From NCBI GenBank assembly GCA_001821395.1, contig MHLM01000014.1, forward strand, positions 128,001 to 192,000: 64,000 nucleotides of DNA. The letters run 5' to 3'. This DNA is from Candidatus Lloydbacteria bacterium RIFCSPHIGHO2_02_FULL_50_18 (GTDB taxonomy: Bacteria; Patescibacteriota; Minisyncoccia; Phycocordibacterales; UBA6899). Below are positions 1 through 64,000 of this stretch, one piece after another. How positions within the stretch are numbered: position 1 is the first letter of the stretch; every line of letters starts with the position of its first letter. A program made the translations under genes and the position numbers. The notes under the pieces are model-generated. The model ran no database searches. It was not told the origin of the DNA and worked only from the letters and a program-made list of their open reading frames with translations.

Positions 1-216
1 CGTTTTCAAGAGGAAGCACAAGAGCGCACGGGGATCACCCCGAATTACGAAGTGTTAAAAGAAACGGGACCTGATCACGATAAGCGATTTGAAGTCGGTG
101 TTTACCTCGGAAGCGATCTGGTCGCATCGGGGCTGGGCGCATCGAAGCAGGATGCGGAGCAGATCGCCGCACAGTCTGCACTCGACAAAAAAGGTTGGCA
201 CGAGACTATTAAATAA
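1..216 (+). CDS. rnc: Ribonuclease III, C-terminal dsRNA-binding domain (5'-truncated by window edge)
   Basis: Frame 1 is open from position 1 to TAA at 214-216. The translation ...PNYEVLKETGPDHDKRFEVGVYLGSDLVASGLGASKQDAEQIAAQSAL matches the dsRBD consensus of RNase III (PxYxV...GPxHxKxFxVxV...G.G.SKKxAEQxAAxxAL). Confidence 0.7.
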   Translation, partial: RFQEEAQERTGITPNYEVLKETGPDHDKRFEVGVYLGSDLVASGLGASKQDAEQIAAQSALDKKGWHETIK

Positions 217-362
217 TCGCCGACTGCTCTATTGCCTGCCTGCGTAGGCGGGACAGGGTCTTTTCGGCTCGGTCAGCTTATATGAAAGCATCATTGACGT
301 ATCACTCAATGTATAGTAGTGTGCGGAGCAGAAAGTAGGCACTTTTCAGAAGGAGCATCGTA

Positions 363-1220
363 ATGACAGATGACAAAAAACCGGCGTTGAGCGCAGTATC
401 AGGGGACCAGAGTTTCGATGATATCCAATCGCGCCTTGCGCTAAGTATCATGGGAAAAATCGCTGAGTTCGGGTTTGCGCATGACAGGGAAGGAAGGCCA
501 AATCCAAAGATGGCGATGTCGCTCGTCCGTGCTGTCGCCGACGCCGTTGAGTTGCGTTATCGTGACGAAACGCGTGAATATGTGTCGACGCGATTTGATG
601 AGCAGGTCGAACGTTACATCGCGCTCGGGTTGCATGACGCTGCCGGGTATACCGAAGATTCGTTCCGAACATCATTGCGACCCCTCGCGGAAAGTGTGAA
701 GAAATTCTTTGATTATCCGTCAAATCATCCTATCCGTGACGGGGAGTACACACTGCTTTTGGTTCTTCCGGAACGCATGGTGCCTGTCCGTCGTCTCTTG
801 GCGACATTTTTGGGCAGCAACATTTTTTCCGTATTCGACACCTTGCGCATGGACGTACGCTCGCACGGAAAAGTAGCACCTGATTCCCCGTATGTACTCG
901 TTGGAATCAATGGGGGACGAGGGCTGTTGGATCACTCGATCGCGAGGGCTGATGATTGGATGGAGAAGAACGGGCGCACCTATCTGTCTCTGCATCAGGC
1001 GGTCCAGCTCTTTCTCATGCGGCCGCATTTTCTGTCCGCTCAGTCGGATGCATTGCATGCTCAATCGGAGGCGCTTGTTCTCGGTGAGAAGTGTTCGCAA
1101 GGGCTCATCAAGTTCGTTGCGAGAAGCAGTGGGAACGAAGTACTGTTCGTCGACGAAAAGAACATACACGGCGAAGTGGGGGTAGGGAAACCGCACTACA
1201 CGACGATGATCTCTGTGTGA
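363..1220 (+). CDS. hypothetical protein (285 aa)
   Basis: Long ORF with a GAAGGAG RBS 7-8 nt upstream of the ATG at 363. A terminator hairpin (gaccggagcag...ctccggtc + T-run) follows at about 1240-1270. No recognisable motif. Confidence 0.6.
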   Translation: MTDDKKPALSAVSGDQSFDDIQSRLALSIMGKIAEFGFAHDREGRPNPKMAMSLVRAVADAVELRYRDETREYVSTRFDEQVERYIALGLHDAAGYTEDSFRTSLRPLAESVKKFFDYPSNHPIRDGEYTLLLVLPERMVPVRRLLATFLGSNIFSVFDTLRMDVRSHGKVAPDSPYVLVGINGGRGLLDHSIARADDWMEKNGRTYLSLHQAVQLFLMRPHFLSAQSDALHAQSEALVLGEKCSQGLIKFVARSSGNEVLFVDEKNIHGEVGVGKPHYTTMISV

Positions 1221-1309
1221 AGAGAAAAATAGAGCCATAGACCGGAGCAGTAATGCCTCCGGTCTTTTTCTTTACGTAGGCGCATTCGGTTGTATGTACT
1301 AGCGCAGTA

Positions 1310-1338
1310 ATTGCGTACTTCTTGATTTTATGATATAA
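1310..1338 (+). promoter_or_regulatory. sigma-70 type promoter with extended -10 (TTGCGT-17 bp-TGaTATAAT)
   Basis: ttgcgt at 1310-1315, a 17-bp spacer, then tgatataat at 1330-1338, which is a perfect extended -10. It lies upstream of the small ORF at 1378. Confidence 0.5.
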
Positions 1339-1377
1339 TGTAAGACAAATTAAACCGTACTTTTTAAGGAGCTCTCT

Positions 1378-1545
1378 ATGTCCAAGATATGTTTGAGTCT
1401 GCTGGTTGTAGTGGTGTTTATCGTTGTGTTCTTGACCGTTGCAACAGTAACGTCTACTATCGCCGCCCTCGCCGCCGCCGTTGCCGCAACGGCTGGTGCA
1501 GTTTACCTCGCCCTCACCCTCACAATGATATATAAGAATTATTGA
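1378..1545 (+). CDS. small hydrophobic membrane peptide (55 aa; Ala/Val-rich single TM)
   Basis: AAGGAG RBS 8 nt upstream of ATG 1378. Translation is MSKICLSLLVVVVFIVVFLTVATVTSTIAALAAAVAATAGAVYLALTLTMIYKNY. It is below the 60-aa cutoff of the ORF track and is followed by a hairpin (cccagggattcctggg + T-run) at about 1578-1600. Confidence 0.45.
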   Translation: MSKICLSLLVVVVFIVVFLTVATVTSTIAALAAAVAATAGAVYLALTLTMIYKNY

Positions 1546-1652
1546 GCACTACTAGTGGCAAGATACAAGGTTCGACCCAGGGATTCCTGGGCCTTTTTCT
1601 TTTCCCCAGTTTCTAAGCGGTTTTCCAATAGTCATGCTAAAATGGAGCGGTT

Positions 1653-3929
1653 ATGCGATTAAAGAGATTGGAACTCTTTGGTTTTAAGTCTTTTGGAAAA
1701 AGGGCGGTTTTGGAATTCAATTCTCAGATCACTTCGATCGTCGGACCGAACGGCTCGGGTAAATCGAATGTCGCTGAGGGGATCCGATTTGTACTCGGTG
1801 AACAGTCGATGAAATCGATGCGCGGAAAGCGCGGTGAGGACCTCATCTTTAACGGCTCGCAAACGACGGGTCGCGCGAATCGCGCGAATGTTACTATCGT
1901 GTTCGACAATTCAAAGCGTGAATTTCCGCTTGATTTTGATGAAGTTTCTATCGCGCGCGAGGTGTATCGCGACGGCACGAATCAATATTTCATCAACGGA
2001 TCACAGGTGCGCCTCAAGGATGTTTTTGAGCTGCTGGCCTCCGTGCATATCGGAGCATCCGGGCATCATATGATCTCGCAAGGGGAAGCCGACCGTATCT
2101 TGAATGCCAATCCGAAAGAACGCCGCGAAATGCTTGAGGACGCGCTCGGTCTCAAGATCTACCAGTACAAACGTGCGGAGAGTGAACGTCGGCTTTTGAA
2201 GACGGAGGAGAACATGAAAGAGGCAGAGACACTGCGTCGCGAGATCGCTCCGCATCTTCGGTTCTTGAAAAAACAAGTAGAAAAGATCAACGAAGGAAGG
2301 GAATTGCGTGAGCGGTTGATCGGTCTGTATCGAGAGTATCTGAAGCGTGAAGAGATGTATTGTGAGTATAAAACAGGGGACATCGCGGGCAGAAAACACG
2401 TTCCGGCCGGTGAGCTCGCCGATCTCAATATCAAGATCGAGCATGCGCGCGGAGAGCTTGCAAAAGAAAGCGCGGGGGATGAAAAAAGCCAGCGATTGCT
2501 CGACGTCGAATCTCGGCTCCGTGGTGCGCGTGCGCGTCACGATGAGCTTTCACGCACGCTCGGCCGCGTTGAAGGCATGATCGAATATGAGGAGAAACAG
2601 CTGCGCAAAAAGCAGGAGTCGTTCGCACACCAGGAAGATGTTCCTATTCGATTAGGGGAAGTTGAGGAGCTTGAGAGTACTATCGCACAGGAGCTGTCGA
2701 ATGCGCAGGGCTCCGATGACATCAATTACATCAAGGGCGCGTTGAATCGCATCAGGGATACAGTCCGAGGATTCATTGCCCATCATAAAGCCGAGGCTGG
2801 ACAAAAGACATTGACGGATGCGGATTATCTCGAGGTACATGTCCTGCGTGAGGAAAAGGCAAAAGTTGATGAGGCGCTCCGAGGAGTAGCGGAGGAATCA
2901 AGGGCAATGGAAGGAGAGTATCAGGCGGTGAAGTCGGAGATCGACCAAGAAAAAGAGCATTCGCGAGATACTGAGCGCGCACTTTTTGAGATGATGTCGC
3001 GCCGCGGGGAGCTCCAGGGCACGCTAGATCGCATGCGCAACGAGGAAGAGAATCTTGCGCGTGAATCCCGCCGTCTTGCAGAAGAATTGAATGAGGCCGG
3101 GGTGCTCCTTGGTCGTTCCGTCCTCGAGTATTCGGACATACCCGTCACGCTAGAGGAAGTACGCGGCGAGTCGCGTGATGCGCAGGAGGCGCGCAGGCGC
3201 GAATTAGAGCGAGGGAAGATCAGGCTCGAAGATATTGGAGCTCAGGGGGGCGAAGATGCAGAGAAGGAGTACACCGATACTATTGAGCGTGATGTTTATC
3301 TTGAAAAGGAGATCGCAGACCTCGTGCAAACTCAGCAGTCTCTCTATCAGCTCATTGCAGAGCTGAATGTGAAGCTCGACACGGAATTCAAGTCCGGTGT
3401 GAAGAAGATCAATCATCAGTTCGGGGACTTCTTCCGATTGATGTTCGGCGGGGGTGTTGCCGAACTCTTCATTGTGAAGATCGAAAAACGGAAGCGTCGC
3501 GATACCGATCTCGACCTCAGTGATATCCCCGGTGGTGCCGATTCTGAGATTGCCGAAGGAGAAGAAGAGGATGAGGAGGGTATCGATATCGCCGTGTCCC
3601 TTCCGCACAAGAAGATCAAGGGGCTCCAGATGCTCTCGGGTGGAGAGCGCGCACTCACGTCCATTGCACTCCTTTTCGCCATCTCTCAGGTCAATCCACC
3701 GCCATTCATGGTGCTTGATGAGACTGACGCCGCACTTGATGAGGCCAATAGCCACAAATACGGCGATATGATCGAAAATCTCGCAAAGCTCTCGCAGCTG
3801 ATGGTCATCACACATAATCGCGAAACGATGAGTCGTGCGGGGGTGCTGTATGGGATCACAATGGGGACGGATGCGGTCTCAAAGGTACTTTCTATCTCCT
3901 TTGAAGACGCCGCCGCAGTCGCGAAATAG
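1653..3929 (+). CDS. smc: SMC-family chromosome-partition ATPase (short form, 758 aa)
   Basis: N-terminal Walker A GPNGSGKSN, long coiled-coil middle, C-terminal ABC signature LSGGERALTSIALLFA and Walker B MVLDETDAALDEAN. It is much shorter than the canonical ~1180-aa SMC. Confidence 0.8.
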   Translation: MRLKRLELFGFKSFGKRAVLEFNSQITSIVGPNGSGKSNVAEGIRFVLGEQSMKSMRGKRGEDLIFNGSQTTGRANRANVTIVFDNSKREFPLDFDEVSIAREVYRDGTNQYFINGSQVRLKDVFELLASVHIGASGHHMISQGEADRILNANPKERREMLEDALGLKIYQYKRAESERRLLKTEENMKEAETLRREIAPHLRFLKKQVEKINEGRELRERLIGLYREYLKREEMYCEYKTGDIAGRKHVPAGELADLNIKIEHARGELAKESAGDEKSQRLLDVESRLRGARARHDELSRTLGRVEGMIEYEEKQLRKKQESFAHQEDVPIRLGEVEELESTIAQELSNAQGSDDINYIKGALNRIRDTVRGFIAHHKAEAGQKTLTDADYLEVHVLREEKAKVDEALRGVAEESRAMEGEYQAVKSEIDQEKEHSRDTERALFEMMSRRGELQGTLDRMRNEEENLARESRRLAEELNEAGVLLGRSVLEYSDIPVTLEEVRGESRDAQEARRRELERGKIRLEDIGAQGGEDAEKEYTDTIERDVYLEKEIADLVQTQQSLYQLIAELNVKLDTEFKSGVKKINHQFGDFFRLMFGGGVAELFIVKIEKRKRRDTDLDLSDIPGGADSEIAEGEEEDEEGIDIAVSLPHKKIKGLQMLSGGERALTSIALLFAISQVNPPPFMVLDETDAALDEANSHKYGDMIENLAKLSQLMVITHNRETMSRAGVLYGITMGTDAVSKVLSISFEDAAAVAK

Positions 3930-3930
3930 C

Positions 3931-4153
3931 AATTTGGGCGCACTGCATTGTCGGAAACTTACGAGGCTCATTCACCGTACTCCGAAGTACGCCTCATTTC
4001 GCTTCGCGTTTCCTTCGCGCATTGCATCCCCAATTGTTATTTCGCTCAATGTCACTTCCTCGTCGCCTTGGACTGCGACCAAAAAATTCATCGAGCGACC
4101 AATTTTTCTTAGCAGTATTCTGCTTTAGAAAAATGGAAGTACTCTCCGTGGTG
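3931..4153. repeat. intergenic repeat family A, copy 1 (left module aatttgggcgcaYtgc...cgtacNNNNgtacg hairpin...cgcaYtgcatccccaa; right module gcgaccaatttttctta...ttagaaaaatggaagtactctccgtggtg)
   Basis: It shares conserved blocks with copies at 9964-10095, 27526-27645, 31300-31470 and 36923-37007. All copies lie in the 3' intergenic regions of + strand genes. Confidence 0.6.
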
Positions 4154-4307
4154 CATCCAAAAATAAAAGTCGTGCAATTGGGTGCGCTTTTTGTTGCACC
4201 CATTCGACTTTCCTGGTGTATAATTACTATATTATTCAGTAGTATGAAAAGCCATGTGTAACATCTGTAAATCAAGCTGTGCGCTATCAAGGATAGGATA
4301 TTATTTG

Positions 4308-4523
4308 ATGGCGGTCGGTGCAATCAACTGGGGGATCGTCGGGATCGGTTATTTTATGAACATCAATTTAAATTTGGTGCACCTCTTGTTCGGGACTTGG
4401 CCGGCACTCGAGGCTATTGTGTATATTCTTGTCGGTGCCGCTGCCGTCTTCATGCTTATTGGGTGTAGGTGTGCAAAATGTCAGACATGCTTCGTCGCGC
4501 CCGTCGCGCCGGTTTCAAAATAA
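4308..4523 (+). CDS. DUF378-family small membrane protein
   Basis: MAVGAINWGIVGIGYF...LVHLLFG...LEAIVYILVGAAAVFMLIG is the typical two-TM DUF378 pattern. The ATG at 4308 is preferred over the track start at 4254. A terminator hairpin lies at about 4540-4570. Confidence 0.65.
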   Translation: MAVGAINWGIVGIGYFMNINLNLVHLLFGTWPALEAIVYILVGAAAVFMLIGCRCAKCQTCFVAPVAPVSK

Positions 4524-4763
4524 ATTCGGAACATATACAAAAGGCCTCAATGCGGGGCCTTTTGTATTCGACAATTGTGCGGACATTCTGTATCATCTCA
4601 TTAGCTCGTCATTGAAAGGGTTTGTGATGCTCACGACACTTTTTTCTTCTCTTCGCGTGATAAGGAGCTGCTGCTCTTCGCCGCCTTTTTTGACCTCATT
4701 TTTTTCTGCGTATTATCTTTTATTCTCGGCTATCATTCGTCGCTCTTATGGGTCATCTACGAG

Positions 4764-4982
4764 GTGGGGGTCATCGGCCTGTGTGATATTCTCTCGCGGA
4801 GATATTTTTCTTGGCGTGAGATGAAGCGGTTGGCATGGCTCACGAATGGTCAACATGGGTTGTTCCCCAAGCCCTGGATGTACTACGCGGACTTGTGGGC
4901 TGAGCTCTTTGGTAAACCGATGGGTGTAATATATGTTGGCTTATTCATAGTCGGAAAACTGTGCGCATTCTTTTTTGCCTGA
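4764..4982 (+). CDS. hypothetical small protein (GTG start; weak)
   Basis: 72-codon ORF ending at the bidirectional terminator. There is no in-frame ATG and the upstream frame stays open without a start, so it may be non-coding. Confidence 0.25.
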   Translation: MGVIGLCDILSRRYFSWREMKRLAWLTNGQHGLFPKPWMYYADLWAELFGKPMGVIYVGLFIVGKLCAFFFA

Positions 4983-4987
4983 TATAC

Positions 4988-5015
4988 AAAAACGCCCGTA
5001 AGGGGCGTTTTTTTG
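4988..5015. terminator. bidirectional rho-independent terminator (aaaaacgcccgtaaggggcgttttttt)
   Basis: A perfect GC-rich hairpin flanked by an A-run and a T-run. It sits between convergent ORF 4764-4982 (+) and rnr (-). Confidence 0.7.
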
Positions 5016-7118
5016 TTAAATGAGTTTCATTCCTATCAGTTTTTTCTTGAGATCGACCGAGGCGATCTTGACGCGAACCTTGTCGCCAAGCCGATAGGTC
5101 TTCTTGTGATTTTTTCCCACGAGACGGTAATTTTTTTCTTCGAAAAAATAAAAATCATTCGGTATATCGCGCACATGCACCATGCCCTCGGTCTTTGTTT
5201 CGGGGTCCTCGACATAGAGGCCCCATTCCGTGACTCCGGAGATCGTGCCCGCAAGTTCGAGGCCGATGCGGTCAGCAAAATATTCACATTGCTTATAGCG
5301 AATGGATGCCCGCTCTGCTTCCGCAGCCCCAACCTCCATTTGCGAGCAGTATCGTGAAAGGTGCTCCTGCTCCTCGAGTGCTTTTTTGGGTACCGTATGA
5401 CCCAAGAGATAGCCTTCTAGGAGACGATGCACCATAAGGTCGGGATATCGGCGTATGGGGGAGGTGAAGTGCGTATAGAATTCGAAACCAAGGCCAAAAT
5501 GCCCGATGTTTTTTGTCGCATACACCGCTTTCGCCATTGAGCGAATGGTCGCGATCTGGATCATTGCTTCTTCTGCGCGCCCTCGTACTTCTTCAAGCAT
5601 TTTGTTGATATTTTTTGAGGTTACTTGTCCGAATTTGTCGAGTTTGAGGTCATAGCCGATTCCCAGGAGAAAATCGCGCAGGTCCTGCATGCGTTCCTCA
5701 TTTGGAGCATCGTGCACGCGATAGACGAACACCGTCTCCGCACGCGTGTCTTTTTGTGCAATGAGTGAGGCAACCTGCTTGTTCGCGAGGAGCATGAATT
5801 CCTCGATAAGCTTGTTCGTGTCCTGCATCACTTTCTTTGTTACGCGGAGCGGCTTGCCGTTCTCGTCGAGCTCGAAGCGAACCTCCTCGCTCTCAAAGGC
5901 GATCGCGCCGTCAGCAATGCGTTTTGTACGAATGCGCTTTGCCATGTCGTTGAGCGAAAGGAGCGCCTCCCTAAACCCGTCTTTGACGGGTCGGGCGATC
6001 AACTCATTCTGATGAGTTGATTTAGCCACACAGTCACCGCGCTTCTGATCGATGACTTCCTGCGCTTCTTCGTATGAGAATCTTCGTTGTGAGTGAATGA
6101 TCGTTTTTCCGAACCACTCATCGAGCACTTCTCCCTTTTTGTTCATCGTGAATACCGCCGAAAATGTGAGCCGGTCTTCATCGGGGACGAGTGAGCAAAT
6201 GCCGTTGGAAAGTCTCTCTGGGAGCATCGGGATGGTTCGATCGACGAGGTAGATCGAGGTGCCGCGCTCGACCGCTTCCTCGTCGATACGTGAGTGTGGG
6301 GTGATGTAGTGTGCAACGTCGGCGATGTGCACACCTACTTCGATATTCCCGTCATCGAGCGCTTTCCAGGATAGTGCATCGTCGAAATCTTTTGCGTCCT
6401 TCGGGTCGATGGTGAAGGTGAGTGTATCTCGGAAATCACGGCCGATAGGGGATGTGCTGCGGCGCGCGATCTCTTCCTCGGGGATTGAAAGCGGGATCTG
6501 TTCTGCGGCGAGAGTCACGTCGGGATCAAACGTCATATCAAAACCGCGCTCAAGCACGATCGCTTCCATTTCGACATTGTGCTCGTCGGGTTTTCCCAGT
6601 ATTTTCTTTACCTCACCGGTCGGGTCGAGTTTTGGATCGCTCCAATGCTTCATGTCGACGAAGACTTTTTGCCCTACCTCTGCCCCATGCAGCATCTCTT
6701 TCGGAATGAGGATGGCCCGATACATCTTGAAATCGTCCGGTCGGAGAAAGTAACTTCCTCCGTTCATCTCGATGACGCCGACGAATTTGGTCTTATTGCG
6801 GAAGAGGATCTCGGTCACTTCACCGCCCTGACGGGCATTAGCGGATTTGCCATAGAGCACTATCTTGACGCGATCTCGGTCGAGCGCAGTATTTAAGTTC
6901 TCTCCCTCGATCTCGATGTCCTCCTTCATTCCTTCTACTTCGACATAGCCCACTCCCTTTGCGGTGACGCGAATAGTGCCCTCGACTGCGTGACCCATCG
7001 GAAATTTTGTGTGTTCGGTTGGACGTCGTTGCGCGTGGACGGGTTTCTGTGAGTGTGAAGGCGTTTTCTTTTTGTCGGTGGAATGTCGTGCGGGTGACTG
7101 CCGGTGTTTATTGTTCAT
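5016..7118 (-). CDS. rnr: Ribonuclease R (RNB-family 3'-5' exoribonuclease) with basic N-terminal tail
   Basis: 700-aa ORF with the RNB catalytic motif HFGLGFEFYTHFTSPIRRYPDLMVHR, an N-terminal cold-shock-like region and a C-terminal S1-like region. The N-terminus is Lys/Arg/His-rich. Confidence 0.9.
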   Translation of the reverse strand: MNNKHRQSPARHSTDKKKTPSHSQKPVHAQRRPTEHTKFPMGHAVEGTIRVTAKGVGYVEVEGMKEDIEIEGENLNTALDRDRVKIVLYGKSANARQGGEVTEILFRNKTKFVGVIEMNGGSYFLRPDDFKMYRAILIPKEMLHGAEVGQKVFVDMKHWSDPKLDPTGEVKKILGKPDEHNVEMEAIVLERGFDMTFDPDVTLAAEQIPLSIPEEEIARRSTSPIGRDFRDTLTFTIDPKDAKDFDDALSWKALDDGNIEVGVHIADVAHYITPHSRIDEEAVERGTSIYLVDRTIPMLPERLSNGICSLVPDEDRLTFSAVFTMNKKGEVLDEWFGKTIIHSQRRFSYEEAQEVIDQKRGDCVAKSTHQNELIARPVKDGFREALLSLNDMAKRIRTKRIADGAIAFESEEVRFELDENGKPLRVTKKVMQDTNKLIEEFMLLANKQVASLIAQKDTRAETVFVYRVHDAPNEERMQDLRDFLLGIGYDLKLDKFGQVTSKNINKMLEEVRGRAEEAMIQIATIRSMAKAVYATKNIGHFGLGFEFYTHFTSPIRRYPDLMVHRLLEGYLLGHTVPKKALEEQEHLSRYCSQMEVGAAEAERASIRYKQCEYFADRIGLELAGTISGVTEWGLYVEDPETKTEGMVHVRDIPNDFYFFEEKNYRLVGKNHKKTYRLGDKVRVKIASVDLKKKLIGMKLI

Positions 7119-7133
7119 AGTAGGGTGTGGTAA

Positions 7134-7748
7134 TTAACGTCCTTCATCGTCTTGGCCGGTAAGTTTCTCCGCATGCGATCCGCTACGGGTAACTGCATCC
7201 TTCTCGTCCGGAACAAGGTGCACTAACTGCGAGCGTTCGACTTCACGGTCCTGGCTCTCGTTGATGAATCTTTTTATCTCATAAGGATGTGCAATGAATC
7301 CCGCCGTGAAATCCTCACGCTCACCTGCGGTTTCAAGCTGGATCGTCCCAAAATCGAGTAAGGTCTGAATGATGCCGATCTGATTGACGGATACGTTCTG
7401 GATCTTGTCGATGCGGAATGATGAGGATTCACGGCGAAAGAGGCCTTTTTGATTGATGTCAAATATGCGCTTGTCGGTAATGATGAGTACATCGAGATAA
7501 TAGTCCGTCCACATGTTCCATCCCATTATCCAGACGATAAAGAGCCACGCGAACAGGAAGAAGGATACCGCATACGCCTGATTCCCGGTGAAGATGAGGA
7601 TGTTTTCCATGGGGACGAGGTGGAAGAGAAAGAGTCCGATTACGGGCACGGCAAAAAGAAAGGCGAGGACAAAAATATCACTCAAGAGGACAAACCAGTG
7701 CCTGCGCACGACGCGAATGATATGCTCGCTTTTATCGATCTCGATCAT
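7134..7748 (-). CDS. membrane-anchored bacterial PH-domain protein (bPH_2/YdbS-YdbT-like), 204 aa
   Basis: Two TM helices followed by DYYLDVLIITDKRIFDINQKGLFRRESSSFRIDKIQNV, the bPH_2 pattern. The start is reassigned to the ATG at 7748 (MIEIDKSEH...), which overlaps the stop of the upstream gene by 4 nt (ATGA). Confidence 0.65.
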   Translation of the reverse strand: MIEIDKSEHIIRVVRRHWFVLLSDIFVLAFLFAVPVIGLFLFHLVPMENILIFTGNQAYAVSFFLFAWLFIVWIMGWNMWTDYYLDVLIITDKRIFDINQKGLFRRESSSFRIDKIQNVSVNQIGIIQTLLDFGTIQLETAGEREDFTAGFIAHPYEIKRFINESQDREVERSQLVHLVPDEKDAVTRSGSHAEKLTGQDDEGR

Positions 7749-7996
7749 TGTGCGGAGATGAGGTAAAGAACTGCTGATAAGATCATGAGTCCCGCGAGCG
7801 CCGCCGAGCCCGAGATATAGAGGAAATTCATTGCAAAGAGTTGCATCCCGCCCGTGCCGTAATTCTTCCAGTGATATCGAATGATCACCGTGAAGACGAG
7901 CCAGCCTGCGATCACGAGTGCCCCCACGACAAAAAGAAAGAACGGGGAGACGGCGATCTGAATATTGATAGTGCTGAGTATTGCGGGGGGAGTCAT
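7745..7996 (-). CDS. small two-TM membrane protein (83 aa)
   Basis: MTPPAILSTINIQIAVSPFFLFVVGALVIAGWLVFTVIIRYHWKNYG... has strongly hydrophobic helices. It is translationally coupled to the bPH gene. The longer track ORF 7134-8024 is an artefactual fusion across frames. Confidence 0.55.
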   Translation of the reverse strand: MTPPAILSTINIQIAVSPFFLFVVGALVIAGWLVFTVIIRYHWKNYGTGGMQLFAMNFLYISGSAALAGLMILSAVLYLISAQ

Positions 7997-8078
7997 TTGT
8001 GGTTGTATTATATCGTATTCTCACTAAATAAAGAACGGCGGCCGATGTGGCTGCCGTTGCGTTGAGCGTGACCCTGGG

Positions 8079-8408
8079 TCAGGGAATGATCTGGAAGTGG
8101 AGTATCGTGGGTTCGAAGACGTCACACACTCTGTATCCCTCCTTGAAGTACGCGATCGCTTCCGTGCAGGCAGTTTCTCCTGCTGCATGAAAGGCGAGTC
8201 GATCCTTCTCCTCACTGTCACTCGAAATATTTGCCGACACTATCGTCAAATATGTTTCTTTCACTATGCTCGTTGAAGGAGGAGGAAGATTGTGGGCATC
8301 AAAGACACGAACATTGGACGTCCTTTTTGCTATTCTGGCGTCCACCCTCACATTTACGCTTACTGCAAAAGCTATGCGCATGAAAGTACTCCTATATGTA
8401 GATGACAA
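8079..8408 (-). CDS. hypothetical protein (109 aa)
   Basis: ORF only; no motifs and no clear RBS. Confidence 0.3.
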   Translation of the reverse strand: MSSTYRSTFMRIAFAVSVNVRVDARIAKRTSNVRVFDAHNLPPPSTSIVKETYLTIVSANISSDSEEKDRLAFHAAGETACTEAIAYFKEGYRVCDVFEPTILHFQIIP

Positions 8409-8468
8409 CTAAGACGCAGTTAAAACCATAAAACATCTTCTGTCAACCCCAGATTTAATCTGATTTTA

Positions 8469-8497
8469 TTGACCAATCGGAGGGCGTCTGCTAGTAT
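8469..8497 (+). promoter_or_regulatory. candidate sigma-70 promoter TTGACC-17-TAGTAT placed about 7 nt before the rpsP ATG (possible leaderless transcript)
   Basis: ttgacc at 8469-8474, a 17-bp spacer, tagtat at 8492-8497, and the rpsP ATG at 8505. Confidence 0.35.
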
Positions 8498-8504
8498 CTT
8501 TCCC

Positions 8505-8951
8505 ATGTTAGCAATACGACTTAAGCGCGTTGGACGCAAGAACGACCCATCATTCCGCATCATTGTGCAGGATCATCGCCGTTCTCCAAAAAAGACGAGG
8601 GGTGTGGCGGAGTTTGTCGGATCTTACGATGCACGCAAGGGCACTCCGCAAATCGATGCAGAGCGAGTGAAGTATTGGATCGGTCAGGGTGCACAGCCAT
8701 CCGATACCGTGCACAACCTCTTGGTTGATGCGAAAATCATCCCGGGAAAGAAGGTCAATGCGCTTAATGCAAAGACACCCGTCGTGAAAGAGGCTCCTAA
8801 GGTAGAACCAAAGAAGGTCGCTCCCGTAGCAGCAGCTCCCGTCGCCGAGGTGAAAGCCGAAGAGCCGGCACCCGTAGCAGAGGTGGCAGCACCGGTTGCC
8901 GAAGTGAAGGCTGAAGAAGCGACACCAGCGGCAGAAACTCCGGTCGCATAG
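8505..8951 (+). CDS. rpsP: 30S ribosomal protein S16 with Ala/Pro/Val/Glu/Lys low-complexity C-terminal extension
   Basis: MLAIRLKRVGRKNDPSFRIIVQDHRRSPKKTRGVAEFVGSYDARK...VKYWIGQGAQPSDTV is the canonical S16. The tail carries the repeats (A)PVAEVKAEE. The ATG at 8505 is preferred over the TTG at 8469. Confidence 0.9.
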   Translation: MLAIRLKRVGRKNDPSFRIIVQDHRRSPKKTRGVAEFVGSYDARKGTPQIDAERVKYWIGQGAQPSDTVHNLLVDAKIIPGKKVNALNAKTPVVKEAPKVEPKKVAPVAAAPVAEVKAEEPAPVAEVAAPVAEVKAEEATPAAETPVA

Positions 8952-8966
8952 GTCAAAACAACAATA

Positions 8967-8996
8967 TAAAAAAACGAGCACCGGTGCTCGTTTTTT
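8967..8996 (+). terminator. rho-independent terminator (aaaaaacgagcaccggtgctcgttttttg)
   Basis: Perfect hairpin plus T-run after rpsP. Confidence 0.7.
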
Positions 8997-9058
8997 GTTT
9001 GACGTTTTATTTTTCTCCTGTAGCGTGAAGTGAGAACAGTGTCATAAGGAGTAGATAA

Positions 9059-9463
9059 ATGACCATTGAAAAACAACCTGTTTCCGAAGTGTGGGCGCCA
9101 TTTTCTTTTGGCGAGCTCACTCCACACGTAAAGCACATTAAGTCACAGCTCTTGAATGGACATAGTGTGATCATCGAGCCTGTGTACGCTGATTCATCGA
9201 CCGGCTTTCTCGTCATCACCTATGACCACGGGGAGTGGAGTCTCGAAGAGATCATCGACACGTCGTTTCTTGATGGCGGACTGGGTACACACGAGCTTCA
9301 TGGTCTCTCCGTGCTTAGTCTCGGATCAGTCAATTATGAAACCCGTCTTATTGATGAGACGCTTAGTGCGGGCTTCATTGTCTGTCTCCTCTCAGACGTA
9401 TCGAAGGATGGACGCGTCGTAGGGTCGTACATGATACGAGCAAGTGTGTCGGATAACTCCTAG
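9059..9463 (+). CDS. hypothetical protein (134 aa)
   Basis: AAGGAG RBS 7 nt upstream. A terminator (agccgcccaattcgggcggcttttg) lies at 9471-9495. Confidence 0.6.
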   Translation: MTIEKQPVSEVWAPFSFGELTPHVKHIKSQLLNGHSVIIEPVYADSSTGFLVITYDHGEWSLEEIIDTSFLDGGLGTHELHGLSVLSLGSVNYETRLIDETLSAGFIVCLLSDVSKDGRVVGSYMIRASVSDNS

Positions 9464-9603
9464 TTGTTTTAGCCGCCCAATTCGGGCGGCTTTTGTATCA
9501 CCCTGTGAATTGACGAATAATAAGATTCCTCTATAGTAGAGTGTAAGCAGAAGGGCTTGTCCGCCACTTTCGCGATTCTTTAATTGATAGTTAGATTAAC
9601 CTT

Positions 9604-9963
9604 ATGGCTGAAACATACAGCGACAAAGAATTTCTTGAGTTTCTCGTAAAGTCTCTCGTCGACAAACCGGAGAAGGTTGTAGTTGATCGACGTACGGATG
9701 ACATGGGAGTACTTCTTACTCTTGATATCGACCCTGAGGACATGGGGAAGGTCATCGGCAGAATGGGGAATACCGCAAAGGCGATCCGCACACTGCTTCG
9801 CGTTGTTGGAATGAAGAATAATGCACGCGTCAATCTGAAGATCAATGAGCCTGAGGGCGGAAAGCGCGCACCAAGCGCAGGAGGTGAGGGCTTGGGGGTG
9901 AGTATGGCGGGGGGAGTATTGCATCAAGACGTTGATGACGTCATCGCCGACTTGAAAGCATAG
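9604..9963 (+). CDS. khpA: KH-domain RNA-binding protein (KhpA/YlqC, UPF0109) with C-terminal Gly-rich extension
   Basis: FLVKSLVDKPEKVVVD...MGKVIGRMGNTAKAIRTLLRVVG carries the KH GxxG motif. The gene sits between rpsP and trmD as in many bacteria. Confidence 0.8.
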   Translation: MAETYSDKEFLEFLVKSLVDKPEKVVVDRRTDDMGVLLTLDIDPEDMGKVIGRMGNTAKAIRTLLRVVGMKNNARVNLKINEPEGGKRAPSAGGEGLGVSMAGGVLHQDVDDVIADLKA

Positions 9964-10095
9964 CGACACTCATTGTCGGGTAATTTCTTCGTTGCCTGCG
10001 TCGTGAGTCCGGTGAACGTACTCAGCGTACGTCCGCGCGGACATCACTTCCTTGTCGCCTCGAACTTCCCTCGACGCTGAGCGTCTCCGTTTGAC
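9964..10095. repeat. intergenic repeat family A, copy 2 (cattgtcgg...acgtactcagcgtacgt hairpin...cacttccttgtcgcctcg)
   Basis: It shares the cattgtcgg and cacttcctYgtcgcctYg blocks and the cgtac/gtacg hairpin with copy 1. Confidence 0.5.
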
Positions 10096-10103
10096 ATACT
10101 TTT

Positions 10104-10137
10104 AAAAAAACCACTCGCACATGCGGGTGGTTTTTTG
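10104..10137 (+). terminator. rho-independent terminator (aaaaaaaccactcgcacatgcgggtggttttttg)
   Basis: Hairpin flanked by A- and T-runs. Confidence 0.7.
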
Positions 10138-10193
10138 TTTGACGACGCATAGTGATTCAGCTAATCTGTGCGAAGAAGCTCGTGGAGAAAAAA

Positions 10194-10484
10194 ATGGCGA
10201 AGTCGGAAGAGTTGAAGCGAGAGATCACCGAGAAGATCAAGGCAGAGTGGACTGATCCGAACGTGGGCTGGGACTGGAAGGACGGGGTCACTGACGAAGT
10301 GTATGCGAAATTGTGCGATCCCGAGAATTGGATACGCACATGGAAGGGGCCCACTACCATCGGTGAACAGGTTTTTGTTATCAGACAGTTTGGCTTCGGT
10401 GAAGAGGACGGTATCACGATCGACGCGACGGTCACTTGCGATAAAGATGACAACTTCCTGGATATTGAATTTGAACAGCAATAA
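10194..10484 (+). CDS. hypothetical small acidic protein (96 aa)
   Basis: GGAG lies 8 nt upstream of ATG 10194 (the track ORF starts at 10152). A terminator (aaaccaccgcgtaggcggtttttttg) lies at 10487-10510. Confidence 0.55.
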   Translation: MAKSEELKREITEKIKAEWTDPNVGWDWKDGVTDEVYAKLCDPENWIRTWKGPTTIGEQVFVIRQFGFGEEDGITIDATVTCDKDDNFLDIEFEQQ

Positions 10485-10580
10485 AACCACCGCGTAGGCG
10501 GTTTTTTTGATAGCTTTACTTTGAAAATTAAATTGGTAGCATGCAATAAGGGTTAGTACATCCATAGGAGGGAAGAAGCA

Positions 10581-10862
10581 ATGGAACCATCCACTGCCGA
10601 ACTCATCATTGATATGAAGAAGATGTATCTTGATGGGGCAAGTGATGATCAGTTGTGCAGTCGTGGCACTGAGATCTATGAACGCATCGAGAAAGATTTT
10701 ACGCTCGCACGAAATGACCAGCGGAAGATCGGCATCATTACCGTGGAGCAAAAGGCTTTTGAGAAGATTATCAAGCAGATCCGTGATGCCCGTCATGAGC
10801 ACGCGCTCGACGCCTACGACGCGTTCGTAGCGAGAAGGACCGCTCCGGGCAAAAAGAAGTGA
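10581..10862 (+). CDS. hypothetical protein, paralog 1 of a tandem pair (93 aa)
   Basis: GGAGGGAAG RBS upstream. The segment YLDGASDDQLCSRGTEIYERIEKDF aligns with YVGGAEDAVLRDKAKEIFERIDETI of the next gene. A terminator lies at 10899-10925. Confidence 0.6.
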   Translation: MEPSTAELIIDMKKMYLDGASDDQLCSRGTEIYERIEKDFTLARNDQRKIGIITVEQKAFEKIIKQIRDARHEHALDAYDAFVARRTAPGKKK

Positions 10863-11007
10863 CGATCAAGCGCTTTCTCGTTGTGTAGCGCGAAATAGAA
10901 CGCCCAACCTTTGGGCGTTTTTGTTTTTTCAGCGTTCATCTCCGGTGCTCTTTACACGCACACGATTATTGATAGGATTGGGCCAGTCGTTCCGATGGAG
11001 GAATTTT

Positions 11008-11313
11008 ATGAATGTTCTCAAGGAGGCTGGAGAGATTGAGCGTCTCATCGATGAGTTTAAGAATGATCTGTATGTTGGTGGTGCCGAAGATGCGGTGCTC
11101 CGCGATAAAGCGAAGGAAATATTCGAACGTATAGACGAAACGATACAAATTCTTGGAGGAAACAGTGTTGTCACGCAATTGCTGAAAGGGACACGCAAGG
11201 ATTTTGAGAACTTTGTGATTGATGTCTATCGGAACCGACATGCACCGGAGCTCAAAAAATTCTATTTTCTCTATAAGAAAAAGCATCCGCAGCAAGCTTT
11301 TGTGACAGCATAA
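11008..11313 (+). CDS. hypothetical protein, paralog 2 of a tandem pair (101 aa)
   Basis: GGAGG RBS 6 nt upstream of ATG 11008. It is similar to the 10581-10862 product. A terminator (cgtcccgttatcggggcgtttt) lies at 11320-11343. Confidence 0.6.
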   Translation: MNVLKEAGEIERLIDEFKNDLYVGGAEDAVLRDKAKEIFERIDETIQILGGNSVVTQLLKGTRKDFENFVIDVYRNRHAPELKKFYFLYKKKHPQQAFVTA

Positions 11314-11373
11314 AACAGACGTCCCGTTATCGGGGCGTTTTCTTTTTAGAAAATATGAGCCATACTGTCCCTT

Positions 11374-12075
11374 ATGAGATTTCATATCATAAGTTTATTT
11401 CCCGACACGATGCGCGCCTATCTCGACGATTCCATCATTGGTCGTGCGCAGGAGGACAAAAAATTGAGCATCAAATACTATAATCCGCGCGCATTCACGA
11501 AGGATAAGCACGCGCGGGTCGACAAGCGTCCCTACGGAGGGGGACCCGGTATGGTGCTTGAGGCGGAGCCGTATTTGAAAGCCGCCGCAAAGGCACGCGG
11601 CAAGAAGACGAGGCGCGTGAAAGTGGTTTTTTTTGCAACAGACGGCAAGCAATTCACGAATGTCATGGCGCGCGATTGGGCAAAGAAGTACGACGATATC
11701 ATTTTCCTTTCCGGACGCTACGAGGGTATCGATGCCCGTGCGCCGAAGATATTGAAAGCGGAAAAGATCTCCGTCGGGCCGTTCGTTCTCACTGGAGGGG
11801 AGATACCCTCAATGATCGTGATTGATGCGGTTGCGCGTCAGATCCCTGGAGTCCTCGGCTCGTTTGAATCGGTTGAAGAAGAGCGCGTCGCAAGCCCCGA
11901 TGTCTACACCCGCCCCGAGATATTGGAATGGAAAAAAAGAAAACATAAGGTCCCCAAAGTTCTCCTCGGCGGGAATCACAAAGAGATTGAAAAGTGGAAG
12001 TTAGATCAACTTGCCCGAACCATAACCGTGCGAAGCACCAGAAAAAGTGAGTCCGCGAGCGACAACGCCAAATAG
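11374..12075 (+). CDS. trmD: tRNA (guanine37-N1)-methyltransferase TrmD
   Basis: MRFHIISLFPDTMRAYLDDSIIGRAQ...DDYPYGGGPGMVL...LSGRYEGIDAR is the SPOUT TrmD pattern. It has a short C-terminal extension. Confidence 0.9.
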   Translation: MRFHIISLFPDTMRAYLDDSIIGRAQEDKKLSIKYYNPRAFTKDKHARVDKRPYGGGPGMVLEAEPYLKAAAKARGKKTRRVKVVFFATDGKQFTNVMARDWAKKYDDIIFLSGRYEGIDARAPKILKAEKISVGPFVLTGGEIPSMIVIDAVARQIPGVLGSFESVEEERVASPDVYTRPEILEWKKRKHKVPKVLLGGNHKEIEKWKLDQLARTITVRSTRKSESASDNAK

Positions 12076-12131
12076 CGTCCGCTTGCGACAACGCCAGATA
12101 GCGTCTTCGAGCGACAACGCCCAATAGTATT
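12052..12131. repeat. three tandem direct repeats of about 27 bp (gcgacaacgccaaatagcgtc-like) overlapping the trmD stop
   Basis: gagcgacaacgccaaatagcgtcc / gcttgcgacaacgccagatagcgtctt / cgagcgacaacgcccaatagtattgac, immediately followed by a TTGACA -35-like box. Confidence 0.6.
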
Positions 12132-12195
12132 GACAAACATTGTTATTCGACGTACTTTGCATAGCATCAGTTCTTCGCAATAAAAGGAGAGAAAT

Positions 12196-13257
12196 ATGTT
12201 GGCATTAATAGGCGTTCCGCTCTGTACTTACAAGGAGAGGATTCACCATGTTCCGGAAGGCGTCCTGCCGAGCCGTACGATCGATGACTATCTTGCTCGA
12301 CTTGCTCCATTTCATGCGGAGATGGAAGTAGTCGCGCGACAGTATGATGTGTTTGACCCGTTCAAGCATTGCAGTCGACTGCCGCAGGAGTTCTATGAGC
12401 GCTGCACGTTCGAAGAGCTCTGCAAGATCTATGGGTCGAGCATCTTCCAGCTTACTCGACCGCAATACGAGCTTTTCCAGAATGACCCGGAGTATTCACT
12501 CGTAAGGAAGATTGCGAGTTCATTATGGCGTTGGGGTTGTGGATGTCGCGAGGACGAGTGGAATACCATTGTCGATACACACAATGGGATCAGAAATTTC
12601 TCATTCGGTTTACCGGAGTTTGAGGTGACGCTGACCTATACGACGGGGTACAACGAATGCGGATCATCTGAACATGACAGAAGGATATTTCTCGACGGCG
12701 TGTTCGGCTTCATGGTCCACTATCGCGGTCTGCATGTGATGACGATCGGATTTTCTATTGCACAGGGAAGAAGGCTTCTGCTCACGCAGGTGCAGATGAA
12801 GACAGAAAAAGGGAACCGCTTCCTTTACAAACTTCCGATGCCGTACGTAGAGTACGCGATCATGCTGATGGAGAAGTTCTTCCCGACGCTTACGCTTTAT
12901 CTCGTCGATGGTGATTCCGTTGTTGCGAAATATCTGCCTCAGTACGAGACGTCATTGAAGTTTCTCTTTGAGAGCACGAAGCGCAATGAGGAGAGTATTG
13001 CTGAAGCATTCCGCATCAACGCGAGCACTACAGCCGAGAATAGAGATCTGGCGCGCTCGCTCGCCTATCAGCTGAAGCGAAGGGAGGAGCTCCCGAAGGA
13101 TATCGAGCTCACTCGGGCATGCATCACGGGGTTGAAAGGAGCGACCGGCGATCGTGTTCGCAAAACGTATCTCCTTGAGCGCGGACCATGGCGATTGTCC
13201 GATAAGGATACTATCGAGATGAATCGATTCCGTTTCCGTCGCATTATTCGCGTATGA
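12196..13257 (+). CDS. hypothetical protein (353 aa)
   Basis: AAAGGAGAG RBS upstream. No family could be assigned from motifs. A terminator (ccaccctgctttggggtggtttttt) lies at 13257-13287. Confidence 0.6.
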   Translation: MLALIGVPLCTYKERIHHVPEGVLPSRTIDDYLARLAPFHAEMEVVARQYDVFDPFKHCSRLPQEFYERCTFEELCKIYGSSIFQLTRPQYELFQNDPEYSLVRKIASSLWRWGCGCREDEWNTIVDTHNGIRNFSFGLPEFEVTLTYTTGYNECGSSEHDRRIFLDGVFGFMVHYRGLHVMTIGFSIAQGRRLLLTQVQMKTEKGNRFLYKLPMPYVEYAIMLMEKFFPTLTLYLVDGDSVVAKYLPQYETSLKFLFESTKRNEESIAEAFRINASTTAENRDLARSLAYQLKRREELPKDIELTRACITGLKGATGDRVRKTYLLERGPWRLSDKDTIEMNRFRFRRIIRV

Positions 13258-13368
13258 CCACCCTGCTTTGGGGTGGTTTTTTATTTTATGAAAGTCACGG
13301 GGAAATTGACCGGCAGAACTGGTCCACATCCGCTTGGAGCAACATATTTTTTGTGGCACACTAGATGT

Positions 13369-14283
13369 ATGTCAATGATATATGCTATCGGACTATTGCT
13401 CGTCTCGATCTTCGTCGCTTGGGCGGGAGGACATCTTTTCATACAAGGCGTGGGAGGGATGCGTAAAATGCTGCGTATTTCAGGACTGACTGCTGGGCTT
13501 TTGGTCGCGTCGATATCGACATCTTCCCCCGAGCTTTTTGTCGGAGTGAGTTCTGCGATTCGGAAAATTCCCGAAGTATCACTGGGAGACGTGCTTGGAA
13601 GTAACGTTGTGAACATTGCTCTTATCATGGGGGTCTTCCTGCTGCTTTCTCCGAAGCCGATTGTGGCTCATACTATTCGCAAAAAAGATGTGCTCATTGC
13701 ATGTGCTGCTCCTATTCTTGCGCTACTCCTTTCTCTCGACGGGATGTTGTCAAAGGTAGACGGACTTATTCTCTTTGCGATCTTTGCGCTATGGCTGCGA
13801 TGGCTCATCAAGGAGGACAATGTGACTCCTGATGATGTCGAGCAAAAGACGGGGACACTGATGTACTTTGGGATCGGGCTCGCGATGCTTGTTGTTGCAG
13901 GATACACGTTCACAGAGAGTGCGAATGTTCTCGCAAAAATATTCGAGATGAACCTGTTTATTTTCAGTTCGATTGTTGTTGCACTTGGAACGAGCATGCC
14001 CGAACTCGTCACCTCCATCATCGCCATACGCACGAAGCAGAATGATGTTGCGATCGGCAACTTATTGGGAAGTAATGTATTCAATTCTCTTGGTATCTTG
14101 GGAATCGTCGCGTTGATCCAGCCCATCCCTGTTTCTCCGCTCATCATTCTGGTGCCGGTGGTGATCGCGGTGATCGCAACGCTTGTTGCCTCACGTACTA
14201 CTCGGTCGAATATGCAGATGATCGGCTTCATCCTCATCGGCATCTATGTGTTATCTCTTTTTTCCGACGTATTGTTTTGGTGA
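13369..14283 (+). CDS. Ca2+/cation antiporter (CaCA family, YrbG-like)
   Basis: Two alpha-repeat signatures, LGSNVVNIALIMG and GNLLGSNVFNSLGILGIVALI, with about 10 TM segments. The ATG at 13369 (MSMIYAIG) is preferred over the track start. Confidence 0.75.
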   Translation: MSMIYAIGLLLVSIFVAWAGGHLFIQGVGGMRKMLRISGLTAGLLVASISTSSPELFVGVSSAIRKIPEVSLGDVLGSNVVNIALIMGVFLLLSPKPIVAHTIRKKDVLIACAAPILALLLSLDGMLSKVDGLILFAIFALWLRWLIKEDNVTPDDVEQKTGTLMYFGIGLAMLVVAGYTFTESANVLAKIFEMNLFIFSSIVVALGTSMPELVTSIIAIRTKQNDVAIGNLLGSNVFNSLGILGIVALIQPIPVSPLIILVPVVIAVIATLVASRTTRSNMQMIGFILIGIYVLSLFSDVLFW

Positions 14284-14342
14284 TAGTGTTCTATTGCTTG
14301 TGAAAATTGTCGAGTTAATGGTATGGGAAGTATACTGAGTGC

Positions 14343-14930
14343 ATGACGGAGAAACATGAGATCGCAGTATTCGGTGGAGGGTGTTTTTGGTGTACTGAGG
14401 CGGTGTTTCGGATGCTGAAAGGTGTGATCAGTGTGGAGCCGGGATATGCGGGAGGTCCTTCGACAGGTGGGGGGCGAGTGCCGACATATGAGGAAGTGTC
14501 AAGCGGCGAAACTGGACACGCCGAAGTTATTCGTATCGAATACGATCCGAGCTTGGTTTCGTATCATGATCTCATGACGGTATTTTTTGCCTCGCATGAT
14601 CCAACAACGATGAATAAGCAGGGGGCTGACGTGGGGACACAGTACCGCTCGATTATTCTCTCGACGAGTGACGAGCAACAAAAAGAAGCCGAGTCGTTCA
14701 TTGCCGAACTCAATAATGAAAGCAAGGATGGCCTGCCTACACAGTCCGGTGTGCCGATCGTGACGCTGGTGGTGCCATTTGAGAAATTTTATTCAGCGGA
14801 GAATTACCACCATGACTATTACGCGAGCAATCCGAATAAGGGGTATTGTGCGATGGTCATCGACCCAAAACTCGAAAAAGTGAGGAAAGAATTTGCAGCG
14901 TTATTAAGCGATAAGAGTAAGCAAAAATAA
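14343..14930 (+). CDS. msrA: peptide methionine-S-sulfoxide reductase MsrA
   Basis: AVFGGGCFWCTEAVF catalytic motif and GYAGG signature. Confidence 0.9.
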   Translation: MTEKHEIAVFGGGCFWCTEAVFRMLKGVISVEPGYAGGPSTGGGRVPTYEEVSSGETGHAEVIRIEYDPSLVSYHDLMTVFFASHDPTTMNKQGADVGTQYRSIILSTSDEQQKEAESFIAELNNESKDGLPTQSGVPIVTLVVPFEKFYSAENYHHDYYASNPNKGYCAMVIDPKLEKVRKEFAALLSDKSKQK

Positions 14931-14931
14931 T

Positions 14932-15384
14932 ATGGACGAAAGTAGAATACCAAGTACAGAAGAAGAATGGAGGGAAAAACTTACGCCCGAGCAGTATCGC
15001 GTTCTTCGCGAGAAGGGGACCGAGGCGCCCGGAAGCGGTGTGTATCTTCATGAGCATGCGGATGGCACGTTTCGCTGTGCGGCGTGCGGCAATCCGTTGT
15101 TCTCGTCCGCTGCAAAATTTGACTCTCACACCGGCTGGCCATCTTTCGATGAGGCATTGCCTGGGGCAGTGAAATTTGTGCATGATGATACATATGGAGC
15201 GGCTAAATCGTCCGCAGCGGACGATCGCCCGACGAATCTTCGTGATTCGCTTAGGGAGCGCACGGAAGTGCTTTGTGCAAAATGCAATTCCCATTTAGGC
15301 CACGTTTTTGATGATGGACCAAGTGCAACGGGTAAGCGGTTTTGTATGAATTCGGTGTGCTTGTCGCTTGAGAAAGAAAAATAA
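14932..15384 (+). CDS. msrB: peptide methionine-R-sulfoxide reductase MsrB
   Basis: CxxC...CxxC zinc motif (CAACGNPLF, CAKCNSHLGHVFDDGP) and the SelR HxGH pattern. It lies 1 nt after msrA. Confidence 0.9.
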   Translation: MDESRIPSTEEEWREKLTPEQYRVLREKGTEAPGSGVYLHEHADGTFRCAACGNPLFSSAAKFDSHTGWPSFDEALPGAVKFVHDDTYGAAKSSAADDRPTNLRDSLRERTEVLCAKCNSHLGHVFDDGPSATGKRFCMNSVCLSLEKEK

Positions 15385-15473
15385 ACATACTTGCGAGAGT
15401 CTGTTTTGCCGGCCTTGCGATTTCATTTAAAATGCGTAAACTCGATAATAGAAGAACTTGAGGGAGACTGAAA

Positions 15474-16142
15474 ATGAAAAATATCGCATCATACATCGAC
15501 CATACGCTGCTTAAACCCGATGCAACACCTGATCAGATCACTAAGTTGTGCGAAGAAGCAAGGCAGTATCATTTTGCGAGTGTGTGCATTAATCCCTCCT
15601 ATGTCGCACCTGCAGTGACTTTGCTTTGTGGGAGTGGCGTGAAGGTATGCACGGTCATCGGTTTTCCGCTCGGAGCAACATCGACTCCTGCAAAATTTTT
15701 TGAGGCGAATGTCGCACTCGAGGATGGGGCGACGGAGATCGATGTGGTCATTCATGTGGGACGGTTGTGTGCCGGAAACATCGCGTATGTTGAAAGCGAG
15801 ATTCGACTGCTTGCGGCACTGGTTCACTCATACGAGGGATCGATCCTCAAGGTCATCATCGAGACCTGTCTTCTCTCTGATGATGAGAAGATCCTTGCAT
15901 GTCAGATCGCAAAGAGGGCCGGTGCTGACTTTGTCAAAACGTCAACGGGTTTTTCCTCTCACGGAGCGACAGTAAAAGATGTTGAGCTCATGCGCCACAC
16001 AGTTGGACCCGTCATGGGCGTGAAAGCATCAGGCGGCATCAGTACATATGTGGACGCGAAGGCAATGATCGACGCGGGCGCAACCCGCATTGGCACCTCA
16101 AAGGGTGTTGCCATCGTGAATGGTGCGCCGACAATTCCTTAG
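15474..16142 (+). CDS. deoC: deoxyribose-phosphate aldolase
   Basis: [27 protein letters not shown] and the Schiff-base lysine context VKASGGI. A terminator lies at 16161-16186. Confidence 0.85.
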
Positions 16143-16199
16143 GGATTAGAAATTAATTACTCGCGTCATCACGACGCGAGTTTTTTAATATTTGATATA

Positions 16200-16745
16200 A
16201 TGAAATACATGGAGATCATCATCCGTAATGCGGAACCGAATGACGTGAGGGCGATCCGAGAAGTGTATTACCGCACATGGCTTGCGACGTATCCCAATGA
16301 GGCGCATGGCATATTGATGAGCGATATTGAGGATCGCTACAAGAATTCGTTCACTCCAAGTAGTATCAGTCGGGGTGAGTATGCGATCAGCCATCTTGCT
16401 CCCAATGAGCGTGTGCTCGTTGCGCTGTTAGACGGAGTCATCGTTGGAACAAGTAAGCTGAAAAGGGGAGAAGAACGAAATGAGATGCATACCATTTATA
16501 TCTTGCCGGAGTATCAGGGTCAGGGGGTGGGGAAAATGTTGTTCGCCGAAGCGCTTGCATGGTTCGACAAAAACAAGGATACGCAGATCGATACCGCCGT
16601 TTATAATTTTCCTGCGATCAAGTTCTATGAAGGACTCGGCTTTGTTGCGACAGGGGAGACGTTCACCGAGGAAGAGTTTCGCATGCCGAGTGGCGGCATC
16701 ATCCGTGAACAGCGCATGGTGAGAAGTGCGTTCTTGACGGACTGA
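16200..16745 (+). CDS. GNAT-family N-acetyltransferase
   Basis: Acetyl-CoA-binding motif ILPEYQGQGVGKMLFAEAL. Confidence 0.75.
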   Translation: MKYMEIIIRNAEPNDVRAIREVYYRTWLATYPNEAHGILMSDIEDRYKNSFTPSSISRGEYAISHLAPNERVLVALLDGVIVGTSKLKRGEERNEMHTIYILPEYQGQGVGKMLFAEALAWFDKNKDTQIDTAVYNFPAIKFYEGLGFVATGETFTEEEFRMPSGGIIREQRMVRSAFLTD

Positions 16746-16783
16746 CATTTTTTCCGTAGATTTTCTGTAGCCATTCTTTTTTA

Positions 16784-17263
16784 TTGAGGTGTGATATGCA
16801 CATCAGAGAGCTTTTTCAATACCAGCCGCGCCGTGATATTTATGCTGAGTGGAACTCCGATGTCCCCCATGAGATACTTGAGATCATCAGTAGTGTTATT
16901 GTCGGCCTCTTGGGGTGCTTCCTTGCCGCTGCCATGTATGTGTATGCCGTGAATGGGGGAAATCTGCTGAAGCATCCCCCCACGTTTTTCTGGTGGATAC
17001 TTCCATCGGCGCTCATGACCCCCTTCACGCTGTGGCGCATCGCGTTTCGTCTGCGCACTATGCCGTCCGGAATGGTCATTCAGAGCTTTGTATGGAGAAA
17101 CGTCCATCTCGAGGAAGGTATCACCGGATGGAAGGTGCTCCTCTATCTCGTGAAGGCATATCTCCCGGCTCTAAGCTGGCTGTGCATCATCGCGGGAATA
17201 TGTTCGATGCTGTCTTGCTCGTTTCATGTTCGGCGTGCCTCCCTCCTGCCTCCTCGACAGTAG
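16784..17263 (+). CDS. hypothetical membrane protein (about 155 aa)
   Basis: Hydrophobic helices. A terminator (atcgcgcttcacggcgcgattttttg) lies at 17273-17300. The start is uncertain (16784 or 16796). Confidence 0.5.
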   Translation: MRCDMHIRELFQYQPRRDIYAEWNSDVPHEILEIISSVIVGLLGCFLAAAMYVYAVNGGNLLKHPPTFFWWILPSALMTPFTLWRIAFRLRTMPSGMVIQSFVWRNVHLEEGITGWKVLLYLVKAYLPALSWLCIIAGICSMLSCSFHVRRASLLPPRQ

Positions 17264-17361
17264 TATTTGTTCATTATCGCGCTTCACGGCGCGATTTTTT
17301 GTTTGACGATCAATATTTGATATAAAAAAAGTCCCGGAGCATCTGTGCCAGGACGAGTTCG

Positions 17362-17919
17362 TTATCGTAAAATTTTTCGCACTCGCCTGATCAGTCGGCT
17401 GACTTCGCGGGGTGTGAGGATGCTGAAATCGTGACCCTCGATCTGTTGTATCTTTGGACCATTCTCGCCATAAGAATTGACTTTGATCTTTTGCCCGCGG
17501 GCTATGACGTACATCGCATGTTTCGCAACGTAAGCAATTCCCGGAGCCGATTCGGGCAATCCGTTTGTTTGATGATCCCAGTATGACTTACCCTCGGAAA
17601 GCACGATGAACAGTTCATCGGCTTCGAGTTCTGCCGCGATGCACACCATGTTTTCAACCGAGAGATCACCCCAACCCAGTTTTTCGCCGGCCTTGTTGTA
17701 CCAGCCGCTATTGTGGGTCATTTTTCCTCGGACGCACATTTGTCCGAAATGAAGGCCGAACAGCGTACTTTCTTGGCCGAATTCTCTGCCGTACATACCT
17801 TTCGTGAGCTGCGTCATGTCTCGATCCTTTTGTTTGTACTTATAGTCTGAAGGCAATTTCTCATTAACGAACCCATAAGTCAACCTGTACGGGTAATATG
17901 TTTTTTCATTGAATATCAA
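17362..17919 (-). CDS. hypothetical protein (185 aa)
   Basis: ORF with a consistent codon composition; no motif recognised. Confidence 0.5.
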   Translation of the reverse strand: MIFNEKTYYPYRLTYGFVNEKLPSDYKYKQKDRDMTQLTKGMYGREFGQESTLFGLHFGQMCVRGKMTHNSGWYNKAGEKLGWGDLSVENMVCIAAELEADELFIVLSEGKSYWDHQTNGLPESAPGIAYVAKHAMYVIARGQKIKVNSYGENGPKIQQIEGHDFSILTPREVSRLIRRVRKILR

Positions 17920-17940
17920 ACGTAGTATAATTACACGATC

Positions 17941-18474
17941 ATGAAATTTATTGAGCGGAGAAAAGTCATTTTTGCTTTTATGGTTGTGGTTTGCGTGGGA
18001 GTCGGCTCATACCTCTGGTGGGAAGTACAAAAAAATGCGAACCAACCGAAAGAGCAAACAGCTCCAGAGGCCACCTTGCTCTATCCGACAAAAGCTTCAG
18101 TCCCGCCCAAATTTATTATGTTTGGAGAGCCGATCTATTCGAAGACCTCCTATGTGGTGACGTACCGCGCTCCCTCGGTCGATCAATTCATGACGATTCT
18201 TTTCCATGAGGATTTGAGCAAGACCTATGAAGAGGTCGTTGCTATTCCAAAAAAATTCATCTATGACGCGGTCACGAGGGAGGAGCGAGTCTGCGGCGAA
18301 CGGCAATGTTATCTGATTAGTTATCCCGTCATAAATTATCCCGACATCATGAATTATTATCTCTATTATGACGATGGCGGTCACGCGTTGCAGATTGATC
18401 TCACAAATATCCCGAAGGGCATGTTCACATCGGAAATGATATTCAACATGATCCCGACCCTTGAGCGCAAATAA
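17941..18474 (+). CDS. hypothetical N-terminally membrane-anchored protein (177 aa)
   Basis: N-terminal TM VIFAFMVVVCVGVGSYLWW followed by a soluble domain. Confidence 0.55.
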   Translation: MKFIERRKVIFAFMVVVCVGVGSYLWWEVQKNANQPKEQTAPEATLLYPTKASVPPKFIMFGEPIYSKTSYVVTYRAPSVDQFMTILFHEDLSKTYEEVVAIPKKFIYDAVTREERVCGERQCYLISYPVINYPDIMNYYLYYDDGGHALQIDLTNIPKGMFTSEMIFNMIPTLERK

Positions 18475-18699
18475 TTTCAAGCCACTGCAAATTTTCTCTC
18501 CTCTCGGAGATCCATTCTTGGTGAACAATAAACAGGGAATTTGACTAAAAAGTAAGAAAGTAATAAAGTAAGGAAAGCGTCCACGGGTACGTGAGGCACC
18601 AGGTTTTCTTTTTTACTAAGGCGTTCGCGCCGCAGACTCAAAACACCACTCGATTTCTTGGAAATAGAATTTCCACGAAGTCGATCATAAACAAGAAAT

Positions 18700-18957
18700 A
18701 TGGCAACAACAGAAAAAATTCAACGAATCACAAGTAAGGGGCAAATCACGCTTCCTATTGCGTGGCGTCGCAAGATGGGCACCAGTACAATCGTCGTACG
18801 CGCAAAAGGCGACATGCTTGAGATCTCCCCACTCCGCACGCTCGATGATGAAGACGAGCAGTGGGTCACAATCTTCGACGCCGTGCGCGATAACAAAGGA
18901 AAGGGAATTCCGGCAAAGGAAATTTCAAGGATTTTGAGAAAGATCGACAAGAAGTAA
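18700..18957 (+). CDS. AbrB/MazE/SpoVT-family antitoxin (looped-hinge helix DNA-binding fold)
   Basis: SKGQITLPIAWRRKMG matches the AbrB-type swapped-hairpin motif. The toxin gene starts 4 nt downstream. Confidence 0.65.
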   Translation: MATTEKIQRITSKGQITLPIAWRRKMGTSTIVVRAKGDMLEISPLRTLDDEDEQWVTIFDAVRDNKGKGIPAKEISRILRKIDKK

Positions 18958-18960
18958 GAT

Positions 18961-19203
18961 ATGGATTCGACAGAAAAACTTTTGCGAAAGATATCGAAGG
19001 ATGATCGCGCTATTCTGAATAAACTTACCGACGATTTACAGGTTCCACTTCTGCGAAAAAATATGGATATTTTAAAACTGGCAGATAGTGACTATTTTCG
19101 TGTTCGAAAAGGAAAATTTCGCGCAATCTTTCATTTCGAAGGAAAAGAGGCAATTGTTGACTCCGTTCGCTTGCGCAACGAAAAAACATACCGTGATCTT
19201 TGA
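18961..19203 (+). CDS. RelE/ParE-superfamily toxin
   Basis: DYFRVRKGKFRAIFHFEGKEAIVDSVRLRNEKTYRDL resembles the RelE/ParE C-terminal pattern (RxxxYRxIY...V.R..HR..Y). The antitoxin-toxin order and 80-aa size are typical. Confidence 0.6.
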   Translation: MDSTEKLLRKISKDDRAILNKLTDDLQVPLLRKNMDILKLADSDYFRVRKGKFRAIFHFEGKEAIVDSVRLRNEKTYRDL

Positions 19204-19324
19204 GGTAATTCCGAACCTCGCTTCGAGGAAATAATCCCTCACTTCTTTTGATTGGCAAACGATAAATAGGGAAGTAGGTCATTCGTGAAAAAATATAATA
19301 AAAATATACTGATATACTATTTGT

Positions 19325-19942
19325 ATGAATATGTTTTTATTAAGCATGATCGATGGTCTCAACGCAGAGATAAAAAAAGCTCTTCAGGATGAAATTTCCA
19401 AAAGAGGGAATAGGGTTGCGTATGTTTCATCAGAGCCTCAAAGCGGAGAAAAGCCATATTATCTTGCAAACATAAAAGATTTTAAGGTCATCAGCGACGA
19501 AATTGAGGTTGACTATTTTGATCTCTCAGATGATTTCTCGGATGAGTTGCTGAACGGTCTGGGTACATATGGAGTTGTGTATCTCGCAGGAGGGAACACC
19601 TATACTTTTTTAGCTGCCGCCAAAAAAAGAAATTTACAAAACATACTTGAACATATTCTGGATAAAGACGGTCTGCTTATCGGCGTCAGTGCTGGTGCAC
19701 TTATCATGACTCCATCCGTGGAGCTTGCGGCCAGTGAGAATCTTGCTGCTCTTCAAGATTCGTCCGGTTTTGCTTTCGTTCCGTTTGAATTTTTTCCGCA
19801 CTATGAGGCAGACGGCAAAGAGTTCCCGGTAGGATATCTCACAAAGAACACTATCTATCTTTGCAAGAATGGCGATGGGATCTTCGTTTCAGGTAATGGC
19901 ATGAAAAAGTTCGGAGATATTCGCGAGCTTGAGACGGAGTAG
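19325..19942 (+). CDS. peptidase S51-family protein (dipeptidase E/cyanophycinase-like)
   Basis: VVYLAGGNTYTFL...LLIGVSAGALIM matches the S51 nucleophile-serine context. Confidence 0.7.
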   Translation: MNMFLLSMIDGLNAEIKKALQDEISKRGNRVAYVSSEPQSGEKPYYLANIKDFKVISDEIEVDYFDLSDDFSDELLNGLGTYGVVYLAGGNTYTFLAAAKKRNLQNILEHILDKDGLLIGVSAGALIMTPSVELAASENLAALQDSSGFAFVPFEFFPHYEADGKEFPVGYLTKNTIYLCKNGDGIFVSGNGMKKFGDIRELETE

Positions 19943-20070
19943 GGATTCGATTCGGAGGGCAACGCTCATTAAAGACGTTTCGAACTTTTTCTCCCTGCTT
20001 TCAGTGGGGTAATAAGAAAGACTATTTCTGAGATTCCACGGATATCTCTTTTTCTCTCCCTCGGACGAGG

Positions 20071-20207
20071 CATTCTTCAATCGAGAAAACTCGCGGAGGC
20101 TACTGGGGCAGGGCTTGGTCTTCGCCTTGCGAAGCCTGCCCCGCCGAGCGGAGGCACAATTTTTTGCAGGAAAAAATTGATGCCGTTTTTCTCGATTGAA
20201 GAATGCC
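20071..20207. repeat. structured element: 20-bp perfect inverted repeat (gcattcttcaatcgagaaaa / ttttctcgattgaagaatgc) enclosing two further perfect hairpins
   Basis: The inner hairpins are ggggcagg...cctgcccc and caattttttgcaggaaaaaattg. The element lies in the long non-coding region upstream of the rpoB promoter. Confidence 0.6.
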
Positions 20208-20247
20208 GTTGTCCACACCTTTTCCCCTTGCTTGTCCCCACCGCAAG

Positions 20248-20276
20248 GTATAGCTCTTGACGCAGATTAAGCCTTA
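20248..20276 (+). promoter_or_regulatory. sigma-70 promoter TTGACG-17-TATACT for rpoBC, with an approximately 400-nt leader
   Basis: ttgacg at 20248-20253, a 17-bp spacer, tatact at 20271-20276, and rpoB start at 20680. Confidence 0.5.
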
Positions 20277-20679
20277 ATCTATACTACTTTCACTAACGGC
20301 CTGATTGAGTTATTGGCGGATAACCCTTAGTACAGCCACTCTATAGCGCATGCTGCGCATTTATTTATAAGTTCGAGGAATATAAGACACTAACTCTGTA
20401 AACGAGTCCGTGTTTTTGCGTCTATTTCCTAGTGTAGCGAGCGAAATGAGAATGTCCGCATTCACATTTCCGAGCGAACGACGGAAAAAAGAGGGTATTC
20501 CGATTAATTGTACTTTCCGTATTTTAGTTCACGCGTTAGGACTTTCGGAAATGGATGCACCACAAAGAGTATTTCCATTTTTCTAAGCGGAGTACCGCAA
20601 AGAAAAATTGGTCAAATTCTCGGCGTGAGAAGTTCGCCATTTACGTATGTCCTATATTTAATAGTTTACTTATTCGATT

Positions 20680-23600
20680 ATGGAGGCGATCAATAAGAAG
20701 TTTTTTGGGCGCTATAAGGAATCGCTTGCAGAGATGCCAAATCTCGTGGAGATGCAGAAGCGTTCCTATGATTGGTTGGTTGAGGAAGGACTGAAGGAGC
20801 TCTTCAAGGAATTCTCACCGATCAGCGATTATTCAAAGAAGAAGTTCGATCTCGAGTTCATCGGATTCGAACTTTCACCCGCTCGTTTCGACGAACACTT
20901 CGCTCGTGAGAACAAGGTCTCGTATGAGACCCCGCTTCGCGCGCGTGTTCGCCTCACGAACAAGACGCTTGGTACCGTAAAGGAGCAAGAGGTCTTCATG
21001 GCGGATTTCCCGATCGCAACCGATCGCGGAACATTCGTCGTGAACGGTGTTGAGCGCGTCGTTGTGCCACAGCTCGCACGTTCATTCGGAATATTTTTTA
21101 CCGCACAGGAACTCAAAGCCGGTCGCTTCTTCGGAGCGAAGGTCATTCCCGCGCGCGGCGCATGGATCGAGATCGAGACGGACTCCGATGAGGTCATCTG
21201 GGTCAAGATCGACCGCAAACGTAAGTTCCCCGCAACCAGCCTCCTGCGTGTCTTCGGACAGTGCGGTGATGCGGAGATACTGAAAGCCTTCGAAGGCGAT
21301 CCCGACGCGAAGCGCTATATTGAAAAGACGCTTGCAAAGGATCCCGCAAAGACCCTTGAGGATTCGTACATCGAAGTCTATCGCCGCCTCCGCGATGGTG
21401 ATGTCACCTCAATAACAAACGCGCGCGAACTGATCGACGCGATGTTTGCCCGTGAGCGCTATGACCTTTCTCCCGTAGGTCGCGTTCGCTTCAACCGCCG
21501 TTTTGGAAAAGCGATGACTCCCGTCGCTCTTGAGACGCGCGTGCTCACCTTTGACGATCTCACGACGACCGTTGCGTATGTCGCGAAGTTAAATCACACC
21601 AAGGGTGCCGAGGAAGACGACATCGACCATTTGGGTAGCCGCCGCGTACGGTTCGTCGGAGAGATGCTTCAAGCAAAACTTCGTGTCGGTATGACACAGA
21701 TGAAGCGCAACATTCAGGACCGCATGTCGACCGTTGAAACGGATACCATTCTGCCGATCAATTTTGTTTCTCCTCGTCCGCTTCAGGCACGCCTCAAGGA
21801 ATTCTTCACGACCAATCAGCTTTCTCAGCTTATGAGTCAGGGGAACGTCCTTGACGAAGTGGAGCATCTCCGCACCACATCAGCCATGGGTCCCGGTGGA
21901 CTCACGAAGGAGCGCGCCGGACTTGAGGTCCGCGACGTGCATCCGTCACATTACGGACGCCTTTGCCCTATTCATACACCTGAAGGTCCGAACATCGGAC
22001 TCGTGCTGCGTTTGGCAACATACGCGCGCACCAATGCGTTTGGCGTCATTGAGACACCATATGTGAAGGTTGATGACGGACATATCACAGGAAAGATCGA
22101 GTATTTGAATGCACTTGAAGAAGAGCAGTTCATCATCGCGCACGCAGCCGTACCGTACGGCGCCGACATGATGCTTGAGTCTCGCGTTGAGGCTCGCGTC
22201 AAGGGAAATCCCGGTATCGTCAACCGCGCACAGGTCGACTACATCGACGTGGCGACAAATCAGGCATTCTCAACCGCTACCTCATCGATCCCGTTCCTCG
22301 AACACGACGATGCCAACCGTGCACTCATGGGTTCCAACATGCAACGCCAGGCGGAGCCGTTGGTTTCTCCAACCGCACCGATCGTCGCGACCGGAATGGA
22401 AGGACGCATTGCCCGCGACTCAGGCCGCGTGGTCATCGCTGAATCGGACGGTGTCATCAAGGAAGTCGACGCGCGACATATCGTCTTCAAGGACAACAAG
22501 GGTAATGAAAAAGAGTACAAGCTTTTGAATTACATCATGACGAACAACGCCAACTGTTATCATCAGCGTCCGATCGTTTCGGTCGGTGAGAAGATAAAGA
22601 AGGGTGATGTGCTCGCCGACACTTCGACATCAGATCGCGGAGAGATGGCGCTCGGACAGAATCTGCTCGTCGCGTTCATGTCATGGGGAGGAGCAAACTA
22701 CGAAGATGCCATCATTCTTTCGGAGCGTCTCGTTCGTGAGTCTGTGCTCACCTCTATTCATATCGAGAAATTCGTCGTGAACGTGCGCGACACCAAACTT
22801 GGACCCGAGGTCACCACTCCCGATATCCCCAATGTCGGTGAAGTCAAATTAAAAGACCTCGATTATGAGGGCATCGTGCGTATCGGCGCAGAAGTACGAC
22901 CGGGAGATATTCTGGTCGGAAAGATCACTCCGAAGGGCGAAGCGACACTCACGCCGGAAGAGCGCCTCTTGCGTTCGATCTTCGGTGAGAAGGCACGCGA
23001 CGTCAAAGACACCTCGCTCCGCATGGAGCACGGCAAGCGCGGTCGCGTCATCGGCGTGAAAGTATTCTCACGCGAGAAGGGTGACAACCTTGAGTCCGGT
23101 ATCATCAAGCGCATCTATCTTGAGATCGCACAGTTGCGTAACATCTCGGTCGGAGACAAGCTCGCCGGTCGTCACGGTAACAAAGGTGTTATTTCAAAGA
23201 TCCTCCCGCTTGAGGAAATGCCATTCCAGGAAGACGGAACACCGATCGACGTGATCCTTACCCCGCTCGGCGTGCCGTCACGTATGAACCTCGGACAAAT
23301 TTTTGAACTCCACTTGGGACTTGCTGCGCACAAGCACGGCTACCAGGCGGTCACACAGCCGTTCCTCGGCGTCACTGAAGAGGAGATCCGCGCAGAGTTG
23401 AAGAGCGCAGGATATCGCGAAGACGGAAAAATGAAGCTGTACGATGGCCGCACGGGCGAGTCGTTCGAGCAAGAAATTTCAGTTGGCTACATGTATATTT
23501 TGAAACTTCATCACATGGTGGAAGACAAGATCCACATGCGCTCCATCGGGCCTTACTCCCTTATCACGCAGCAGCCGCTCGGCGGAAAGGCGCAAGGAGG

Positions 23601-23850
23601 AGGACAGCGTTTCGGAGAAATGGAAGTGTGGGCGCTCCAGGGTTATGGTGCCGCTCATATCCTTCGCGAAATGTTGACCGTGAAGTCCGACGATATTCTC
23701 GGACGCTCCGCCGCGTTTGACGCGATCGTCAAAGGCAAGAACATCCGTGAGCCGAATCTCCCCGCAACGTTCAATGTCTTGCTCAATTCGCTTCGCGGAT
23801 TGTCCCTCGATATCGACCTGATGCACATTAAGGATGAAGAGACCAATTAA
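20680..23850 (+). CDS. rpoB: DNA-directed RNA polymerase beta subunit (short, 1056 aa)
   Basis: Conserved RpoB blocks throughout, for example GRYKVNKKLG-like, NMQRQA, GGQRFGEMEVWAL and the C-terminal region. Confidence 0.95.
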   Translation: MEAINKKFFGRYKESLAEMPNLVEMQKRSYDWLVEEGLKELFKEFSPISDYSKKKFDLEFIGFELSPARFDEHFARENKVSYETPLRARVRLTNKTLGTVKEQEVFMADFPIATDRGTFVVNGVERVVVPQLARSFGIFFTAQELKAGRFFGAKVIPARGAWIEIETDSDEVIWVKIDRKRKFPATSLLRVFGQCGDAEILKAFEGDPDAKRYIEKTLAKDPAKTLEDSYIEVYRRLRDGDVTSITNARELIDAMFARERYDLSPVGRVRFNRRFGKAMTPVALETRVLTFDDLTTTVAYVAKLNHTKGAEEDDIDHLGSRRVRFVGEMLQAKLRVGMTQMKRNIQDRMSTVETDTILPINFVSPRPLQARLKEFFTTNQLSQLMSQGNVLDEVEHLRTTSAMGPGGLTKERAGLEVRDVHPSHYGRLCPIHTPEGPNIGLVLRLATYARTNAFGVIETPYVKVDDGHITGKIEYLNALEEEQFIIAHAAVPYGADMMLESRVEARVKGNPGIVNRAQVDYIDVATNQAFSTATSSIPFLEHDDANRALMGSNMQRQAEPLVSPTAPIVATGMEGRIARDSGRVVIAESDGVIKEVDARHIVFKDNKGNEKEYKLLNYIMTNNANCYHQRPIVSVGEKIKKGDVLADTSTSDRGEMALGQNLLVAFMSWGGANYEDAIILSERLVRESVLTSIHIEKFVVNVRDTKLGPEVTTPDIPNVGEVKLKDLDYEGIVRIGAEVRPGDILVGKITPKGEATLTPEERLLRSIFGEKARDVKDTSLRMEHGKRGRVIGVKVFSREKGDNLESGIIKRIYLEIAQLRNISVGDKLAGRHGNKGVISKILPLEEMPFQEDGTPIDVILTPLGVPSRMNLGQIFELHLGLAAHKHGYQAVTQPFLGVTEEEIRAELKSAGYREDGKMKLYDGRTGESFEQEISVGYMYILKLHHMVEDKIHMRSIGPYSLITQQPLGGKAQGGGQRFGEMEVWALQGYGAAHILREMLTVKSDDILGRSAAFDAIVKGKNIREPNLPATFNVLLNSLRGLSLDIDLMHIKDEETN

Positions 23851-26800
23851 TAGCCATACCATTCATATGAATAATCCATCAACAGATTTCAACGCGATCG
23901 GCATCAAGCTTGCTTCGCCGGAGCGCATCAAGGAGTGGTCGCATGGCGAGGTCACCAAGCCTGAAACGATCAACTATCGTACCCAGCGCTCAGAGCGCGG
24001 AGGACTGTTCGACGAGCGCATTTTTGGACCTGAAAAGGACTTCGAGTGCTACTGCGGTAAGTACAAAGGCATCCGCTACAAGGGGATCATCTGTGAGAAG
24101 TGTGGCGTTGAGATCACGCGCGCGATCGTGCGCCGTGACCGCATGGGTCACATCGAACTCGCAGCCCCCGTGTCGCATATTTGGTTCTTGCGCGGCATCC
24201 CGTCACGCATTGGACTCCTGCTCAATCTTCCTGTTGCTGAGCTTGAGAAGGTCATCTATTTCGCCGCATACGTCGTCACAAAGGTGGACGAGCGCGAGAA
24301 AGAGGAGCTTTTGAAACAGCTCGATCAGGAATATAAATCGAAAGTGAAGTCACTTGAGGCAAAGGGAGCGAAGGACAAGATGAAGGAACTCCTGACCGCC
24401 GCAAAGAAAGAGATCGACGGAATCACCGTCGGGCTTATTCTGGACGAAATGACGTACCACAAGTACTCACTCAAATATTCGTCCGCTTTCGAAGCCGGCA
24501 TCGGTGCCGAAGCGGTCTACGCAATGTTCCAGAAACTTGATCTCAAGAAACTTCAGACACACATGCTGACGACGCTTGAGAAAGCCGGAGCCGTTGAGCG
24601 CGTGAAGCTCTACAAGCGACTGTCGCTCGTGAAGGCCATGTTGCGCTCGGGAGTTCGTCCTGAGTGGATGTTCCTGACCGCGATCCCGGTCATTCCTCCA
24701 GGAATGCGCCCGATGGTCGCACTTGAAGGAGGCCGTCACGCGACATCCGACGTCAACGACCTGTACCGACGCGTCATCAATCGGAACAACCGCTTGAAGA
24801 AATTGATCGAGATCGACGCCCCTGAGGTCATCTTGCGCAATGAAAAACGCATCTTGCAGGAAGCAGTAGACGCGCTCATCGACAACTCGATCCGTCACGG
24901 TTCGACCTCTGCGGCGATGAGTCAGACACAGCGCCGTCAGTTGAAGTCACTTGCCGACACACTCAAGGGAAAGGGAGGACTCTTCCGCCAGAACTTGCTT
25001 GGAAAGCGCGTCGACTACTCGGGACGTTCCGTCATCGTCGTTGGCCCGGACCTGAAATTGAATCAGTGCGGACTTCCGAAGCACATGGCACTTGAACTGT
25101 TCCGCCCATTCGTCATCGCAAAGCTCTTGGATCAGGGTCTCGCATTCAACATCCGCGGTGCCAATCGTCTCATCGACGAGGGTATTCCCGAGGTGTGGGG
25201 AAATCTTGAGGATGTCATCAAGGGCAAATATGTGCTCTTGAACCGTGCTCCGACCCTTCACCGCCTCGGTATCCAAGCATTCAATCCGACGCTGATCGAA
25301 GGCAACGCCATCCAGGTGCATCCGCTCGTCTGTTCCGCGTTCAACGCAGACTTCGACGGAGACCAAATGGCCGTTCACGTTCCATTGTCCGATGAAGCAC
25401 AGGCTGAAGCAAAGAACCTCATGGCATCGAACAAGAATCTCTTGAAGCCGGGCTCAGGAGATCCTGTGGTGAATCCCGGACAAGACATCGTGCTCGGTTG
25501 CTACTGGATGACCAAGATCGTCGAAGGCGAGGCGGGCGAGGGCAAGATCTTTGCTACTCCGAACGCATCGATCACCGCATATGACTTTGGTGTCGTCGGT
25601 TTCCGCTCCAAGATCAAGGTCATGGGAACGGATACGGATAAATACAAGCAGTTCGAAGGGAAGCCTTTCGAGACGACCGTCGGACGCTTGCTCTTCAACT
25701 CCGTGCTTCCGTCAGATTTTCCTTTCATCAACAAAGTGGTCACGAAGAAAGATCTCGCCAACATGGTCGACGACCTCATCACGCGTTACGGTATCGACGG
25801 TACTCCTCAGGCACTCGATAAGATCAAAGCATTTGGATACAAATACGTCACCAAGTCCGGTGTGACCTGGTCACTGTCCGACGTGAAGGTTCCTCCCGAG
25901 AAGAAGGCGATCGTTGCCGCAGCTCGCAAAGAAGAACTTGGAGTCATGGAAAACTACGAAGAGGGACTCCTCTCCGCAGATGAGAAATATCGCAAGGTCA
26001 TCGAGATCTGGACACGTGTGCAGAATGATATCGAAAAGGTGGTGCCGAACGGATTGCCACTCAACGGTCCCGTCATGGACATGATCACCTCCGGTGCGCG
26101 TGGTTCCATCAAGCAGGTGTCACTCATGGTCGGCATCAAGGGTCTCACGCAGGGACCGTCAGGCCGTATCATTGACTTCCCGATGGTGCCGTCACTCAAA
26201 GAAGGTCTTACTCCGCTCGAATACTTCATTTCTACCCACGGAGCACGTAAGGGTATGACCGACACCGCACTCAATACCGCAAAGGCAGGGTACCTGACGC
26301 GCCGTCTCGTTGACGTGGCGCAGGACGTTGTCGTCCTCGAAGAAGACTGTGGTGAAAGAGACGGTATCCGTCTCACGAAAGAGAATGCACTTGGTATCGA
26401 GATCACTATGTCGCGAAATTCTCGCGGTCGTGTCCTCGCGAAGGATGCCGTTGCGAACGGAAAGGTCATCTTCAAGAAGGGAAGCCTCCTTGGCCGCGAT
26501 GAAGCGAAATTGATCGAAACGTCGGGTGTTGAAGAGGTCTTCGTTCACTCTCCGCTCGTGTGTAAGACGCTCCGCGGTGTCTGTCAGAAATGCTACGGCA
26601 TGGATCTCGGACGCGGTGTGATGGTCGCACTTGGAGAAACAGTCGGTATCGTCGCCGCGCAGGCCATTGGAGAGCCGGGAACCCAGCTCACGATGCGTAC
26701 CTTCCACGCCGGTGGTGCCGCAGGTGAAGACATTACGATGGGTCTTCCTCGCGTTGAAGATATTTTCGAGCGTCAGACACCGAAGGCGCAGGCCGTCGTG

Positions 26801-27514
26801 TGTAAGATCGACGGAGTCGTTTCCGACATCAAGCACGGTGAAAAGGATGACCTGATCATCGTCGTCTTGGGCGAGGAGTCAAGCAAGAAAGAGAAAGAGG
26901 CAAAGGAAGTCGAGCACTCAGTATCGTTCCGCCGTTCACCGCTCGTCAAAGTTGGCGCGCACGTGAAAGCGGGAGATCTGATCACCGACGGCTATGCCGA
27001 CATCGATGAGCTCTACAAGTTCGGAGGACTCGATCGCGCACAACGCTACATCATCGCCGAGATCAACAAGATCTATGAGACACAAGGAGCATCCATCTCG
27101 CGTAAGCATGTCGAGGTCATCGTGCGCCAGATGTTCTCACGCCGAAAGATCAAGTCGACCGGAGATACGAAATTCTCCATTGGCAACACCGTCGAAGAGT
27201 CGACGCTCAATGTCGAGAATGCACGCGTGAAGGCACAAGGTGGCGAAGAGGCCAAGGGTGAGCAGCTCGTCCTCGGTATCACTGATGTCGCACTCACGAA
27301 GGAGTCTTTCCTCTCGGCAGCATCATTCCAGAACACGTCACGCGTCTTGATCGAAGCAGCAGTCCAAGGTTCTGTCGACAAGCTCTATGGTTTGAAGGAG
27401 AACGTTATCTTGGGTCGCTTGATCCCCGCAGGAACAGGGTTCCATACGAATAGGGTGGAGCCGGAGTATGATCCGGAGGATGATTTGCCTCCACGCGAAA
27501 TAGTCCAAGCGTAA
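23834..27514 (+). CDS. rpoC: DNA-directed RNA polymerase beta' subunit
   Basis: Zn-finger [21 protein letters not shown], the NADFDGD catalytic loop and trigger loop. The track ORF overlaps rpoB by 17 nt; an alternative non-overlapping start is the ATG at 23867 ([18 protein letters not shown]...). Confidence 0.95.
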
Positions 27515-27525
27515 CAATGTCCAGT

Positions 27526-27645
27526 TAGGGCGCATTGCGTCGTTGACTTCGCTCTCCGGTTCGGAGAACTTACTCAAAGTAAGTCCTCGCGAACACGGAG
27601 AGCTTGTCGCCTCGCACTGCATCCCAAACTGACCATTGTTAAAAT
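27526..27645. repeat. intergenic repeat family A, copy 3 (ttagggcgcattgcgtcgttg...acttactcaaagtaagt hairpin...tcgcactgcatcccaaactg)
   Basis: Same terminal blocks as copies 1 and 4. Confidence 0.55.
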
Positions 27646-27763
27646 GCAATGCAGCGCAGTTCGTTCTTTGTTTCAGGGCTCATGAAATAAAATGAAAATT
27701 AAAAAGAAAACACTCAGCAACGTCTCTCCTGTGTGTTTTCTTGCATCCGACCATGGCAACACC

Positions 27764-27883
27764 CGTAGAACAGATAAAAAGGAAGCTTCACAAATTTACC
27801 TGCAGTGCGAGGCGGCAGCGAGGAGCACCCCTGAGGCGTATGAGCGATACGGTGAAGGGGTCGACGTAGCGACAACGAAGCAA
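27764..27883 (+). pseudogene. duplicated 5' end of dnaG (decoy start / duplication remnant)
   Basis: atggcaacacccgtagaacagataaaaagg (MATPVEQIKRK...) is near-identical to the real dnaG start atgccaaccccagtagaacagatcaagtcc ([11 protein letters not shown]...) about 145 nt downstream. It diverges after 11 codons and stops after 39 codons. Confidence 0.5.
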
Positions 27884-27909
27884 TGCAGTAAATTTGTAAG
27901 CGCAAACAT

Positions 27910-29685
27910 ATGCCAACCCCAGTAGAACAGATCAAGTCCCGCTTATCGATAGTCGATGTGGTGGGGTCGTACATCAAGCTTGATAAGGCTGGCGGAAGCT
28001 TTAAGACACTCTGTCCGTTCCACAACGAGAAGTCGCCATCATTCAATGTCAGTCCATCGCGCGATGCGTACTATTGTTTCGGGTGCAATCGTGGGGGAGA
28101 TATCTTCTCATTCGTGCAGGAGATCGAGGGTATCGACTTCGTTGATGCCTTGAAGATACTTGCAACGCGTGCGGGGGTGGAATTAAAGCGCGAGAACATC
28201 GGCGAGCGTACGGTGCGTGAGCGTCTCTATGCCATCATGGATGCGGTCACCGAATTGTATCAAGGCGAACTCGCGAAGAATGCGGAGGTGAGCGCGTATC
28301 TTCTGGGACGCGGGCTCACCGAGAAGACCATTTCAGATTTTCGCATCGGCTACGCTCCGAATGAATGGCGTCTCGCGTACGAACATCTGAAGCGAAAAGG
28401 ATTCACCGATGAGGAGATAGAAAGCGCGGGGCTCACAAAGGCTGTTGAAGGAAAGGGGTATTACGACCGATTCCGCGGAAGGGTCATGTTCCCGATCTTC
28501 GATGCGAACGGTCGCGTCGTGGCGTTCTCGGGCCGCGTCTTTGGGAATCAGAAGAACCAAGATGGGACCGATGTCGCGAAGTACATCAATTCACCGGAGA
28601 CCCCGCTCTATGACAAATCGGCGATACTTTTCGGATATGACCGCGCGAAGATGGATATTCGAAAGCAAAATTTTTGCATCCTCGTCGAGGGGCAGATGGA
28701 CCTCATCATGTCGCATCAGGCGGGGACCACGAACACCGTTGCGGTATCGGGCACGGCGCTCACCGAGCGTCATCTCGCGCTACTCAAGCGGGTGACCGAC
28801 AATCTTGTCTTCGCATTCGATGCCGATGATGCGGGTCTTGCCGCGACGGGTCGTGCGTTCCAGATGGCACTTGCCCTCGGTATGAATGTCCGCGTTGCGG
28901 CCATCCCGGACGGGAAAGACCCCGCAGATTATATTTTGAAGAATGCGGAAGAGAAACCGGAAGCCTGGGCAGAGGTCATTGCGAGTTCGAAGCACATCAT
29001 CGACTTCTATCTTTCGTCACTCGCAGGGAAGGGGTATGACCCACGCGATTATCGCGAGGAGGTCGAGAAAAAAGTCCTTCCTCTCATTCTCGCAATGCAG
29101 TCGAAGATCGAGCAGGCGCATTTCATCGTCGAAGTCGCACGAAAGCTCGGAGTTGCCGAGAATGCCGTCTGGGAAGAGGTCAAGCGTCTCAAGTTTCAGG
29201 GTGGTGCGATCACGCACAGTGTGACCCCCCAGGGCGGAGAGGATCGGAGGGACGAGCTACCGCGAGGGAACATAAAGAGCAGACGTCAAGTTGCCGAGGA
29301 GGAAATAATCAGTATTCTTCTCTGGCAGGAGACCCATAAGGAGCCCGCCATCAATGTTCCCGTTATTCGCAGGTCTTATGAGGAGCGCATTGCGCGATAC
29401 GCCATCTCGGGCATGAGGCCGGATGATGACCAGACGCGCATTCTCATCATCAAAGCCGAGCACACGTACGAGCATGGACCAGGGCTTGAAGTCGCCATCG
29501 AAGAGATGCTCGACACACTCGAAGCCGAAGTATTGAAAGAGATGCAGGCGGAACTGTTAAAAAAGATCCATGAGTCCGAAGGAAGAGGGGACAAAGAAGA
29601 AACGAAAAAATATTTACAACAATACCAGGAAGTGACTCCCCGATTAATAGCGATAGAGGATAGGAAGTTAAAGCGGAGTATATGA
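27910..29685 (+). CDS. dnaG: DNA primase
   Basis: CHC2 zinc finger [30 protein letters not shown] and TOPRIM motifs EGQMDLI and DADDAG. Confidence 0.9.
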
Positions 29686-29686
29686 G

Positions 29687-31207
29687 TTGAGAGGTGAGTG
29701 GATGAAAGCAAACAAATTTTATATTATTAACAACAACTATCGTATGGCAACCAAGAAACCCGTGAAGACTGCTCCGAAGAAGAAGGTCGCAAAGCCCGTC
29801 AAGCCTGCCCGCGCAGGCGGGAAGGCAGTTGCAAAGCCCGCACCAAAAAAGCCTGCACGGGTAACGGCTAAGGCGCAGAAGGTGACGCTCGCGAAGCCCG
29901 CAAAAAAGGCCGGGAAGCCTGCGAAGAAAAAGAAGAAGAACACGGGAACCAAACCGGGAAGCGCAAACACGCGCAACGCAAAGAATGCCAAAGCGAAGAA
30001 GGAGCTGAAGGCGCATCCAAAACCCGAAACGGACGAGAAGCCAAAGAAGCTCACGGCCTCCGAGAAGAAGGCGCTCGCCAAGAAAGAGCAGCTCGCACCG
30101 CCCCCAAAGAAGACGATGACCAAGGAGCGCAAAGCCTTGGAGCATAAGTTGACCACCCTCATCACCCGTGGCCGCGATCGCGGTTTCATCACCTTCGACG
30201 AGATCCTGCGCGTGTTCCCGGAGATCGAGAACAATCTCGACTTCCTGGAAGAGGTCTACGATCGGATGGGCGTCATGGGCGTCGACATCCTCGAGTCGGG
30301 CGGCTTGCTTGATGTGGTGACCGAAGACGAGACTCCGCACCACGGCGCATCAAAGAAATATCTGACGACAAAGTCCTCGCCATACGACTCGACGCAGATG
30401 TATCTCCGCGAGATTGGTCAGTATCCGCTGCTTTCCGCACGCGACGAGCGCGAGCTTGCACAGCGCATTCAGGCGAGCGATCCTGAGGCAAAGAATCTCC
30501 TCGCACGCGCCAACCTTCGCCTTGTGGTCTCCGTTGCCAAGAAATACGTCGGTCGCTCACCCGACCTCACACTGCTTGACCTCATCCAGGAGGGGAATCT
30601 CGGTCTTTTCCGTGCCGTCGATAAGTTCGACTGGTCGAAGGGCTACAAGTTCTCGACCTATGCTACATGGTGGATCCGTCAGGCCATCACCCGCGCCTTG
30701 GCCGACCAGTCCCGCACCATCCGTATCCCGGTCCATATGGTGGAGACCATCGCGAAGTATAAGCAGGTCGTCCGCCGCCTGACTCAGGACCTGGGTCGCG
30801 AGCCGATGGCCGAAGAGGTCTCGACCGAAATGGGTATCGACATCGAGCGCGTCCGCATCATTGAGAACATCGACCAGGATACCGTTTCCCTCGAGAAGCC
30901 GATTGGTGATGACGAAGACAAGTCCACCCTCGGTGAATTCATCGCTGATGAGAAGATCCTTTCACCCGACGCAGAGTCTTCCCGCCGTATCCTTAGCGAT
31001 CAGGTGGGGGAGATACTTGGAGATCTCAGCCCAAAGGAGAGGAAGATTCTTGAAATGCGGCATGGGCTATTGGACGGTGTAACGCACACTCTCGAAGAAG
31101 TCGGGAAAGAGTTTGGGGTTACGCGTGAACGTATTAGACAGATCGAGGCCAAGGCCCACGAGAAGATCCGCCAGCACGCGAACATCAACAAACTGCGAAG
31201 CTACTAA
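29687..31207 (+). CDS. rpoD: RNA polymerase principal sigma factor (sigma-70 family) with Lys/Ala/Pro-rich histone-H1-like N-terminal region
   Basis: Region 2 ([27 protein letters not shown]), region 3 and region 4 ([15 protein letters not shown]...[23 protein letters not shown]). About 130 N-terminal residues are AKP/KK repeats. It is adjacent to dnaG (MMS-operon order). Confidence 0.9.
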
Positions 31208-31211
31208 GACA

Positions 31212-31293
31212 AACAACAAAAAACGGGGGTGCTAAGGTCCGACCTTAAGAATTTTAAAAGGTCGGACCTTGGAGAAACTGCACCCCCGTTTTT
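31212..31293 (+). terminator. compound terminator (outer stem aaaaaacgggggtgc...gcacccccgttttttg enclosing inner hairpin ggtccgacc...ggtcggacc)
   Basis: Nested perfect hairpins with a T-run, immediately after rpoD. Confidence 0.7.
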
Positions 31294-31299
31294 TGCTGT

Positions 31300-31470
31300 G
31301 GCTCCGCAGTTAGTTATGCCGTGCATGTCGTATCTAGGACGCGTAATTTGGGCGCATTGCTTTGTTGTCATCGGAACGAACCCCGCTCATCGTACCAGAG
31401 TACGCCTCGGGAGGTATCGTCCCTCGACGTCTCGCACTGCATCCCCAATTACGCGTCCAAAATATGACCG
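31300..31470. repeat. intergenic repeat family A, copy 4 (aatttgggcgcattgc...cgtaccagagtacg hairpin...tcgcactgcatccccaattacgcg)
   Basis: Same terminal blocks as copies 1 and 3. Confidence 0.55.
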
Positions 31471-31621
31471 TTTAAGCAAATTAAGGTTGTTAGTTGCAGG
31501 TAGGCTATACTTTTTGACAAAAGATTAACAATACATATTATTTGTAAATAAAATATGTTGTTATATATAGATATTCTGAAAATTGAGTTATATTGTTAAT
31601 ATATAAAATACAATATCCACA

Positions 31622-31650
31622 TTGACACTGGTAAATAAGGGAATATAATA
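31622..31650 (+). promoter_or_regulatory. near-consensus sigma-70 promoter TTGACA-16-TATAAT driving the mini-HTH array
   Basis: ttgaca at 31622-31627, tataat at 31644-31649, and the first gene at 31685. The surrounding 200 bp is extremely AT-rich and has a second ttgacaaaag box at 31515. Confidence 0.55.
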
Positions 31651-31684
31651 ATTTCTTATAAACAAAAAACTTAGCAATCAATTT

Positions 31685-31909
31685 ATGGAAGAAGAGAATA
31701 TAAAACTTTCAGCAATAGACCGAAAACTCACTGTGATTGTTGGTTTGCTGTTTAAAATTTCAAATCAAGGGGGAAAGTCAACGCTGAAAGATCAAGTGAA
31801 AGAACTTTCAAGCCTTGGGTTGTCTGCAAATGAAATCGCTGCCACTTTGGGGAAAAAGATAACTCACATAAGAAAAGAATTAACAGGACTTAAAAAAACA
31901 AAGAAGTAA
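31685..31909 (+). CDS. mini HTH protein 1 of 7 (sigma-70 region-4/LuxR-like HTH, Lys-rich tail), 74 aa
   Basis: LTVIVGLLFKI...LSSLGLSANEIAATLGKKITHIRKELTGLKKTKK fits the HTH consensus G-h-S/T-x-x-E-I-A-x-x-L...V/I...L seen in sigma region 4.2 and LuxR. Confidence 0.6.
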   Translation: MEEENIKLSAIDRKLTVIVGLLFKISNQGGKSTLKDQVKELSSLGLSANEIAATLGKKITHIRKELTGLKKTKK

Positions 31910-31910
31910 T

Positions 31911-32126
31911 ATGGACAATCAGGATTTATTACAGACAATATCAAAAAAACTCGGTGTTCTAATTGCCCTACAGCTTCAAGAAAAATCAGAAAAGTTTTCT
32001 GTATCTGAGGGAGTGGAGTTACTTACTCGTTTTGGAATGACCCCAACTGAGATTGCAGATATTCTAAATACCTCAACAAACACCGTGAATGTTATGAGAT
32101 CTCGTCTTAAAAATAAAAAGAAATAA
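31911..32126 (+). CDS. mini HTH protein 2 of 7, 71 aa
   Basis: LGVLIALQL...LTRFGMTPTEIADILNTSTNTVNVMRSRLKNKKK. It starts 1 nt after the previous stop. Confidence 0.6.
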   Translation: MDNQDLLQTISKKLGVLIALQLQEKSEKFSVSEGVELLTRFGMTPTEIADILNTSTNTVNVMRSRLKNKKK

Positions 32127-32128
32127 GC

Positions 32129-32314
32129 ATGGAAAAAGAAATACTTGAACAAATCAAATATCAAAACAGTCAGCTAAGAGACATCTTTATCTTCTTACTT
32201 AGCAGAGAAGGGTATAACGATTCAGAAATACGAGCCATTGTCGGAAGTGTCGATAATAATAAAATTAGAAAAATAAGTGCAGGCCTCAAAAGAATTAAGA
32301 AACTTAAAAAATAG
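32129..32314 (+). CDS. mini HTH protein 3 of 7, 61 aa
   Basis: LRDIFIFLLSREGYNDSEIRAIVGSVDNNKIRKISAGLKRIKKLKK. Confidence 0.55.
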   Translation: MEKEILEQIKYQNSQLRDIFIFLLSREGYNDSEIRAIVGSVDNNKIRKISAGLKRIKKLKK

Positions 32315-32315
32315 C

Positions 32316-32486
32316 ATGATTAAGAAAAATCAAAATAATGAAAGTGATCGGACATCTGACTTGGTGATGAAATTACTTATACTTGAACTCGCTAAATTCG
32401 GTCTACCTCAAGGCGAAATAGCAAAGAAGCTTTGCGTAAACATTGTGGTTGTTAATGACTTTCTTAAAGGAATAAAACTTAAATAA
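32316..32486 (+). CDS. mini HTH protein 4 of 7, 56 aa (start reassigned to ATG 32316)
   Basis: MIKKNQNNESDRTSDLVMKLLILELAKFGLPQGEIAKKLCVNIVVVNDFLKGIKLK. It starts 1 nt after the stop of gene 3. Confidence 0.5.
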   Translation: MIKKNQNNESDRTSDLVMKLLILELAKFGLPQGEIAKKLCVNIVVVNDFLKGIKLK

Positions 32487-32487
32487 T

Positions 32488-32646
32488 ATGGCAAAAAAGA
32501 AAAGCGAGAAACTTGAACCACTAGAAGAAATTAAAAGGCTTCTTGTATTGGGGCTAGTAAATCAAGGCGTAAAAGGGAAAGATATTGCAGCTGTTCTTGA
32601 CGTTGATCCTGCAATAATTAGCCGACTTTTGTCTCCCAAAAAATAA
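32488..32646 (+). CDS. mini HTH protein 5 of 7, 52 aa (below the ORF-track cutoff)
   Basis: MAKKKSEKLEPLEEIKRLLVLGLVNQGVKGKDIAAVLDVDPAIISRLLSPKK. It starts 1 nt after the stop of gene 4. Confidence 0.5.
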   Translation: MAKKKSEKLEPLEEIKRLLVLGLVNQGVKGKDIAAVLDVDPAIISRLLSPKK

Positions 32647-32650
32647 ATTT

Positions 32651-32863
32651 ATGAATGAAAATACGGATATTACAAAACGTCTTGATGCAATTGCTTTGCT
32701 ACTTTTAAAACTACTGCCAAAGGAAACACTTGGACCCGATCAGGACAAGATACTATTTTTTAGTAGCCTCGGCTATTCAAATACTGAAATAGCAAAGTTG
32801 TTGCTCAAAACTCCAAACCAAGTTAAATCACTTCTCCACTTAGGAAAGAAGAAGAATCAATAA
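32651..32863 (+). CDS. mini HTH protein 6 of 7, 70 aa
   Basis: LDAIALLLLKLL...FFSSLGYSNTEIAKLLLKTPNQVKSLLHLGKKKNQ. Confidence 0.6.
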   Translation: MNENTDITKRLDAIALLLLKLLPKETLGPDQDKILFFSSLGYSNTEIAKLLLKTPNQVKSLLHLGKKKNQ

Positions 32864-32864
32864 T

Positions 32865-33443
32865 ATGACAGATCGACTTAATCCTAAAATAATTGTGATT
32901 CTTGAAGCCAAGTTGGGTAAAACTGCTGAACAGATAAGACCGCGATTGTCTGAGTTGCGTCGCAAACACAGCGGCTTAACGATGAATGCTGCGGCACAGA
33001 TGTACGCAATGTCTCACAACACATCTATTATGGGGAAACTTGATGTAGAAGATCGACAATCTCTAGCTACTGTTCAAGCCATTACGCAGGTGAGCGTGTC
33101 TAGTGTATCTAAGGTTGATAAGCGCACACTAAACATTAACAACTCCCCGATACACAATCTCTCATTTGGTGACCGAAACCAGGTGGGTCAAAGTGTTGTG
33201 AATATCGATAATTCCCTAGAAAAGCTATCTAAACAAATTGAAAAAAGTACAGTACTAACGGATGATGAGAAAAATGATTATAAATCCGACATAGAGACCA
33301 TCGCGAGTCAAGTTGGAAAAAGTAAACCCAACAGATCGATTATTAAAACGGCATGGGAAGGAATAAAAGCACTATCTGAATTAGAGGGTTTTGCTCAGGC
33401 TGTAGCTCACACTGGTACATTAATTCAGCACTTTATTTCATAG
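32865..33443 (+). CDS. mini HTH protein 7 of 7 with about 130-aa C-terminal extension, 192 aa
   Basis: The N-terminus KIIVILEAKLGKTAEQIRPRLSELRRK is related to the other six. The C-terminal extension is Asn/Ser/Lys-rich with no recognised motif. Confidence 0.55.
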   Translation: MTDRLNPKIIVILEAKLGKTAEQIRPRLSELRRKHSGLTMNAAAQMYAMSHNTSIMGKLDVEDRQSLATVQAITQVSVSSVSKVDKRTLNINNSPIHNLSFGDRNQVGQSVVNIDNSLEKLSKQIEKSTVLTDDEKNDYKSDIETIASQVGKSKPNRSIIKTAWEGIKALSELEGFAQAVAHTGTLIQHFIS

Positions 33444-33475
33444 CATGTAGCTCGCTTCGCTCACTAGAGGGATCA

Positions 33476-33484
33476 CCCCCCCCC
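33476..33484. repeat. homopolymeric C9 tract
   Basis: gatcacccccccccatatt lies between the HTH array and the downstream secreted-protein gene. Such tracts undergo slipped-strand length variation in many bacteria. Confidence 0.6.
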
Positions 33485-33507
33485 ATATTATTCCAATTTT
33501 TTTCTAT

Positions 33508-33547
33508 AATTACCATATAATACGCCATGGCGTATTATATGGTAATT
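33508..33547. promoter_or_regulatory. 40-bp perfect palindrome (aattaccatataatacgcc|at|ggcgtattatatggtaatt) containing TATAAT on both strands
   Basis: The reverse complement of the left 19 nt equals the right 19 nt exactly. It lies 50-110 nt upstream of the 33599/33620 gene and is a candidate operator overlapping a -10. Confidence 0.6.
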
Positions 33548-33619
33548 CGAAAACCAGTACATTCATGATTGATTTTGTGAATCTGTTGGCTGATTGCTTT
33601 GTTTACCGTAAAGTATAGT

Positions 33620-33922
33620 ATGAGTCGCATGAATAAATTTCTCTTTGGGCTTGCGGTTGTTGGGCTTTTTGGCATCGTGGCGCCTGAAACATCAGCTCAT
33701 CCGGGTAATACCGCCTCCGATGGTTGTCACTACTGTCGCACAAATTGTGCCAAGTGGGGAGAGGTAGAAAATGCAAGACACTGTCATGGAAGCAGTAGTT
33801 CTGCGGGTCGCTCAAGTAGAGCTAATGATGATGGGGGTAGTGGAGGATGGCTGTGGCCCATCGCGGGCATAGCTGCTGGAGCCGGTGTTGTATATTTTGG
33901 TGGCAAGAATAAGTCTAAATAA
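33620..33922 (+). CDS. small secreted Cys/His-rich protein with N-terminal signal peptide and C-terminal TM anchor (about 100 aa)
   Basis: MSRMNKFLFGLAVVGLFGIVAPETSA is a signal peptide. HPGNTASDGCHYCRTNCAKWGEVENARHCHG is a putative metal-binding cluster. A Gly/Ser linker precedes WLWPIAGIAAGAGVVYFGG (TM) and a KNKSK tail. The track ORF starts at a TTG at 33599; ATG 33620 is preferred. Confidence 0.6.
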   Translation: MSRMNKFLFGLAVVGLFGIVAPETSAHPGNTASDGCHYCRTNCAKWGEVENARHCHGSSSSAGRSSRANDDGGSGGWLWPIAGIAAGAGVVYFGGKNKSK

Positions 33923-34134
33923 AACGGAGACGAGCTCGCTAGGGGGGCAGACTCCTCCTTTTTCAAGCAATTATTTTGCGTATAAGGAAATTGGTGAAAA
34001 TTTTATGAAGCTGTTGCGCTTAGAGAAAACTGATAATATTAAATCAAGCTGTTATCGTGGCATGATTTAAGTTTAATAAAAGAAAACGGGATAAGCCCAC
34101 AACCTAAAACTTACTGATCGTATGGAATATAAAT

Positions 34135-34929
34135 TTGGAGGTGCTCGGGTGGCGATTGTGGTGTTATAGTAAAGACATGAATAGATTGAAGCAGGCCTTC
34201 GATACTAAAGAAAAATTATTTTGGTTGGGCTATTGGATTATCAGTCTTTCCGCTATCGTTGCATTCTTTTTTCGGGTTGTTCCGATGCAAGCGCAGCATC
34301 CCGAGAGGGCTTATGAGAATAGCGCCATTTTCGTTATTCCTTTTCTGGTTCTGTTTGTTGTATTGCGTGTGTTATCTAAATTTCGTGATTTAAACAAATT
34401 TAAACAGCGTTTGATTATTGTTTATCTTATCTGTCTTTTTGGAGCGGCAGTTTTGTTCTGGCCGTCTCGAGTGGATGATGCTCAGGTGTTACTATGGCTA
34501 CTCTTAATCTCATTTATTGCAGCCACCTTACTTGTTTTTGGATATTCACTCGTAAGAATAGAAGAATCAAAAAAATCATTTTTAATGAAATTTGTTTTAA
34601 TTTGCATTCTATTTTCCCCTGCACTTTTTGTCCCTGCCGATGTATGGATAAGTAGCGGGATAAAATTTCCGCATCTTTGCGAAACACAAACCATTAATCA
34701 TCCTGGTGTTCCGATTGACTACGTTTGTACGCCAGAGATGGGACTATGTGGACGAGGTCTACCTTCCGCCGGGGAAGGGTGGTCAGATACAAAATCCATT
34801 TGTATCTGGGATTTACAAGCTGGGTTAGGTCTCATTTTCAGTACCTTGTTCAGGTTTTTTTACTCATCCTTGATCGCAATCGTAATTACCATAAAAACGG
34901 GGAAAAGTGGAGATAAGTCCTCGACCTAA
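34135..34929 (+). CDS. hypothetical polytopic membrane protein (about 250 aa)
   Basis: Six or more hydrophobic helices; AT-rich codon usage like the upstream island. Confidence 0.55.
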   Translation: MEVLGWRLWCYSKDMNRLKQAFDTKEKLFWLGYWIISLSAIVAFFFRVVPMQAQHPERAYENSAIFVIPFLVLFVVLRVLSKFRDLNKFKQRLIIVYLICLFGAAVLFWPSRVDDAQVLLWLLLISFIAATLLVFGYSLVRIEESKKSFLMKFVLICILFSPALFVPADVWISSGIKFPHLCETQTINHPGVPIDYVCTPEMGLCGRGLPSAGEGWSDTKSICIWDLQAGLGLIFSTLFRFFYSSLIAIVITIKTGKSGDKSST

Positions 34930-34956
34930 AATTTCCCGACTGCAGGAAGCATAAAT

Positions 34957-35022
34957 TTGGAAGTACTCTTTGTGGTGATTGATTTCTGAAACGCGTGGTC
35001 AAATTTGCAAAGTCCTGATGGG
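34957..35022 (+). repeat. intergenic repeat family B, copy 1 (ggaagtactctttgtggtg-attgatttc-...tggtcaaatttgcaaagtcctgatggg) followed by a terminator
   Basis: Related copies at 35700-35744 and 37405-37468. The gaagtactctYYgtggt block also occurs at 4136-4153, 36990-37007 and 38860-38878. Confidence 0.6.
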
Positions 35023-35033
35023 ATATTTGTGAA

Positions 35034-35063
35034 TAAAAAAAGCCCCGCGGATGCGGGGTGAAT
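35034..35063. terminator. bidirectional terminator (aaaaaaagccccgcggatgcggggtg)
   Basis: GC hairpin with an A-run on the 5' side, located between convergent genes. Confidence 0.6.
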
Positions 35064-35071
35064 GGCAGGAA

Positions 35072-35425
35072 TTACCGAGCCGAGGACTGTATTTTTTCTA
35101 CTTCCTCGGCGAGTTTTTGTGCGAATGTGCGCAATGCTTCGATTTCTGCCCCATCGTTAACACCAACCATGTAGACCTCGCCGCCCCAGAAATGGTTCTT
35201 TACGCGAACCTCAGTGTAGACAGTGTCCCCCTCGATCGGTTCATGTGACAATGACTCGACTGCAAAATGCATATGTCGATAAGGTGAACATACGCCAAGC
35301 ACGAATGCGGGTTTTCCGTCCGCTAAGGTTCTCTTGATGACCGCTTTGTCGCCAGCAATTGCCTTGATGGCCTCGACGATATTGCGACCCATCACGCTCT
35401 TCATCTGTACAAGATCAGATCCCAT
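35072..35425 (-). CDS. hypothetical protein (117 aa)
   Basis: Clean ORF ending at the bidirectional terminator; no motif recognised. Confidence 0.55.
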   Translation of the reverse strand: MGSDLVQMKSVMGRNIVEAIKAIAGDKAVIKRTLADGKPAFVLGVCSPYRHMHFAVESLSHEPIEGDTVYTEVRVKNHFWGGEVYMVGVNDGAEIEALRTFAQKLAEEVEKIQSSAR

Positions 35426-35555
35426 AAATACCTCTTTAAATACAAAACTAACTCACATAATACAAGTTAAATTGTAAATGTCAAACAACATGAAAATGAG
35501 GTAAGCATGATAGAAAACGGGGATAAGCAAACGACCCCAGGATGGATTGGACGCC

Positions 35556-35699
35556 TTATCCGTTGATGATTTCTCCGCCATTCGGATGAAGTACTTGTCC
35601 TGTCATGAACGAAGAATCCTCTGACGCGAGAAATACGAATGATGGAGCGATTTCGCTTGGCTGTGCTGCGCGTTTCAAGATAGAATTTAAGTAAGTCCC
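35556..35699 (-). pseudogene. C-terminal fragment of a short-chain dehydrogenase/reductase (SDR), 5'-truncated at repeat family B copy 2
   Basis: The minus-strand translation ...GTYLNSILKRAAQPSEIAPSFVFLASEDSSFMTGQVLHPNGGEIING* matches the SDR C-terminus (G.PEEIA..V.FLASD.AS.ITGQ.L.V.GG). The frame hits a stop inside the repeat tggtcaaatttgc at about 35720. Confidence 0.6.
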
Positions 35700-35744
35700 A
35701 TTGATTCTTGATTCGTGTGGTCAAATTTGCAAAGTCCTGATGGG
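35700..35744 (+). repeat. intergenic repeat family B, copy 2 (ttgattcttgattcgtg-tggtcaaatttgcaaagtcctgatggg), followed by hairpin gtgccgcacattactgtgcggcgg at 35762-35786
   Basis: The 27-nt core is identical to copy 1. Confidence 0.6.
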
Positions 35745-35794
35745 GGAGTGGTGTTAAAAAATGTGCCGCACATTACTGTGCGGCGGGGAGGGGA

Positions 35795-36115
35795 TTAGCA
35801 GGTCGGTCGACGAATCCACCAGCCTGCATATTTGTCGTCAACAAGGTGGTTACGCCAGCCGTTCGGTCCAGCGAGTTCGGTTATCCGAACTCTCAGGAAT
35901 CTGGATGAAGCATTGTCCATTTTCATTGCGTTCGGCGGGATGAAAAGGAAGCCATCCGCGCTTACCTCTGCATCGCTCGGCACCATTCCCGTCAGGAGAA
36001 GTAATAGTGCATCAAACTCCTCCCGCTTTGTTTCATTGCGCGTGCTAGATTTCATTGCAAGTCTCCTTGTTCGTGGAAAAAGATCTGACCGCGGGATAAT
36101 AGCATGAATATACAA
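35795..36115 (-). CDS. hypothetical protein (possibly a gene remnant)
   Basis: ORF only. It lies in a degenerate region between a pseudogene and repeats. Confidence 0.25.
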   Translation of the reverse strand: MYIHAIIPRSDLFPRTRRLAMKSSTRNETKREEFDALLLLLTGMVPSDAEVSADGFLFIPPNAMKMDNASSRFLRVRITELAGPNGWRNHLVDDKYAGWWIRRPTC

Positions 36116-36185
36116 CTAAGTCAATAGCGCTCAGTTTCGCTCACATGGGGGTCTTGTTCCCATTCACGATTGATCTACGTGCGCA

Positions 36186-36213
36186 GCAAGAAAAACACCC
36201 CGTTTTTTTCGGG
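36186..36213. terminator. bidirectional terminator (aaaaacaccccgtttttttcggggtgtc)
   Basis: Hairpin with flanking A- and T-runs, downstream of the lipoprotein gene on the minus strand. Confidence 0.6.
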
Positions 36214-36236
36214 GTGTCACAGGTTTGTCCTTCGGT

Positions 36237-36713
36237 TTATTTCTTTTGTTCAAGTATTTTTCGGATATCTTTTTCGGCAGCACGGTCTGCCGCACGCTGC
36301 TCCTGGTGAGCAAAGAGGACCCGAACCGATGAGGCCAATTCTCTTGGCTCCATTTCAATGATCGCCCCTTTTGTGCAGAGTCCAAATTTCGTCGAATCGG
36401 TGCGATGTGCAACCAGGTAATGCTGATCTTCTTTTGCATTTTCCTCAAGCATTGCCCGCGCCAAGGTTCCATTCTTGTTGTTGTGTACAGAAACAATCGG
36501 CGTCAGATACGTGACCCAGCACAGAGAAGGTGTGGTGTCTTTTCCCGACAGAATATCGTTCGCGTTCACTGTGTTCGTGAGTATCGTGTTCGGGAACAAT
36601 CCGTTGGTGCCTATGGGGGGCAGTGGCTCCATCGAGCTCTTGTACCCGCTGTCTGTACAGCCGGCGGCGATGAGTGTGGTCGTCAGGACGAGGGCGGTGG
36701 TCAGATATTTCAT
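36237..36713 (-). CDS. lipoprotein (158 aa)
   Basis: Reassigned start MKYLTTALVLTTTLIAAGC has the lipobox LIAAG|C. The track ORF extends upstream to 36851 in the same frame with no signal-peptide logic. Confidence 0.6.
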   Translation of the reverse strand: MKYLTTALVLTTTLIAAGCTDSGYKSSMEPLPPIGTNGLFPNTILTNTVNANDILSGKDTTPSLCWVTYLTPIVSVHNNKNGTLARAMLEENAKEDQHYLVAHRTDSTKFGLCTKGAIIEMEPRELASSVRVLFAHQEQRAADRAAEKDIRKILEQKK

Positions 36714-36922
36714 TAAAGACTCCTTGCTGTTGAAAATTTTTTCTGCATGATTTCTATCACAGCAATCAACATGTGTCAAGAAAACGTAATAGTTCAATAG
36801 CTTGGACGCAAAGTATCCATTAAACTTCGCGTCATATGCCATACACAACAAACCCTGCCCTGCTCCGCGTCCGTCGCGATGCGGCTGCTATGAAAACGTG
36901 GACAGTCACAATTGATTTCTGG

Positions 36923-37007
36923 GGTTCACTTCGCTCGCCAGAGGAGTCAGCGACCAATTTTTCTTAACGGTACTCCGTCTTAGAAAAATGAAGTACTCTC
37001 CGTGGTA
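36923..37007 (+). repeat. intergenic repeat family A right module, copy 5 (ggttcacttcgctcgcc...gcgaccaatttttcttaacggtactccgtcttagaaaaatgaagtactctccgtggta)
   Basis: Near-identical to 4080-4153. Confidence 0.6.
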
Positions 37008-37032
37008 AAATAATTCCTTCCTAATTCTATTC

Positions 37033-37076
37033 TCTTATTCGCGCGAATAGGCGAATAGATTACAGAGTGTTATGAT
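37033..37076 (+). promoter_or_regulatory. putative ArsR operator/promoter: palindrome attcgcgcgaat, direct repeat gcgaatag x2, and extended -10 TGtTATGAT
   Basis: tcttattcgcgcgaataggcgaataga, then tgttatgat at 37068-37076, 10 nt before the arsR-family ATG. Confidence 0.5.
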
Positions 37077-37085
37077 GGCAATATC

Positions 37086-37346
37086 ATGAAAGAGATCGAG
37101 AAACAGATGAGGGCGCTCGCGAATGGCCGACGACTGGCCATTCTCAAGTATCTGAAAAAAATCAAGGAGGCGAACGTGGGGGAGATTTCGGAGGAGATCA
37201 AGCTTTCATTCAAGGCAACATCCAAGCACCTGGGTATCTTGTATGCGGTGGGCATAGTAGAGAAAGATCAACTCGATCTCACGATAAATTATCGGCTGGC
37301 AAAGGACCCTCATGTTGCGGTGAGACAAATCCTTTTTATTCTCTAA
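37086..37346 (+). CDS. ArsR/SmtB-family transcriptional regulator (86 aa)
   Basis: LANGRRLAILKYL...ANVGEISEEIKLSFKATSKHLGILYAVGIV is the winged-HTH ArsR signature. Confidence 0.75.
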   Translation: MKEIEKQMRALANGRRLAILKYLKKIKEANVGEISEEIKLSFKATSKHLGILYAVGIVEKDQLDLTINYRLAKDPHVAVRQILFIL

Positions 37347-37404
37347 TTCCTTCCTGCGAAGGCAGGCGCGATCAAAATATCCTGAGTGAAGCGATCAGCG
37401 ATAT

Positions 37405-37468
37405 GAAGTACTCTTATTGTGATTGATCGTGCTGGTCCGCGGGGTAATTTTGCACAGTCCTGATGGGA
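37405..37468 (+). repeat. intergenic repeat family B, copy 3 (gaagtactcttattgtgattgatcg...ggtaattttgcacagtcctgatggga), followed by the A6-hairpin gcgggcgccgtggcgtccgc at 37478-37516
   Basis: Same module order as copy 1 at 34957. Confidence 0.55.
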
Positions 37469-37592
37469 TAATATATTTCGATAAAAAATGAAGCGGGCGC
37501 CGTGGCGTCCGCTGGGGATAGTGTTTTTTGAGAAGTGTGAGCTTCACCTTCGATTCATCGGACTCTCCTTTTGGTTAGGTCGTTTCAGGGCG

Positions 37593-37829
37593 TCAGCGCT
37601 TTTCGGCGGCGATGCGTCGCCCGCGCAGTTCTTCGACGGGGACAAATTTCCCGGATGCCTTGCGGTATCCCGGGTCGCCGTAGGTGGCACCATCCTGAAG
37701 CCGGCGGTGGTCGACTTGCATCGCTTCACCGTCAGCATCATAGAATGCGTTGTTCGCATCATCACTATCGCTGTCGGTTTGACCTCCGCAGCCAAAGGGC
37801 GTGTTGGTCAGAGCCTGAAAAGCATCCAT
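37593..37829 (-). CDS. hypothetical small acidic protein (78 aa)
   Basis: GGAG RBS 8 nt upstream of the ATG and a TATAAA -10 further upstream. A hairpin plus T-run lies downstream on the minus strand. It is preferred over the overlapping + strand ORF 37488-37850. Confidence 0.5.
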   Translation of the reverse strand: MDAFQALTNTPFGCGGQTDSDSDDANNAFYDADGEAMQVDHRRLQDGATYGDPGYRKASGKFVPVEELRGRRIAAEKR

Positions 37830-38277
37830 GTGCGGTACTCCAATTTATAAAAAGGTTAAAAAGATCTTAGATTTTAAGGATAGCATGAATATTCGCTCAT
37901 GTCAATACCATTTGAAAGCTGAGATATGTGCAATTGATTTCAAAAAAGTCGGGTGGTATATTCAAAATATGACTTTGGAAAGTTTACAGACAGAAGAAGC
38001 GTCGCCCGAAAAAGAAGGAGTGATACGTGCGTTGCTTGCCAACCACGAAGACTTATCGCCACTTCATCAATTTCTCGGCTTGCGCGAAACAAGGTGTAAG
38101 AACGGGATGGATAATCTTCTTCTCTCCGTCGACCTTCTTGACATTTGTGTGGGTGCGCATCTCTATGAAGCGGCTCATGAAACGCTGAATGCCGCGCTTC
38201 TCCAAGCAGAGCAGGAGGACGCTGCGGCGATCTTTGAGTATCTTGAAGGGGTAAGGCGCCAACTGCTTCAGTGGTAA
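37828..38277 (+). CDS. hypothetical protein (start uncertain; possibly ATG 37885)
   Basis: ORF only. Confidence 0.4.
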   Translation: MCGTPIYKKVKKILDFKDSMNIRSCQYHLKAEICAIDFKKVGWYIQNMTLESLQTEEASPEKEGVIRALLANHEDLSPLHQFLGLRETRCKNGMDNLLLSVDLLDICVGAHLYEAAHETLNAALLQAEQEDAAAIFEYLEGVRRQLLQW

Positions 38278-38350
38278 TATCTGGGGAATTACCATTTTTA
38301 AATTTAAGCTCACAATAAAAGATCCCGCACCAATTGTGCGGGATGAGAGG

Positions 38351-38752
38351 CTATTTTTCGGTGCTGTTATGTCGTGCTTTTAGTTCACGATAGTCTTCGA
38401 CTTCCATCCAGATGGGTAGCGGTGTTTCTGCCCCGAATGATTTCGCGCCGTCAGGTGCGGTATCGTCAGGTACAAGCGCAAGGTCGATCAATTCGCTATA
38501 CACTTTTTTCATCATCGCTATTTTCCTCGAGACCTTTGCGCAGTCGAGCTTCCCGATACGTCTTAGGAAGACCAGATCATCGCTCGCTGTCTTGAGAAAG
38601 ACGACGAGATGTGCGTAATGTTCGTCTCCCGTCCAGTAAGGGAATAGTTTTTTGTTCTTGGAGCGTAACGACCGATAGGGATGATGCACAACGATTATTT
38701 CACGCACGAAGGTGGTGAGGGTTGTTTTGGTCTCTGCACGCACAGCATCCAT
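38351..38752 (-). CDS. hypothetical protein (133 aa)
   Basis: ORF ending at the hairpin atcccgcacaattggtgcgggat at 38318-38342. Confidence 0.5.
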   Translation of the reverse strand: MDAVRAETKTTLTTFVREIIVVHHPYRSLRSKNKKLFPYWTGDEHYAHLVVFLKTASDDLVFLRRIGKLDCAKVSRKIAMMKKVYSELIDLALVPDDTAPDGAKSFGAETPLPIWMEVEDYRELKARHNSTEK

Positions 38753-38904
38753 TTGCGCCTCCGGTATTTTTTATCCTTTCCCACTCTACTGCTTTATGAA
38801 GTGTTGTCAATTTCGCTCGTGACCACGTCGAAGTCCCATACTCCGGCGATCAGAGATTTCAAGTACTCTCCCGTGCAAGGCCGAATAGCCTCGTACCTGC
38901 GTTA

Positions 38905-39147
38905 TTATTTGGATTGAAGTATCAGGGAGCCTTTGCTGAAATTTTCTCCGATCCAAGAGATCTTTCCGATGAGCGGTCCGAGGATGCCGAGTGCTATCGT
39001 CGCGATAATTGCGGAACCGACAAAAAATCCTATACCGTAGATGATCCCGGTGCCGGCGATGTGTGTCACCGTGGTTTGTTTTTTGATATTGGCATTCAAC
39101 GTGATCAACTGCCTGATGATCTCGTCGTTCTGTTGTTCGATATTCAT
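38905..39147 (-). CDS. small membrane protein (80 aa)
   Basis: C-terminal half is Gly/Ile-rich TM (IAGTGIIYGIGFFVGSAIIATIALGILGPLIG). Confidence 0.5.
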   Translation of the reverse strand: MNIEQQNDEIIRQLITLNANIKKQTTVTHIAGTGIIYGIGFFVGSAIIATIALGILGPLIGKISWIGENFSKGSLILQSK

Positions 39148-39247
39148 ATGTTAATTATACCACTCGAAAATTTAAAAGTAGCGATCTGTTGTTGCTGAGT
39201 TGAGAAATATGCGGTTGAAATGATCTGTAGGCGAGTAGGACGATACG

Positions 39248-39466
39248 CTATGTTTTGCGACCCCACTGGATATGTGCCCAGATACGTTCATGCAGATAAT
39301 AGAGTGCGGTACTGTATCCATTCACAAAGATCACGATACCGGCACTGAGTGCAGCGTCACGCGTAAAAAAGTATGCGACCGCAGAGTCAATACTGATACT
39401 TAAGAGTCGATAGCTGATCGATTTAACCCCGGTGCGTCGGTGTTTTTCTAGTGGTTTTATTTCCAT
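39248..39466 (-). CDS. small two-TM membrane protein (72 aa; DUF2061-like)
   Basis: SYRLLSISIDSAVAYFFTRDAALSAGIVIFVNGYSTALYYLHERIW pattern. Confidence 0.5.
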   Translation of the reverse strand: MEIKPLEKHRRTGVKSISYRLLSISIDSAVAYFFTRDAALSAGIVIFVNGYSTALYYLHERIWAHIQWGRKT

Positions 39467-39608
39467 TTGCCAAGTATATCAAGGAAAATCGGAAAATAGT
39501 GCTCCTGCGGAAAAGCACGATCTTTCTGGCGGACAGGTAGGTCCGTTGATCTTTGAATGACGCAGAGGGAAATAAAAAAGCGCTACATAGATAATGTAGC
39601 GCCGTTGC

Positions 39609-39989
39609 TTATTCCTTCAGATGGTCGGGGAACAATTTGTCGCGCTCCTCGCGGAAACGATGAAGTGTAAGCGTCGACTCTTTGCGTACGCGACGTGTCA
39701 TCGAGACGTGCTCGATAAGCGATTCTTCTTGTTTATCAAGATATACCCCCACTTCTTCGAGCGTTGCGAGACGCATGTTCTCGCGCGAATCGGGTGAGTG
39801 TTCCGTCACGTCAAATTCATATGCTTGAGATTGTTCCAGCATGTCGTCAAAAGATCTGACGTAAAACAGCCTTGCCTCATTGTCGACCCTCGTAATGACG
39901 GCGGGGCAACTCCACCGGCTCATCGAGGTCGTTCCCGAATACCAAATGAATGCTCCCTGCTTCACATGTTCCGCAGTGACTTTTGCCAT
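39609..39989 (-). CDS. hypothetical protein (126 aa)
   Basis: ORF with the downstream terminator aaaaaagcgctacatagataatgtagcgc at 39570-39605. Confidence 0.5.
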   Translation of the reverse strand: MAKVTAEHVKQGAFIWYSGTTSMSRWSCPAVITRVDNEARLFYVRSFDDMLEQSQAYEFDVTEHSPDSRENMRLATLEEVGVYLDKQEESLIEHVSMTRRVRKESTLTLHRFREERDKLFPDHLKE

Positions 39990-40138
39990 CGTCTTACTCC
40001 TATGAAAAACTCAACTCTATCGACAACCTACCATAAAGATCATATATCGCAAGGGGAAGGGGTCACAATGATCGACCATGGAAAATGAGTGAATAAAAAA
40101 TGCCCCGCACAATGTGCGGGGCATGAAGATCATTGTCG

Positions 40139-41155
40139 TTAGTTGTCGCCCCCTCCACCACCGGCAGTCGAGCCGCCGCTATCGGGGGAGCTGAATGAGT
40201 CGAAGCTGCTCGAACTGCTCCCTGAACCGGAGTCATCACTGCGCTCCCAGTTGGACGAACTCGATTGAGTAGAAGCAATTTCAACCGCAGCTACTGCCGC
40301 AGCTGCTGCCGTAGCCGCATTCGTGCGTGCACTACGCGGCGGTGCATTGGAATATGAAGCAGGTCGCGTGGGCGGACGCTCGCGCCGTGCTTCCGGTCGC
40401 TTGGTAGGCAGAGGATATGTTGTGGGGAGGTCATCCTCACTCATTCTTTTCAGCCACTCGGCATATTCTTGTTTTTCACCGCGCACACGCTCCCGCTCCG
40501 CCTCCTCGTTCTTTCGTTTATTGATGCGATAGAGGTAAAGACAGAGCAGTGTTGATCCAAGAATAGCCAGCAAAAGAGGAACGGCAAATTCGAGACTTCG
40601 GTCACCTCCCGGCTGCCTTGTCACTGTTGTTTTCGGAACGAACTCATGCTTTGTGCGCTCCATAAGTGCATCAGTGCCTCGCATAAGTCCAAGCGCATAC
40701 GCCCCCAGTGTCCCATTATGCATCGCAGGCTTCATCGTTCCTTCGGTGATATTTTTAATCGCGAGATCAGGCACCGCGCCTTCAACGCCCCGTCCCGTGA
40801 CAATGCGTATCTTGTAAGGCGGAGTCTTGCCTGCGACGATGACGAGGATACCGGAGTCGATATCTGCTTGCCCCGGCTTCCATTTGTCAAAGAGTCCGAC
40901 GCCGAGGTCGATCAGTCCGGTGGGGTAGCCATAGTCCTGTGCTGACGTGATCGTTGCGATGACGATACTGACCTTGCTCGCATCGCGAAATTTCGCGAGT
41001 TTTGCGTTCAGCTCGTTCGCTTCATTCGGGCTTATCATCGACGCAAAGTCGTTGACGAAGCGGTCGGAAAGCGCGGGGAATTCGTTTGCGCCTGCGAGGG
41101 CAGCCGAAATGCAGAGAAAGATACCGAGCAGTAAGCGGGTGAATTTCATGGACAC
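40139..41155 (-). CDS. TPM-domain (TLP18.3/Psb32/MOLO-1; YgcG-like) secreted protein with TM and Gly/Ser-rich C-tail
   Basis: Signal peptide, then FVNDFASMISPNEANELNAKLAKFRDASKVSIVIATITS...GILVIVAGKTPPYKIRIVTGRGVEG is the TPM phosphatase-fold pattern. This is followed by a TM, a basic stretch and a poly-A/S/G tail. Confidence 0.75.
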   Translation of the reverse strand: MSMKFTRLLLGIFLCISAALAGANEFPALSDRFVNDFASMISPNEANELNAKLAKFRDASKVSIVIATITSAQDYGYPTGLIDLGVGLFDKWKPGQADIDSGILVIVAGKTPPYKIRIVTGRGVEGAVPDLAIKNITEGTMKPAMHNGTLGAYALGLMRGTDALMERTKHEFVPKTTVTRQPGGDRSLEFAVPLLLAILGSTLLCLYLYRINKRKNEEAERERVRGEKQEYAEWLKRMSEDDLPTTYPLPTKRPEARRERPPTRPASYSNAPPRSARTNAATAAAAAVAAVEIASTQSSSSNWERSDDSGSGSSSSSFDSFSSPDSGGSTAGGGGGDN

Positions 41156-41494
41156 TCCTTCTTTATGTTGAGTTCAATTTGAAGAGCTAACCGTTAGCAC
41201 AATAATACAATAAACATAATTTGTCAAAATTTTCTCAATGCGATGAGATACGCAATGGAGTACTCGGTTTGAGTGCAATTTGTTCAAGCAAAACAAACAG
41301 TCATTTAAAAGCTGTCGCTGCTCCGACCGATACTCAGCCTTATGAAATAGTATAAACTATACTTTTGATGTAAAATGAAAATGTTATTTTAGAACAAGAC
41401 ACATAATCGGAATTATGTGTCTCGCGGTTGTCTCCATGCTAGCGGATGAATGATAAAGGCAAAAGTGAAATTAAAACAATAAAAATAAAGAAAT

Positions 41495-44400
41495 ATGCAT
41501 ATATTTTTCAAATCATTGGTAGTGGGTGCGCTCTCCCTCTCTATACCATTTTTTGTCTCAGCAGAGGAAATACAACCAATTGTACCAGTATCTCAAATAC
41601 TCACAGATACGAATGAGATGAAGCCTATCGTGTTAGCCACTGTCAATCTTCAGAACGCCACCTCCACCCAAGAAGGACACACTTTCACTATCTCCTTCGA
41701 TCTGACAAATCGCGTGGGTGTCCAGCCTGGAGTGAAATATAGCGTAGTACTTATTAAGGAAACAGCTGTTGGGCAGACGATCGTAGATGAGCACGTATAT
41801 GACGAAACGATCAATCTGGGTGAAAATAGTTCTGTTCATAAAGTGGTCAATTACGCGCCCCCAACGAACATAGTGGGAGAGTACCTCCTCTTTATTTCTA
41901 GTGAGAACACAAGTGGATTTCCATTTGGACAAGCGACACTTGGAAAGGTGATCCTCAAGAGGAGTGATGCAGCTCAAAACCCTATTGTTATTGATACCGT
42001 AAGTTGCTATCTCACCGTAGAAGGGGAAAAAGATCAGCCTCACTATGCGCCTCGCCAGGGAGTCGATATCTCGATCGTTGAAAAATTACAAAGCAATTGT
42101 ATCGTAGAAAATACCTCGAATGTTCCAACTACCGCCACTCCTTCTTTTGTCACTCGCACCCGTTCCAATTTTGGTGAGATAGTATCCACGCAAGGTGGTG
42201 ATATGAACGCTGTTATATTTGCGCCGAATGAAAAAAAGACAATAGTAACATCTCTTCCAATATCGCTTACTCCACAATCTTACAATGTAAATCTTAAATA
42301 TGGAGCAACGAGTAATGAGATCTCCTACCACTATGTGATACAGGGCGCAGGCGGGACGATACAGAACATTCTTTTGGACAAAGATGCGTACGTCAAAGGG
42401 GAGACCGCAAATATTTCATTCATGTGGTCGCCTTCTGCCGATGGGTTCCCATACTCTCGTCAGGGGGCAAGTACTCAATTAACAAGTCCTTCCTTTGCTA
42501 TTTCGCTTGTTGATGAAACGGGAAATTCTTGTGCCAACTCCTTTAATCAGCCTCTATTGAGTGATGATATTCTTGTCCAAGCAAAGATAGCTATTATCTC
42601 TTCTTGTATTCATCCAAGAGCGAATGTGACGCTTGCCGATGCGAAGTTGGGGGTATTGGCACAAATGTCTTTTGAAACGGCCACGACGCCATCCCCATCA
42701 ATTCCGCAAAAAGAAACAAATACAAAAAACATCCTTGCGGTGATGCTGGTTATCCTTCTATCGGTGATATTTGCTTTTTTGATCTATCGTAATAAAAAGG
42801 TTCACTCTCTTCCCGTTGGCCCGCTTGTACTTCTCTTCGTGATCGGGTTCATGTTCACTCATGCGGAGATTGCGAGAGCGGATACGTTTTATACCGGATT
42901 TACTGGTACTACTCTTGTGAACGTATCGCTTAACAAGACTTCGTATGCCCCGGGGGAGCCGATGACAATAACTGGGTCAATAACCGTTGCTGGTTGTGCA
43001 AACTCAGGAGATTGGTATCTTCTTAAATACGGTGTCGATCTAGCTGTGGGCCCCTTTACCGGAGCATACCTCATTAGTCAGCGAATCGCTGGGGGGAGCA
43101 CTATTTTTTCTTCAGCCACTGTACCTGCCCCGCTGTTGGCAGGAAGTCATAGAGTCAATTTTCTTACTACGACAGGTTGGGTTGTCAGCAAATCTTATTT
43201 CTTACCTTTCACTGTTAATACTCCTTCTTGTACTGGCGCGACTCCCTGCGGTACTCCGGGTTCTTGCTTCGCAAAATCCGGCTGCAATAACGTCTGTGGC
43301 TCTACCGCCGTCAACGACTGTGCGGGTACCTGCGGAGGAGGCGCCGTAGACTACAATGGTGCAGTTGCAGGCTGTGGTTTCCCTGCCTGTACTGGAGCGA
43401 CTCCCTGCGGTACTCCGGGTTCTTGCTTCGCAAAATCCGGTTGTGATAACGTCTGCGGCTCTACCGCCGTCAACGACTGTGCAGGTACCTGTGGAGGAAG
43501 AGCTACCGACTACAATGGTGCAGTTGCAGGCTGTGGCGGACCACTTTCCATCACCGCAAACCCTGTTGCACCGATCACGCTTCCCACCACGACATTCACC
43601 TCTACGTATTCACTTACGAACGGTACGTCCGCGAACACGAATTGTCGTTTGCTTGATAATGCAAGTAATCCGCTCACCGGATATACTCCGTGCTCGGGGA
43701 GTATCGCCTACAACACTCCTGCTTCACCCGGTGCGTATGGTTATAATGTCCAAGCATTTAAGTCCTTGACCGGTGAGATCAAGACAAGCGCATTTACCGT
43801 GACGGTGAATGGTGCTGGCTGTTCCGCTACAACGATCGAGAACTGTGCACTTCCCGCAACCGCGACCGGAGGAAATGCGGGGAGTTGTAATAGCGGATAC
43901 GTCGGTTCCTGTAATTTCTCGTGTATGAACCGCGTATGGTCCTCGAATTCAAACTCCTGTACATTGATCCCTGCTCCCATCGTTACCGCCACAATAAACG
44001 GCGCGGCGACCGCATCGATAGGCTCGGGCGCACCATTCACCCTCGCAATGACCTCAAGCGGTGTTGGAGGGGGAACATGTTCATGGAGCCGCTCATCGGT
44101 TGCAAACAATCTCGGAGGAGATTTTGGGTTCGCGGCGATCCCCACAGCGAACGGGGGACCACAACAGTTCAACACCAACAATGTATTCTCCGGATGGAGG
44201 GGCCCAACAAAAGTGACTTGGATATTCAAATGTGACAATGGGTTCGGGCTCTCCACCTCAAGGTCTGTGGAACTCACCATTGCCGCTCCTGTTCCAGCGA
44301 TAACAATCAATCCGATCAATAATCTGCTTTTCGGTGATGTTCCGCTCAATAATACTCGTATTCGGACGTTCACCATCACAAATACCGGAGACATCGGTTC

Positions 44401-44935
44401 ATGGCTTATTGGTACGGTGACGACCGGAAATCCTCGTTTTGTCTGTACGGAAAGATGTACCTACGACCTTGGTGCGGGGGAAGTACAGACTGTGACCGTT
44501 ATCTTCACCCCTGGCGTTGTCGGTCCGATCTCTGCGTCAGTACTTTTCAACGGTAATCCCTCTCCCACGTTAATCTCTTCGGGAAACGGAATCGCACCAG
44601 TCATCATTGTTCCGGCATCGGTCGATTTCGGCAATGTCCCGATTATTCGCACTAAGGACCTCAGCTTTGTCATCAAAAATATTGGTACGGTAGATCTGGG
44701 CCTCACTACTTTTTGGGGGTATAATGCGCCGTACACCTGTATCTCCATGGCGACCTGCGCTCAAAACGGGATCAATCTTGCTCCAAACGTCGTGAACACG
44801 GTCACGTTACGGTTCTCTCCGACGGCCGCCATCGTCTACCCGACGCAAATAGGTACACTTTCCGGTCAGCCGCTTTACGCCATCCCTATCAGCGGTACCG
44901 GAGTGCAGCCGGTGTTCAATGTGAAGGAGCAGTAA
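41495..44935 (+). CDS. large surface protein (1146 aa) with a signal peptide, an internal TM hairpin, tandem Cys-rich repeats and Ig-like (ASPM/choice-of-anchor-D-like) C-terminal domains
   Basis: N-terminal signal MHIFFKSLVVGALSLSIPFFVSA|EE. Internal segments ILAVMLVILLSVIFAFLIYRNKK and VGPLVLLFVIGFMFTHAEIARA are TM-like. Two tandem 53-aa repeats PSCTGATPCGTPGSCFAKSGC(N/D)NVCGSTAVNDCAGTCGG... are present. C-terminal motifs FGDVPLNNTRIRTFTITNTG and VDFGNVPIIRTKDLSFVIKNIG are beta-sandwich-like. Confidence 0.8.
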   Translation: MHIFFKSLVVGALSLSIPFFVSAEEIQPIVPVSQILTDTNEMKPIVLATVNLQNATSTQEGHTFTISFDLTNRVGVQPGVKYSVVLIKETAVGQTIVDEHVYDETINLGENSSVHKVVNYAPPTNIVGEYLLFISSENTSGFPFGQATLGKVILKRSDAAQNPIVIDTVSCYLTVEGEKDQPHYAPRQGVDISIVEKLQSNCIVENTSNVPTTATPSFVTRTRSNFGEIVSTQGGDMNAVIFAPNEKKTIVTSLPISLTPQSYNVNLKYGATSNEISYHYVIQGAGGTIQNILLDKDAYVKGETANISFMWSPSADGFPYSRQGASTQLTSPSFAISLVDETGNSCANSFNQPLLSDDILVQAKIAIISSCIHPRANVTLADAKLGVLAQMSFETATTPSPSIPQKETNTKNILAVMLVILLSVIFAFLIYRNKKVHSLPVGPLVLLFVIGFMFTHAEIARADTFYTGFTGTTLVNVSLNKTSYAPGEPMTITGSITVAGCANSGDWYLLKYGVDLAVGPFTGAYLISQRIAGGSTIFSSATVPAPLLAGSHRVNFLTTTGWVVSKSYFLPFTVNTPSCTGATPCGTPGSCFAKSGCNNVCGSTAVNDCAGTCGGGAVDYNGAVAGCGFPACTGATPCGTPGSCFAKSGCDNVCGSTAVNDCAGTCGGRATDYNGAVAGCGGPLSITANPVAPITLPTTTFTSTYSLTNGTSANTNCRLLDNASNPLTGYTPCSGSIAYNTPASPGAYGYNVQAFKSLTGEIKTSAFTVTVNGAGCSATTIENCALPATATGGNAGSCNSGYVGSCNFSCMNRVWSSNSNSCTLIPAPIVTATINGAATASIGSGAPFTLAMTSSGVGGGTCSWSRSSVANNLGGDFGFAAIPTANGGPQQFNTNNVFSGWRGPTKVTWIFKCDNGFGLSTSRSVELTIAAPVPAITINPINNLLFGDVPLNNTRIRTFTITNTGDIGSWLIGTVTTGNPRFVCTERCTYDLGAGEVQTVTVIFTPGVVGPISASVLFNGNPSPTLISSGNGIAPVIIVPASVDFGNVPIIRTKDLSFVIKNIGTVDLGLTTFWGYNAPYTCISMATCAQNGINLAPNVVNTVTLRFSPTAAIVYPTQIGTLSGQPLYAIPISGTGVQPVFNVKEQ
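43229..43546 (+). repeat. two tandem 159-bp direct repeats (about 93% nucleotide identity) inside the surface-protein gene
   Basis: tgtactggcgcgactccctgcggtactccgggttcttgcttcgcaaaatccgg... starts at 43229 and again at 43388. Confidence 0.8.
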
Positions 44936-45092
44936 ACGTTCGAGTCGGGAACCAATTGCAGACAGACCACGCGTTCACGTGTGGCCTGTTTCTGCTTCAT
45001 GGCGGATCGATCATTGCTTTTAGTTTGTCTGGATACGCAAGAGTGCGGATACTATTTTTTACGCGAGAAAATGATGTAGAAAGCAGGGTATA

Positions 45093-45758
45093 TTGATCTC
45101 CAGGATATTTGCTATACTCAGTTGTATGGATAGAAGGCTTACTCTTTTTTTACTTTTCACGATTGTCATCGTATTGCTTTTTTGGTACTCGAGCGTTTTG
45201 CAGGAGCAGTTCTATGTTGTTGTTAAAATCTTCGATGCGATCGTTCTTGAGAATCGGTCGTTGGCGATAGGGGTATTCGTGTTGGCCGCGGCAGTCGCTG
45301 CCCTGATAAGCCCACTCACCAATATACCGCTTGTGCCGATCGCGGTGGCGATCTGGGGCCCTTCTTTTACGACGGCTATTTTACTTTGCGGCTGGTTTAT
45401 CGGCGATATACTGGCATATGTTATCGGACGCTATGTGGGTCGAAAGGCCGTCTCCTACTTTGTGCCGGAGGAGCGACTTGAGCGATGGAGTAGCACCGTA
45501 AAGGAACACACGAATATTATTACTGCATTTTTTCTGCGTTTGGCACTTCCCGCCGAGCTTGGTTATGCATTCGGGATCGTGCGCTACCATGCCGGGTGGT
45601 ACATATTGATCACTGTTCTTGCCGAACTTCCGTTTGCCGTCGTTGCTACTTATGCGAGTGAAGCGGTCCTTTCCGGTGATGTGATAAAGTTTTTCTGGTT
45701 CACGGCGATACTCTTCCTGCTCATATTTTTTGCATTTTTCAAAATTCGTAAAAAGTGA
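45093..45758 (+). CDS. DedA/TVP38 (VTT-domain, SNARE-associated) membrane protein
   Basis: Polytopic membrane protein with FLRLALPAELGYAFGIVRY resembling the VTT-domain motif. Confidence 0.6.
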   Translation: MISRIFAILSCMDRRLTLFLLFTIVIVLLFWYSSVLQEQFYVVVKIFDAIVLENRSLAIGVFVLAAAVAALISPLTNIPLVPIAVAIWGPSFTTAILLCGWFIGDILAYVIGRYVGRKAVSYFVPEERLERWSSTVKEHTNIITAFFLRLALPAELGYAFGIVRYHAGWYILITVLAELPFAVVATYASEAVLSGDVIKFFWFTAILFLLIFFAFFKIRKK

Positions 45759-45882
45759 TGCACGATTAACCACCGTGCGCTTTTGTCACACAGTGGTTGG
45801 TCCAGGTGATGATAGCTCAATAAAAAAGTGCGACCATTTGGGGTCGCACTCAATCGATGCCTCTTTCTGTGAGCGTTTCTGT

Positions 45883-46332
45883 TTATCTGCGTCGCCGGAA
45901 AGTATCGGCTGCGTCCCCAGCTTCTATGATGTCTCTCACACAATTTGAGTAGACCCATGGTATGTCCGAGAACTGCGCGCATGCCGTAAAGTAGTCGACG
46001 TGCTCCGCGGGTGCATAGTTCATGCGGGGCGGATAATATATGCGCGGTTGCGGGTAATAGACCGGCGGCGGTAGATAGTAGACGGGAGGCGGCACATAGA
46101 CCGGCGGGGGAATATAAGGCGGAGCATAATTCTCGTGAATGATATATGCCCCCAATCCGCCGATAATGAGCGGTGCGATCCAATTCCCTCGATCATGGTG
46201 CTGATATTGCGGTCTTTGCTGCGGATACTGTTCATGATGGTGCCGCGGGTTAGCTTCAGCAGTTCCGACGATCACAAGTGCAATCGCTGTGACTACTGCG
46301 TAAAAAATCAATGACTTGTTCAATGATCTCAT
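45883..46332 (-). CDS. secreted Pro/Tyr-rich repeat protein (149 aa)
   Basis: Reassigned start (AGGAG 7 nt upstream) gives signal peptide MRSLNKSLIFYAVVTAIALVIVGTAEA. This is followed by a His/Gln-rich stretch and PP(V/I)YYPP repeats (PPPVYVPPPVYYLPPPVYYPQPRIYYPP). Confidence 0.65.
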   Translation of the reverse strand: MRSLNKSLIFYAVVTAIALVIVGTAEANPRHHHEQYPQQRPQYQHHDRGNWIAPLIIGGLGAYIIHENYAPPYIPPPVYVPPPVYYLPPPVYYPQPRIYYPPRMNYAPAEHVDYFTACAQFSDIPWVYSNCVRDIIEAGDAADTFRRRR

Positions 46333-46548
46333 GTGATACTCCTGTGTGTGACGATGGACGAACTGCAAGCATTCTACTACTAATTAGATCAATCGTCAAT
46401 TATGAACACTGGTTGGCAATACAGCTGAAGCAGGGCGTTTTCAAAAAATGCTAGACATGTTGGATGCTTATTCCGGCATAGGATGGTGGAGAAAGAAGAA
46501 TCAAAAGACACACGACAGCATCATGATGTAGCGTATCTTATGACTCGC

Positions 46549-47652
46549 TTATTTATAGTAGATGCCGCCAAGTATGCGTTTACCGCGCGCGCCCGTTGCC
46601 TTGGGAAGGTTCCCCGGTCGCCGTAGCAGCGTCTGTTCTGCAAGCCATGCGAATGCAAGCGCTTCGACGTCTTGGGTGCCGACATTGAGCTCGTCCGTCA
46701 CCGTGATCCTTGCCTCCGGAATGAGCTCGCGCAATCGATTGCGTAGGGCAGAGTTCTGCGCTCCACCTCCGCAGCAATAGACCTCTGTCGTACCGCGGCA
46801 ATAGGCGTGGATGGCGCCGGCGATGGCGTGCGCCGTAACGGCAAGTAGCGTCGCCTGCACGTCGCATGCTGTATATTCAGGCTTCAGCGCGTGTTCATAC
46901 CACGCAGCATTGAACAGGTCGCGCCCGCTCGATCTTGGCGGCTTCTTCTTGAAATAGGGGTCGGCGAGGAGCCGTGAGAGAAGAGCGGGGATGACCGTAC
47001 CCGACGCTGCCCATTTCCCGTTCTTATCGAATGCCATCTTTTTGTTCTTCCGTATCCATGAATCCATGAGCATATTACCCGGTCCGGCATCAAATCCGAT
47101 GGTCGCTTTGACGGGGTTGAGATCGGTGATATTCGCTATGCCGCCGATGTTCAGGATCACACGATGAACTCTGGGGTGACGAAACATGACATCGTGGAAT
47201 GCCGGCACAAGCGGCGCACCTTCCCCACCCGCGGCAATGTCACGGCTACGAAAGTCGGAGACAACGGTGATGCCTGTTAATTCAGCAAGGAGAGAGGGAT
47301 TATTGAGTTGCAGTGTAAAACCAAGATTCGGGCAATGCAGTATCGTCTGCCCGTGACATCCGATCGCCGAAATATTTTTGGCGGGAAGGTTGGCATTCGC
47401 GAGCACGGCGGTGATGCTTTTTGCATACAAATGCGCCAACCGGTTTGCGGTTTTCGCGGCAAGCGTGAGCGAGCCCGCTTTGTCTTCGTGGAGGAGAAGC
47501 AGCGTTTCACGGAGTCGTTTGTCGAATCGGACGAACGCTGTCGCACGCACGGTAAACGGAGACTTGCTTAAGTCGGCGAGAACGGCGTCCGCGCCATCGA
47601 GGCTCGTGCCCGACATGATGCCGATGTAGTATGCTCGTTTTGCTCGACTCAT
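46549..47652 (-). CDS. anmK: anhydro-N-acetylmuramic acid kinase
   Basis: The N-terminus YYIGIMSGTSLDGADAVLADL matches AnmK (FIGVMSGTSLDGVDVVLA in E. coli), and the ASKHA fold runs throughout. The start is set at the ATG giving MSRAKRAYYIG rather than the longer track ORF. Confidence 0.8.
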   Translation of the reverse strand: MSRAKRAYYIGIMSGTSLDGADAVLADLSKSPFTVRATAFVRFDKRLRETLLLLHEDKAGSLTLAAKTANRLAHLYAKSITAVLANANLPAKNISAIGCHGQTILHCPNLGFTLQLNNPSLLAELTGITVVSDFRSRDIAAGGEGAPLVPAFHDVMFRHPRVHRVILNIGGIANITDLNPVKATIGFDAGPGNMLMDSWIRKNKKMAFDKNGKWAASGTVIPALLSRLLADPYFKKKPPRSSGRDLFNAAWYEHALKPEYTACDVQATLLAVTAHAIAGAIHAYCRGTTEVYCCGGGAQNSALRNRLRELIPEARITVTDELNVGTQDVEALAFAWLAEQTLLRRPGNLPKATGARGKRILGGIYYK

Positions 47653-47731
47653 CTCTTCAGTGTACCCGCGCCAAAAGGAGCTCACAAGGAGGGGTATTTC
47701 CGTTTCTCGGCGTGTGGCGAGGAAATGAGTC

Positions 47732-48295
47732 GTGTATACTGAGCAGGTGAGATCAAATTTAGAAAATTTTCAGATCGAAACGGCGCGATTACTCCTTGTT
47801 CCCATCACCATGGAATATGCCGAGGAGATCTTTCGCGTATTCGATGATGAGATAACAAGGTATATGTACCCTGCGACGCCCGGCTCGATCGAGGATACGC
47901 GAATATTCATCAGAAAAAGTATCGAAGGATTCTCAAGAGGAGAAGAGATCGTGGCGGCAATTCTCACAAAAGACGCCCGTGAATTTATCGGAAATGTGGG
48001 TATCCATGACATCAACACGAGCACGCCCGAGCTAGGGATATGGATCAAGAAGGATGCGCATGGCCACGGTTATGGAAAAGAGGCGGTGACCGGACTTAAG
48101 GAATGGGCGGATACAGCGCTTGGCTATGAATATATCAAATATCCCGTCGTTGAGGAGAATATTCCAAGTAGGGCGATCGCGGAATCGCTGAATGGGAAAG
48201 AGGTACTGCGATATCCCAAAACAAACTTAAGCGGAGTAACACACGCGATGGTCGAGTATTATATTCATCCGAATGTACCTCATGCGCATCAGTAG
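47732..48295 (+). CDS. GNAT-family acetyltransferase (RimJ/RimL-like)
   Basis: LLLVPITMEYAEEIFRVFDDE...GNVGIHDI...GHGYGKEAV pattern. Confidence 0.7.
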   Translation: MYTEQVRSNLENFQIETARLLLVPITMEYAEEIFRVFDDEITRYMYPATPGSIEDTRIFIRKSIEGFSRGEEIVAAILTKDAREFIGNVGIHDINTSTPELGIWIKKDAHGHGYGKEAVTGLKEWADTALGYEYIKYPVVEENIPSRAIAESLNGKEVLRYPKTNLSGVTHAMVEYYIHPNVPHAHQ

Positions 48296-48341
48296 TGTGT
48301 TGCTCTTGCAAAACATGTGTAAAATGCAGTAATGTATAGTA

Positions 48342-48854
48342 ATGACCAGTGAATCACTACATGCCGTCGAAGATGAAAGTGTGGGCCTGCAAATTACCAG
48401 GAGAGATTTCTTGAAAGGGGTGTGCGGCGGGTTGGCGCTCTCAGCGATCGGGCTTGATTCCGAGGCAGTGGAGAGTAAGGAAAAAGATGAGTCCCCGTTT
48501 GACCATGAGGTACAGAGGAGGCTATTGGGCTTTGTGGCAAAAACAATGGACGTCGTACTCGACACCGACGTCATATCGCTTCCCACCGTGGTAGAGGCGG
48601 AAACGATATCAGATGCAGATTTTAATCAGATGATAGGATTTGACACAGAAGGGCATCGTAATAATTTATTTTTTCCGCCAAGCTGCATATTGTTATTGAA
48701 GAAAAGCAAGGCGCACAGCCTCGTGCATGAATACGTGCATTATATTCAGTACAACTATAAGGGGTACACTGATGGAACGACTGACGAGGTTGAAAATCAA
48801 GCGGTACGTATTCAAAATATATTTAGAGAAACAGGGGAAGGAGTTGTTCGTTGA
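48342..48854 (+). CDS. small Tat-signal protein with HExxH motif (putative secreted zinc metallopeptidase-like, 170 aa)
   Basis: The twin-arginine motif TRRDFLKGVCGGLALSAIG and the motif SLVHEYVHYIQ (HExxH). Confidence 0.5.
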   Translation: MTSESLHAVEDESVGLQITRRDFLKGVCGGLALSAIGLDSEAVESKEKDESPFDHEVQRRLLGFVAKTMDVVLDTDVISLPTVVEAETISDADFNQMIGFDTEGHRNNLFFPPSCILLLKKSKAHSLVHEYVHYIQYNYKGYTDGTTDEVENQAVRIQNIFRETGEGVVR

Positions 48855-48999
48855 GGCGGTGTTTGCTCCAACATGTAAATGATCGTTTTGTCCCGTTTTG
48901 ACATAATGGTAGATGGTCTTCATCTGGATTGCATAAGAAACGTAGTCATGCGAGTATTGTGAAAGGTGTGTTTTTTGTTCAACACTGAGGAGGTCTGAC

Positions 49000-49389
49000 G
49001 TGACCAACATAACTGAACGACTCGTGCGCCCGGAGCATATGAATGCGGCGGGTGCGCTTTTTGGGGGAGTCATCCTTGCGTGGATCGACGAAGCGGCTGC
49101 TATCGCTGCACGAAAACTTTTTCATACAACGAACTTCGCTACGGTGGCGATAACGGGGGGTATCTATTTTCGGCGCCCTATTTTTCTTGGAGACCTCGTG
49201 TCACTCCAAAGTACGCTCGTGCGCGTGGGGAGAACATCGATCGCGTTTCAGGTCGATATCAACGTTTTCGACTCGAAAGACCCAGCGCCCGTTTGCTCGG
49301 TGCAGGAGATCGTCTTTGTGCGGAAGGATGCACAAGGCACACCTTATCCTCACGGACTCTCTCCGCTGCTCATCACTCACACGCCGTAA
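49000..49389 (+). CDS. acyl-CoA thioesterase (hotdog fold, YciA-like); GTG start
   Basis: RPEHMNAAGALFGGVILAWIDEAAAIAA...IYFRRPIFLGDLVSLQSTLVRVGRTSIAFQVDI. Confidence 0.75.
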   Translation: MTNITERLVRPEHMNAAGALFGGVILAWIDEAAAIAARKLFHTTNFATVAITGGIYFRRPIFLGDLVSLQSTLVRVGRTSIAFQVDINVFDSKDPAPVCSVQEIVFVRKDAQGTPYPHGLSPLLITHTP

Positions 49390-49578
49390 TATGTCGCGAA
49401 AAGTACACCGACCTGCTCGGTGTTTTTTGTTGAAAAAATATTTTACAAATAAAAGCACACGACGTGTTGCCTCCTCGCGTGTGAACAGTATCAATCATTA
49501 TACTTTTAGGTAAAGTTAATTCTTTTGCATGTTGGGAACAATAATAAACCCCACGCATGATGCGTGGGGTGCGATAAA

Positions 49579-50142
49579 CTATATTTGCCTGCGGAGGATC
49601 AGGATGATCACTCCGCTTTGGATAAAAAAGAATGCGATCGGTGTGAGTGCGTATGCGATGGTCATCGAGGGGATCGCAAGTACACCGAGTGTTGCGGCAA
49701 GGAGTCCGTAGAGCCAGCCCCTAAGCGGTTCGTTGTGCGGGTCTTTCCAGAGGTTGATCAGCATCGGTATCGAACCAACGATGTTCGCAACGACACTGAT
49801 GGTGATCGCCACGTTTGCATTACCCGAGAAATACCACCCGACCAACGCCAGGATCACGAGTCCGAAGCAGAAGCTGTCGAGCTTCTTCCACTCGATCGTC
49901 ACCTTTTTTACGCCGCAGAGGATGACGATGAGTCCGGTCCCTGCGAAGTAGACGTACATTTGCCGGACAATAGAGTCCTTCGCGATCATCCCTGCCAAAA
50001 TGACTGCATCAACGATGAGCCATGAGAGCCACGTAGAGAGAGTTGGTCTCGACGTACCACTAAGGATGGAGCGAATGTATGGGACGTATGCCCACACTAC
50101 GGCGACTATCGCCAGTGCGGTAAAGAAAGAAACACGGTCCAT
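49579..50142 (-). CDS. hypothetical polytopic membrane protein (187 aa)
   Basis: Start reassigned to the ATG with a GGGAG RBS (MDRVSFFTALAIVAVVW...). A terminator lies at 49545-49575. Confidence 0.55.
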   Translation of the reverse strand: MDRVSFFTALAIVAVVWAYVPYIRSILSGTSRPTLSTWLSWLIVDAVILAGMIAKDSIVRQMYVYFAGTGLIVILCGVKKVTIEWKKLDSFCFGLVILALVGWYFSGNANVAITISVVANIVGSIPMLINLWKDPHNEPLRGWLYGLLAATLGVLAIPSMTIAYALTPIAFFFIQSGVIILILRRQI

Positions 50143-50286
50143 AGAGATTCTCCCTAGGTGTTGTTGTGAAGGTGCGTTTGCTTGACAATGCATTATGTAA
50201 ACGAAAAAGTCAAACATGAAAAAGTATCTGCAGGCGGACCCTGAAAGAAGAAACGCCCTGCGCATGAAGCGCAGGGCGAGGATCGA

Positions 50287-50541
50287 TCAATAAGACGTAT
50301 CACCTTTTGAATTGAGAGAAACATATTCCGGGATGAGTCCCGTTTTGCGCAGCTCTCGCGAGAGTTCCTTGAGGGTGGCGCCGCTTGCGCGCGCGAGCTC
50401 CGTCTTCTTTCCGGCTTCGTCGATCTGATAGATGACGCCTTTTTTGCCGCTACTGCCCTTGCGTCCGCCGCCGATAGCGCCGTTGCCTTTGCGTTTTGCG
50501 GTGATGGTCACAATTCTACCCAACATTGCTCGTTCGCGCAT
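50287..50541 (-). CDS. small basic Gly/Lys-rich protein (84 aa; possible DNA-binding)
   Basis: KRKGNGAIGGGRKGSSGKKG followed by a helical C-terminal region; no family assigned. Confidence 0.45.
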   Translation of the reverse strand: MRERAMLGRIVTITAKRKGNGAIGGGRKGSSGKKGVIYQIDEAGKKTELARASGATLKELSRELRKTGLIPEYVSLNSKGDTSY

Positions 50542-50684
50542 TGATTACTCCTTGGTTGTACAGACTTGCTAGCCCCCATGTTACGTATTTTTGATGATTT
50601 GTCGAGCATTTCCATCAGGTGAACGTGCAGCAGAGAAGCATGCCGAAGACATACGGCAAACATATTTTTAGATGCTCGTGAATG

Positions 50685-51248
50685 CTATTTTTGTTCGATC
50701 TTCATCTTTTCGGCAAGACGAACCGGCAGCATGCGTATGAGCGTTTCGTCATGAGTAACATAGTGATGATAGAGTGCCGCGAAGACATGCACGAGAACGA
50801 GTAATACGATGATCACACCGAGCAGGGAATGCATTGCTCCGAGCTGTGGCGCCGATATCCCGGGAATGATAAGCGGAGAAAAAGAATAGAGTCCAAAAAA
50901 ACTGACGGCCAATGCCCGAGAGGATGCCCATGCCCACCCCAAAATAGGCATAGCTATTAGTGAAATATAAAGGGCGTAGTGCATCGCATTCGCGAGTGGT
51001 TCAGTATGTATGCTCACGTCAGACTTACTCGTTACGAATGGACGTAAGTGTATAATGGCCCACATCCCGCGCAACATGATCACCCCGATAATAAGCAGCC
51101 CAAAAGAGAAGTGCAGATCGGTGAGCGTGCTCACGTCAGTTTCGCCGCGCATTTCAGGCATGGCCGCTGCGACGAGAAATTCAATTGCTACAAGTAAAAA
51201 AACAAGCCAGTGAAACATCTTTGAAATTGGGTCGTATTTTTCTTTCAT
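50685..51248 (-). CDS. cytochrome b561-family (Ni_hydr_CYTB/CybB-like) membrane protein
   Basis: MFHWLVFLLVAIEF...HFSFGLLIIGVIMLRGMWAI has conserved His ligands in four TM helices. Confidence 0.7.
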   Translation of the reverse strand: MKEKYDPISKMFHWLVFLLVAIEFLVAAAMPEMRGETDVSTLTDLHFSFGLLIIGVIMLRGMWAIIHLRPFVTSKSDVSIHTEPLANAMHYALYISLIAMPILGWAWASSRALAVSFFGLYSFSPLIIPGISAPQLGAMHSLLGVIIVLLVLVHVFAALYHHYVTHDETLIRMLPVRLAEKMKIEQK

Positions 51249-51340
51249 ATTATTATAGTGTTACGCTTCATTATATCACTGATCTTCTCTTGAAGTCTCT
51301 CCTGTATTGTGAAAAATCTCGGTCGGTGTATTATGCATTC

Positions 51341-51781
51341 ATGAACAAAGAGATGCAGGGATCGGAGGTGGACGCGAATGAGCTACCAGAGGAAACGGCC
51401 GCAATTATTGAGCGCGAGCCGCCTTATTCGTATGAGGGGTATATCGCACTGGGCGGACGTATCGACGAAGAGAATTATCAGCGAGTGATGAAAAGGGCGA
51501 GCGAAGAGTCGAGTCATTTCAGAGTGAACCAACTGAGAGATCAAACTAGGTCTACTGCGGACGTCTCCGGAATTTCTCTTGATGTGGTCCGGGATGAGGC
51601 CGGTATTGATCCGAGGTGTATATACGAAATTTTAAGATATGACGTGAAGCCTGCTGACGTGAAAGACCATCATAGTCAAATGTGCGACCAGCAACTCTTG
51701 GTAGAATCGCTCCGTATGTTGGAGCAAGGGAGTGCAGCACAGGCGATCATCGATAGGCACCCACACATTTCTTTTAACTGA
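51341..51781 (+). CDS. hypothetical acidic protein (146 aa)
   Basis: The ATG at 51341 avoids overlap with the cyt b561 gene. A terminator (gagaaaccccgcaatattggcggggcttt) lies at 51815-51848. Confidence 0.45.
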   Translation: MNKEMQGSEVDANELPEETAAIIEREPPYSYEGYIALGGRIDEENYQRVMKRASEESSHFRVNQLRDQTRSTADVSGISLDVVRDEAGIDPRCIYEILRYDVKPADVKDHHSQMCDQQLLVESLRMLEQGSAAQAIIDRHPHISFN

Positions 51782-51899
51782 TCGGGAATTCGCTCCGTAC
51801 TTGTTTGGACGCAATGAGAAACCCCGCAATATTGGCGGGGCTTTCTTTTGTGCGAAAACGCACGGTTCACGGTGAGAGAAAATTCTTTGTGACAGGTGG

Positions 51900-52367
51900 C
51901 TACTTCCGTGCGAAGTGCTTTGTCTCATGGTACGTATCGTAATCGGCGGTCAGCTCTTCGCCTGCTTTCACGTCGCGCATCGTGATGAAGGTTTCACCCT
52001 TGTCGAGGGTCGTCATGTTCGGCTTTTTTGAGTGATTGAGAAAATAGTTTTTTGTCAGCGCATCAATTCCGTAGTCCGGTACGAAATAAACACCATCTTG
52101 CAGTGCGCAAAAATCGCGCACGAGTTCCTTTGCTTCCTCCGGCGCGTCAAATCGATCAAGGTCGCACTTGGGGATCTTGAGTACGTCGCCGCAAGGGTCC
52201 GCATTTTTGAAGGGGTCTGTTCCTTTAGGAATCATGCGAATGGCAACCACTCCGACACCGTGCTTGGTGATCCCGAGCCGGCAATACACATCACGGAGCG
52301 CAGTGAGGAACGACTTTTTATTCATGAGATAGAGTATACCGTAATTGAGAAAAGAGAGAACAGACAT
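51900..52367 (-). CDS. SET-domain protein (putative lysine methyltransferase), 155 aa
   Basis: NYFLNHSKKPN (NHSC.PN motif) and AGEELTADYD (ELxxDY post-SET motif). Confidence 0.7.
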   Translation of the reverse strand: MSVLSFLNYGILYLMNKKSFLTALRDVYCRLGITKHGVGVVAIRMIPKGTDPFKNADPCGDVLKIPKCDLDRFDAPEEAKELVRDFCALQDGVYFVPDYGIDALTKNYFLNHSKKPNMTTLDKGETFITMRDVKAGEELTADYDTYHETKHFARK

Positions 52368-52381
52368 GATACAATCTTTTT

Positions 52382-52618
52382 ATGTACGAGCCATCAAAAC
52401 ATCCGAACAATCCGTTGCACGGAAAAACGCTGCAGATGGTACTTGAGTATCTCCTTGAACAGTACGGCTGGGAGGAACTGGGAAAACGCATCAGTATCAA
52501 GTGCTTTATGTTGAATCCGAGTATCAAATCGAGTCTGACATTCTTGCGCAAGACCCCATGGGCACGGGAAAAAGTTGAAGGACTCTATTTGGAGACGGTT
52601 AGCAGGAATTATCAATGA
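52382..52618 (+). CDS. VF530/DUF2132-family small protein
   Basis: [28 protein letters not shown]...[12 protein letters not shown]. Confidence 0.65.
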
Positions 52619-52672
52619 TCCTCCTGCGGCGTTTGTGCACGGTGCTTGCATAAATAAAAAAAGTAGGAAAGA

Positions 52673-53002
52673 ATGGAGCATATGTCAAAGAACCCAGGTG
52701 AATCGGTACCCGAGGAAGTCCCCAAAGCAAAGCGTGATATGACGAGTAAGCTCGATATTCTTAATACGCAGATCAATGGACAACTCACTGAGGGGAACCC
52801 TGATGCGGAGCTTGATGTTGAAGATTGCGTCAGAGCGGCGGAAGATATGCTCGATCTCCTCGAGGCTGAAAACGCTGAGGGTCGCAAACCTTATAAGGAT
52901 GATGTTGATGCGATCTTGAAGAAACTGAATACCGCGATCGCTATTTCCAACGAACCCTACGCGCGTGAATTGCGCAAGAGGCTTTTGATGCGATTTGGCT
53001 AG
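52673..53002 (+). CDS. hypothetical acidic protein (109 aa)
   Basis: ORF only. Confidence 0.45.
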   Translation: MEHMSKNPGESVPEEVPKAKRDMTSKLDILNTQINGQLTEGNPDAELDVEDCVRAAEDMLDLLEAENAEGRKPYKDDVDAILKKLNTAIAISNEPYARELRKRLLMRFG

Positions 53003-54515
53003 CAAGAATGATGACGATATTGAGGGGGATGTCCCTTTTAGTCTGCCGTCATTTTTCATTGGCGGTTGCCAGGCCACGATGTCGCAACCCACTTTTCGGG
53101 GTGATTTCGGTTGCAAAATTACATTAAATCCGTATACTGTCAAGCACAATATGCCTAAAACAAATGCGGCAAAGAACAATACACTGAGCGATGTCGGACC
53201 GACGGAGGCGCTTGTTCGGCAGATATCCGCGACAAAAAAAGAGCCCGATTGGATGCTCGAGCTGCGTCTTCGCGCTCTTGCGCTATGGCGTGAGACAGCG
53301 ATGCCGAACTGGGGACCTGATCTTTCCGGGCTCGACCTCGACGGGATGACCTACTATGCGGATCCGAACGTGAAAGAGACTGACGACTGGAAAGAACTGC
53401 CGAAAGAGATCACCGATACATTCGAAAAATTGGGTATCCCGAAAGCGGAGCGGGATTACTTGGGAGGGGTTGGTGCACAATTCGACTCAGGAATCGTTTA
53501 CCATCGTATCCAAGACTCGCTCGCAAAGAAGGGGGTGATTTTTGAGAACATGGATGTCGCACTACAAAAGTATCCCGAAATGGTGAAGGAGCATTTTATG
53601 ACGAAGTGTGTTCCGATCAATGACCACAAGTTCATCATGCTTCACGCTGCCGTTTGGAGCGGTGGGACATTCATCTATGTGCCGAAGGGCGTGTCAGTCG
53701 AGCTTCCGCTCCAAGCATATTTTCGCATGAACAAAGCGCGCTCGGCGCAGTTTGAGCATACGCTCATCATCGCCGACGAAGGTTCCGAGATCACGTATAT
53801 CGAGGGGTGTTCCGCGCCGCAATACACCGAGTCGTCACTCCATGCCGGTTGTGTAGAGCTATGGGTGAAGAAGAATGCGAAGATCAAATACATCAGCGTC
53901 GAGAACTGGTCCAAGAACACCTATAATTTGAATACAAAAAAAGCGCTCGTATTCGAGCGGGGACTTGTGGAGTGGGTGAACGGAAATATGGGTTCGCGTG
54001 CGACAATGCTCTATCCCTCATCGGTCCTATTGGAACGCGGTGCGCGCTGTGAATCGCTCGGCATCGTGATGGCCAATGCGGGGCAGGTGCAAGACACGGG
54101 GTCGAAGGCGACACACGTTGGGCCCGAGACGGTTTCCGTCATTCGTTCGAAATCAGTTTCGAAGGGTGGGGGAGTGTCCAATTATCGAGGAATTGTAAAA
54201 ATTTTACCCGGTGCGACGGACGCACAGTCGAGCGTCTCATGTGATGCGCTCATCCTGGACGATCTTTCTATTTCAAACACCTATCCGTCGATGAAAAACC
54301 AGAACGAAACCGCCGACCTTTCTCATGAAGCGCGTGTTGGACGTATTGGTGAAGAGGAAGTATTTTATTTACGCTCTCGCGGTTATTCGGAAGATGAAGC
54401 CCTCCGCCTCATCGTCGGGGGGTTCATGGAGCCGATCGTCAAAGCCCTTCCGCTCGAATATGCGGTAGAACTCAATAAATTAATAGAATTAGAAATGGAT
54501 AACAGTGTCGGATAA
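52995..54515 (+). CDS. sufB: Fe-S cluster assembly protein SufB (start uncertain: TTG 52995, ATG 53079 or ATG 53151)
   Basis: EPDWMLELRLRALALW N-terminal block and SufB core throughout. Confidence 0.85.
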   Translation: MASKNDDDIEGDVPFSLPSFFIGGCQATMSQPTFRGDFGCKITLNPYTVKHNMPKTNAAKNNTLSDVGPTEALVRQISATKKEPDWMLELRLRALALWRETAMPNWGPDLSGLDLDGMTYYADPNVKETDDWKELPKEITDTFEKLGIPKAERDYLGGVGAQFDSGIVYHRIQDSLAKKGVIFENMDVALQKYPEMVKEHFMTKCVPINDHKFIMLHAAVWSGGTFIYVPKGVSVELPLQAYFRMNKARSAQFEHTLIIADEGSEITYIEGCSAPQYTESSLHAGCVELWVKKNAKIKYISVENWSKNTYNLNTKKALVFERGLVEWVNGNMGSRATMLYPSSVLLERGARCESLGIVMANAGQVQDTGSKATHVGPETVSVIRSKSVSKGGGVSNYRGIVKILPGATDAQSSVSCDALILDDLSISNTYPSMKNQNETADLSHEARVGRIGEEEVFYLRSRGYSEDEALRLIVGGFMEPIVKALPLEYAVELNKLIELEMDNSVG

Positions 54516-55704
54516 TATTTTACAGCTTACAAATATTTCAAGCGCACTCAAAGAACCTGAGTGGCTTTTGGCTTGGCGGAAAAAGCAGACGACACTTTCG
54601 TCAGTACTTCCGAAAGCCATTAAGCATGGCATTGGCATTTCCGCGCTATTTCCAGAGATCGAGCCCGACTTCAGTGCAGTTGCGGACTATCATGTCGATA
54701 CGACGAAGGGTCTTGAGATCTATACATGGAGTGAGGCCGTGACTCAAGAGGAAGTCGAGCCGATACTCAAAGGTCTTTTGGAGAGTGCATTCTTTCCCGC
54801 ACCGAAAGACTTTTTCCGCGCGAAAGGGCAGGCGCTCTTTGCGTCGGGGCTTGTGGTCTACGTCCAGCCCAATATGGCGGATGACGGAACATTCATTACG
54901 GAAAAACTTACACTTGATACGATGCTTCCAACAGGCTCATCCTCGGATATCATCGTGGTTATCATAAAAGAAGGGGCGAAGTGCGATCTCACGCTCAATA
55001 CGAGCGGAGGAGCATTCGGGAGTATGCATTCACGGACGCTTGTTGTGGTGACCGAGGCGGATAGTATCGTGCGTGTCACAAAGAATGATCGGCTGGAGTC
55101 CGGAGCGATGGCGATGCATTTTTCGCGCGGAGTGGTCGCGGGTAATTCGCATATCGTTTGGCGTGAAATCCTCGGTGGGGATATGCTCGTGTCTTCCGTT
55201 ACGAATAATCTCCTCATCGGAAGCGGGGCAAACGCAACAGTACTTCAGGCGCTCATTGCGCGTGACCACGGCGAGTTTGACGTTGATGTCTCCGCGGAGC
55301 ATTTGGCGGATGATACGCATTCAGCAATCTGTACCGCAGGAACGGGCGCTGATACATCGAAGATCCTTTACCGAGGACTTGTTTCCATGAAAGAGGGTGT
55401 ACATAGGGTGGCGGGTGCACAAGAGGCAAAATTCCTCATGCTTACGCCGGGAGCGAAGATCGATGCGATACCTTCGCTCGATGTGGCGTCGAATGACGTT
55501 GCGTGTGCCCATAAGCTTTCGATATCGCACGTACGCGAAGGGGATATGTTCTATCCGAAACTGCGCGGACTTGGTGACGATGAGAGCCGCGCACTCTTTT
55601 TGGAAGCGCATTTTGCGCATGTATTCTCAGGGGAAGAAAATGCGGATATACTGAATATCATCACACCACTCTTTTTGGGAGGATCATCATCACATGCCGC
55701 TTGA
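54505..55704 (+). CDS. sufD: Fe-S cluster assembly protein SufD
   Basis: SufB/D beta-helix family. It overlaps sufB by 11 nt. Confidence 0.75.
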   Translation: MSDNILQLTNISSALKEPEWLLAWRKKQTTLSSVLPKAIKHGIGISALFPEIEPDFSAVADYHVDTTKGLEIYTWSEAVTQEEVEPILKGLLESAFFPAPKDFFRAKGQALFASGLVVYVQPNMADDGTFITEKLTLDTMLPTGSSSDIIVVIIKEGAKCDLTLNTSGGAFGSMHSRTLVVVTEADSIVRVTKNDRLESGAMAMHFSRGVVAGNSHIVWREILGGDMLVSSVTNNLLIGSGANATVLQALIARDHGEFDVDVSAEHLADDTHSAICTAGTGADTSKILYRGLVSMKEGVHRVAGAQEAKFLMLTPGAKIDAIPSLDVASNDVACAHKLSISHVREGDMFYPKLRGLGDDESRALFLEAHFAHVFSGEENADILNIITPLFLGGSSSHAA

Positions 55705-56905
55705 TACGTTGAAAATTAAAAAAGAATTTCCCCCGATACCGGACGGGGTCTATCTTGATAGTGCGGCGACATCGCTCACACCGCTAGCGGTTATGGACGC
55801 CGAGCTCGAGTACTACACCGATTTTCGTGCCAATGTGCATCGTGGATTCTTTAAAGAAGCGGTGCGTGCTACCGAGCGGTACGAGGAAGTACGAAAGCGA
55901 GTCGCCGCATTCATTCATGCGGATCCTGAGGAGATCATATTCACGTCCGGCGCGACCGAGTCCTCCAATATGTTCGTGCGCATGATCGATGAATCCGCCG
56001 TCGTTGCCGGTGAACGGATGGAAATCTTGAGTACGGTGATGGAGCATCATGCCGGTCTTGTGCCCCTCCAGCAATTCGCACGGCGACGAGGACTTCCGCT
56101 CCGCCTTATCCCGATGAAGGGAGTAGCGCTCGACTATGAAGAGGGCGCGCAAATGATCACCAAGAAGACCGCACTCCTCTCCGTTATGCTCGCGTCAAAC
56201 GTGTCCGGTGCCATCAATGATGTGCATCTCCTTGCCGGCCTTGCGCATCGTGAGGGAGCGATCGTGGTCGTTGATGCGACCGCGGCGGCGGGACATATTC
56301 CCATCGATGTGCAGCAACTTGGGTGCGATGCACTTTATTTTTCCGGTCACAAGATGTTCGCACCGACCGGAGTGGGCGTGCTTTTTGTGAAGCGGGAACT
56401 TCTCGAAAAACTTTCACCATCAGTGTTCGGAGGACATATGATATCGCACGTAGGGGAACAGGTATCGGAATGGGCCGAAATTCCATCCCGTTTTGAAGCG
56501 GGAACCAAGAACATCGCCGGAGTAATCGGGCTTGGTGCCGCGATCGACTTTCTCGAAAGGCACGATGTGAATGAGATCCATGGGCATGTAAAAGAATTGG
56601 TTACCTATGCCGTAATCGAGCTGGAAAAGATCCCCGGTGTCACGGTGATAGCGGAGAAGGATCCTGAGAAGAATATCGGTATCGTGAGTTTTGTATGTGC
56701 ATGGGCACATCCGCACGATGTCGCTGAGATCCTTGCGCGCGACAACGTCGCAGTACGTCCCGGCCACCACTGTGCGATATTGCTTCATGCGGCACTCCGA
56801 ATTCCCGCAAGCACGCGTGCAAGTTTTCATCTTTATAATTCGAAGAACGATGTCGATATGCTTGTCGAGAGTGTAAAGAAAGCATGCGCGATATTTACTC
56901 AATGA
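55694..56905 (+). CDS. sufS: cysteine desulfurase SufS (class V aminotransferase)
   Basis: Context for the PLP lysine (SGHKMFAPTGVGVLF) and the catalytic Cys loop (RPGHHCA). Confidence 0.85.
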   Translation: MPLDTLKIKKEFPPIPDGVYLDSAATSLTPLAVMDAELEYYTDFRANVHRGFFKEAVRATERYEEVRKRVAAFIHADPEEIIFTSGATESSNMFVRMIDESAVVAGERMEILSTVMEHHAGLVPLQQFARRRGLPLRLIPMKGVALDYEEGAQMITKKTALLSVMLASNVSGAINDVHLLAGLAHREGAIVVVDATAAAGHIPIDVQQLGCDALYFSGHKMFAPTGVGVLFVKRELLEKLSPSVFGGHMISHVGEQVSEWAEIPSRFEAGTKNIAGVIGLGAAIDFLERHDVNEIHGHVKELVTYAVIELEKIPGVTVIAEKDPEKNIGIVSFVCAWAHPHDVAEILARDNVAVRPGHHCAILLHAALRIPASTRASFHLYNSKNDVDMLVESVKKACAIFTQ

Positions 56906-56915
56906 TGTTGCTTAT

Positions 56916-57209
56916 ATGAAATTCCTTTTACATGCGGTAGTGCGAATGGTCGTCCTGGGTAGTTTCATCATCTTGGTTGCTTTCGGTCTTTTTCAACATC
57001 CGACGTTCGCTCAAAAGATCGGAGCTGCAGGAGTTATTTTTGTCTTCAATAGCTTTGCGGTCTATTTAAGTATAAAGGAAGTCGATTGGAAGAATGTTCG
57101 ACTTACGTCATCGTTGCCGCCCATCATTGTCATTGCAATCGTGCCGTTTTGCGTCATGATCGTATCCGGTCTCGGGTTGATCTTTATTATCTGGAAGAAT
57201 TATTTTTAA
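56916..57209 (+). CDS. small two-TM membrane protein (97 aa)
   Basis: Hydrophobic ORF between sufS and sufU. Confidence 0.45.
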   Translation: MKFLLHAVVRMVVLGSFIILVAFGLFQHPTFAQKIGAAGVIFVFNSFAVYLSIKEVDWKNVRLTSSLPPIIVIAIVPFCVMIVSGLGLIFIIWKNYF

Positions 57210-57212
57210 GCT

Positions 57213-57587
57213 ATGGATCCGCTTTACCAAGAACATATTCTCGAACATTACAAACATCCGCACAACAGGGGTTTGATGGAGGGTTTTGATGTGAAGAAAA
57301 AAGGAGAGAACATTTCGTGCGGCGACGATCTTACGCTGTATCTGAAATGGAACCTGGCTGCGCAGGCAGGCGGAGATACGCTTTTAGATATTTCCTTTGA
57401 GGGTTTCGGTTGTGCGATATCGCAATCGGGCGCATCGATGCTTACGGATAAGGTGAAGGGGATGATGCGGGCTGATATCGCGAAACTCACGGAAAAGGAT
57501 ATGTATGAGCTCTACGGCACAGTCATTTCCCCGCAGCGTGAAAAGTGCGCACTGCTCGCTCTGTCTACGCTTCATTCGGCGCTTTAG
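57213..57587 (+). CDS. sufU: SufU/IscU-like Fe-S scaffold (NifU N-terminal family)
   Basis: NISCGDDLTLYL, GFGCAISQSGASMLTD and ALLALSTLHSAL supply the three Cys ligands. Confidence 0.8.
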   Translation: MDPLYQEHILEHYKHPHNRGLMEGFDVKKKGENISCGDDLTLYLKWNLAAQAGGDTLLDISFEGFGCAISQSGASMLTDKVKGMMRADIAKLTEKDMYELYGTVISPQREKCALLALSTLHSAL

Positions 57588-57602
57588 TAATAAAAACCCG
57601 CC

Positions 57603-58355
57603 TTATGCGGCGGGTATGTGTCGTTGCTCAATGCGTTTGAGGAGTTGCTGGAGCACGCGCATTTCCTCGGTAATCGCACAACCTTTTGGCCATCCGGTGA
57701 GTGTGTATGCTTGTATCTCGTCGAGAAGTACTGTTTTTGAATAGCGCTCCAATATCCATGATCGTAATTCAGCAATAGGGAAACATGCGATGATCTCGAT
57801 CATGGCATTGTGATACTCTCTGTTGAGTGCAAACAACGCATGTCGGTACTCATGTTCAAAGTATGCTTTCGCGCCACGTTTGTTTCCGATGAGGTAAAAT
57901 TGATCCTCATGAAATGCTCCCTGTTTTGTTAATTCATCAAAGAGCCACAACTCTTTCGCTGAGTGTCCGGTAAAGGTTTCGCAGACCGCGCGTACCGCCA
58001 CCTCTGGAACATTGAATGCCGACCAATCAGATGCATAGGTGAATGCGCCGTAGGGCTTTTTTGTTTTTGAATATTCCCGCACATACCAGTCCATATACGT
58101 TTCAAGAGAAAAGACTTTTCCTTGAAATAGCGGATTCGGACTTTCGTAATATTCTTCGATCCGCAGGAACGTCATCGCCAGATCCCATCGGTCATCAGAT
58201 TCGACATGCCAAATGGGGTAGTTGGGAAGTTTTCGTATAGTGAGCATCAGTATCCCTAAGGAAAGGAATCTGTGTCCAATATTGCATGGAGCAGCCGCTT
58301 CTGCAAGGAGACGATCTTTGTTTCCAGTGCGCTTCTTTTGCGTACAAAAACTCAT
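57603..58355 (-). CDS. hypothetical protein with HExxH motif (FEHEYRHALF)
   Basis: 250-aa ORF ending at the terminator aaaaacccgccttatgcggcgggtat at 57592-57620. Confidence 0.5.
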   Translation of the reverse strand: MSFCTQKKRTGNKDRLLAEAAAPCNIGHRFLSLGILMLTIRKLPNYPIWHVESDDRWDLAMTFLRIEEYYESPNPLFQGKVFSLETYMDWYVREYSKTKKPYGAFTYASDWSAFNVPEVAVRAVCETFTGHSAKELWLFDELTKQGAFHEDQFYLIGNKRGAKAYFEHEYRHALFALNREYHNAMIEIIACFPIAELRSWILERYSKTVLLDEIQAYTLTGWPKGCAITEEMRVLQQLLKRIEQRHIPAA

Positions 58356-58416
58356 TGTTTTTCTCGGGTTCCTGTGCTAAACCGAAGGGAGATTCTTTGA
58401 GTATTGGAGGACAATT

Positions 58417-60030
58417 ATGGATCAAAAAAATATCGTGGTCATTGGTGGCGGGCATAACGGACTCGTCGCGGCGGCATATCTGGCGAAAGCAGGACACAAC
58501 GTGACCGTGCTTGAGTCTCGACGGGTGGTCGGGGGTGCGGCATCAACAGATACAACAACATTTCCGGGATATAAAATATCGACCGCATCATATCTGAATA
58601 GTCTGTTTTTGCCGGAGGTCATCGCAGACCTTGAGCTTGAGCGCTTTGGGTACGAGATGCTTCCCCGAGAACCTTCTTCGTTCACACCTCTTCCGTGTGG
58701 TACGAAGTCGCTGCTCATGGGTAGCGACATGGAGTACAACCAGATGCAGATCGAGCAATTCTCAGCGCATGATGCGGTAGCGTATCAGCGTTACGAGCAT
58801 GAGCTTGGTGAGATCGCCGCATGGATGTCACAGATGATGACGATGACCCCGCCGAATATTCCGCCGCGCAATATGCGTGATGTGAAAAATATTCTGAAGG
58901 TCGCGCGTCATGGACTGCGTTTAACGCCCGTGCAAATGTATCGAATGGGAAAATTGCTTTTGAGCGATCCCGTCGAATATTTGAACGAATGGTTCGAGTC
59001 GGATGTATTGAAGGCGACCTTGCTCACCGATGCCTTGATCGGTGCGACAGCATTGAACGGTTACGTTCTTTTGCATCATGTGATGGGTGAAGCCGGCAGT
59101 GCACGCGGAGTATGGGGATATATGCGTGGAGGCATGGGCGGCATATCGGAAGCGCTCGCCAAGGCCTGTACTGAATTTGGAGCGGAGGTCATACTCAATG
59201 CTGAGGCAGACCGAATAATTGCTCGGAATGGCCGTGTGATCGCTGTGTTGGCGATGGCAAAAGATCTCGAAGGACGCCACGCCCCGATGTGGAAATACGT
59301 TTATGCGGACATTGTCATTTCCGCGGTTGATCCGACGATCACATTTGCGAAACTATTGAGGTCATCACACCTCGTGGATGGTGTCCGCAAAAAAGTCGTT
59401 GCACGTGATACAAAAAGTGCTTCGATGAAGATCAATCTGACGCTCTCCGGTCTTCCTGATTTTCGTGCGAAACCGGGCGTCACTCCCGGACCGCAGCATA
59501 AGGGGACGGTGCATATTGCTCCCTCGGTGGCGCATATCCTTGATGCATTAGAGGACCTGAAGAAGGGCTGCCCATCCTCTCGTCCGATTCTTGAGCTCAC
59601 GATACCAAGTGTGGTCGATGACACATTGGCGCCACCAGGATGCCATGTGATGAACATCTTCCTGCAGTTCGTTCCATACAAACATCCGTTCGGAGACTGG
59701 CAAAAAGAGAAGGATGGATACTTTCAAAATGTCGTCCTTCCGCTCCTGCGCGAGTACATCACGAACATTGATGCGATCGTCACAGGGGTCCAGATATTCA
59801 CTCCGGAGGATATCGAGCGCGAGTTCGGTATGGTTGGAGGAAATATCTTCAGCGGCGGCATGGGGCTTTCGCAATTGTTCTCCGGTCGGCCCATCAGGGG
59901 TATGGCGGATTATCGGACTCCGATCAAGGGTCTCTATCTCTCCGGTGCGGGAACGCATCCGGGTGGGGGAGTGACCGGCGCTTGCGGGTACAATGCCGCA
60001 CGTGAAGTCCTTGCTGATATTGGCTTGTAG
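58417..60030 (+). CDS. FAD-dependent oxidoreductase, phytoene desaturase (CrtI) family
   Basis: N-terminal dinucleotide-binding motif IVVIGGGHNGLVAAAYLAKAGHNVTVLE and a C-terminal GAGTHPGGGVTG-like motif. A terminator lies at 60036-60066. Confidence 0.8.
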   Translation: MDQKNIVVIGGGHNGLVAAAYLAKAGHNVTVLESRRVVGGAASTDTTTFPGYKISTASYLNSLFLPEVIADLELERFGYEMLPREPSSFTPLPCGTKSLLMGSDMEYNQMQIEQFSAHDAVAYQRYEHELGEIAAWMSQMMTMTPPNIPPRNMRDVKNILKVARHGLRLTPVQMYRMGKLLLSDPVEYLNEWFESDVLKATLLTDALIGATALNGYVLLHHVMGEAGSARGVWGYMRGGMGGISEALAKACTEFGAEVILNAEADRIIARNGRVIAVLAMAKDLEGRHAPMWKYVYADIVISAVDPTITFAKLLRSSHLVDGVRKKVVARDTKSASMKINLTLSGLPDFRAKPGVTPGPQHKGTVHIAPSVAHILDALEDLKKGCPSSRPILELTIPSVVDDTLAPPGCHVMNIFLQFVPYKHPFGDWQKEKDGYFQNVVLPLLREYITNIDAIVTGVQIFTPEDIEREFGMVGGNIFSGGMGLSQLFSGRPIRGMADYRTPIKGLYLSGAGTHPGGGVTGACGYNAAREVLADIGL

Positions 60031-60109
60031 GTTTGATAAGATGCATCTTCCGATGCATCTTTTTTGTTGCCTTTTTTCGGATTTTAGTGTCTAATACACA
60101 AACAAATAT

Positions 60110-60844
60110 ATGAGCGAACTGACCATCAACAATGTCACGGTGCGAACGAGCGATAAGATCGTCGTTGACGGTGCATCGCTTACGATCAAAAGCGGAGAGA
60201 TCCATGTGCTGATGGGGCCGAACGGATCGGGGAAATCGTCTCTCCTCAACGCCATCATGGGACATCCGAAATATGAAATTAGGGGCGGCTCGGTGATGCT
60301 CGACGGAGAAGATATCACGACACTTGCCACGGAAAAGAAGGCGCGTGCGGGGATATTCCTTTCGCTCCAGCATTTGCCCGAGATTGCGGGTGTGACGCTC
60401 ACGAATTTTCTTTTCCGCGCACACAAAAGCATGAAGCCAGAAAGCGAGGTCACGCCGCTTGAATTTTTTAAACTGATGGAGGCAAAGGCAAAAGAGTTTG
60501 GGATCGATCCGTCGTATCTGCGCAAACATTTGAATGCCGGACTTTCGGGAGGTGAGAAGAAACAATCCGAAGTGCTCCAACTCCTTGCGCTCGAACCCAA
60601 ATTCGCACTCTTGGATGAGATCGACTCCGGGGTTGATATTGATGCCTTGAAGCGAGTCTTTGCGGTCATTAGCGCGCTCCGTGATCGTGGGATGGGATTT
60701 CTGCTCGTGACCCACTACAGCAAGCTTTTGGAACACATTACTCCTGATGCGGTCACCGTCATCAAGGAGGGAAGAGTTGTCGCATCGGGTAAGGGTGAGC
60801 TTGTCGAGAAGATCGCGAAAGAGGGATTTGAATCCCTCATCTGA
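60110..60844 (+). CDS. sufC: Fe-S cluster assembly ATPase SufC
   Basis: Walker A GPNGSGKSS, signature LSGGEKK and Walker B LLDEIDSGVD. Confidence 0.85.
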   Translation: MSELTINNVTVRTSDKIVVDGASLTIKSGEIHVLMGPNGSGKSSLLNAIMGHPKYEIRGGSVMLDGEDITTLATEKKARAGIFLSLQHLPEIAGVTLTNFLFRAHKSMKPESEVTPLEFFKLMEAKAKEFGIDPSYLRKHLNAGLSGGEKKQSEVLQLLALEPKFALLDEIDSGVDIDALKRVFAVISALRDRGMGFLLVTHYSKLLEHITPDAVTVIKEGRVVASGKGELVEKIAKEGFESLI

Positions 60845-60846
60845 CC

Positions 60847-61128
60847 ATGCTTACGAAAGATGACATCATTAAGGCGCTCAAGACCGTCGAAGATCCCGAA
60901 ATACATATTGATGTGTATACACTTGGACTTATCTACAATATCGACATCAATGATGCGGGGATAGACATCTTGATGACGCTCACGACGCCTTTTTGTCCGT
61001 ATGGCAATCAGATCGTGCAGGCCGTCGAGAAAGCACTCAAGCCATTCGGACTTGAGGTACGCGTTGAGATCACGTTTGAGCCCGAGTGGGTTCCACCTGA
61101 GGATGTAAGAATAGCCCTGGGGATATAA
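60847..61128 (+). CDS. DUF59/MIP18-family Fe-S assembly protein (SufT-like)
   Basis: ALKTVEDPEIHIDVYTLGLIYNIDI...LTTPFCP matches the DUF59 motif. Confidence 0.75.
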   Translation: MLTKDDIIKALKTVEDPEIHIDVYTLGLIYNIDINDAGIDILMTLTTPFCPYGNQIVQAVEKALKPFGLEVRVEITFEPEWVPPEDVRIALGI

Positions 61129-61196
61129 TAATTTGACAAAAGCATAAAAAGAAGTCTAACTAGTACTAGAAGTTGTACTCGTTGACGATGATGTGA

Positions 61197-61240
61197 ATTT
61201 GCCATAGCCAAAAGTCCTTTGATGAGCTCAGGATTTCTGG
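61197..61240 (+). promoter_or_regulatory. conserved 44-nt 5'-UTR stem-loop element, copy 1 (catagccaaaagtcctttgatgagctcaggatttctggctgtg)
   Basis: An identical 44-mer occurs at 62088-62131. It folds as an 8-bp outer stem plus a 6-bp inner stem with an 11-nt loop. A ttgacaaaag -35 box lies at 61133. Confidence 0.55.
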
Positions 61241-61300
61241 CTGTGGCAAATCTCAATTCCGAGAAACCAGAGCAGTGCGACCTCATTTGAGGGAGCAATT

Positions 61301-61909
61301 TTGAAAAGGAGACCCATCATGGGGAAACTTATCACAGAGACACCGTACTCGGAGATTACTGCAACGATGGAGTTGCTCGATTCTTTTGGTGTGTCACGGG
61401 AAGATCTGACTCGGTTCAGGAAGGCTTCGTGGGAATTGAAGACGAGGGTGGCTGGCCTCATCATCCATGGCGTCTCTCACAGCGCCACAATATCCGTCGA
61501 CTACAATATGCCTCTCAAGGCAATGATTGTCTCCGGGCTTTACGATTGGGTGAACAAGAATATCACTGAAGAACACTTCCCGATTGCGGAAAGTGGAGTG
61601 GCAAATATCACGGTTGAGCTGGTGCAGTTTGGTCGAAAGATTTTATTCGATGATGCCGTCGCCGAATTGCGTCGTCGCGATTTACGCCCCGCAACCCTGG
61701 CCGAGCTCCTTGCGTTCGGTAATGCGTTCCCCATGGAGCAGTGTAGGTACCCTATTGTGGCGCTTGGCTCCGATGCGATCGTCGACCGCCTTCGGTACGT
61801 CGCATTTATCAGCAAAGAGGGTTCGGATCGGGTTCTCGACCTCGAGTCTACGTTCGGTTATTTTTTTGGCAACGCTCGTTTTCTTGCCGTGTGCAACAAA
61901 GATCTATGA
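61301..61909 (+). CDS. hypothetical protein (202 aa), cassette paralog X
   Basis: AAAAGGAG RBS upstream. The C-terminal region is distantly similar to the 62200-62799 product (YDWVNKNITEEHFP versus YPDWVKQVMHPELEDV; RVLDLESTFGYFFGNARFLAV versus YRLDLHWSSDDNLAARF). Confidence 0.6.
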   Translation: MKRRPIMGKLITETPYSEITATMELLDSFGVSREDLTRFRKASWELKTRVAGLIIHGVSHSATISVDYNMPLKAMIVSGLYDWVNKNITEEHFPIAESGVANITVELVQFGRKILFDDAVAELRRRDLRPATLAELLAFGNAFPMEQCRYPIVALGSDAIVDRLRYVAFISKEGSDRVLDLESTFGYFFGNARFLAVCNKDL

Positions 61910-61937
61910 TCCTCGTTTCTCGGGTCTACTTTGTAAC

Positions 61938-61988
61938 CTATTGACCGTCAATATCGTCCCGCGCATGTATGCAAATACAGCGCGGGAC
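61938..61988 (+). terminator. conserved terminator module, copy 1 (atatcgtcccgcgcatgtatgcaaatacagcgcgggactttt)
   Basis: Hairpin cccgcgc...gcgcggg plus T-run. A near-identical copy lies at 62838-62888. Confidence 0.6.
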
Positions 61989-62087
61989 TTTTAAATTGAC
62001 AAAAGTGCCACTTGGATTAGGTTGAAGGTATTGTTCTTGGTTTTTTAATGCAGGCGTGCATTCCTGTATGGGGTAGGTCGGTGGTCA

Positions 62088-62131
62088 TAGCCAAAAGTCC
62101 TTTGATGAGCTCAGGATTTCTGGCTGTGACC
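62088..62131 (+). promoter_or_regulatory. conserved 44-nt 5'-UTR stem-loop element, copy 2
   Basis: Identical to 61197-61240. It is preceded by ttgacaaaagtgcc at 61993. Confidence 0.55.
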
Positions 62132-62199
62132 AACGTAGGCCACAGCTCCACCTCGGATGAGAGGAAAATCTACGCACAATTGAGTGCAAGGAGAATGAT

Positions 62200-62799
62200 A
62201 TGATTAGAGAAAGATTGGCGATCGCTGATGTCACTGGTGGGCAATTGAATGCCATCGTCAAAAAGATCAAAAAAGCTGGCGGAGTTGATGGCGTCCAACG
62301 CTTCTTGTCCGACGAACTCATCGTCACCGCAAAGGAAGACACCATCATCCGCATCACGCGTCCGGTCAAACCGACCTACCCCGACTGGGTGAAACAGGTG
62401 ATGCACCCAGAACTAGAAGACGTGGGTCCAGGCGAGTACGATCTCGCTTCCATCGACCTATGGCTCGATGAGCGACAGATGAAGAGTAGTGACTACATGA
62501 GACAGATGGGGCGGGTCTACGGAAGCGTTATCTACGAAGATTTCAAACACAACGACAGACTTAAAACCTGTCTCGGCCTCCGAGATGCCGAGGAGATCCA
62601 AAAGAAGGGCCCCGCCGTTTTCCGCCGATGCTTCGGCAAGAAAGCGTTGTGCTTTTGGAAGTCGGTTGTCTGCAGCACGGATCTTAATCTCCACGTCCCG
62701 TGTATCTACGTGTTAAATGATGATGTGGTGATAAGTTGGTACCGGCTCGACCTTCACTGGTCGAGCGACGACAACCTTGCGGCGCGTTTCACAAGTTAG
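62200..62799 (+). CDS. hypothetical protein (199 aa), cassette paralog Y
   Basis: CAAGGAG RBS upstream. It is distantly similar to the 61301-61909 product. Confidence 0.6.
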   Translation: MIRERLAIADVTGGQLNAIVKKIKKAGGVDGVQRFLSDELIVTAKEDTIIRITRPVKPTYPDWVKQVMHPELEDVGPGEYDLASIDLWLDERQMKSSDYMRQMGRVYGSVIYEDFKHNDRLKTCLGLRDAEEIQKKGPAVFRRCFGKKALCFWKSVVCSTDLNLHVPCIYVLNDDVVISWYRLDLHWSSDDNLAARFTS

Positions 62800-62837
62800 T
62801 TCTTTGGGTTCGGTCACTATGTCTTTGTGATATTCTG

Positions 62838-62888
62838 ACCCTCGATATCGCCCCGCGCATGTATGCAAATACACCGCGGGGCTTTTTG
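62838..62888 (+). terminator. conserved terminator module, copy 2 (atatcgccccgcgcatgtatgcaaatacaccgcggggctttttg)
   Basis: Hairpin plus T-run. It is shared by convergent dsbA-like gene on the minus strand. Confidence 0.6.
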
Positions 62889-62966
62889 TTTTTACCCCCC
62901 ATGATTCATTTTTGGGATAAAAAATCTCCGCGATCGCGGAGATATTTTAATTTATAGAATTCCTTG

Positions 62967-63749
62967 CTACTTCGCCGAAGGGGCGGCGATAATACCATCA
63001 AGCAAAGATTTCACATTTTCGAACGGATAGGCTCCGTTCATTGATACCTGCTTTCCGGTCTTCCTGTTCCAGATGATCGAGTAGGGGGTTCCGCGAACGC
63101 CGACGCTCGCGCCGTTCTCAAAATCACGCTGTACGCGAGGAGCATATTTCCCGCTACTCAAACAGGTGGTGAACTTTGCAACATCGACTCCGACCATGCC
63201 GGCGATCTGTGGAAGCATTGTAGCGTCAAGTCCATTGTTACCAGGGGTGATCTCGAATATCTTATCAGCGTATTTCCAGAATGCATCATTACCGCCGAGT
63301 TCATTTGCGCATTCAAGCGCCTCAGCTTCTTTGCGAGCTTTCGGATGCATATCGAGCGGGAAGTGACGATACACCCATGCGACCTGTCCTGATGTACCAT
63401 ATTCCCCGGCGACGAGAAGCATCGTCTCATGGAGTCGCTTGCAGAATGGGCATTCGGTATCCGAATATTCGATGACCACAACATCAGCATCGGGGTTTCC
63501 AAGAATGTGGTCGTCGTTCGTGAGCTTAAGCAGGTTGACGTCGACATTGGCGACCGGGGCGTCTGCTGCGGGTGGGGGTACCCCGCCGGCGGCTAGTGTT
63601 GGTGTTCCTACTGCGGTCTTATTCGAAAAAATGATCGAACCCGCAATGAGTATTCCGGCAAAAACGATCGCGATAGGTATGTTGAGACTGTCATCTCTCT
63701 TGGTGTGGGTAACATGATGCGTGGCCGGCGTTTGATTTTCTTTTTCCAT
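62967..63749 (-). CDS. DsbA-family thiol:disulfide oxidoreductase with N-terminal TM anchor
   Basis: N-terminal TM IPIAIVFAGILIAGSIIF and the thioredoxin active site CPFCKRLH. Confidence 0.8.
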   Translation of the reverse strand: MEKENQTPATHHVTHTKRDDSLNIPIAIVFAGILIAGSIIFSNKTAVGTPTLAAGGVPPPAADAPVANVDVNLLKLTNDDHILGNPDADVVVIEYSDTECPFCKRLHETMLLVAGEYGTSGQVAWVYRHFPLDMHPKARKEAEALECANELGGNDAFWKYADKIFEITPGNNGLDATMLPQIAGMVGVDVAKFTTCLSSGKYAPRVQRDFENGASVGVRGTPYSIIWNRKTGKQVSMNGAYPFENVKSLLDGIIAAPSAK

Positions 63750-63879
63750 AAATTTGGCGTATGTGAATAAGCGCTTAAGGTTTGTATTGCGAGTATAACA
63801 TGACAGGGTTATTCACATGAGTTGACAAAAGTGTCTTATCGTGAATAATTATTGCAGGTCTACCAAAAGGAGCATCGTT

Positions 63880-64000
63880 GTGAGCATTCTTACGTTCATC
63901 GAAGAGGCTGTCCGTCGTATGGAGCAAACGGGAGAAGAGTTTTGCGTATCATGCGGGCGTGGCATGGGATTTTCCGCAATGAATACACATGTCGACCATC
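63880..64000 (+). CDS. hypothetical protein, 3'-truncated by window edge (GTG start)
   Basis: Preceded by the promoter ttgacaaaag-17-ataatt at 63826-63854 and AAAAGGAG RBS. The fragment VSILTFIEEAVRRMEQTGEEFCVSCGRGMGF is too short to assign. Confidence 0.4.
   Translation, partial: MSILTFIEEAVRRMEQTGEEFCVSCGRGMGFSAMNTHVDH

Follow-up and report, generated by a model that had tools for sequence, protein, structure and literature searches.

The 64,000-nt stretch of Candidatus Lloydbacteria (Patescibacteria) DNA analysed here (the window) contains, directly behind smc, conserved sequence blocks that recur behind khpA, rpoC, and rpoD, which raises the question of what kind of element these blocks belong to and whether they form a single unit. 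When a covariance model (R1) was run on the window with filters off, exactly five significant copies of one element, here called family A, were found, the next match having E = 0.09. These are real copies of a non-coding DNA element of about 120 bases that folds into one long imperfect hairpin. The right-hand module that a first-pass annotation had assigned to the same element is a separate, lineage-restricted repeat of about 68 nt, family B, and is independent of family A. The features of the two families in the window are as follows:

3923..4043, + strand: family A copy 1 (R1 93 bits; hairpin fold z = -3.4)
4046..4083, + strand: putative 3'-arm remnant from an older copy of family A (TCACTTCCTCGTCGCCTTGGACTGCGACC; read from the sequence; nhmmer weak, E = 0.42)
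4091..4159, + strand: family B copy (nhmmer E = 8e-24; small hairpin with a compensated stem)
9965..10085, + strand: family A copy 2 (R1 30 bits, E = 3e-6; folds as a hairpin)
20552..20619, - strand: family B copy upstream of rpoB (nhmmer E = 1e-21)
27515..27638, + strand: family A copy 3 (R1 74 bits; fold z = -7.3)
27788..27899, - strand: family A copy 4 (R1 58 bits)
31337..31458, + strand: family A copy 5 (R1 94 bits; inverted repeat)
34953-34978: partial family B copy
36945..37012, + strand: family B copy (nhmmer E = 2e-21; R1 finds no family A there)

Copy 1 follows smc directly (the upstream ORF is SMC_N), and the stop codon TAG (3927-3929) lies inside its outer stem. The arm at 4046..4083 is similar to ACATCACTTCCTCGACGCCTCGCACTGCATCC, the 3' arm in the L118 copy; because the nhmmer match is weak, we infer rather than observe that it is the remnant of an older copy. 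The block cacttcctYgtcgcctYg, previously placed within the element, is located at 4054-4071 in this putative remnant, behind the intact copy. Copy 2 directly follows a KhpA-like gene (KH_KhpA-B domain; stop codon 9961-9963), its boxes are altered by compensatory double substitutions (GGGTAATTTC / GAACTTCC), and the relative L119 holds a copy at the same site (461-584). Copy 3 comes directly after rpoC, whose stop codon TAA (27512-27514) is paired with TTA where the stem ends on its 3' side, and copies occupy the same position in L118, L119, and L120. Copy 4, in antisense orientation, lies a short way upstream of dnaG and has neither the GG/CC step nor the bulge; a 23-nt duplication of the dnaG start, now diverged, is found on either side of it (27753-27775 and 27910-27932). 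Copy 5, whose outer stem reaches 31327-31468, is found downstream of rpoD after a separate terminator-like hairpin (31213-31299). The rpoD copy lies behind this long terminator hairpin and not directly behind the stop codon.

Four of the sites listed in the first-pass annotation (smc, khpA, rpoC, and rpoD) hold copies detected by R1, but the element at 36923-37007 is a copy of family B. Inclusion of family B in family A was rejected because its positions and orientations are independent, and its occurrence is limited to the closest relative; the ortholog of the copy at 20552..20619 is found at L118 6687-6753. The modular picture has to be amended, as A and B are independent repeats. Two minus-strand copies, 27788-27899 (A) and 20552-20619 (B), were overlooked when all copies were said to share one orientation, and a trace proposed at 1270-1320 is a 14-nt resemblance only (AGGCGCATTCGGTTG) and not significant. 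The conserved termini are borne out, with CGCAYTGCATCCC occurring three times against 0.15 expected; each terminus is indeed an imperfect inverse of the other, and the apex hairpins agree with the earlier description.

From the base upward, the hairpin of family A is composed of a variable outer stem, a conserved base module, a conserved asymmetric loop (TTYGTY / CTC), variable inner stems, and a CGTAC...GTACG apex. The hairpin base in all copies reads GGCGCAYTGC ... GCAYTGCATCC. In the base module, GGCGCAYTGC is paired with CGCAYTGCATCC through two G-C pairs, a 1x2 bulge (C opposite AT), and a helix of 3 + 3 bp (GCA.TGC with GCA.TGC) around a pyrimidine-pyrimidine C-T (C-U) mismatch, which is nearly always C opposite T. 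These two boxes plus the outer stem form the terminal inverted repeats. The interior ranges from about 50 to 190 nt (L063), and is replaced by two hairpins in Undibacterium. The outermost stems are locus-specific, an observation that a simple cut-and-paste unit would leave unexplained.

The covariance modelling that the first-pass annotation had proposed as a check overwhelmingly supports the hairpin. Among 109 copies, 89.9% of the cells are paired compared with 61% in shuffles, 27 of 30 pairs show two-sided changes, and the covariation score is 0.626 as against 0.143 when shuffled (0/500 shuffles) and at most 0.125 with the partners slid. The conserved boxes also show compensated variants (GAA/TTC, GGA/TCC, TTC/GAA, and GA/TC). 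The mismatch is T/C or C/T in 41 of 43 hairpin-like metagenome matches obtained with N permitted at both positions, where chance would give 2/16, and all 48 model-confirmed metagenome copies obey the same rule. It is also mostly T/C or C/T in 25 copies that were not picked by the search pattern; the exceptions, by reading of the listed rows, are a C/C variant (two loci, one MAG) and one G-C copy. Rfam 15 returned no gathering-score match in the window and chance-level matches only at E <= 10 (three copies, three phyla). A literature search with the box sequences retrieved primers only, and keyword searches turned up no account of an element of this kind from Patescibacteria or from positions behind stop codons.

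Family A had been described as lineage-specific, but it is present in at least six phyla with 60-109 bits against the model. Among the matches listed, from genomes and metagenomes, it occurs patchily in Patescibacteria, Beta-, Gamma-, and Alphaproteobacteria, Clostridia, Fibrobacter, Deferribacterales, and Melainabacteria. The 64 kb of the window contain five diverged copies, several Patescibacteria loci have two to three per 8 kb, and tandem arrays occur in L030, L038, and L060. Different genera of Comamonadaceae carry the same element, outer stem included, behind different genes, and in Undibacterium it sits within a unit of about 290 bp with 33-bp terminal inverted repeats. A link to highly expressed genes, as previously suggested, finds no support, the upstream genes in other genomes being diverse (among them ABC ATPases, thiolase, ftsZ, ahcY, rpsI, and kup).

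Neither a partner nor a vector emerged from the sequences searched. A Pfam scan of 40 window ORFs revealed no transposase, recombinase, or reverse transcriptase, and no gene common to the regions within +/-3.5 kb of about 90 loci was found. Clustering of 1,626 neighboring ORFs recovered only Polaromonas synteny and generic ABC ATPases. No RAYT, integrase, or HUH gene was found in the window or in the neighborhoods examined, and in about 240 loci no pair of boxes 0.1-5 kb apart encloses an ORF, as an autonomous version with the same ends would. Family A has no match in 2.9 million viral contigs, 72,556 plasmids, or E. coli genomes, and therefore no vector is evident.

The position of family A relative to genes is strongly biased. 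A same-strand ORF stop lies within 25 nt of the 5' end in 61 of 109 copies, compared with 10 of 109 for the mirror arrangement, so that sense copies at the stop codon of the upstream gene are about six times commoner; in metagenome loci, the corresponding numbers are 22/45 and 9/44. The stop codon falls within the predicted stem in 36 of 60 cases, and one stem takes in 12 nt of the conserved S9 C-terminus. Orientation tracks the neighboring gene and not replication direction, and in L092 copies of opposite orientation are located behind convergent genes within about 1 kb.

Comparison of orthologous loci shows, as the first-pass annotation had anticipated, that copies come and go between relatives. 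The copy upstream of dnaG in the window is absent from L118, where RpoC is 97% identical, the copy behind rpoD is absent from L119, which keeps the terminator there, and a copy inside dnaG of L120 is absent at that site in three relatives. L119 and L120 have extra copies and remnants behind rpoC, and nested copies or remnants are found behind rpoC and smc. The interiors of same-site copies in relatives are 64-66% alike, no more than those of unrelated copies. In pairwise alignment of window and L118 copies, the non-coding flanks are mostly identical, and the coding end is identical. In L120 and L092, antisense copies are inserted in frame inside dnaG and make DnaG about 40 residues longer; these are the only two in-gene copies among about 160. 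Stop codons were considered as the cause of antisense-only in-gene copies and rejected, since sense frames are more often open. No consistent direct repeat that could represent a target-site duplication was found at the ends of family A, and the flanks are inverted, not direct. A TA target-site duplication of the IS630/Tc1 type fits the TAA/TAG junctions but fails at TGA junctions, and TA duplication at several TAA/TAG junctions (smc, the L118 rpoC copy, and L061) was also rejected, the inferred empty site being left without a stop codon.

With several diverged copies, presence/absence differences, in-frame copies within genes, and a hairpin backed by covariation, the earlier proposal of a REP/MITE-like palindromic family is sustained. 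We judge it somewhat probable that family A is a non-autonomous MITE/REP/RPE-like palindromic repeat that spreads and turns over at the DNA level, with the folded base module as the recognised site. Among known repeats, Rickettsia palindromic elements (RPEs) are palindromic, non-coding, about 100-150 bp long, and located both between genes and in frame within genes, where they add a hydrophilic peptide (PMC10969869). By description, family A is likewise palindromic, non-coding, and found in frame inside dnaG (L120 and L092). Unlike RPEs, which are limited to Rickettsia and relatives and mostly intragenic, family A occurs in several phyla, overwhelmingly behind stop codons, and the conserved base module with its fixed mismatch is its own. 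Correia elements of Neisseria, ERIC of enterobacteria, and RUP, BOX, and SPRITE of pneumococcus are short and non-autonomous with inverted termini, are co-transcribed with their neighbors, cluster with or insert into each other, and have known effects, exerted by folding like terminators or by being cleaved by RNase III or RNase E (PMC10969869). The nested copies and remnants behind rpoC and smc are a point of similarity. These elements do not extend beyond a genus or family, however, and are associated with target duplications (TA or other) and with candidate parent IS elements, none of which was seen for family A in the loci examined. E. coli genomes, in which ERIC and REP both occur, contain nothing similar to family A. 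With MITEs, which are 50-500 bp long, family A shares a non-coding length of about 120 nt, several copies, terminal inverted repeats, and presence/absence polymorphism among relatives, but no parent IS with the same termini and a transposase was found in about 240 loci and 40 window ORFs.

REP/BIME sequences are also extragenic palindromes behind genes, orientation-biased and often close to stop codons, and have hairpin imperfections that an HUH enzyme is believed to recognise on single-stranded DNA. REPs differ in being 20-40 nt long with a conserved terminal tetranucleotide and in flanking a RAYT gene, whereas family A is about 120 nt, its alignment contains no conserved GTAG-type tetranucleotide outside the boxes, and no RAYT accompanies it in the sequences examined. 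The integron attC site is similar: it too is an imperfect hairpin directly 3' of an ORF in fixed orientation, its conservation is chiefly structural, bases that must stay unpaired lie at its base, the terminal structure is free to vary, and the length range is comparable. In contrast to attC, family A has neither an R''/R' core (RYYYAAC / GTTRRRY) nor a nearby integrase or cassette array, and its carriers are housekeeping genes. The likeness is limited to the working principle. Membership in the integron attC and Xer/dif families was rejected, as only a GCGCAT hexamer or the general architecture is shared.

The location behind stop codons would also be expected if family A were a host-functional structured 3'-UTR RNA, co-transcribed with the upstream gene, whose base module is bound by a protein or guides an RNase, e.g., to cut once, in the manner of RNase III, at the asymmetric loop. 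Such an RNA would set mRNA 3'-end stability or couple to termination at the sequestered stop codon, and changes in copy number would reflect ordinary duplication and loss of a useful module. The first-pass annotation had offered a conserved 3'-UTR RNA as an alternative, and it retains a place as one rival reading by virtue of the sense and stop-codon bias and the conservation in Polaromonas. Orientation in the sense of the neighboring gene, tight stop-codon proximity, and the reversal of orientation with gene direction within about 1 kb all agree with it, and three window copies lie between a stop codon and a separate terminator, and would therefore belong to the mature transcript. At one locus compared across 12 Polaromonas species, identity is 93-100% for the element, 80-90% for the neighboring thiolase coding sequence, and less than 45% for the spacer. 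Judged from these identities, the Polaromonas element is under strong purifying selection, a signature of host-selected function rather than junk, which makes a host function plausible as well. The arrangement of lower stem, asymmetric loop, and upper stem presumably recalls phage T7 RNase III processing signals, and the antisense orientation of both in-gene copies, despite sense frames being more often open, fits with sense RNA being harmful within genes. With respect to the folding strand, a conserved T-G wobble in the ATCC/GCGGT step, formed on the sense strand only, points to the sense strand. However, in 54 of 64 copies the more stable fold is that of the antisense strand, and A-C/C-A exceeds G-T in the outer stems (73 vs 41), both of which oppose a sense RNA as the selected fold; in model-aligned stems, the counts are 101 A-C and 62 G-T. 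By a palindromic-alignment count, the interior favors the sense strand, and the outer stem the antisense strand. The patchy distribution over phyla and loci with unrelated upstream genes also argues against a 3'-UTR function, as do the rpoD copy, which comes after the terminator, and the in-frame dnaG copies and one 5'-region copy, which cannot be 3'-UTR elements. We regard such a function as possible, but doubtful.

The preference for the bottom strand in the G-T versus A-C counts and in folding energy is instead what a structure-specific single-stranded DNA recombination or transposition site would predict, comparable to integron attC or an IS200/IS605/REP hairpin. One strand would fold, a tyrosine or HUH enzyme would be shown by the bulge and the C-T mismatch which strand to act on and where to cleave, and the interior would be a free "variable terminal structure", exchangeable or cargo-bearing. 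A conserved hairpin base below an interior that varies in size or consists of two hairpins, obligatory imperfections (the bulge and one fixed mismatch), a fixed orientation directly 3' of ORFs as for attC, and the tandem arrays are in line with this possibility, and differing interiors between homologous outer stems at the same site are expected of exchange at conserved boxes. Nonetheless, the absence of attC cores, of a GTAG-type tetranucleotide, and of integrase or HUH genes in the neighborhoods examined, together with carriers that are core genes (rpoC, smc, rpsI, and ftsZ) and not cassettes, makes such a site quite unlikely. That the elements are unusually long intrinsic, possibly bidirectional, terminators, alike by descent or convergence, is highly improbable. 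Copies do lie behind stop codons, and about half of the copies, elsewhere than in the window, have an A-tract before and a T-tract (T3-5) after the hairpin (e.g., TAAAACCGCGC...GCGCGGTTTTA in Christensenellales). The window copies, on the other hand, have no T-tract, and separate canonical terminator hairpins are located at 10107-10134, 27706-27740, and 31213-31299; because these ordinary terminators adjoin three window copies, a terminator determinant, as suggested earlier, is unlikely. Conserved boxes, a fixed mismatch, and a bulge common to several phyla are moreover unneeded by a terminator, and copies inside dnaG are at odds with this role.

If family A is a palindromic repeat that spreads at the DNA level, the folded hairpin base would be its working part, and the variable interior above the module would be free to change. 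The base module may then act as a structure-and-sequence signal for a putative protein that moves, copies, or binds the element. Sense copies directly behind stop codons would persist as co-transcribed 3'-UTR hairpins that are harmless or useful, whereas sense copies within genes or promoters would be purged by selection, which may account for the stop-codon preference. Template switching can create, homogenize, and lengthen inverted repeats and produce apparent compensatory changes in one step, and thus provides a precedent for stem extension (PMC8794818, PMC3820800, PMC13100816). Arm-to-arm copying of this kind, acting on the unconstrained 3' flank, could keep the stems paired while creeping outward over the stop codon, and would fit the fast but paired divergence of same-site copies and the stems that cross stop codons. 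It is, however, a mutational process and not an element family, and leaves the boxes, the fixed mismatch, and the spread across phyla unexplained. In a more specific proposal, which is tentative and rather unlikely to hold as formulated, the hairpin base (bulge, C-T/C-U mismatch, and TTYGTY/CTC loop) would be the recognition site of a protein that spreads horizontally and acts on nucleic acid in its folded state. This putative protein could be a single-stranded DNA recombinase or nickase, analogous but unrelated to the attC/IntI system, that places hairpins behind stop codons and swaps interiors, or a dedicated RNA-binding or processing factor for cross-phylum 3'-UTR hairpins. In either case it would represent, if real, a new element-protein system common to Patescibacteria, Proteobacteria, and Firmicutes.

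Interspersed palindromic repeats are normally genus- or family-restricted. The same 25-nt base module of family A, with one fixed mismatch and one bulge, is found in Patescibacteria, Comamonadaceae, Christensenellales, and Fibrobacter, which would imply that a very small element has spread horizontally or that these organisms share an as yet unnamed trans-acting partner. Family A is dense in the tiny genomes of Patescibacteria, which are poor in recognised mobile elements, and is able to lengthen essential proteins such as DnaG. Since stop codons are wrapped in strong stems, the element bears on gene calling, on operon and 3'-end annotation, and on mRNA fate in uncultured bacteria. The covariance model R1 can be used for annotating family A, and the hundreds of diverged copies and same-site pairs constitute a natural data set on hairpins that evolve fast yet remain paired.

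The first-pass annotation described one modular repeat at five places in the window. Related elements are present there, but reading and aligning them separates two different repeats, family A (a palindromic hairpin of about 120 nt) and family B (about 68 nt), and the "right-hand module" assigned to the former is an independent repeat at positions of its own. A search of the whole window, with filters off, using R1, a covariance model trained on 47 diverse family A copies, gave exactly five significant copies, the next-best match having E = 0.09. The degenerate trace proposed at 1270–1320 gave no significant match to family A, and the gene names smc, khpA, and rpoD were borne out. The orientation of family A is well defined, since reverse complements of the window copies score 7–12 bits compared with 73–94 bits forward.

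Repeats, genes, and terminators in the window, and the family B copy of relative L118
1653–3929: SMC, domain-scanned ORF
3923–4043, + strand: family A copy (R1)
4091–4159, + strand: family B copy, upstream of an ORF starting near 4417
9604–9963: KhpA-type KH protein, domain-scanned ORF
9965–10085, + strand: family A copy (R1)
10107–10134: ordinary terminator hairpin, separate from the family A copy
20552–20619, − strand: family B copy, upstream of rpoB
23834–27514: RpoC, encoded ORF, its product 100% identical to a protein assigned by NCBI to Candidatus Lloydbacteria, which places the window in a Patescibacteria genome
27515–27638, + strand: family A copy (R1)
27706–27740: ordinary terminator hairpin, separate from the family A copy
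27788–27899, − strand: family A copy (R1)
27910–29685: DnaG, domain-scanned ORF
29687–31207: RpoD, domain-scanned ORF
31213–31299: ordinary terminator hairpin behind rpoD, separate from the family A copy
31337–31458, + strand: family A copy (R1)
34953–34978, strand not given: partial family B copy (3′ fragment)
36945–37012, + strand: family B copy, upstream of an ORF starting near 37076
L118 6687–6753, − strand: family B copy, upstream of rpoB

The segment 4046–4083 looks like the 3′ arm remnant of an older family A copy. Family B has the layout TTTTTCT..GCAG-loop-CTGC..AGAAAAA followed by GGAAGTACTCTCCGTGGTGCATCCA, and the stem of its small hairpin varies among copies with pairing kept (GCAG/CTGC, ACGG/CCGT, GCGG/CCGC); beyond the window, it was found solely upstream of rpoB in L118, the closest relative. 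Elsewhere in the window, a 26-nt unit occurs three times in tandem (12051–12127) immediately behind a trmD-like ORF, two 159-nt units (43223–43536) lie within the large ORF 41495–44935, the flanks of two neighboring ORFs are duplicated (61203–61250/62086–62133 and 61929–61992/62823–62886), each with a terminator-like hairpin, and AAATTTGCAAAGTCCTGATGGGATA occurs three times (35001, 35723, and 37446) in a low-G+C stretch.

All family A copies fold as a single long imperfect hairpin. The outermost layer is an outer stem of at least 13 bp, copy-specific in sequence with pairing kept, inside which follow two G-C pairs, an internal loop of one C opposite AT, and a conserved helix of GCA·TGC paired to GCA·TGC around a central pyrimidine-pyrimidine mismatch. 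Above this helix are an asymmetric loop (TTYGTY versus CTC, or TTTGTC versus TTCGC), variable stems, a second small loop (often TCAC/CTC), and an apical hairpin, typically CGTAC-N4–6-GTACG. Covariance modeling, as proposed in the first-pass annotation, strongly supports this hairpin. Across 109 model-aligned copies, standard pairs make up 89.9% of cells (61% when shuffled), 27 of 30 pairs show both-sided changes, and the covariation score is 0.626, compared with 0.143 for shuffled data (0 of 500 reach 0.626) and no more than 0.125 with partners slid by 1–3 columns. Even the "invariant" boxes at the hairpin base, GGCGCAYTGC and its imperfect inverse, show compensated variants (GCA/TGC to GAA/TTC or GGA/TCC, TGC/GCA to TTC/GAA, and GG/CC to GA/TC).

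The central C-T mismatch is a rule of family A. In a metagenome scan permitting any base at both positions, T/C or C/T was found in 41 of 43 hairpin-like matches, compared with all sixteen base combinations in the matches that were not hairpin-like; the rule also held in 48 of 48 model-confirmed metagenome copies, all counts being among the matches listed. Among 25 copies not picked by the search pattern, whose rows were read by eye, the C/C exceptions are one variant at two loci of one MAG, and a further copy carries a G-C pair in place of the mismatch. The interior of the hairpin is dispensable; its length is 190 nt in one Kaiserbacteria copy, and two hairpins take its place in Undibacterium. 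The folded base is conserved and is therefore presumably the recognized part. As for the folding strand, in 54 of 64 copies the antisense strand gives the more stable fold, and A-C combinations exceed G-T combinations in the model-aligned stems (101 versus 62); against this stand a T-G wobble close to the apex, conserved and present on the sense strand only, and a mixed result of the palindromic-alignment count. Every copy has one GCAGTG and one GCAATG on one strand (the minus strand of the boxes), and GGATG also lies within the 3′ box; GCAGTG and GCAATG are the words recognized by BtsI and BsrDI, two related nicking/restriction enzymes, which may be a coincidence.

Family A is positioned relative to stop codons. 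The first box lies 1–35 nt (mostly 12–20) past a same-strand ORF stop in 48 of 95 pattern hits among the matches listed. Of the model hits, 61 of 109 have a same-strand stop no more than 25 nt from the 5′ end, 50 of these stops falling between −9 and +4, compared with 10 of 109 for the mirror arrangement; the corresponding values for metagenome loci are 22 of 45 and 9 of 44 among the matches listed. The adjoining stop codons are TAA (27), TAG (23), and TGA (11). In 36 of 60 cases, the stop codon is wholly or partly within the predicted stem, its complement then standing at the 3′ end of the element, as behind rpoC (TAACAATG...CATTGTTA) and smc (GAAATAGCAATT...AATTGTTATTTC). Behind rpsI of two Patescibacteria, the stem takes in the final twelve coding bases for the universally conserved S9 C-terminus (SKR-stop); here it must be the 3′ arm that was fitted to the gene, and not the reverse. 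Orientation tracks the neighboring gene rather than the chromosome arm, and in L092, an unrelated Patescibacteria MAG, two convergent genes under 1 kb apart are followed by copies of opposite orientation. The genes upstream have nothing in common. A role of three window copies as usual terminators is unlikely, separate ordinary terminator hairpins lying beside them. That behind rpoD is a long composite terminator-like hairpin (A-tract, outer stem, nested inner hairpin, T-tract), whose architecture and loops recur in relative L119 (about 17315–17400) with both stems rebuilt from different, fully complementary sequences, a striking paired stem replacement.

Relatives obtained through RpoC homologues (L118, 97% identity; L119, 91%; L120, 87%) all have a copy directly behind the rpoC stop. 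Between the window and L118, no difference is seen in the coding end immediately before the copy, and the non-coding stretch downstream, where alignable, is mostly identical, while the interiors of the copies are only 66% shared; the L118 copy is nearer to the window khpA copy (76%). The outer stems of the two rpoC copies are homologous, with compensated differences. The khpA site in L119 is also occupied, by a different subfamily (64%). Additional copies and truncated remnants lie downstream of the first rpoC copy in L119 and L120, as behind smc in the window, and at these sites it is always the newest copy that adjoins the stop codon. The comparison of orthologous loci, likewise proposed earlier, revealed presence/absence differences: L118 lacks the antisense copy upstream of dnaG, and L119 lacks the rpoD copy but keeps the adjacent terminator.

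On either side of the antisense window copy lie diverged 23-nt direct duplicates of the dnaG start (27753–27775/27910–27932, ATGGCAACACCCGTAGAACAGAT/ATGCCAACCCCAGTAGAACAGAT). The upstream duplicate resembles the L118 allele. DnaG from its functional start begins MPTP as in L119, which suggests recombination importing foreign DNA rather than a simple insertion. In L120, an in-frame antisense copy within dnaG (8440–8559) adds about 40 residues missing from the other three DnaG proteins, and L092 has an in-frame antisense copy elsewhere in dnaG (854–973). These are the only two in-gene copies among about 160 found, both antisense, both in dnaG, and in different Patescibacteria lineages; the window copy, at the 5′ end of dnaG, makes a third in antisense. 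Antisense orientation within genes is not forced by stop codons, since sense frames through family A are open more often. The recurrence at dnaG may reflect chance, a local hot spot near rpoC, or a genuine connection with primase.

One genome per species was scanned with a two-box pattern, which gave at least 117 loci; about 90 of the 117 listed are true hairpins, and the rest, a conserved coding match and tandem repeats, were removed by eye. Carriers among the matches listed are many Patescibacteria (Saccharibacteria, Kaiser-, Lloyd-, and Paceibacteria), Comamonadaceae (Polaromonas, Rhodoferax, Curvibacter, Hylemonella), Undibacterium, Methylotenera, Nitrosomonadales, Rhodocyclaceae, a Woeseiaceae MAG, a near-identical Gammaproteobacteria MAG, Azospirillum, Christensenella and other Clostridia, Fibrobacter, a Deferribacterales MAG, and Gastranaerophilales. 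No match was found among 2.9 million viral contigs, 72,556 plasmids, or E. coli genomes, no Rfam 15 family matches, and searches of the literature by box sequence and by keyword found no description. A Polaromonas-type copy with Polaromonas-like neighbors in a record titled Candidatus Kapabacteria (L052) is probably on a mis-binned contig. Two or three head-to-tail copies with identical spacers of about 30–40 nt (L030 3436–3818, L038 2738–3092, L060 3244–3489, L063 5091–5802) represent tandem duplications rather than CRISPR-like arrays. In Undibacterium, the A hairpin lies near one end of a repeat unit of about 290 bp with 33-bp terminal inverted repeats, seen at seven loci (L017, L034, L037, L111, L050, L046, L067), with at least four copies in U. 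terreum. In Comamonadaceae, family A stands behind thiolase and ABC ATPase genes in Polaromonas and, with the same outer stem, behind ahcY in Curvibacter and Hylemonella. Between the thiolase and hydrolase genes of 12 Polaromonas species, it is 93–100% identical per 20-nt window, compared with 80–90% for the thiolase coding sequence and less than 45% for the spacer past the element, and so does not behave as neutral sequence at this site.

These observations agree with a non-autonomous palindromic repeat of the MITE/REP/RPE kind. The recognized signal would be the folded base module, the element would persist chiefly behind stop codons as a hairpin transcribed together with the gene, and the rapid but paired divergence, with stems growing outward over stop codons, may reflect arm-to-arm template switching, which is known to yield both effects at inverted repeats (PMC8794818, PMC3820800, PMC13100816). 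The nearest known families in working principle are RPEs (palindromes inserted in frame), the MITEs of the Correia, ERIC, and SPRITE type (co-transcribed hairpins, nesting, and RNase or terminator effects), and REP/RAYT (imperfect hairpins behind genes) (PMC10969869). Filing family A among MITEs is opposed by the lack of a parent IS in the loci examined and of a definable target duplication, and REP membership by its wrong size and missing terminal tetranucleotide. No target-site duplication could be defined at the copies, no partner gene is common to the neighborhoods, no long version with the same ends was found in the loci examined, and the 40 window ORFs encode no transposase, recombinase, or reverse-transcriptase domains.

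Two serious alternatives are compatible with the reading as a non-autonomous palindromic repeat: a host-functional 3′-UTR RNA, and an attC-like single-stranded-DNA site for a putative enzyme. Integron attC is a structure-defined site with obligatory unpaired bases, located directly 3′ of ORFs, and family A is alike in working principle; membership is rejected, as family A lacks the attC core sites and has no integron context. What goes beyond known palindromic repeats is the conservation of the base module across phyla, together with the fixed C-T mismatch.

Follow-up and report, generated by a model that had tools for sequence, protein, structure and literature searches.

Do a run of nine cytosines, a 40-bp perfect palindrome and a gene for a small secreted protein, standing one after the other on a Candidatus Lloydbacteria (Parcubacteria) chromosome, make up a regulatory switch? 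All three features are present in the 64-kb stretch of DNA analysed here (the window), at positions 33476–33484, 33508–33547 and 33629–33922, respectively. An initial annotation had joined them into one system, with the cytosine run (C9) as a candidate slipped-strand phase-variation switch and the palindrome as a candidate operator overlapping the −10 box of the gene, possibly bound by the products of adjacent mini-HTH genes. Of this interpretation, the description of a secreted, C-terminally anchored small protein with a His/Cys module holds up, and the regulatory switch model does not. Our own reading, which we favour but hold tentatively, is that two independent transcription units meet in this stretch, with a hairpin element between them and C9 as an incidental feature. 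GC content differs between the mini-HTH cassette (34.5%), the small gene (49.7%) and dnaG–rpoD (54.7%). Rfam models gave no match at gathering thresholds in the whole window and chance-level matches only at E ≤ 1 in 33300–34200, and no tRNA or tmRNA genes were found.

The left unit appears to be a low-GC operon of the defence-island type, made up of six mini-HTH genes and a gene for a 192-aa protein. The six open reading frames that open the operon (31685–32863, + strand) are tandem paralogues of 52–74 aa with pairwise identities of 27–35% and an HTH segment in common, matching the profiles Sigma70_r4_2, GerE and HTH_23 at sub-threshold or borderline scores; relatives carry four such genes. 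The last gene of the operon in this genome lies at 32865–33443 (+ strand). Its product belongs to a family with 66–89% identity among the 120 best of 182 clusters, and its C-terminal half matches the PADLOC model PDC-M14B (E 1e-9). In the relatives examined (L107–L115, with a 192-aa protein 77–80% identical to this one), a Ymh/HEPN gene (PF09509) always comes next: the junction reads TAAtATG, so that the ATG of Ymh lies 1 nt after the 192-aa stop and starts a 233-aa ORF. Here, the corresponding breakpoint (33444–33475) reads TAGcATGTAG and continues in unrelated sequence. The window holds no Ymh gene after the 192-aa gene and no remnant detectable by tblastn; a candidate remnant at the junction was rejected, its local alignment being no better than those of shuffles. 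Judged against these relatives, the three features lie at the point where the last gene of a defence-type operon was lost, the Ymh/HEPN gene with which the cassette ends in them.

The right unit would be a stand-alone gene. It runs on the + strand from the ATG at 33629 to a stop codon at 33922, as indicated by the ORF and by a database protein, P0001, that is identical to its 97-aa product. An in-frame ATG at 33620, taken as the start in the initial annotation, is less likely because homologues begin with MKK or MNK. The gene has a probable promoter of its own at 33594–33621 (+ strand), with a −35 box TTGCTT (33594–33599), a 16-nt spacer and a −10 box TAGTAT (33616–33621) that is followed by 7 nt and the ATG. 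The two closest homologues, L082 and L083 (61% and 59% identical), have the same arrangement, TTGC[T/G]T-N16-TAGTAT, placed 6–7 nt before the ATG.

This position of the −10 box is a wider trend. Across 27 CPR homologues, −10-like hexamers fall 5–9 nt before the ATG in 15 cases, compared with 2–7 cases in each other 5-nt bin, and a Shine–Dalgarno-like motif occurs in 1 of the 27 versus 16 of 44 homologues from other phyla. Similarly, TATA(G/A)T-N6-ATG is found at the neighbouring membrane gene and at recJ and HIT in L084, another aquifer genome discussed below. The small gene, with TAGTAT-N7-ATG and no GGAG-type motif, shows the combination that marks leaderless genes, a −10 box at 6–8 nt and no Shine–Dalgarno sequence. 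Because the −10 box adjoins the ATG and no Shine–Dalgarno sequence is present, the mRNA is probably leaderless or near-leaderless, its start being predicted by comparison. The genes of this family and their neighbours in Parcubacteria thus offer comparative evidence for leaderless mRNAs with a −10 box 6–7 nt before the ATG, a pattern that is of use when starts and promoters are assigned in these uncultured genomes.

With a promoter of its own at the start codon, the small gene does not appear to be switched by the C9 run or the palindrome upstream. The palindrome ends at 33547 and so does not reach the promoter indicated by comparison, and it is probably not an operator overlapping the −10 box. 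Downstream, a terminator scan places a terminator-like hairpin with a T run at 33942–33963 (+ strand). The gene that follows (34177–34929, + strand) encodes a multi-pass membrane protein of 250 aa and has a TATAGT-N6-ATG start of its own; the protein has a weak Exosortase_EpsH match (E 0.015). Neighbour clustering found no conserved gene neighbour of the small gene in 72 loci, and the membrane protein is no conserved partner.

What, then, of the C9 run? In a run scan it is the sole run of at least seven C or G in the window (+ strand), where 0.07 such runs are expected and where 6 of 100 dinucleotide-preserving shuffles contain one or more, making it mildly unusual but not compelling. It lies upstream of both the −35 box and the ATG, at distances of 110 nt and 144 nt, respectively. 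Being outside the promoter spacer and the reading frame, the tract gives a change in length no obvious route to switching the small gene. All retrieved assemblies are identical to the window wherever they overlap it; L103–L106 stop short of the tract, and L001, the only other assembly that reads across it, has C9 too. A scan of metagenome contigs with the flanks of the tract and a variable gap gave 0 matches, in a collection that apparently lacks this population. No tract of at least seven C or G lies within 300 nt upstream of any other of 79 homologues. Slipped-strand control of the small gene by C9 is consequently very unlikely, even given the rarity of such runs in the window. Homopolymer control of this protein family may exist elsewhere: in a Nitrospirales homologue, L053, a C14 tract directly follows the start codon, and another gene at a distance of 1.3 kb shares this tract. 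At the present locus, C9 is most likely an incidental homopolymer at a rearrangement junction.

The palindrome consists of two 20-nt arms, AATTACCATATAATACGCCA and TGGCGTATTATATGGTAATT, with 100% complementarity and no spacer, and is the longest perfect palindrome of the window. Its half-site recurs nowhere else in the window even when 3 mismatches are allowed, and 100 shuffles contain no copy either. As had been noted before, it contains TATAAT on both strands, at 33516–33521 on the + strand and at 33534–33539 on the − strand (ATTATA on the + strand); an additional + strand TATAAT lies at 33505–33510. None of the boxes in the palindrome has an acceptable −35 box, and a promoter scan gives only TTACCA/TATTAT within the palindrome, at 9/12. 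The palindrome starts 65 nt past the stop codon of the upstream operon and spans about −120 to −81 relative to the likely start of the small gene, with its centre about 100 bp upstream.

Folded as RNA, the palindrome forms a hairpin of −23.3 kcal/mol (z = −7.3), a stable stem-loop of the kind that an intrinsic terminator requires. The hairpin can be extended by imperfect pairing between a T7 run (33497–33503, + strand) and the GAAAA just 3′ of the palindrome, and minimum-free-energy and centroid folds place a second, imperfect hairpin at 33554–33589 (+ strand), directly upstream of the −35 box. No U tract follows the stem on either strand, the + strand continuing with CGAAAACC and the − strand with ATAGAAAAAAA; the terminator scan does not call the site, which lacks the make-up of a canonical intrinsic terminator.

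Comparison with other genomes helps to separate structure from sequence. No comparable palindrome occurs in the 300 nt upstream of the 79 homologous small-gene loci. The 30-bp core (33513–33542) has exactly one other occurrence, in L084/L116, between the divergent genes recJ and HIT, where its flanks are unrelated to those here. The orthologous recJ–HIT spacers of related genomes (HIT 84%, 80% and 78% identical) contain a perfect hairpin of 47 nt or a hairpin of 21 nt, both of another sequence, or no more than a 10-bp palindrome. Because the exact core is found at one locus while orthologous spacers hold differing palindromes, the element behaves as a structure rather than a sequence, which fits a lineage-specific hairpin element better than an operator.

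Could it nevertheless be the binding site of a dimeric or tetrameric regulator, acting at a distance, as a roadblock or at a distal promoter that uses the TATAAT at 33516–33521? Such a site would explain the perfect dyad symmetry, the TATAAT on both strands and the exact 30-bp identity with the divergent recJ/HIT promoter region, as a long sequence-specific site would give, and HTH genes adjoin. We consider it unlikely, as neither position nor conservation fits. The distance to the likely starts is inconsistent, at about −100 here and about −53 and −127 in L084; upstream of small-gene homologues the site is not kept, and the palindromes of the orthologous recJ–HIT spacers are unrelated. The proposal that the adjacent mini-HTH proteins bind it finds no counterpart, as no similar site is present in the promoter of their own operon or around the corresponding cassettes in relatives. 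HTH genes are absent from the neighbourhood of the palindrome in L084, and the two loci have no regulator gene in common. In addition, 40 perfect base pairs exceed the needs of an operator, and there is no second copy in the 84 kb of this genome examined.

A hairpin that acts through structure alone leaves one observation unexplained. The chance of an exact 30–32-bp match at two unrelated loci is low, by a rough estimate of the order of 1e-3 that rests on a density of about 1 spacer-less perfect palindrome per 175 kb in the sequence analysed. The match hints at sequence-specific recognition or mobility. It is possible, though doubtful, that the palindrome, perhaps together with C9 and T7, represents a scar without function or a small palindromic element that is mobile (REP- or MITE-like, or formed by hairpin repair), which would have been left when a segment with the small gene and the membrane gene replaced the Ymh gene. 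The palindrome lies exactly at the breakpoint of the conserved cassette; its core recurs amid unrelated flanks at an unrelated locus of another aquifer genome; the orthologous recJ–HIT palindromes vary in presence and sequence; and the perfect symmetry suggests a recent origin or self-templated repair. A mobile element would be expected to leave other traces, however. The 84 kb of this genome contain one copy, the metagenome collection has one other exact copy, and a scan of viral contigs with a 26-mer and BLAST of the region against phage and plasmid collections returned 0 matches and chance-level matches only, respectively. Neither here nor in L084 do the flanks show a target-site duplication, and no transposase or integrase is encoded in the neighbourhood. 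In the 84-kb part of the genome examined, the multiple copies, duplication and transposase that characterize REP- or MITE-like elements are thus missing.

Several other candidates were rejected. A single viral-contig match to a 20-mer lies inside a 602-aa coding region and is a coincidence, and 17 viral-contig matches to a degenerate arm pattern are all unrelated AT-rich palindromes. The 11-6-11 layout around CCATGG raised the possibility of a dif/Xer site; the cumulative GC skew climbs steadily from one end of the window to the other without a switch, and a centre that is fully symmetric carries no direction. A resemblance to the N15 telO palindrome suggested a protelomerase target; the flanks are ordinary chromosomal sequence that differs between the two loci, the contig extends over more than 140 kb, and no such enzyme is encoded nearby.

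The symmetry also admits a compact bidirectional promoter, with TATAAT-N5-ATG reading outwards on both strands from the central CCATGG in imitation of a leaderless start. Real genes in these genomes do use TATA(A/G)T-N6/7-ATG, and the copy in L084 lies between divergent genes. The 5-nt spacing is nonetheless shorter than that of real genes, no −35 box is present on either side, and the resulting ORFs, of 13 and 31 aa here and of 27 and 15 aa in L084, show no conservation outside the palindrome. Such a promoter would also drive antisense transcription into the 192-aa gene. Altogether, we regard it as highly improbable.

We therefore return to the hairpin. Most likely, the palindrome is an intergenic element that forms a hairpin and is specific to the lineage, one of a sort gained and lost repeatedly in the spacers of Parcubacteria, and it is probably not an operator at the −10 box of the small gene. 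Its function, if any, would probably be structural: as an RNA hairpin, it could close and protect the 3′ end of the truncated operon and insulate the small gene from read-through. The size is normal for these genomes, as related ones have terminator-type perfect palindromes with 17–22 nt arms (L115, L118 and L121). Against a terminator reading stand the lack of a U tract on either strand and the setting in L084 between divergent genes, a place with no obvious need for a terminator; the exact match at two otherwise unrelated loci speaks against a purely structural reading. Because the evidence points away from a switch, the importance of the locus as a regulatory switch is small.

The small protein itself has a clear architecture on the + strand. 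A predicted signal peptide (33629–33697) is followed by an invariant His/Cys module (H24–G54; 33698–33790), a Gly/Ser/Asp linker (33791–33847) and a C-terminal hydrophobic helix (W74–G92; 33848–33904) that ends in a basic tail, KNKSK. The signal-peptide-like N-terminus and the hydrophobic helix bear out the predicted signal peptide and C-terminal anchor, and an AlphaFold2 model (mean pLDDT 68, without ligands) places helices at residues 3–16 and 76–95. The cluster HPGNTASDGCHYCRTNCAKWGEVENARHCHG has the four His that were first counted in it (H24, H34, H51 and H53), with four Cys (C33, C36, C40 and C52) rather than three. Invariant in 120 sequences are H24, P25, G26, D31, G32, C33, H34, C36, R37, T38, C40, W43, G44, R50, H51, C52 and H53.

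At E ≤ 1e-3 the family counts 1,851 representatives (about 1,850 clusters) from Patescibacteria, Vibrio, Nitrospirota and other groups. The motif had been thought worth a Pfam search; no Pfam model matches the protein, nor do PHROGs or PADLOC, and a PDB sequence search with the family profile gave nothing, as did Foldseek against the PDB below an E value of 7. The NF033223 profile (YHYH_alt) aligns to residues 22–53 with 16.8 bits, below its cut-off of 30, as are the scores of relatives (19.9, 24.9, 29.2 and 29.8 bits). The YHYH_alt pattern H...D...H...HxH is present, with H24, D31, H34, H51 and H53 invariant in the 120 sequences. By sequence comparison, the small protein is a member of a large uncharacterised family and a Cys-bearing relative of the YHYH_alt domain. 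In the larger ‘YHYH domain’, Zn binding is predicted through three His and one Asp (PMC7824862).

Metal binding by the small protein is plausible. Signal-peptide cleavage is predicted at A23|H24, which would leave an N-terminal His, and DsbA and DsbB are encoded in the same genome, along with a weak DsbD_TM match. On a more speculative reading, which does not depend on the palindrome, the mature protein could form a metal site from the N-terminal H1 with D8, H11, H28 and H30, stapled by two disulfides. The family, whose 30-residue His/Cys module hardly varies and for which Pfam has no model, is an easy target for biochemistry (metal content and disulfides).

Two further readings, independent of each other, would be novel, and we regard them as distinctly improbable. 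On the first, the 30-bp core would belong to an undescribed class of sequence-specific perfect palindromes that spread horizontally among Parcubacteria, insert ahead of leaderless promoters and where rearrangements join, and may be recognized by a dedicated enzyme or regulator. On the second, the small protein would exemplify, as prototype, an extracytoplasmic metal site of wide distribution that is built on the N-terminal His. Different palindromes occupying the same recJ–HIT spacer in related genomes are the observation on which the idea of such a class draws.

Known systems place these features in context. In known homopolymer contingency loci of the Neisseria, Haemophilus or Campylobacter type, the tract is part of either the ORF or the −35/−10 spacer. 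The present locus likewise has a G/C run of 9 near a surface-protein gene, but the run is far upstream of the ORF and of the −35/−10 boxes and has the same length in L001, the one other assembly that reads across it. Palindromic operators of dimeric repressors (such as CIRCE/HrcA and the 12-2-12 sites of the ArsR type) share with the palindrome its dyad symmetry, its intergenic position and the exact reuse of a long site, here in two genomes; unlike them, it lies off the conserved promoter, is absent from homologous and orthologous promoters, and occurs as a single copy for which no cognate regulator was found. The palindrome also resembles the Rho-independent, often bidirectional, terminator hairpins of Parcubacteria, which are likewise long perfect palindromes in the spacer after an operon, with arms in a range that includes the 20 nt seen here. 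The differences are an AT-rich stem with a short GC core, no A tract before it or T tract after it (T7 upstream and GAAAA downstream being the reverse order), and an identical core elsewhere that sits between divergent genes.

Ymh (PF09509) HEPN cassettes occur in restriction–modification neighbourhoods (Anantharaman et al. 2013, PMC3710099). The relatives of the upstream operon match this pattern, as they end with a Ymh/HEPN gene and adjoin restriction–modification genes; at this locus, by contrast, there is no HEPN gene, and its place is taken by the segment with the small gene. The conserved cassette of mini-HTH, 192-aa and Ymh/HEPN genes is represented in this genome by an effector-less copy.

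Finally, the small protein shares with YHYH_alt (NF033223) a short secreted module with the same spacing, H-x-G-x-T-x-x-D-G-x-H ... x-H-x-H. It departs from YHYH_alt in an 8-residue insertion, in its four invariant Cys, with CHYCRTNC ... RHCH in place of YHYH, and in the position of its module directly after the signal peptide, which is predicted to make the His residue 1 of the mature protein.

Two units would meet at this locus: on the left, an effector-less, defence-type operon abutting the small gene; on the right, that gene itself, a putative leaderless, stand-alone member of a large uncharacterised YHYH-like family. The palindrome at their junction would be a lineage-specific hairpin element and the nearby C9 probably an incidental C run. 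The initial annotation observed these features correctly, and its regulatory interpretation, a palindromic operator at the −10 combined with a phase-variable C tract, is not supported. The novel readings that survive are the class of palindrome and a module with an N-terminal histidine, not a switch.

Contig MHLI01000006.1 of GCA_001818945.1 (Candidatus Lloydbacteria, Parcubacteria/Patescibacteria, Rifle aquifer) and several re-assemblies are 100% identical to the window across every overlap. The locus lies in a low-GC stretch directly downstream of dnaG–rpoD (34.5% GC in the mini-HTH cassette and 49.7% in the small gene, against 54.7% in dnaG–rpoD). Assemblies are disrupted at rpoD: window position 30731 faces an N gap inside rpoD in the ENA scaffold (L001, another assembly of this genome, positions 91–100), and two other assemblies break at ~30.6–30.8 kb, seemingly because RpoD has a Lys/Ala-rich extension at its N-terminus, or because of local strain variation. 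The mini-HTH operon has an AT-rich promoter region, and ~200 nt of non-coding, moderate-GC sequence without a match in Rfam (31300–31500) separate this region from the rpoD terminator hairpin (31215–31295); a consensus TTGACA-N16-TATAAT is found near 31622–31650.

The left unit comprises six tandem paralogous mini-HTH genes and a gene for a 192-aa protein (31685–33443), and is one case of a conserved module. Among the best 120 of 182 clusters, identity of the 192-aa protein is 66–89%. All relatives examined (77–80% identical) share one gene order: the 192-aa gene is preceded by four mini-HTH genes and followed, with 1 nt between its stop and the next ATG, by a 233-aa Ymh (PF09509) gene. The module often adjoins restriction-modification genes. 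Ymh is a HEPN family tied to restriction-modification and abortive-infection systems (PMC3710099). The 192-aa protein matches the PADLOC candidate PDC-M14B over its C-terminal half. In the window, the Ymh gene is missing, with no remnant detected, and C9 and the palindrome sit exactly at the breakpoint where relatives have this gene. The mini-HTH, 192-aa and Ymh/HEPN genes look like a cassette of a defence or abortive-infection-like kind, as yet undescribed, whose HEPN gene is missing here.

The ORF of the right unit ends at 33922, as first annotated, and most likely starts at ATG 33629, giving a 97-aa product identical to the database protein P0001. Its closest homologues, L082 (61% identical) and L083 (59%), lie in unrelated contexts, and the sole upstream block common to both and the window is TTGC(T/G)T, 16 nt, TAGTAT, 6–7 nt, ATG, which in the window gives a plus-strand −35 at 33594–33599 and −10 at 33616–33621. 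The transcript would start at the ATG or one base before it. At 27 homologous CPR loci, 15 −10-like hexamers end 5–9 nt before the ATG, compared with 2–7 per other 5-nt bin, and a Shine–Dalgarno-like motif occurs at 1 of the 27, compared with 16 of 44 loci of other phyla; a −10 close to the ATG without a Shine–Dalgarno is the general pattern among the family's Patescibacteria members. The downstream membrane gene (TATAGT-N6-ATG at 34165–34179) has the same layout, as do recJ and HIT on the Hainich aquifer contig L084. Because it has its own promoter block and is followed by a terminator-like hairpin with a T run, the small gene is probably a self-contained unit; neighbour clustering across 72 loci found no conserved neighbour. 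The downstream gene encodes a 250-aa multi-pass membrane protein (34177–34929) and has a leaderless-type start; its product is rich in Cys towards the C-terminus and weakly matches Exosortase_EpsH (E 0.015). With its short motif, hydrophobic helix and basic tail, the C-terminal end of the small protein looks similar to a sorting signal, but the pairing of the two genes is not conserved in other genomes.

Both junction elements are present as initially described: C9 at 33476–33484 and, at 33508–33547, a 40-bp perfect palindrome without spacer that carries TATAAT on each strand and is the longest perfect palindrome in the window and unique there. Several lines of evidence leave their proposed roles, an operator overlapping the −10 and a promoter phase switch, without support. 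First, the palindrome lies at about −120 to −81 relative to the predicted small-gene start, and C9 precedes the ATG by ~144 nt and the −35 by 110 nt, a position that offers no mechanism for switching this gene. Second, the TATAAT boxes within the palindrome have no usable −35. Third, palindromes with arms longer than 14 nt and G/C runs of at least 7 are both absent from the 300 nt upstream at all 79 homologous loci. C9 is the sole C or G run of at least 7 in the window (0.07 expected; at least one run in 6 of 100 shuffles), and the single other assembly read across the tract (L001) also has C9.

Phase switching is not an absurd idea in general, because of C14 tracts in a Nitrospirales MAG (L053, OY843588.1). 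There the start of the small-gene homologue reads ATGAATTTATTTG-C14, and its ~45-nt leader with C14 recurs at a lipoprotein-like gene 1.3 kb upstream. The shared 5′ cassette (2641–2680 and 3971–4010) consists of a Shine–Dalgarno, ATGAATTT(A/G)TTTG and C14; from its ATG, the homologue is in frame and the lipoprotein-like gene out of frame. The pair look like homopolymer contingency loci, with tract lengths uncertain in this long-read MAG, and their arrangement differs from that of C9 in the window.

As RNA, the palindrome has a folding energy of −23.3 kcal/mol (z = −7.3). Searches returned no further copy across 84 kb of the same genome, nothing related near the mini-HTH cassettes of relatives and no meaningful matches in viral, phage and plasmid collections. 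Scanning metagenome contigs with the central 26-mer returned one other place, L084 (identical to L116 and L117), whose HIT protein is 84% identical to a Candidatus Vogelbacteria protein. On that contig, the intergenic region of divergent recJ and HIT holds the 30-bp core CCATATAATACGCCATGGCGTATTATATGG (L116 1517–1546), with unrelated flanks. We estimate the chance of this match at roughly 1e-3, taking ~1 spacer-less perfect palindrome per 175 kb, as in the sequence examined, and an assumed total size of the collection. A simple hairpin view explains neither this exact 30-bp reuse in two genomes nor the absence of a U tract, which is why binding by a regulator and spread as a mobile element are both kept alive as readings. 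The orthologous recJ–HIT spacer in four related Parcubacteria holds three unrelated perfect palindromes, namely the 30-nt core, a 47-nt hairpin (L118–L120; L118 2430–2476) and a 21-nt hairpin with A-rich flanks (L121, about 2451–2471), or just a 10-bp one (L122 1364–1500). Terminator-type hairpins in these genomes also include long perfect palindromes, with arms of 17–22 nt. Taken as a whole, long perfect palindromes are common in Parcubacteria spacers and change fast. Because symmetry recurs at the recJ–HIT spacer and sequence does not, a structural hairpin or transient inserted element fits the palindrome better than a conserved operator.

Other repeats and palindromes occur further along the window. 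A 45-nt direct repeat (89% identical; 34978–35022 and 35700–35744) flanks a 117-aa ORF (35072–35425, minus strand) and an apparent C-terminal fragment of a short-chain dehydrogenase (35467–35724, minus strand). Ahead of an ArsR-family regulator gene (37086–37346), a 34-nt near-perfect palindrome (TCTATTCTCTTATTCGCGCGAATAGGCGAATAGA, 37026–37059) is a likely autoregulatory operator. An AT-rich perfect hairpin, AGACACATAAT-CGGA-ATTATGTGTCT (41397–41422), lies in a divergent intergenic region ~73 nt upstream of a 1146-aa gene.

The small protein was essentially well described at first, except that its Cys/His cluster has four Cys, not three, alongside four His. It has no matches in Pfam, PHROGs or PADLOC and no match in the PDB by sequence or fold. 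A word-indexed search found 203 relatives, and a full profile search, run against 1.84 billion representatives, gave 1,851 (E ≤ 1e-3), of which 1,305 reach E ≤ 1e-10; homologous loci occur in many Patescibacteria and in Vibrio, Motilimonas, Arenicellales, Nitrospinia, Nitrospirales, Binatia, Bdellovibrionales and others. In 120 sequences compared, the module A/HPGxTAxDGCHYCRTNCxxWG-x5-RHCH is almost invariant and always directly follows a signal-peptide-like segment. The sequence after it varies: as in the window, it may be a Gly/Ser or Pro/Thr linker that leads to a hydrophobic C-terminal helix and a basic tail, or else a further domain, PG_binding (PF01471), PF12946 or a topoisomerase-type zinc ribbon. 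Given that A-H-P-G is invariant, and by the usual rules for signal peptidase, we infer cleavage between A23 and H24 (the slash), which would make His residue 1 of the mature protein. Outside the cytoplasm, the four Cys are predicted more likely to form two disulfides; DsbA and DsbB are both encoded in the genome, as is a protein weakly matching DsbD_TM. The AlphaFold2 model, a small hairpin and short helix, is of moderate quality (mean pLDDT 68; 78–84 for residues 31–50, central in the module).

Finally, the 25-position NCBIfam YHYH_alt model aligns to residues 22–53 below its cut-off (16.8 bits versus 30), with relatives scoring up to 29.8 bits. Three His and one Asp would make up the Zn site that Iyer et al. 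predicted for the "enigmatic YHYH domain" (PMC7824862). The invariant H24, D31, H34, H51 and H53 are compatible with that prediction, and metal binding by the small protein is plausible. Because the YHYH_alt model aligns, albeit below cut-off, the family is best read as a relative of the YHYH_alt domain, likewise uncharacterised, from which it differs by bearing Cys and an insertion.

Follow-up and report, generated by a model that had tools for sequence, protein, structure and literature searches.

The nearest topological counterparts of the protein described here are the envelope polyproteins of eukaryotic viruses, such as the orthobunyavirus Gn-NSm-Gc precursor and flavivirus prM-E. In these, an ectodomain is followed by a stop-transfer transmembrane (TM) segment, a short basic cytoplasmic loop, and a second segment that serves as the signal of the next ectodomain and ends in a signal-peptidase site, with the upstream product retaining the TM hairpin. 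As a bacterial precedent for one open reading frame (ORF) with an internal signal-like segment, the FbcH cytochrome b/c1 precursor of Bradyrhizobium japonicum, the subject of work by Thöny-Meyer and colleagues in about 1989-1991, reportedly yields a membrane protein and a second exported protein in this manner. Among surface proteins, Gram-positive adhesins of the Alp/Rib and MSCRAMM types carry in-frame, long-period repeats in their exposed part that vary by recombination. The Patescibacteria (CPR) account for a large fraction of bacterial diversity and presumably live attached to other cells; to our knowledge, almost nothing is known about their surface proteins besides type IV pili. The majority of CPR-enriched protein families are membrane or extracellular proteins that lack annotation (PMC6744442).

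Here, we analysed a 64,000-nucleotide stretch of DNA (the window) that encodes a fused two-part surface protein precursor, termed the A-B protein. The source organism is a Parcubacteria-type CPR bacterium, with an RpoB 95% identical to that of a 'Candidatus Giovannonibacteria' MAG, and this identity fits the partner-associated lifestyle presumed in the original prediction. The features of the locus are as follows.

41495-44935, plus strand: whole ORF, fused A-B surface protein precursor (ATG start, 1146 aa plus stop).
41495-41563, plus strand: N-terminal Sec-type signal peptide, aa 1-23 (…PFFVSA↓EE), a hydrophobic segment read from the sequence.
41627-42676, plus strand: part A ectodomain, three beta-sandwich (Ig/FnIII/MG-like) domains (AF2 model m6a4b1c39350a).
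42731-42799, plus strand: TM1, a stop-transfer anchor, ILAVMLVILLSVIFAFLIY plus the basic tail RNKK, aa 413-435 (hydrophobicity; AF2 helix 410-433).
42788-42880, plus strand: predicted internal signal peptide with n-region RNKKVH, h-region SLPVGPLVLLFVIGFMFT, and c-region HAEIARA (-3/-1 rule, conservation, homology to split gene B).
42881-43219, plus strand: B1, the conserved first beta-sandwich of part B, aa 463-575 (DTFYTG…VSLNKTSYAPGEPMTITGS…; pLDDT about 85-95 in two AF2 runs).
43229-43546, plus strand: two tandem 159-bp units (43229-43387 and 43388-43546), each of 53 aa with 8 Cys (TRF, unit alignment).
43547-44275, plus strand: variable middle region, aa 685-927, with approximate boundaries (comparison with homologues).
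44276-44914, plus strand: two choice-of-anchor-D/ASH (HYDIN-like Ig) domains (NF012200, PF15780, PF22544, and PF22073 above cut-off).
44909-44932, plus strand: extreme C-terminal tag PVFNVKEQ, a P-x-[FY]-x-E-x-COOH variant of a family-wide motif.
44967-44984, plus strand: terminator-like hairpin 32 nt after the stop codon, a weak candidate matching the consensus, of a kind whose count was not enriched over shuffles.

Outside the repeat array, the ORF is identical in independent assemblies of three further samples (L001-L003), which excludes a window-specific assembly artefact. It opens with MHIFFKSLVVGALSLSIPFFVSA↓EE, where V at -3 and A at -1 agree with the cleavable N-terminal signal originally read there, and a corresponding hydrophobic segment is present in 26 of 28 homologues, the two exceptions being N-terminally shorter. 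Part A (aa 1-435) would thus comprise this signal peptide, three beta-sandwich domains on the outside, TM1, and the RNKK tail on the cytoplasmic side. In the AF2 model of aa 1-578 (mean pLDDT 81.9 and pTM 0.76, with domain blocks mostly at 80-95), the three beta-sandwiches span aa 45-154, 164-282, and 287-394, and are followed by helices at 410-433 and 442-453 and by a further beta-sandwich from residue 462, with a low-confidence stretch (451-458) immediately ahead of the predicted cut. Fold searches with the modelled domains returned only generic beta-sandwich matches (Ig/MG-like arrays), and the part A ectodomain had no match in Pfam or NCBIfam.

TM1 together with its basic tail reads ILAVMLVILLSVIFAFLIYRNKK and reaches a 19-residue Kyte-Doolittle mean of up to 3.08, while the second hydrophobic segment, TM2 (VGPLVLLFVIGFMFTHAEIARA; aa 441-462, nt 42815-42880), ends in ARA↓DTF. 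With a 15-residue window, the means across the hairpin segments are 2.4 to 3.3, and a K/R cluster lies beside them. The order of a TM with a positive stop-transfer followed by a second signal-like TM with an AxA site is therefore as first described, though the spacing is five residues (VHSLP) and not eight. Codons 432-441 of the loop (CGT AAT AAA AAG GTT CAC TCT CTT CCC GTT) contain no ATG, GTG, TTG, or stop codon, and so the claim that no in-frame start separates the two segments holds.

Moreover, the hairpin is a conserved family feature, in keeping with the proposal that it joins two large domains. The first-round homologues numbered 28, with 30-54% identity outside the species, and all 28 have TM1, a K/R-rich loop, and TM2; in each of the 26 diverged members, the loop has 3-7 K/R and no more than 2 D/E. 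A profile built from these 26, with the window protein as seed and a cut-off of E<=1e-30, recovered at least 1,169 clusters at 50% identity, and the hairpin is present in 155 of 157 diverse representatives, all of them Patescibacteria. The window protein has each element of this Patescibacterial A-B module, namely a three-domain A, TM1, a basic loop, TM2 ending in AxA↓DT(F), and B1, and the family appears to be undescribed. An error of sequencing, assembly, or frame that joined neighbouring genes, or a burial of the hydrophobic stretches within a soluble fold, would be another way to account for such an architecture, and two-gene versions do exist in other lineages. However, the same fused frame recurs in the three other samples and in the diverse relatives, the loop is open throughout, and the strongly hydrophobic, K/R-flanked segments are modelled by AF2 as isolated helices outside the beta-sandwiches. 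We regard this account as extremely improbable, and the independent assemblies, family conservation, and isolated helices effectively refute it.

As for the cleavage site, the -1 residue in the 26 diverged members is A in 25 and G in one, and the -3 residue is A in 19 and V in seven. In a wider set with the motif scored (n=119), 112 have A at -1, 83 have A at -3, and 26 have V there (A or V in 109/119). Taken as a whole, the -3/-1 rule and the basic loop are conserved in 26/26 relatives and in 119/119 scored members. The h-region of relatives mostly has 14-24 uncharged residues, commonly with G or P near its end. Separately, D (19), T (23), and F (16) at +1 to +3 of the 26 members are conserved beyond what SPase I needs, and this could reflect another recognition event or the first strand of B1.

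Our assignment of aa 432-462 as a signal peptide combines rules, conservation, and homology. Its n-region is positively charged (RNKK), its h-region (SLPVGPLVLLFVIGFMFT) is an uncharged run of 18 residues and hence of signal length, and A-R-A provides the small neutral residues at -3 and -1, which would place the SPase I site between A462 and D463 (nt 42880 and 42881). Homology to a working N-terminal signal peptide comes from six related genomes (L007, L010, L013, L014, L016, and L018), in which a break exactly within the loop divides the module between two adjacent genes on the same strand. Here, gene A encodes 346-447 aa (a contig end truncates the shortest one, in L010) and terminates with a real stop codon just after TM1 and its basic tail, and gene B starts 4-25 nt downstream, or with an 8-nt overlap in L007. 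The gene B product opens with Met and basic residues, which lead into a hydrophobic stretch and then a small-x-small site; DTF comes next in most cases. Examples are MKINKKFILSLLLPAMFISITKLASA↓DTF, MKKQNLKRILILIIPVFLFLGGYEAKA↓DTF, …FTPSHAAKA↓DTF, and …MFPGEVRG↓DTA. Window aa 436-600 match gene B of L007 at E=3e-7, and a B1 profile matches stand-alone B genes in L007 (two), L010, L014, and L018 (E 6.5e-21 to 4.7e-5). The split-type A gene itself forms a stable family with 33 or more clusters, almost all of 410-471 aa. Because split B genes begin with the same segment and the cut falls exactly in the loop, TM2 is, by sequence comparison, homologous to a genuine Sec signal peptide with the AxA↓DTF site in common, much as the original prediction had supposed in likening it to a second signal or TM. 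The window, which is part of the genome, holds no SPase I gene within its 64 kb. Furthermore, no LPXTG-like motif directly precedes a C-terminal TM and basic tail in the window protein; TM1 in the fused form is internal rather than C-terminal, and the stretch ahead of it (…PSIPQKETNTKN) is not conserved among relatives.

Of the two outcomes originally put forward, processing into two products was the alternative, and it is now favoured by the split-gene relatives with their AxA↓DTF signal peptides, which make cleavage of the fused chain a likely event. The primary reading had TM2 as an uncleaved reverse signal-anchor, with both large domains outside and tethered through the hairpin. The topology evidence serves this equally well, fusion is clearly the prevailing form in the top relatives (155/157), a covalent link could be advantageous, and such a tether would account for the retention of B. 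On the other hand, a mere anchor has no need of A/V at -3, A at -1, and a helix-breaking G or P ahead of them, the h-region is short and signal-like rather than anchor-like, and the identical site in split gene B ends an ordinary N-terminal signal peptide. We therefore consider the uncleaved form unlikely.

Instead, we judge it somewhat probable that the single chain represents two halves of a Patescibacteria-specific surface system, cleaved at the internal signal peptide and with B as the exposed binding part. In this sequence of events, the first signal would begin the export of part A, TM1 would halt transfer, TM2 would resume translocation, and signal peptidase I would cut after A462. This would give rise, in a 1:1 ratio, to an A that the TM1-TM2 hairpin keeps anchored in the membrane and to a free B (aa 463-1146). 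B would probably stay docked on A via B1, so that A serves as the base and B as the exposed, rapidly changing part that binds. Docking of A with B1 is suggested by their co-conservation and the high pTM of the joint model. With regard to released B, its retention on a cell without an outer membrane is a point against cleavage. The viral polyproteins have the same topological logic, including the hairpin kept by the upstream product as proposed for part A, but they belong to eukaryotic viruses, are cut by the ER signal peptidase, and are unrelated in sequence and fold, whereas the cleavage proposed here would be by bacterial Sec/SPase I. FbcH, in turn, is part of a respiratory complex, unrelated in sequence, and a single lineage-specific fusion, while the A-B family exceeds 1,000 clusters and has outer domains that vary.

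Beyond B1, the family diverges. Homologues align with the window protein over about aa 1-575 only and carry different C-terminal domains (TSP1, CARDB, fn3, Kelch, and others), and so, as the alignments indicate, the plan is a conserved base with a variable tip in which lineage-variable modules follow B1. The variable middle region combines an Ig-like module also found in P0008, a small Cys-rich module also found in P0011, and an additional beta-rich module; AF2 models this region with low confidence, and its prediction for the C-terminal half is poor (pLDDT 45). The ASPM/choice-of-anchor-D beta-sandwich domains of which repeated motifs had been reminiscent lie at about aa 928-1022 and about 1030-1140 (the second boundary being approximate), and their matches exceed curated cut-offs: NCBIfam choice_anch_D (NF012200) with 51.3 bits against 45 (two stretches, the best at aa 928-1019), Pfam ASH (PF15780) with 31.4 against 27, HYDIN_VesB_CFA65-like_Ig (PF22544) with 42.6 against 25.5, and Cep192_D4 (PF22073) with 44.8 against 35.5. 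In contrast to choice-of-anchor D proteins, the window protein has these domains only in its final 200 aa or so and most A-B family members lack them, and none of the known C-terminal anchors (PEP-CTERM, LPXTG, or the T9SS C-terminal domain) was found by HMM in the window protein, which ends in …GVQPVFNVKEQ with no hydrophobic segment above threshold after aa 462. The C-terminal tag occurs in two forms, …C-x(4-7)-W-[KR]-E-V-[AST]-P-COOH and P-x-[FY]-x-E-x-COOH; unrelated secreted proteins whose genes adjoin family genes bear it as well, and it appears to be undescribed. Lastly, as an extracytoplasmic feature, 31 of the 35 Cys residues are in part B; an MdbA-like disulfide oxidoreductase for secreted proteins is enriched in CPR genomes (PMC6744442).

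Part B also contains the tandem repeat (TRF array 43229-43536, period 159, 1.9 copies, score 525), which had been predicted to be recombination-prone and expandable. Strain comparison bears this out, as L001 has three units, L002 and L003 have one (four contigs), and the window has two. Compared with the window, L001-L003 show 100% identity both in the 1734 nt of the gene that precede the array and in about 2.5 kb that follow it, and in L001 and L002 this identity also covers the 6000 nt ahead of the gene. These alleles are taken from short-read metagenome assemblies of different samples and so describe copy number at the assembly level. The first and second window units (W1 and W2) differ at 21/159 nt and are thus 86.8% identical (91% against the TRF consensus), rather than about 93%, and each has eight Cys rather than six. 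The supposed recency applies to the three-copy allele, with units differing by 1-7 nt, and not to the two window units, which have diverged by 13%. In the single unit, the first 9 nt are those of W1 and the rest is that of W2, as expected from a W1 x W2 crossover. The longest run shared by W1 and W2 is 44 nt, and the contig names (k141_…) suggest a 141-mer assembly, in which case such a run should not let the assembler collapse the units. Since 159 is 3 x 53, every allele stays in frame and none is switched on or off by frameshift; the locus is one of size and antigenic variation, not phase variation. In the proposed scheme, unequal recombination or slippage would change the length of the array and so diversify the exposed part between strains. 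This resembles the Alp/Rib and MSCRAMM adhesins, with their in-frame, size-variable exposed repeats that differ in copy number between strains, though the window protein lacks an LPXTG/sortase signal, its anchor would be a separate N-terminal module with a TM hairpin, and its 8-Cys repeat module matches nothing in Pfam, NCBIfam, or PDB sequences.

These variable parts bear on function, for which an adhesin or other surface-binding role of B seems plausible. Alternatively, the A-B complex could be an envelope or S-layer-like component, or a scaffold for nutrient or ligand capture, rather than an adhesin for partner cells. Such a role would suit a family so widespread in Patescibacteria, a well-conserved part A with fold matches to generic Ig/MG-like arrays, and gene surroundings of a housekeeping kind (PGK, TIM, NusA, and S15 in L013, and rpoBC, dnaG, and rpoD elsewhere in the window); beside the family genes, we found no sortase, peptidase, or other functional neighbour that is conserved. 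Yet the distal domains are highly variable, the repeat alleles vary at the strain level, and the nearest non-self homologue is only about 50% identical, whereas RpoB has relatives at 95%, and so diversifying selection on an exposed interaction surface fits better than a lattice protein. Nor did Pfam or NCBIfam detect an SLH or similar S-layer domain in the window protein. On balance, we see a structural or capture role as possible but somewhat unlikely. A further idea, speculative and quite unlikely in our estimation, is that Patescibacteria have their own mode of surface construction with the A-B module at its centre. Signal peptidase would cut the polyprotein at the internal signal peptide, and membrane-anchored A would be a docking base for one or several interchangeable B proteins, in line with the single A gene of L007, which is flanked by two B genes. 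The tag might then be a new sorting or attachment signal with its own processing enzyme.

The A-B gene offers a testable handle on the CPR surface, as it comes from a very large family that is restricted to CPR and has a membrane hairpin within its conserved part. The occurrence of both split and fused forms defines two functionally linked partners, and the fused form is likely a bacterial polyprotein that is processed at an internal signal peptide, a principle familiar above all from enveloped viruses. Moreover, the outer part of the protein varies between otherwise identical strains. If cleavage and A-B docking are true, the family would be a natural target for learning how these organisms attach to their partners, as well as a strain-typing marker in metagenomes. 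More broadly, it may show how the partner-dependent, ultra-small CPR/Parcubacteria build their cell surface.

The surface protein encoded in the window joins an N-terminal part A (aa 1-435) to a C-terminal part B (aa 463-1146) through two hydrophobic segments, namely a stop-transfer segment (TM1) and a second one predicted to be an internal signal peptide (TM2).

41495..44935, + strand: surface protein ORF, ATG start, 1146 aa
Protein start, + strand: N-terminal signal-like segment, MHIFFKSLVVGALSLSIPFFVSA, followed by the predicted cut site and then EE
aa 413-435, nt 42731-42799, + strand: TM1 with RNKK, strongly hydrophobic, ILAVMLVILLSVIFAFLIY
aa 441-462, nt 42815-42880, + strand: TM2, strongly hydrophobic, VGPLVLLFVIGFMFTHAEIARA

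Here, five residues lie between TM1 and TM2 rather than the eight originally predicted. The absence of an in-frame start from the hairpin loop was borne out, as ATG, GTG and TTG are all missing from codons 432-441, and a separate part B made from an internal translation start is therefore ruled out. LPXTG-style sorting of part A was also rejected, because no conserved motif is found ahead of TM1. A promoter and terminator scan gave counts no higher than the shuffled expectation.

For aa 1-578, an AlphaFold2 model built from a 26-sequence alignment (mean pLDDT 81.9, pTM 0.76) predicted the following elements.

aa 45-154, 164-282 and 287-394: three beta-sandwich domains of part A
aa 410-433 and 442-453: isolated helices
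aa 451-458: low-confidence stretch directly ahead of the predicted cut
aa 462-574: fourth beta-sandwich, the first domain of part B (B1)

A model of the C-terminal 684 aa had a mean pLDDT of 45 and was confident for B1 only. Residues 1-927 matched nothing in Pfam, NCBIfam or the PDB sequences, and the PDB sequence search with the surface protein returned just a chance match (E=0.73). The choice-of-anchor-D domains of the original prediction were upheld in the last ~200 aa, where the NCBIfam choice-of-anchor D model scored 51.3 bits in two stretches (cut-off 45) and the Pfam ASH, HYDIN-like Ig and Cep192_D4 models all exceeded their curated cut-offs. As compared with known choice-of-anchor-D/ASH proteins, these C-terminal domains are genuine, but the usual anchors are all absent. 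Moreover, 31 of the 35 cysteines fall in part B, a bias that fits an oxidising extracytoplasmic location and is consistent with the MdbA-like disulfide oxidoreductase enriched in CPR bacteria (PMC6744442).

A first homology search turned up 28 proteins, of which three are near-identical and the other 25 are relatives with 30-54% identity that align to the first half of the query only and, where named, belong to Moranbacteria and Pacebacteria. All 28 homologues carry both TM1 and TM2, located around residues 390-470, and an N-terminal hydrophobic signal segment is seen in nearly all of them. Among the 26 diverged sequences, the hairpin loop carries 3-7 K/R and at most two D/E, position -1 of the predicted cut is Ala in 25 and Gly in one, position -3 is Ala in 19 and Val in seven, and positions +1 to +3 are mostly D-T-F (19, 23 and 16 sequences, respectively). 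A family profile made from these 26 sequences and run against 1.84 billion representative proteins gave 4,797 matches at E<=1e-3, the weakest of which may have only generic Ig-like columns in common; at the tighter thresholds of E<=1e-10 and E<=1e-30, the counts are 2,354 and 1,169, respectively. The order TM1-basic loop-TM2 recurs in 155 of 157 representatives, the other two stopping just past TM1, and so a sequencing or fusion artefact is effectively excluded. When 119 representatives were scored by a stricter pattern, Ala was found at -1 in 112, and Ala or Val at -3 in 83 and 26, respectively.

A one-genome-per-species scan, seeded with 10 closer sequences, yielded 16 loci nearly all labelled Patescibacteria (Moraniibacteriota, Adlerbacteria, Nomurabacteria, 'Saccharibacteria', Elulimicrobiales and UBA5272). 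At L007, L010, L013, L014, L016 and L018, the module is divided between two same-strand neighbours. The first, gene A, encodes 346-447 aa (the shortest, at L010, is cut by the contig end) and stops directly past TM1 and a basic tail, as at L013, where …AYAILRLRKKEVENK is followed by TAA TAA. Gene B starts 4-25 nt downstream or, at L007, with an 8-nt overlap (ATGTATAA). Its product opens with Met and basic residues, which lead into a hydrophobic stretch and then a small-x-small site ahead of DT(F), examples being MKINKKFILSLLLPAMFISITKLASA/DTF, MKKQNLKRILILIIPVFLFLGGYEAKA/DTF, MKKTLLKILPFFIIIFSVKIANA/DTR and MKFKFSFLITVCCMSVMFPGEVRG/DTA (slash, predicted cut). Residues 436-600 of the window protein align with L007 gene B (E=3e-7), the B1 profile matches stand-alone B proteins (E = 6.5e-21 to 4.7e-5), and at least 33 clusters make up a stable family of the A-only form (~440 aa). 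TM2 is thus homologous to the usual Sec signal peptide of protein N-termini; fused as they are in the window protein, A and B form a natural 'polyprotein'. L013-L019 group as one clade in a crude neighbour-joining tree, and other split forms (L007 and the homologous proteins P0103 and P0123) are placed separately among fused ones, a pattern suggestive of several fissions or fusions. At L007 (Adlerbacteria), the A gene sits between two stand-alone B genes (3022-5808, 5812-7149 and 7142-9244), both of which begin with a signal peptide ending in AKA, then DTF, and L008 carries two fused paralogues in tandem (671-5218 and 5845-8682). These layouts suggest that one A base is able to serve several outer parts.

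According to the mechanism we favour, the first signal would initiate export of the A ectodomain, TM1 would halt transfer, TM2 would restart translocation, and signal peptidase I (SPase I) would cleave past A462 to leave DTFYTGFTGTTLVNVSLNK as the predicted N-terminal peptide of B. Part A would then be held in the membrane through the hairpin, and B would be a free extracellular protein, probably kept on A via the co-conserved B1. The main rival on mechanism shares the same out-in-out hairpin topology and differs in leaving TM2 uncleaved. In its topological logic, the window protein matches viral glycoprotein precursors in which internal signal peptides are the sites of cutting, and the Bradyrhizobium FbcH cytochrome b/c1 precursor reportedly follows a matching logic. 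For the bunyavirus glycoprotein precursor, such cutting is summarised in PMC6784171.

Part B also contains a 159-bp tandem repeat, which Tandem Repeats Finder placed at 43229-43536 (1.9 copies, score 525), and which comprises two full units.

43229-43387, + strand: first repeat unit (W1)
43388-43546, + strand: second repeat unit (W2)

W1 and W2 share 86.8% identity, with mismatches at 21 of the 159 nt; of the codons that differ, nine are synonymous and five not. Each unit encodes eight cysteines, not the six first reported. That the copy number varies, as originally proposed, was confirmed at the assembly level by near-identical contigs from JGI sample 3300025323 (L001) and ENA ERZ27254752 and ERZ27254767 (L002 and L003; four contigs in all), in which L001 has three units, L002 and L003 one each, and the window two. 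The near-identical proteins are 1199, 1093 and 1077 aa long, as against 1146 aa. Across L001-L003, the compared flanks (1734 nt of the gene ahead of the array and ~2.5 kb past it) show 100% identity with the window; a single 2-nt difference is seen in L001 at the array junction. The 6000 nt upstream of the gene are 100% identical in L001 and L002, and L003 scores 96.8% in an ungapped upstream comparison. The single-unit allele matches W1 in its first 9 nt and W2 in the remainder, which is what crossover between W1 and W2, or slippage, would be expected to produce. In L001, the units are W1, one 7 nt off W1 and one 1 nt off W1, and the array ends …GFPAC before ITANP (rather than …GGPLS); the alleles therefore differ beyond copy number. 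These copy numbers come from assemblies whose contig names (k141_…) suggest the use of 141-mers, in which case collapse of W1 and W2 by the assembler is not expected, since their longest identical run is 44 nt. As the units are multiples of 3 nt, the outcome is variation in size and sequence, with no on/off switching of the gene. The 1077-aa protein (P0003) lacks 69 aa between short repeats (…GAAC/ACG… and …GAAC/TGT…), a gap corresponding to window ~43616-43843 (aa 708-783), and has scattered substitutions as well; the explanation is either another site in the outer part that is prone to deletion, or an assembly of lower quality.

At the C-terminal end, Glu is found at -2 to -4 in 105 of 157 family members despite unrelated C-terminal domains. 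This tag, present in about two thirds of members and with no TM after it, takes the form …C-x(4-7)-W-[KR]-E-V-[AST]-P (e.g., NWKEVAP) or …P-x-[FY]-x-E-[FIQNK], the latter in the window as PVFNVKEQ (44909-44932). It also ends secreted proteins that have no A and B1 modules and that adjoin family genes.

L004, 1234-3507 and 4175-5935: tagged neighbour proteins
L008, 102-572: tagged neighbour protein
L011, 12-2072: tagged neighbour protein
L017, 8-1063: tagged neighbour protein

We found no NCBIfam model for the tag, which may act as a new, lineage-specific signal for sorting or docking. Our literature search returned no paper on the family, on internal signal peptides in CPR proteins, or on a KEVAP-type tag.

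The window is chromosomal, with rpoB (1056 aa), rpoC (1226 aa), dnaG, rpoD, an SMC protein, RNase R and SufBD/SufS. A phage database megablast with the surface gene gave no match, nor did tRNA and Rfam scans of the window. Neighbours of the surface gene are a TPM-domain protein, a VTT/DedA-like protein, AnmK and GNAT, with synteny in the same species only. Across the 16 loci, neighbours showed single-clade housekeeping synteny and no sortase, peptidase or other candidate partner. The TPM-domain protein (PF04536; 40139-41155, - strand), transcribed divergently from the surface gene, has a signal and a TM as well as a long low-complexity tail rich in Ala, Ser and Gly; its gene keeps synteny with the surface gene in all same-species contigs and, in other lineages, is not conserved beside family genes. 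A full-length anhydro-N-acetylmuramic acid kinase (AnmK, E=7e-130; 46549-47685, - strand) is encoded in this reduced CPR genome and, as a peptidoglycan recycling enzyme, might act on muropeptides scavenged from a partner. Between these, a 161-aa ORF (45883-46368, - strand) combines an N-terminal part that resembles a TM with a repeat rich in Pro and Tyr (PPPVYVPPPVYYLPPPVYYPQPRIYYPP), and a shorter gene is called there in same-species contigs. Elsewhere, 32001-36000 has a GC of 0.39-0.43 (~0.49 in the rest of the window) and may be a foreign or fast-evolving segment; ORFs 34135-34929 and 36237-36851 in this low-GC area have no Pfam match.

RpoB (20680-23850) is 95% identical to that of a 'Candidatus Giovannonibacteria' MAG and 89% to 'Candidatus Lloydbacteria', its other matches being Parcubacteria/Paceibacterota, whereas the nearest relative of the surface protein outside its own population is ~50% identical, over the first half only. 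On its RpoB matches, the organism belongs to the Parcubacteria-type Patescibacteria (CPR). The surface gene is either evolving very fast or absent from the assemblies of close relatives. The low identity of the surface protein to its nearest relative, together with the strain-level repeat alleles and the distal domains (TSP1, CARDB, fn3, Kelch and choice-of-anchor D) that vary on a conserved base, points to an exposed interaction surface. Internal-signal cleavage, A-B docking and adhesion are our inferences, and the role could instead be structural or S-layer-like. The family is very large and CPR-restricted, with no earlier description found; it combines elements (Sec signals, Ig-like domains and size-variable repeats) that are themselves known.
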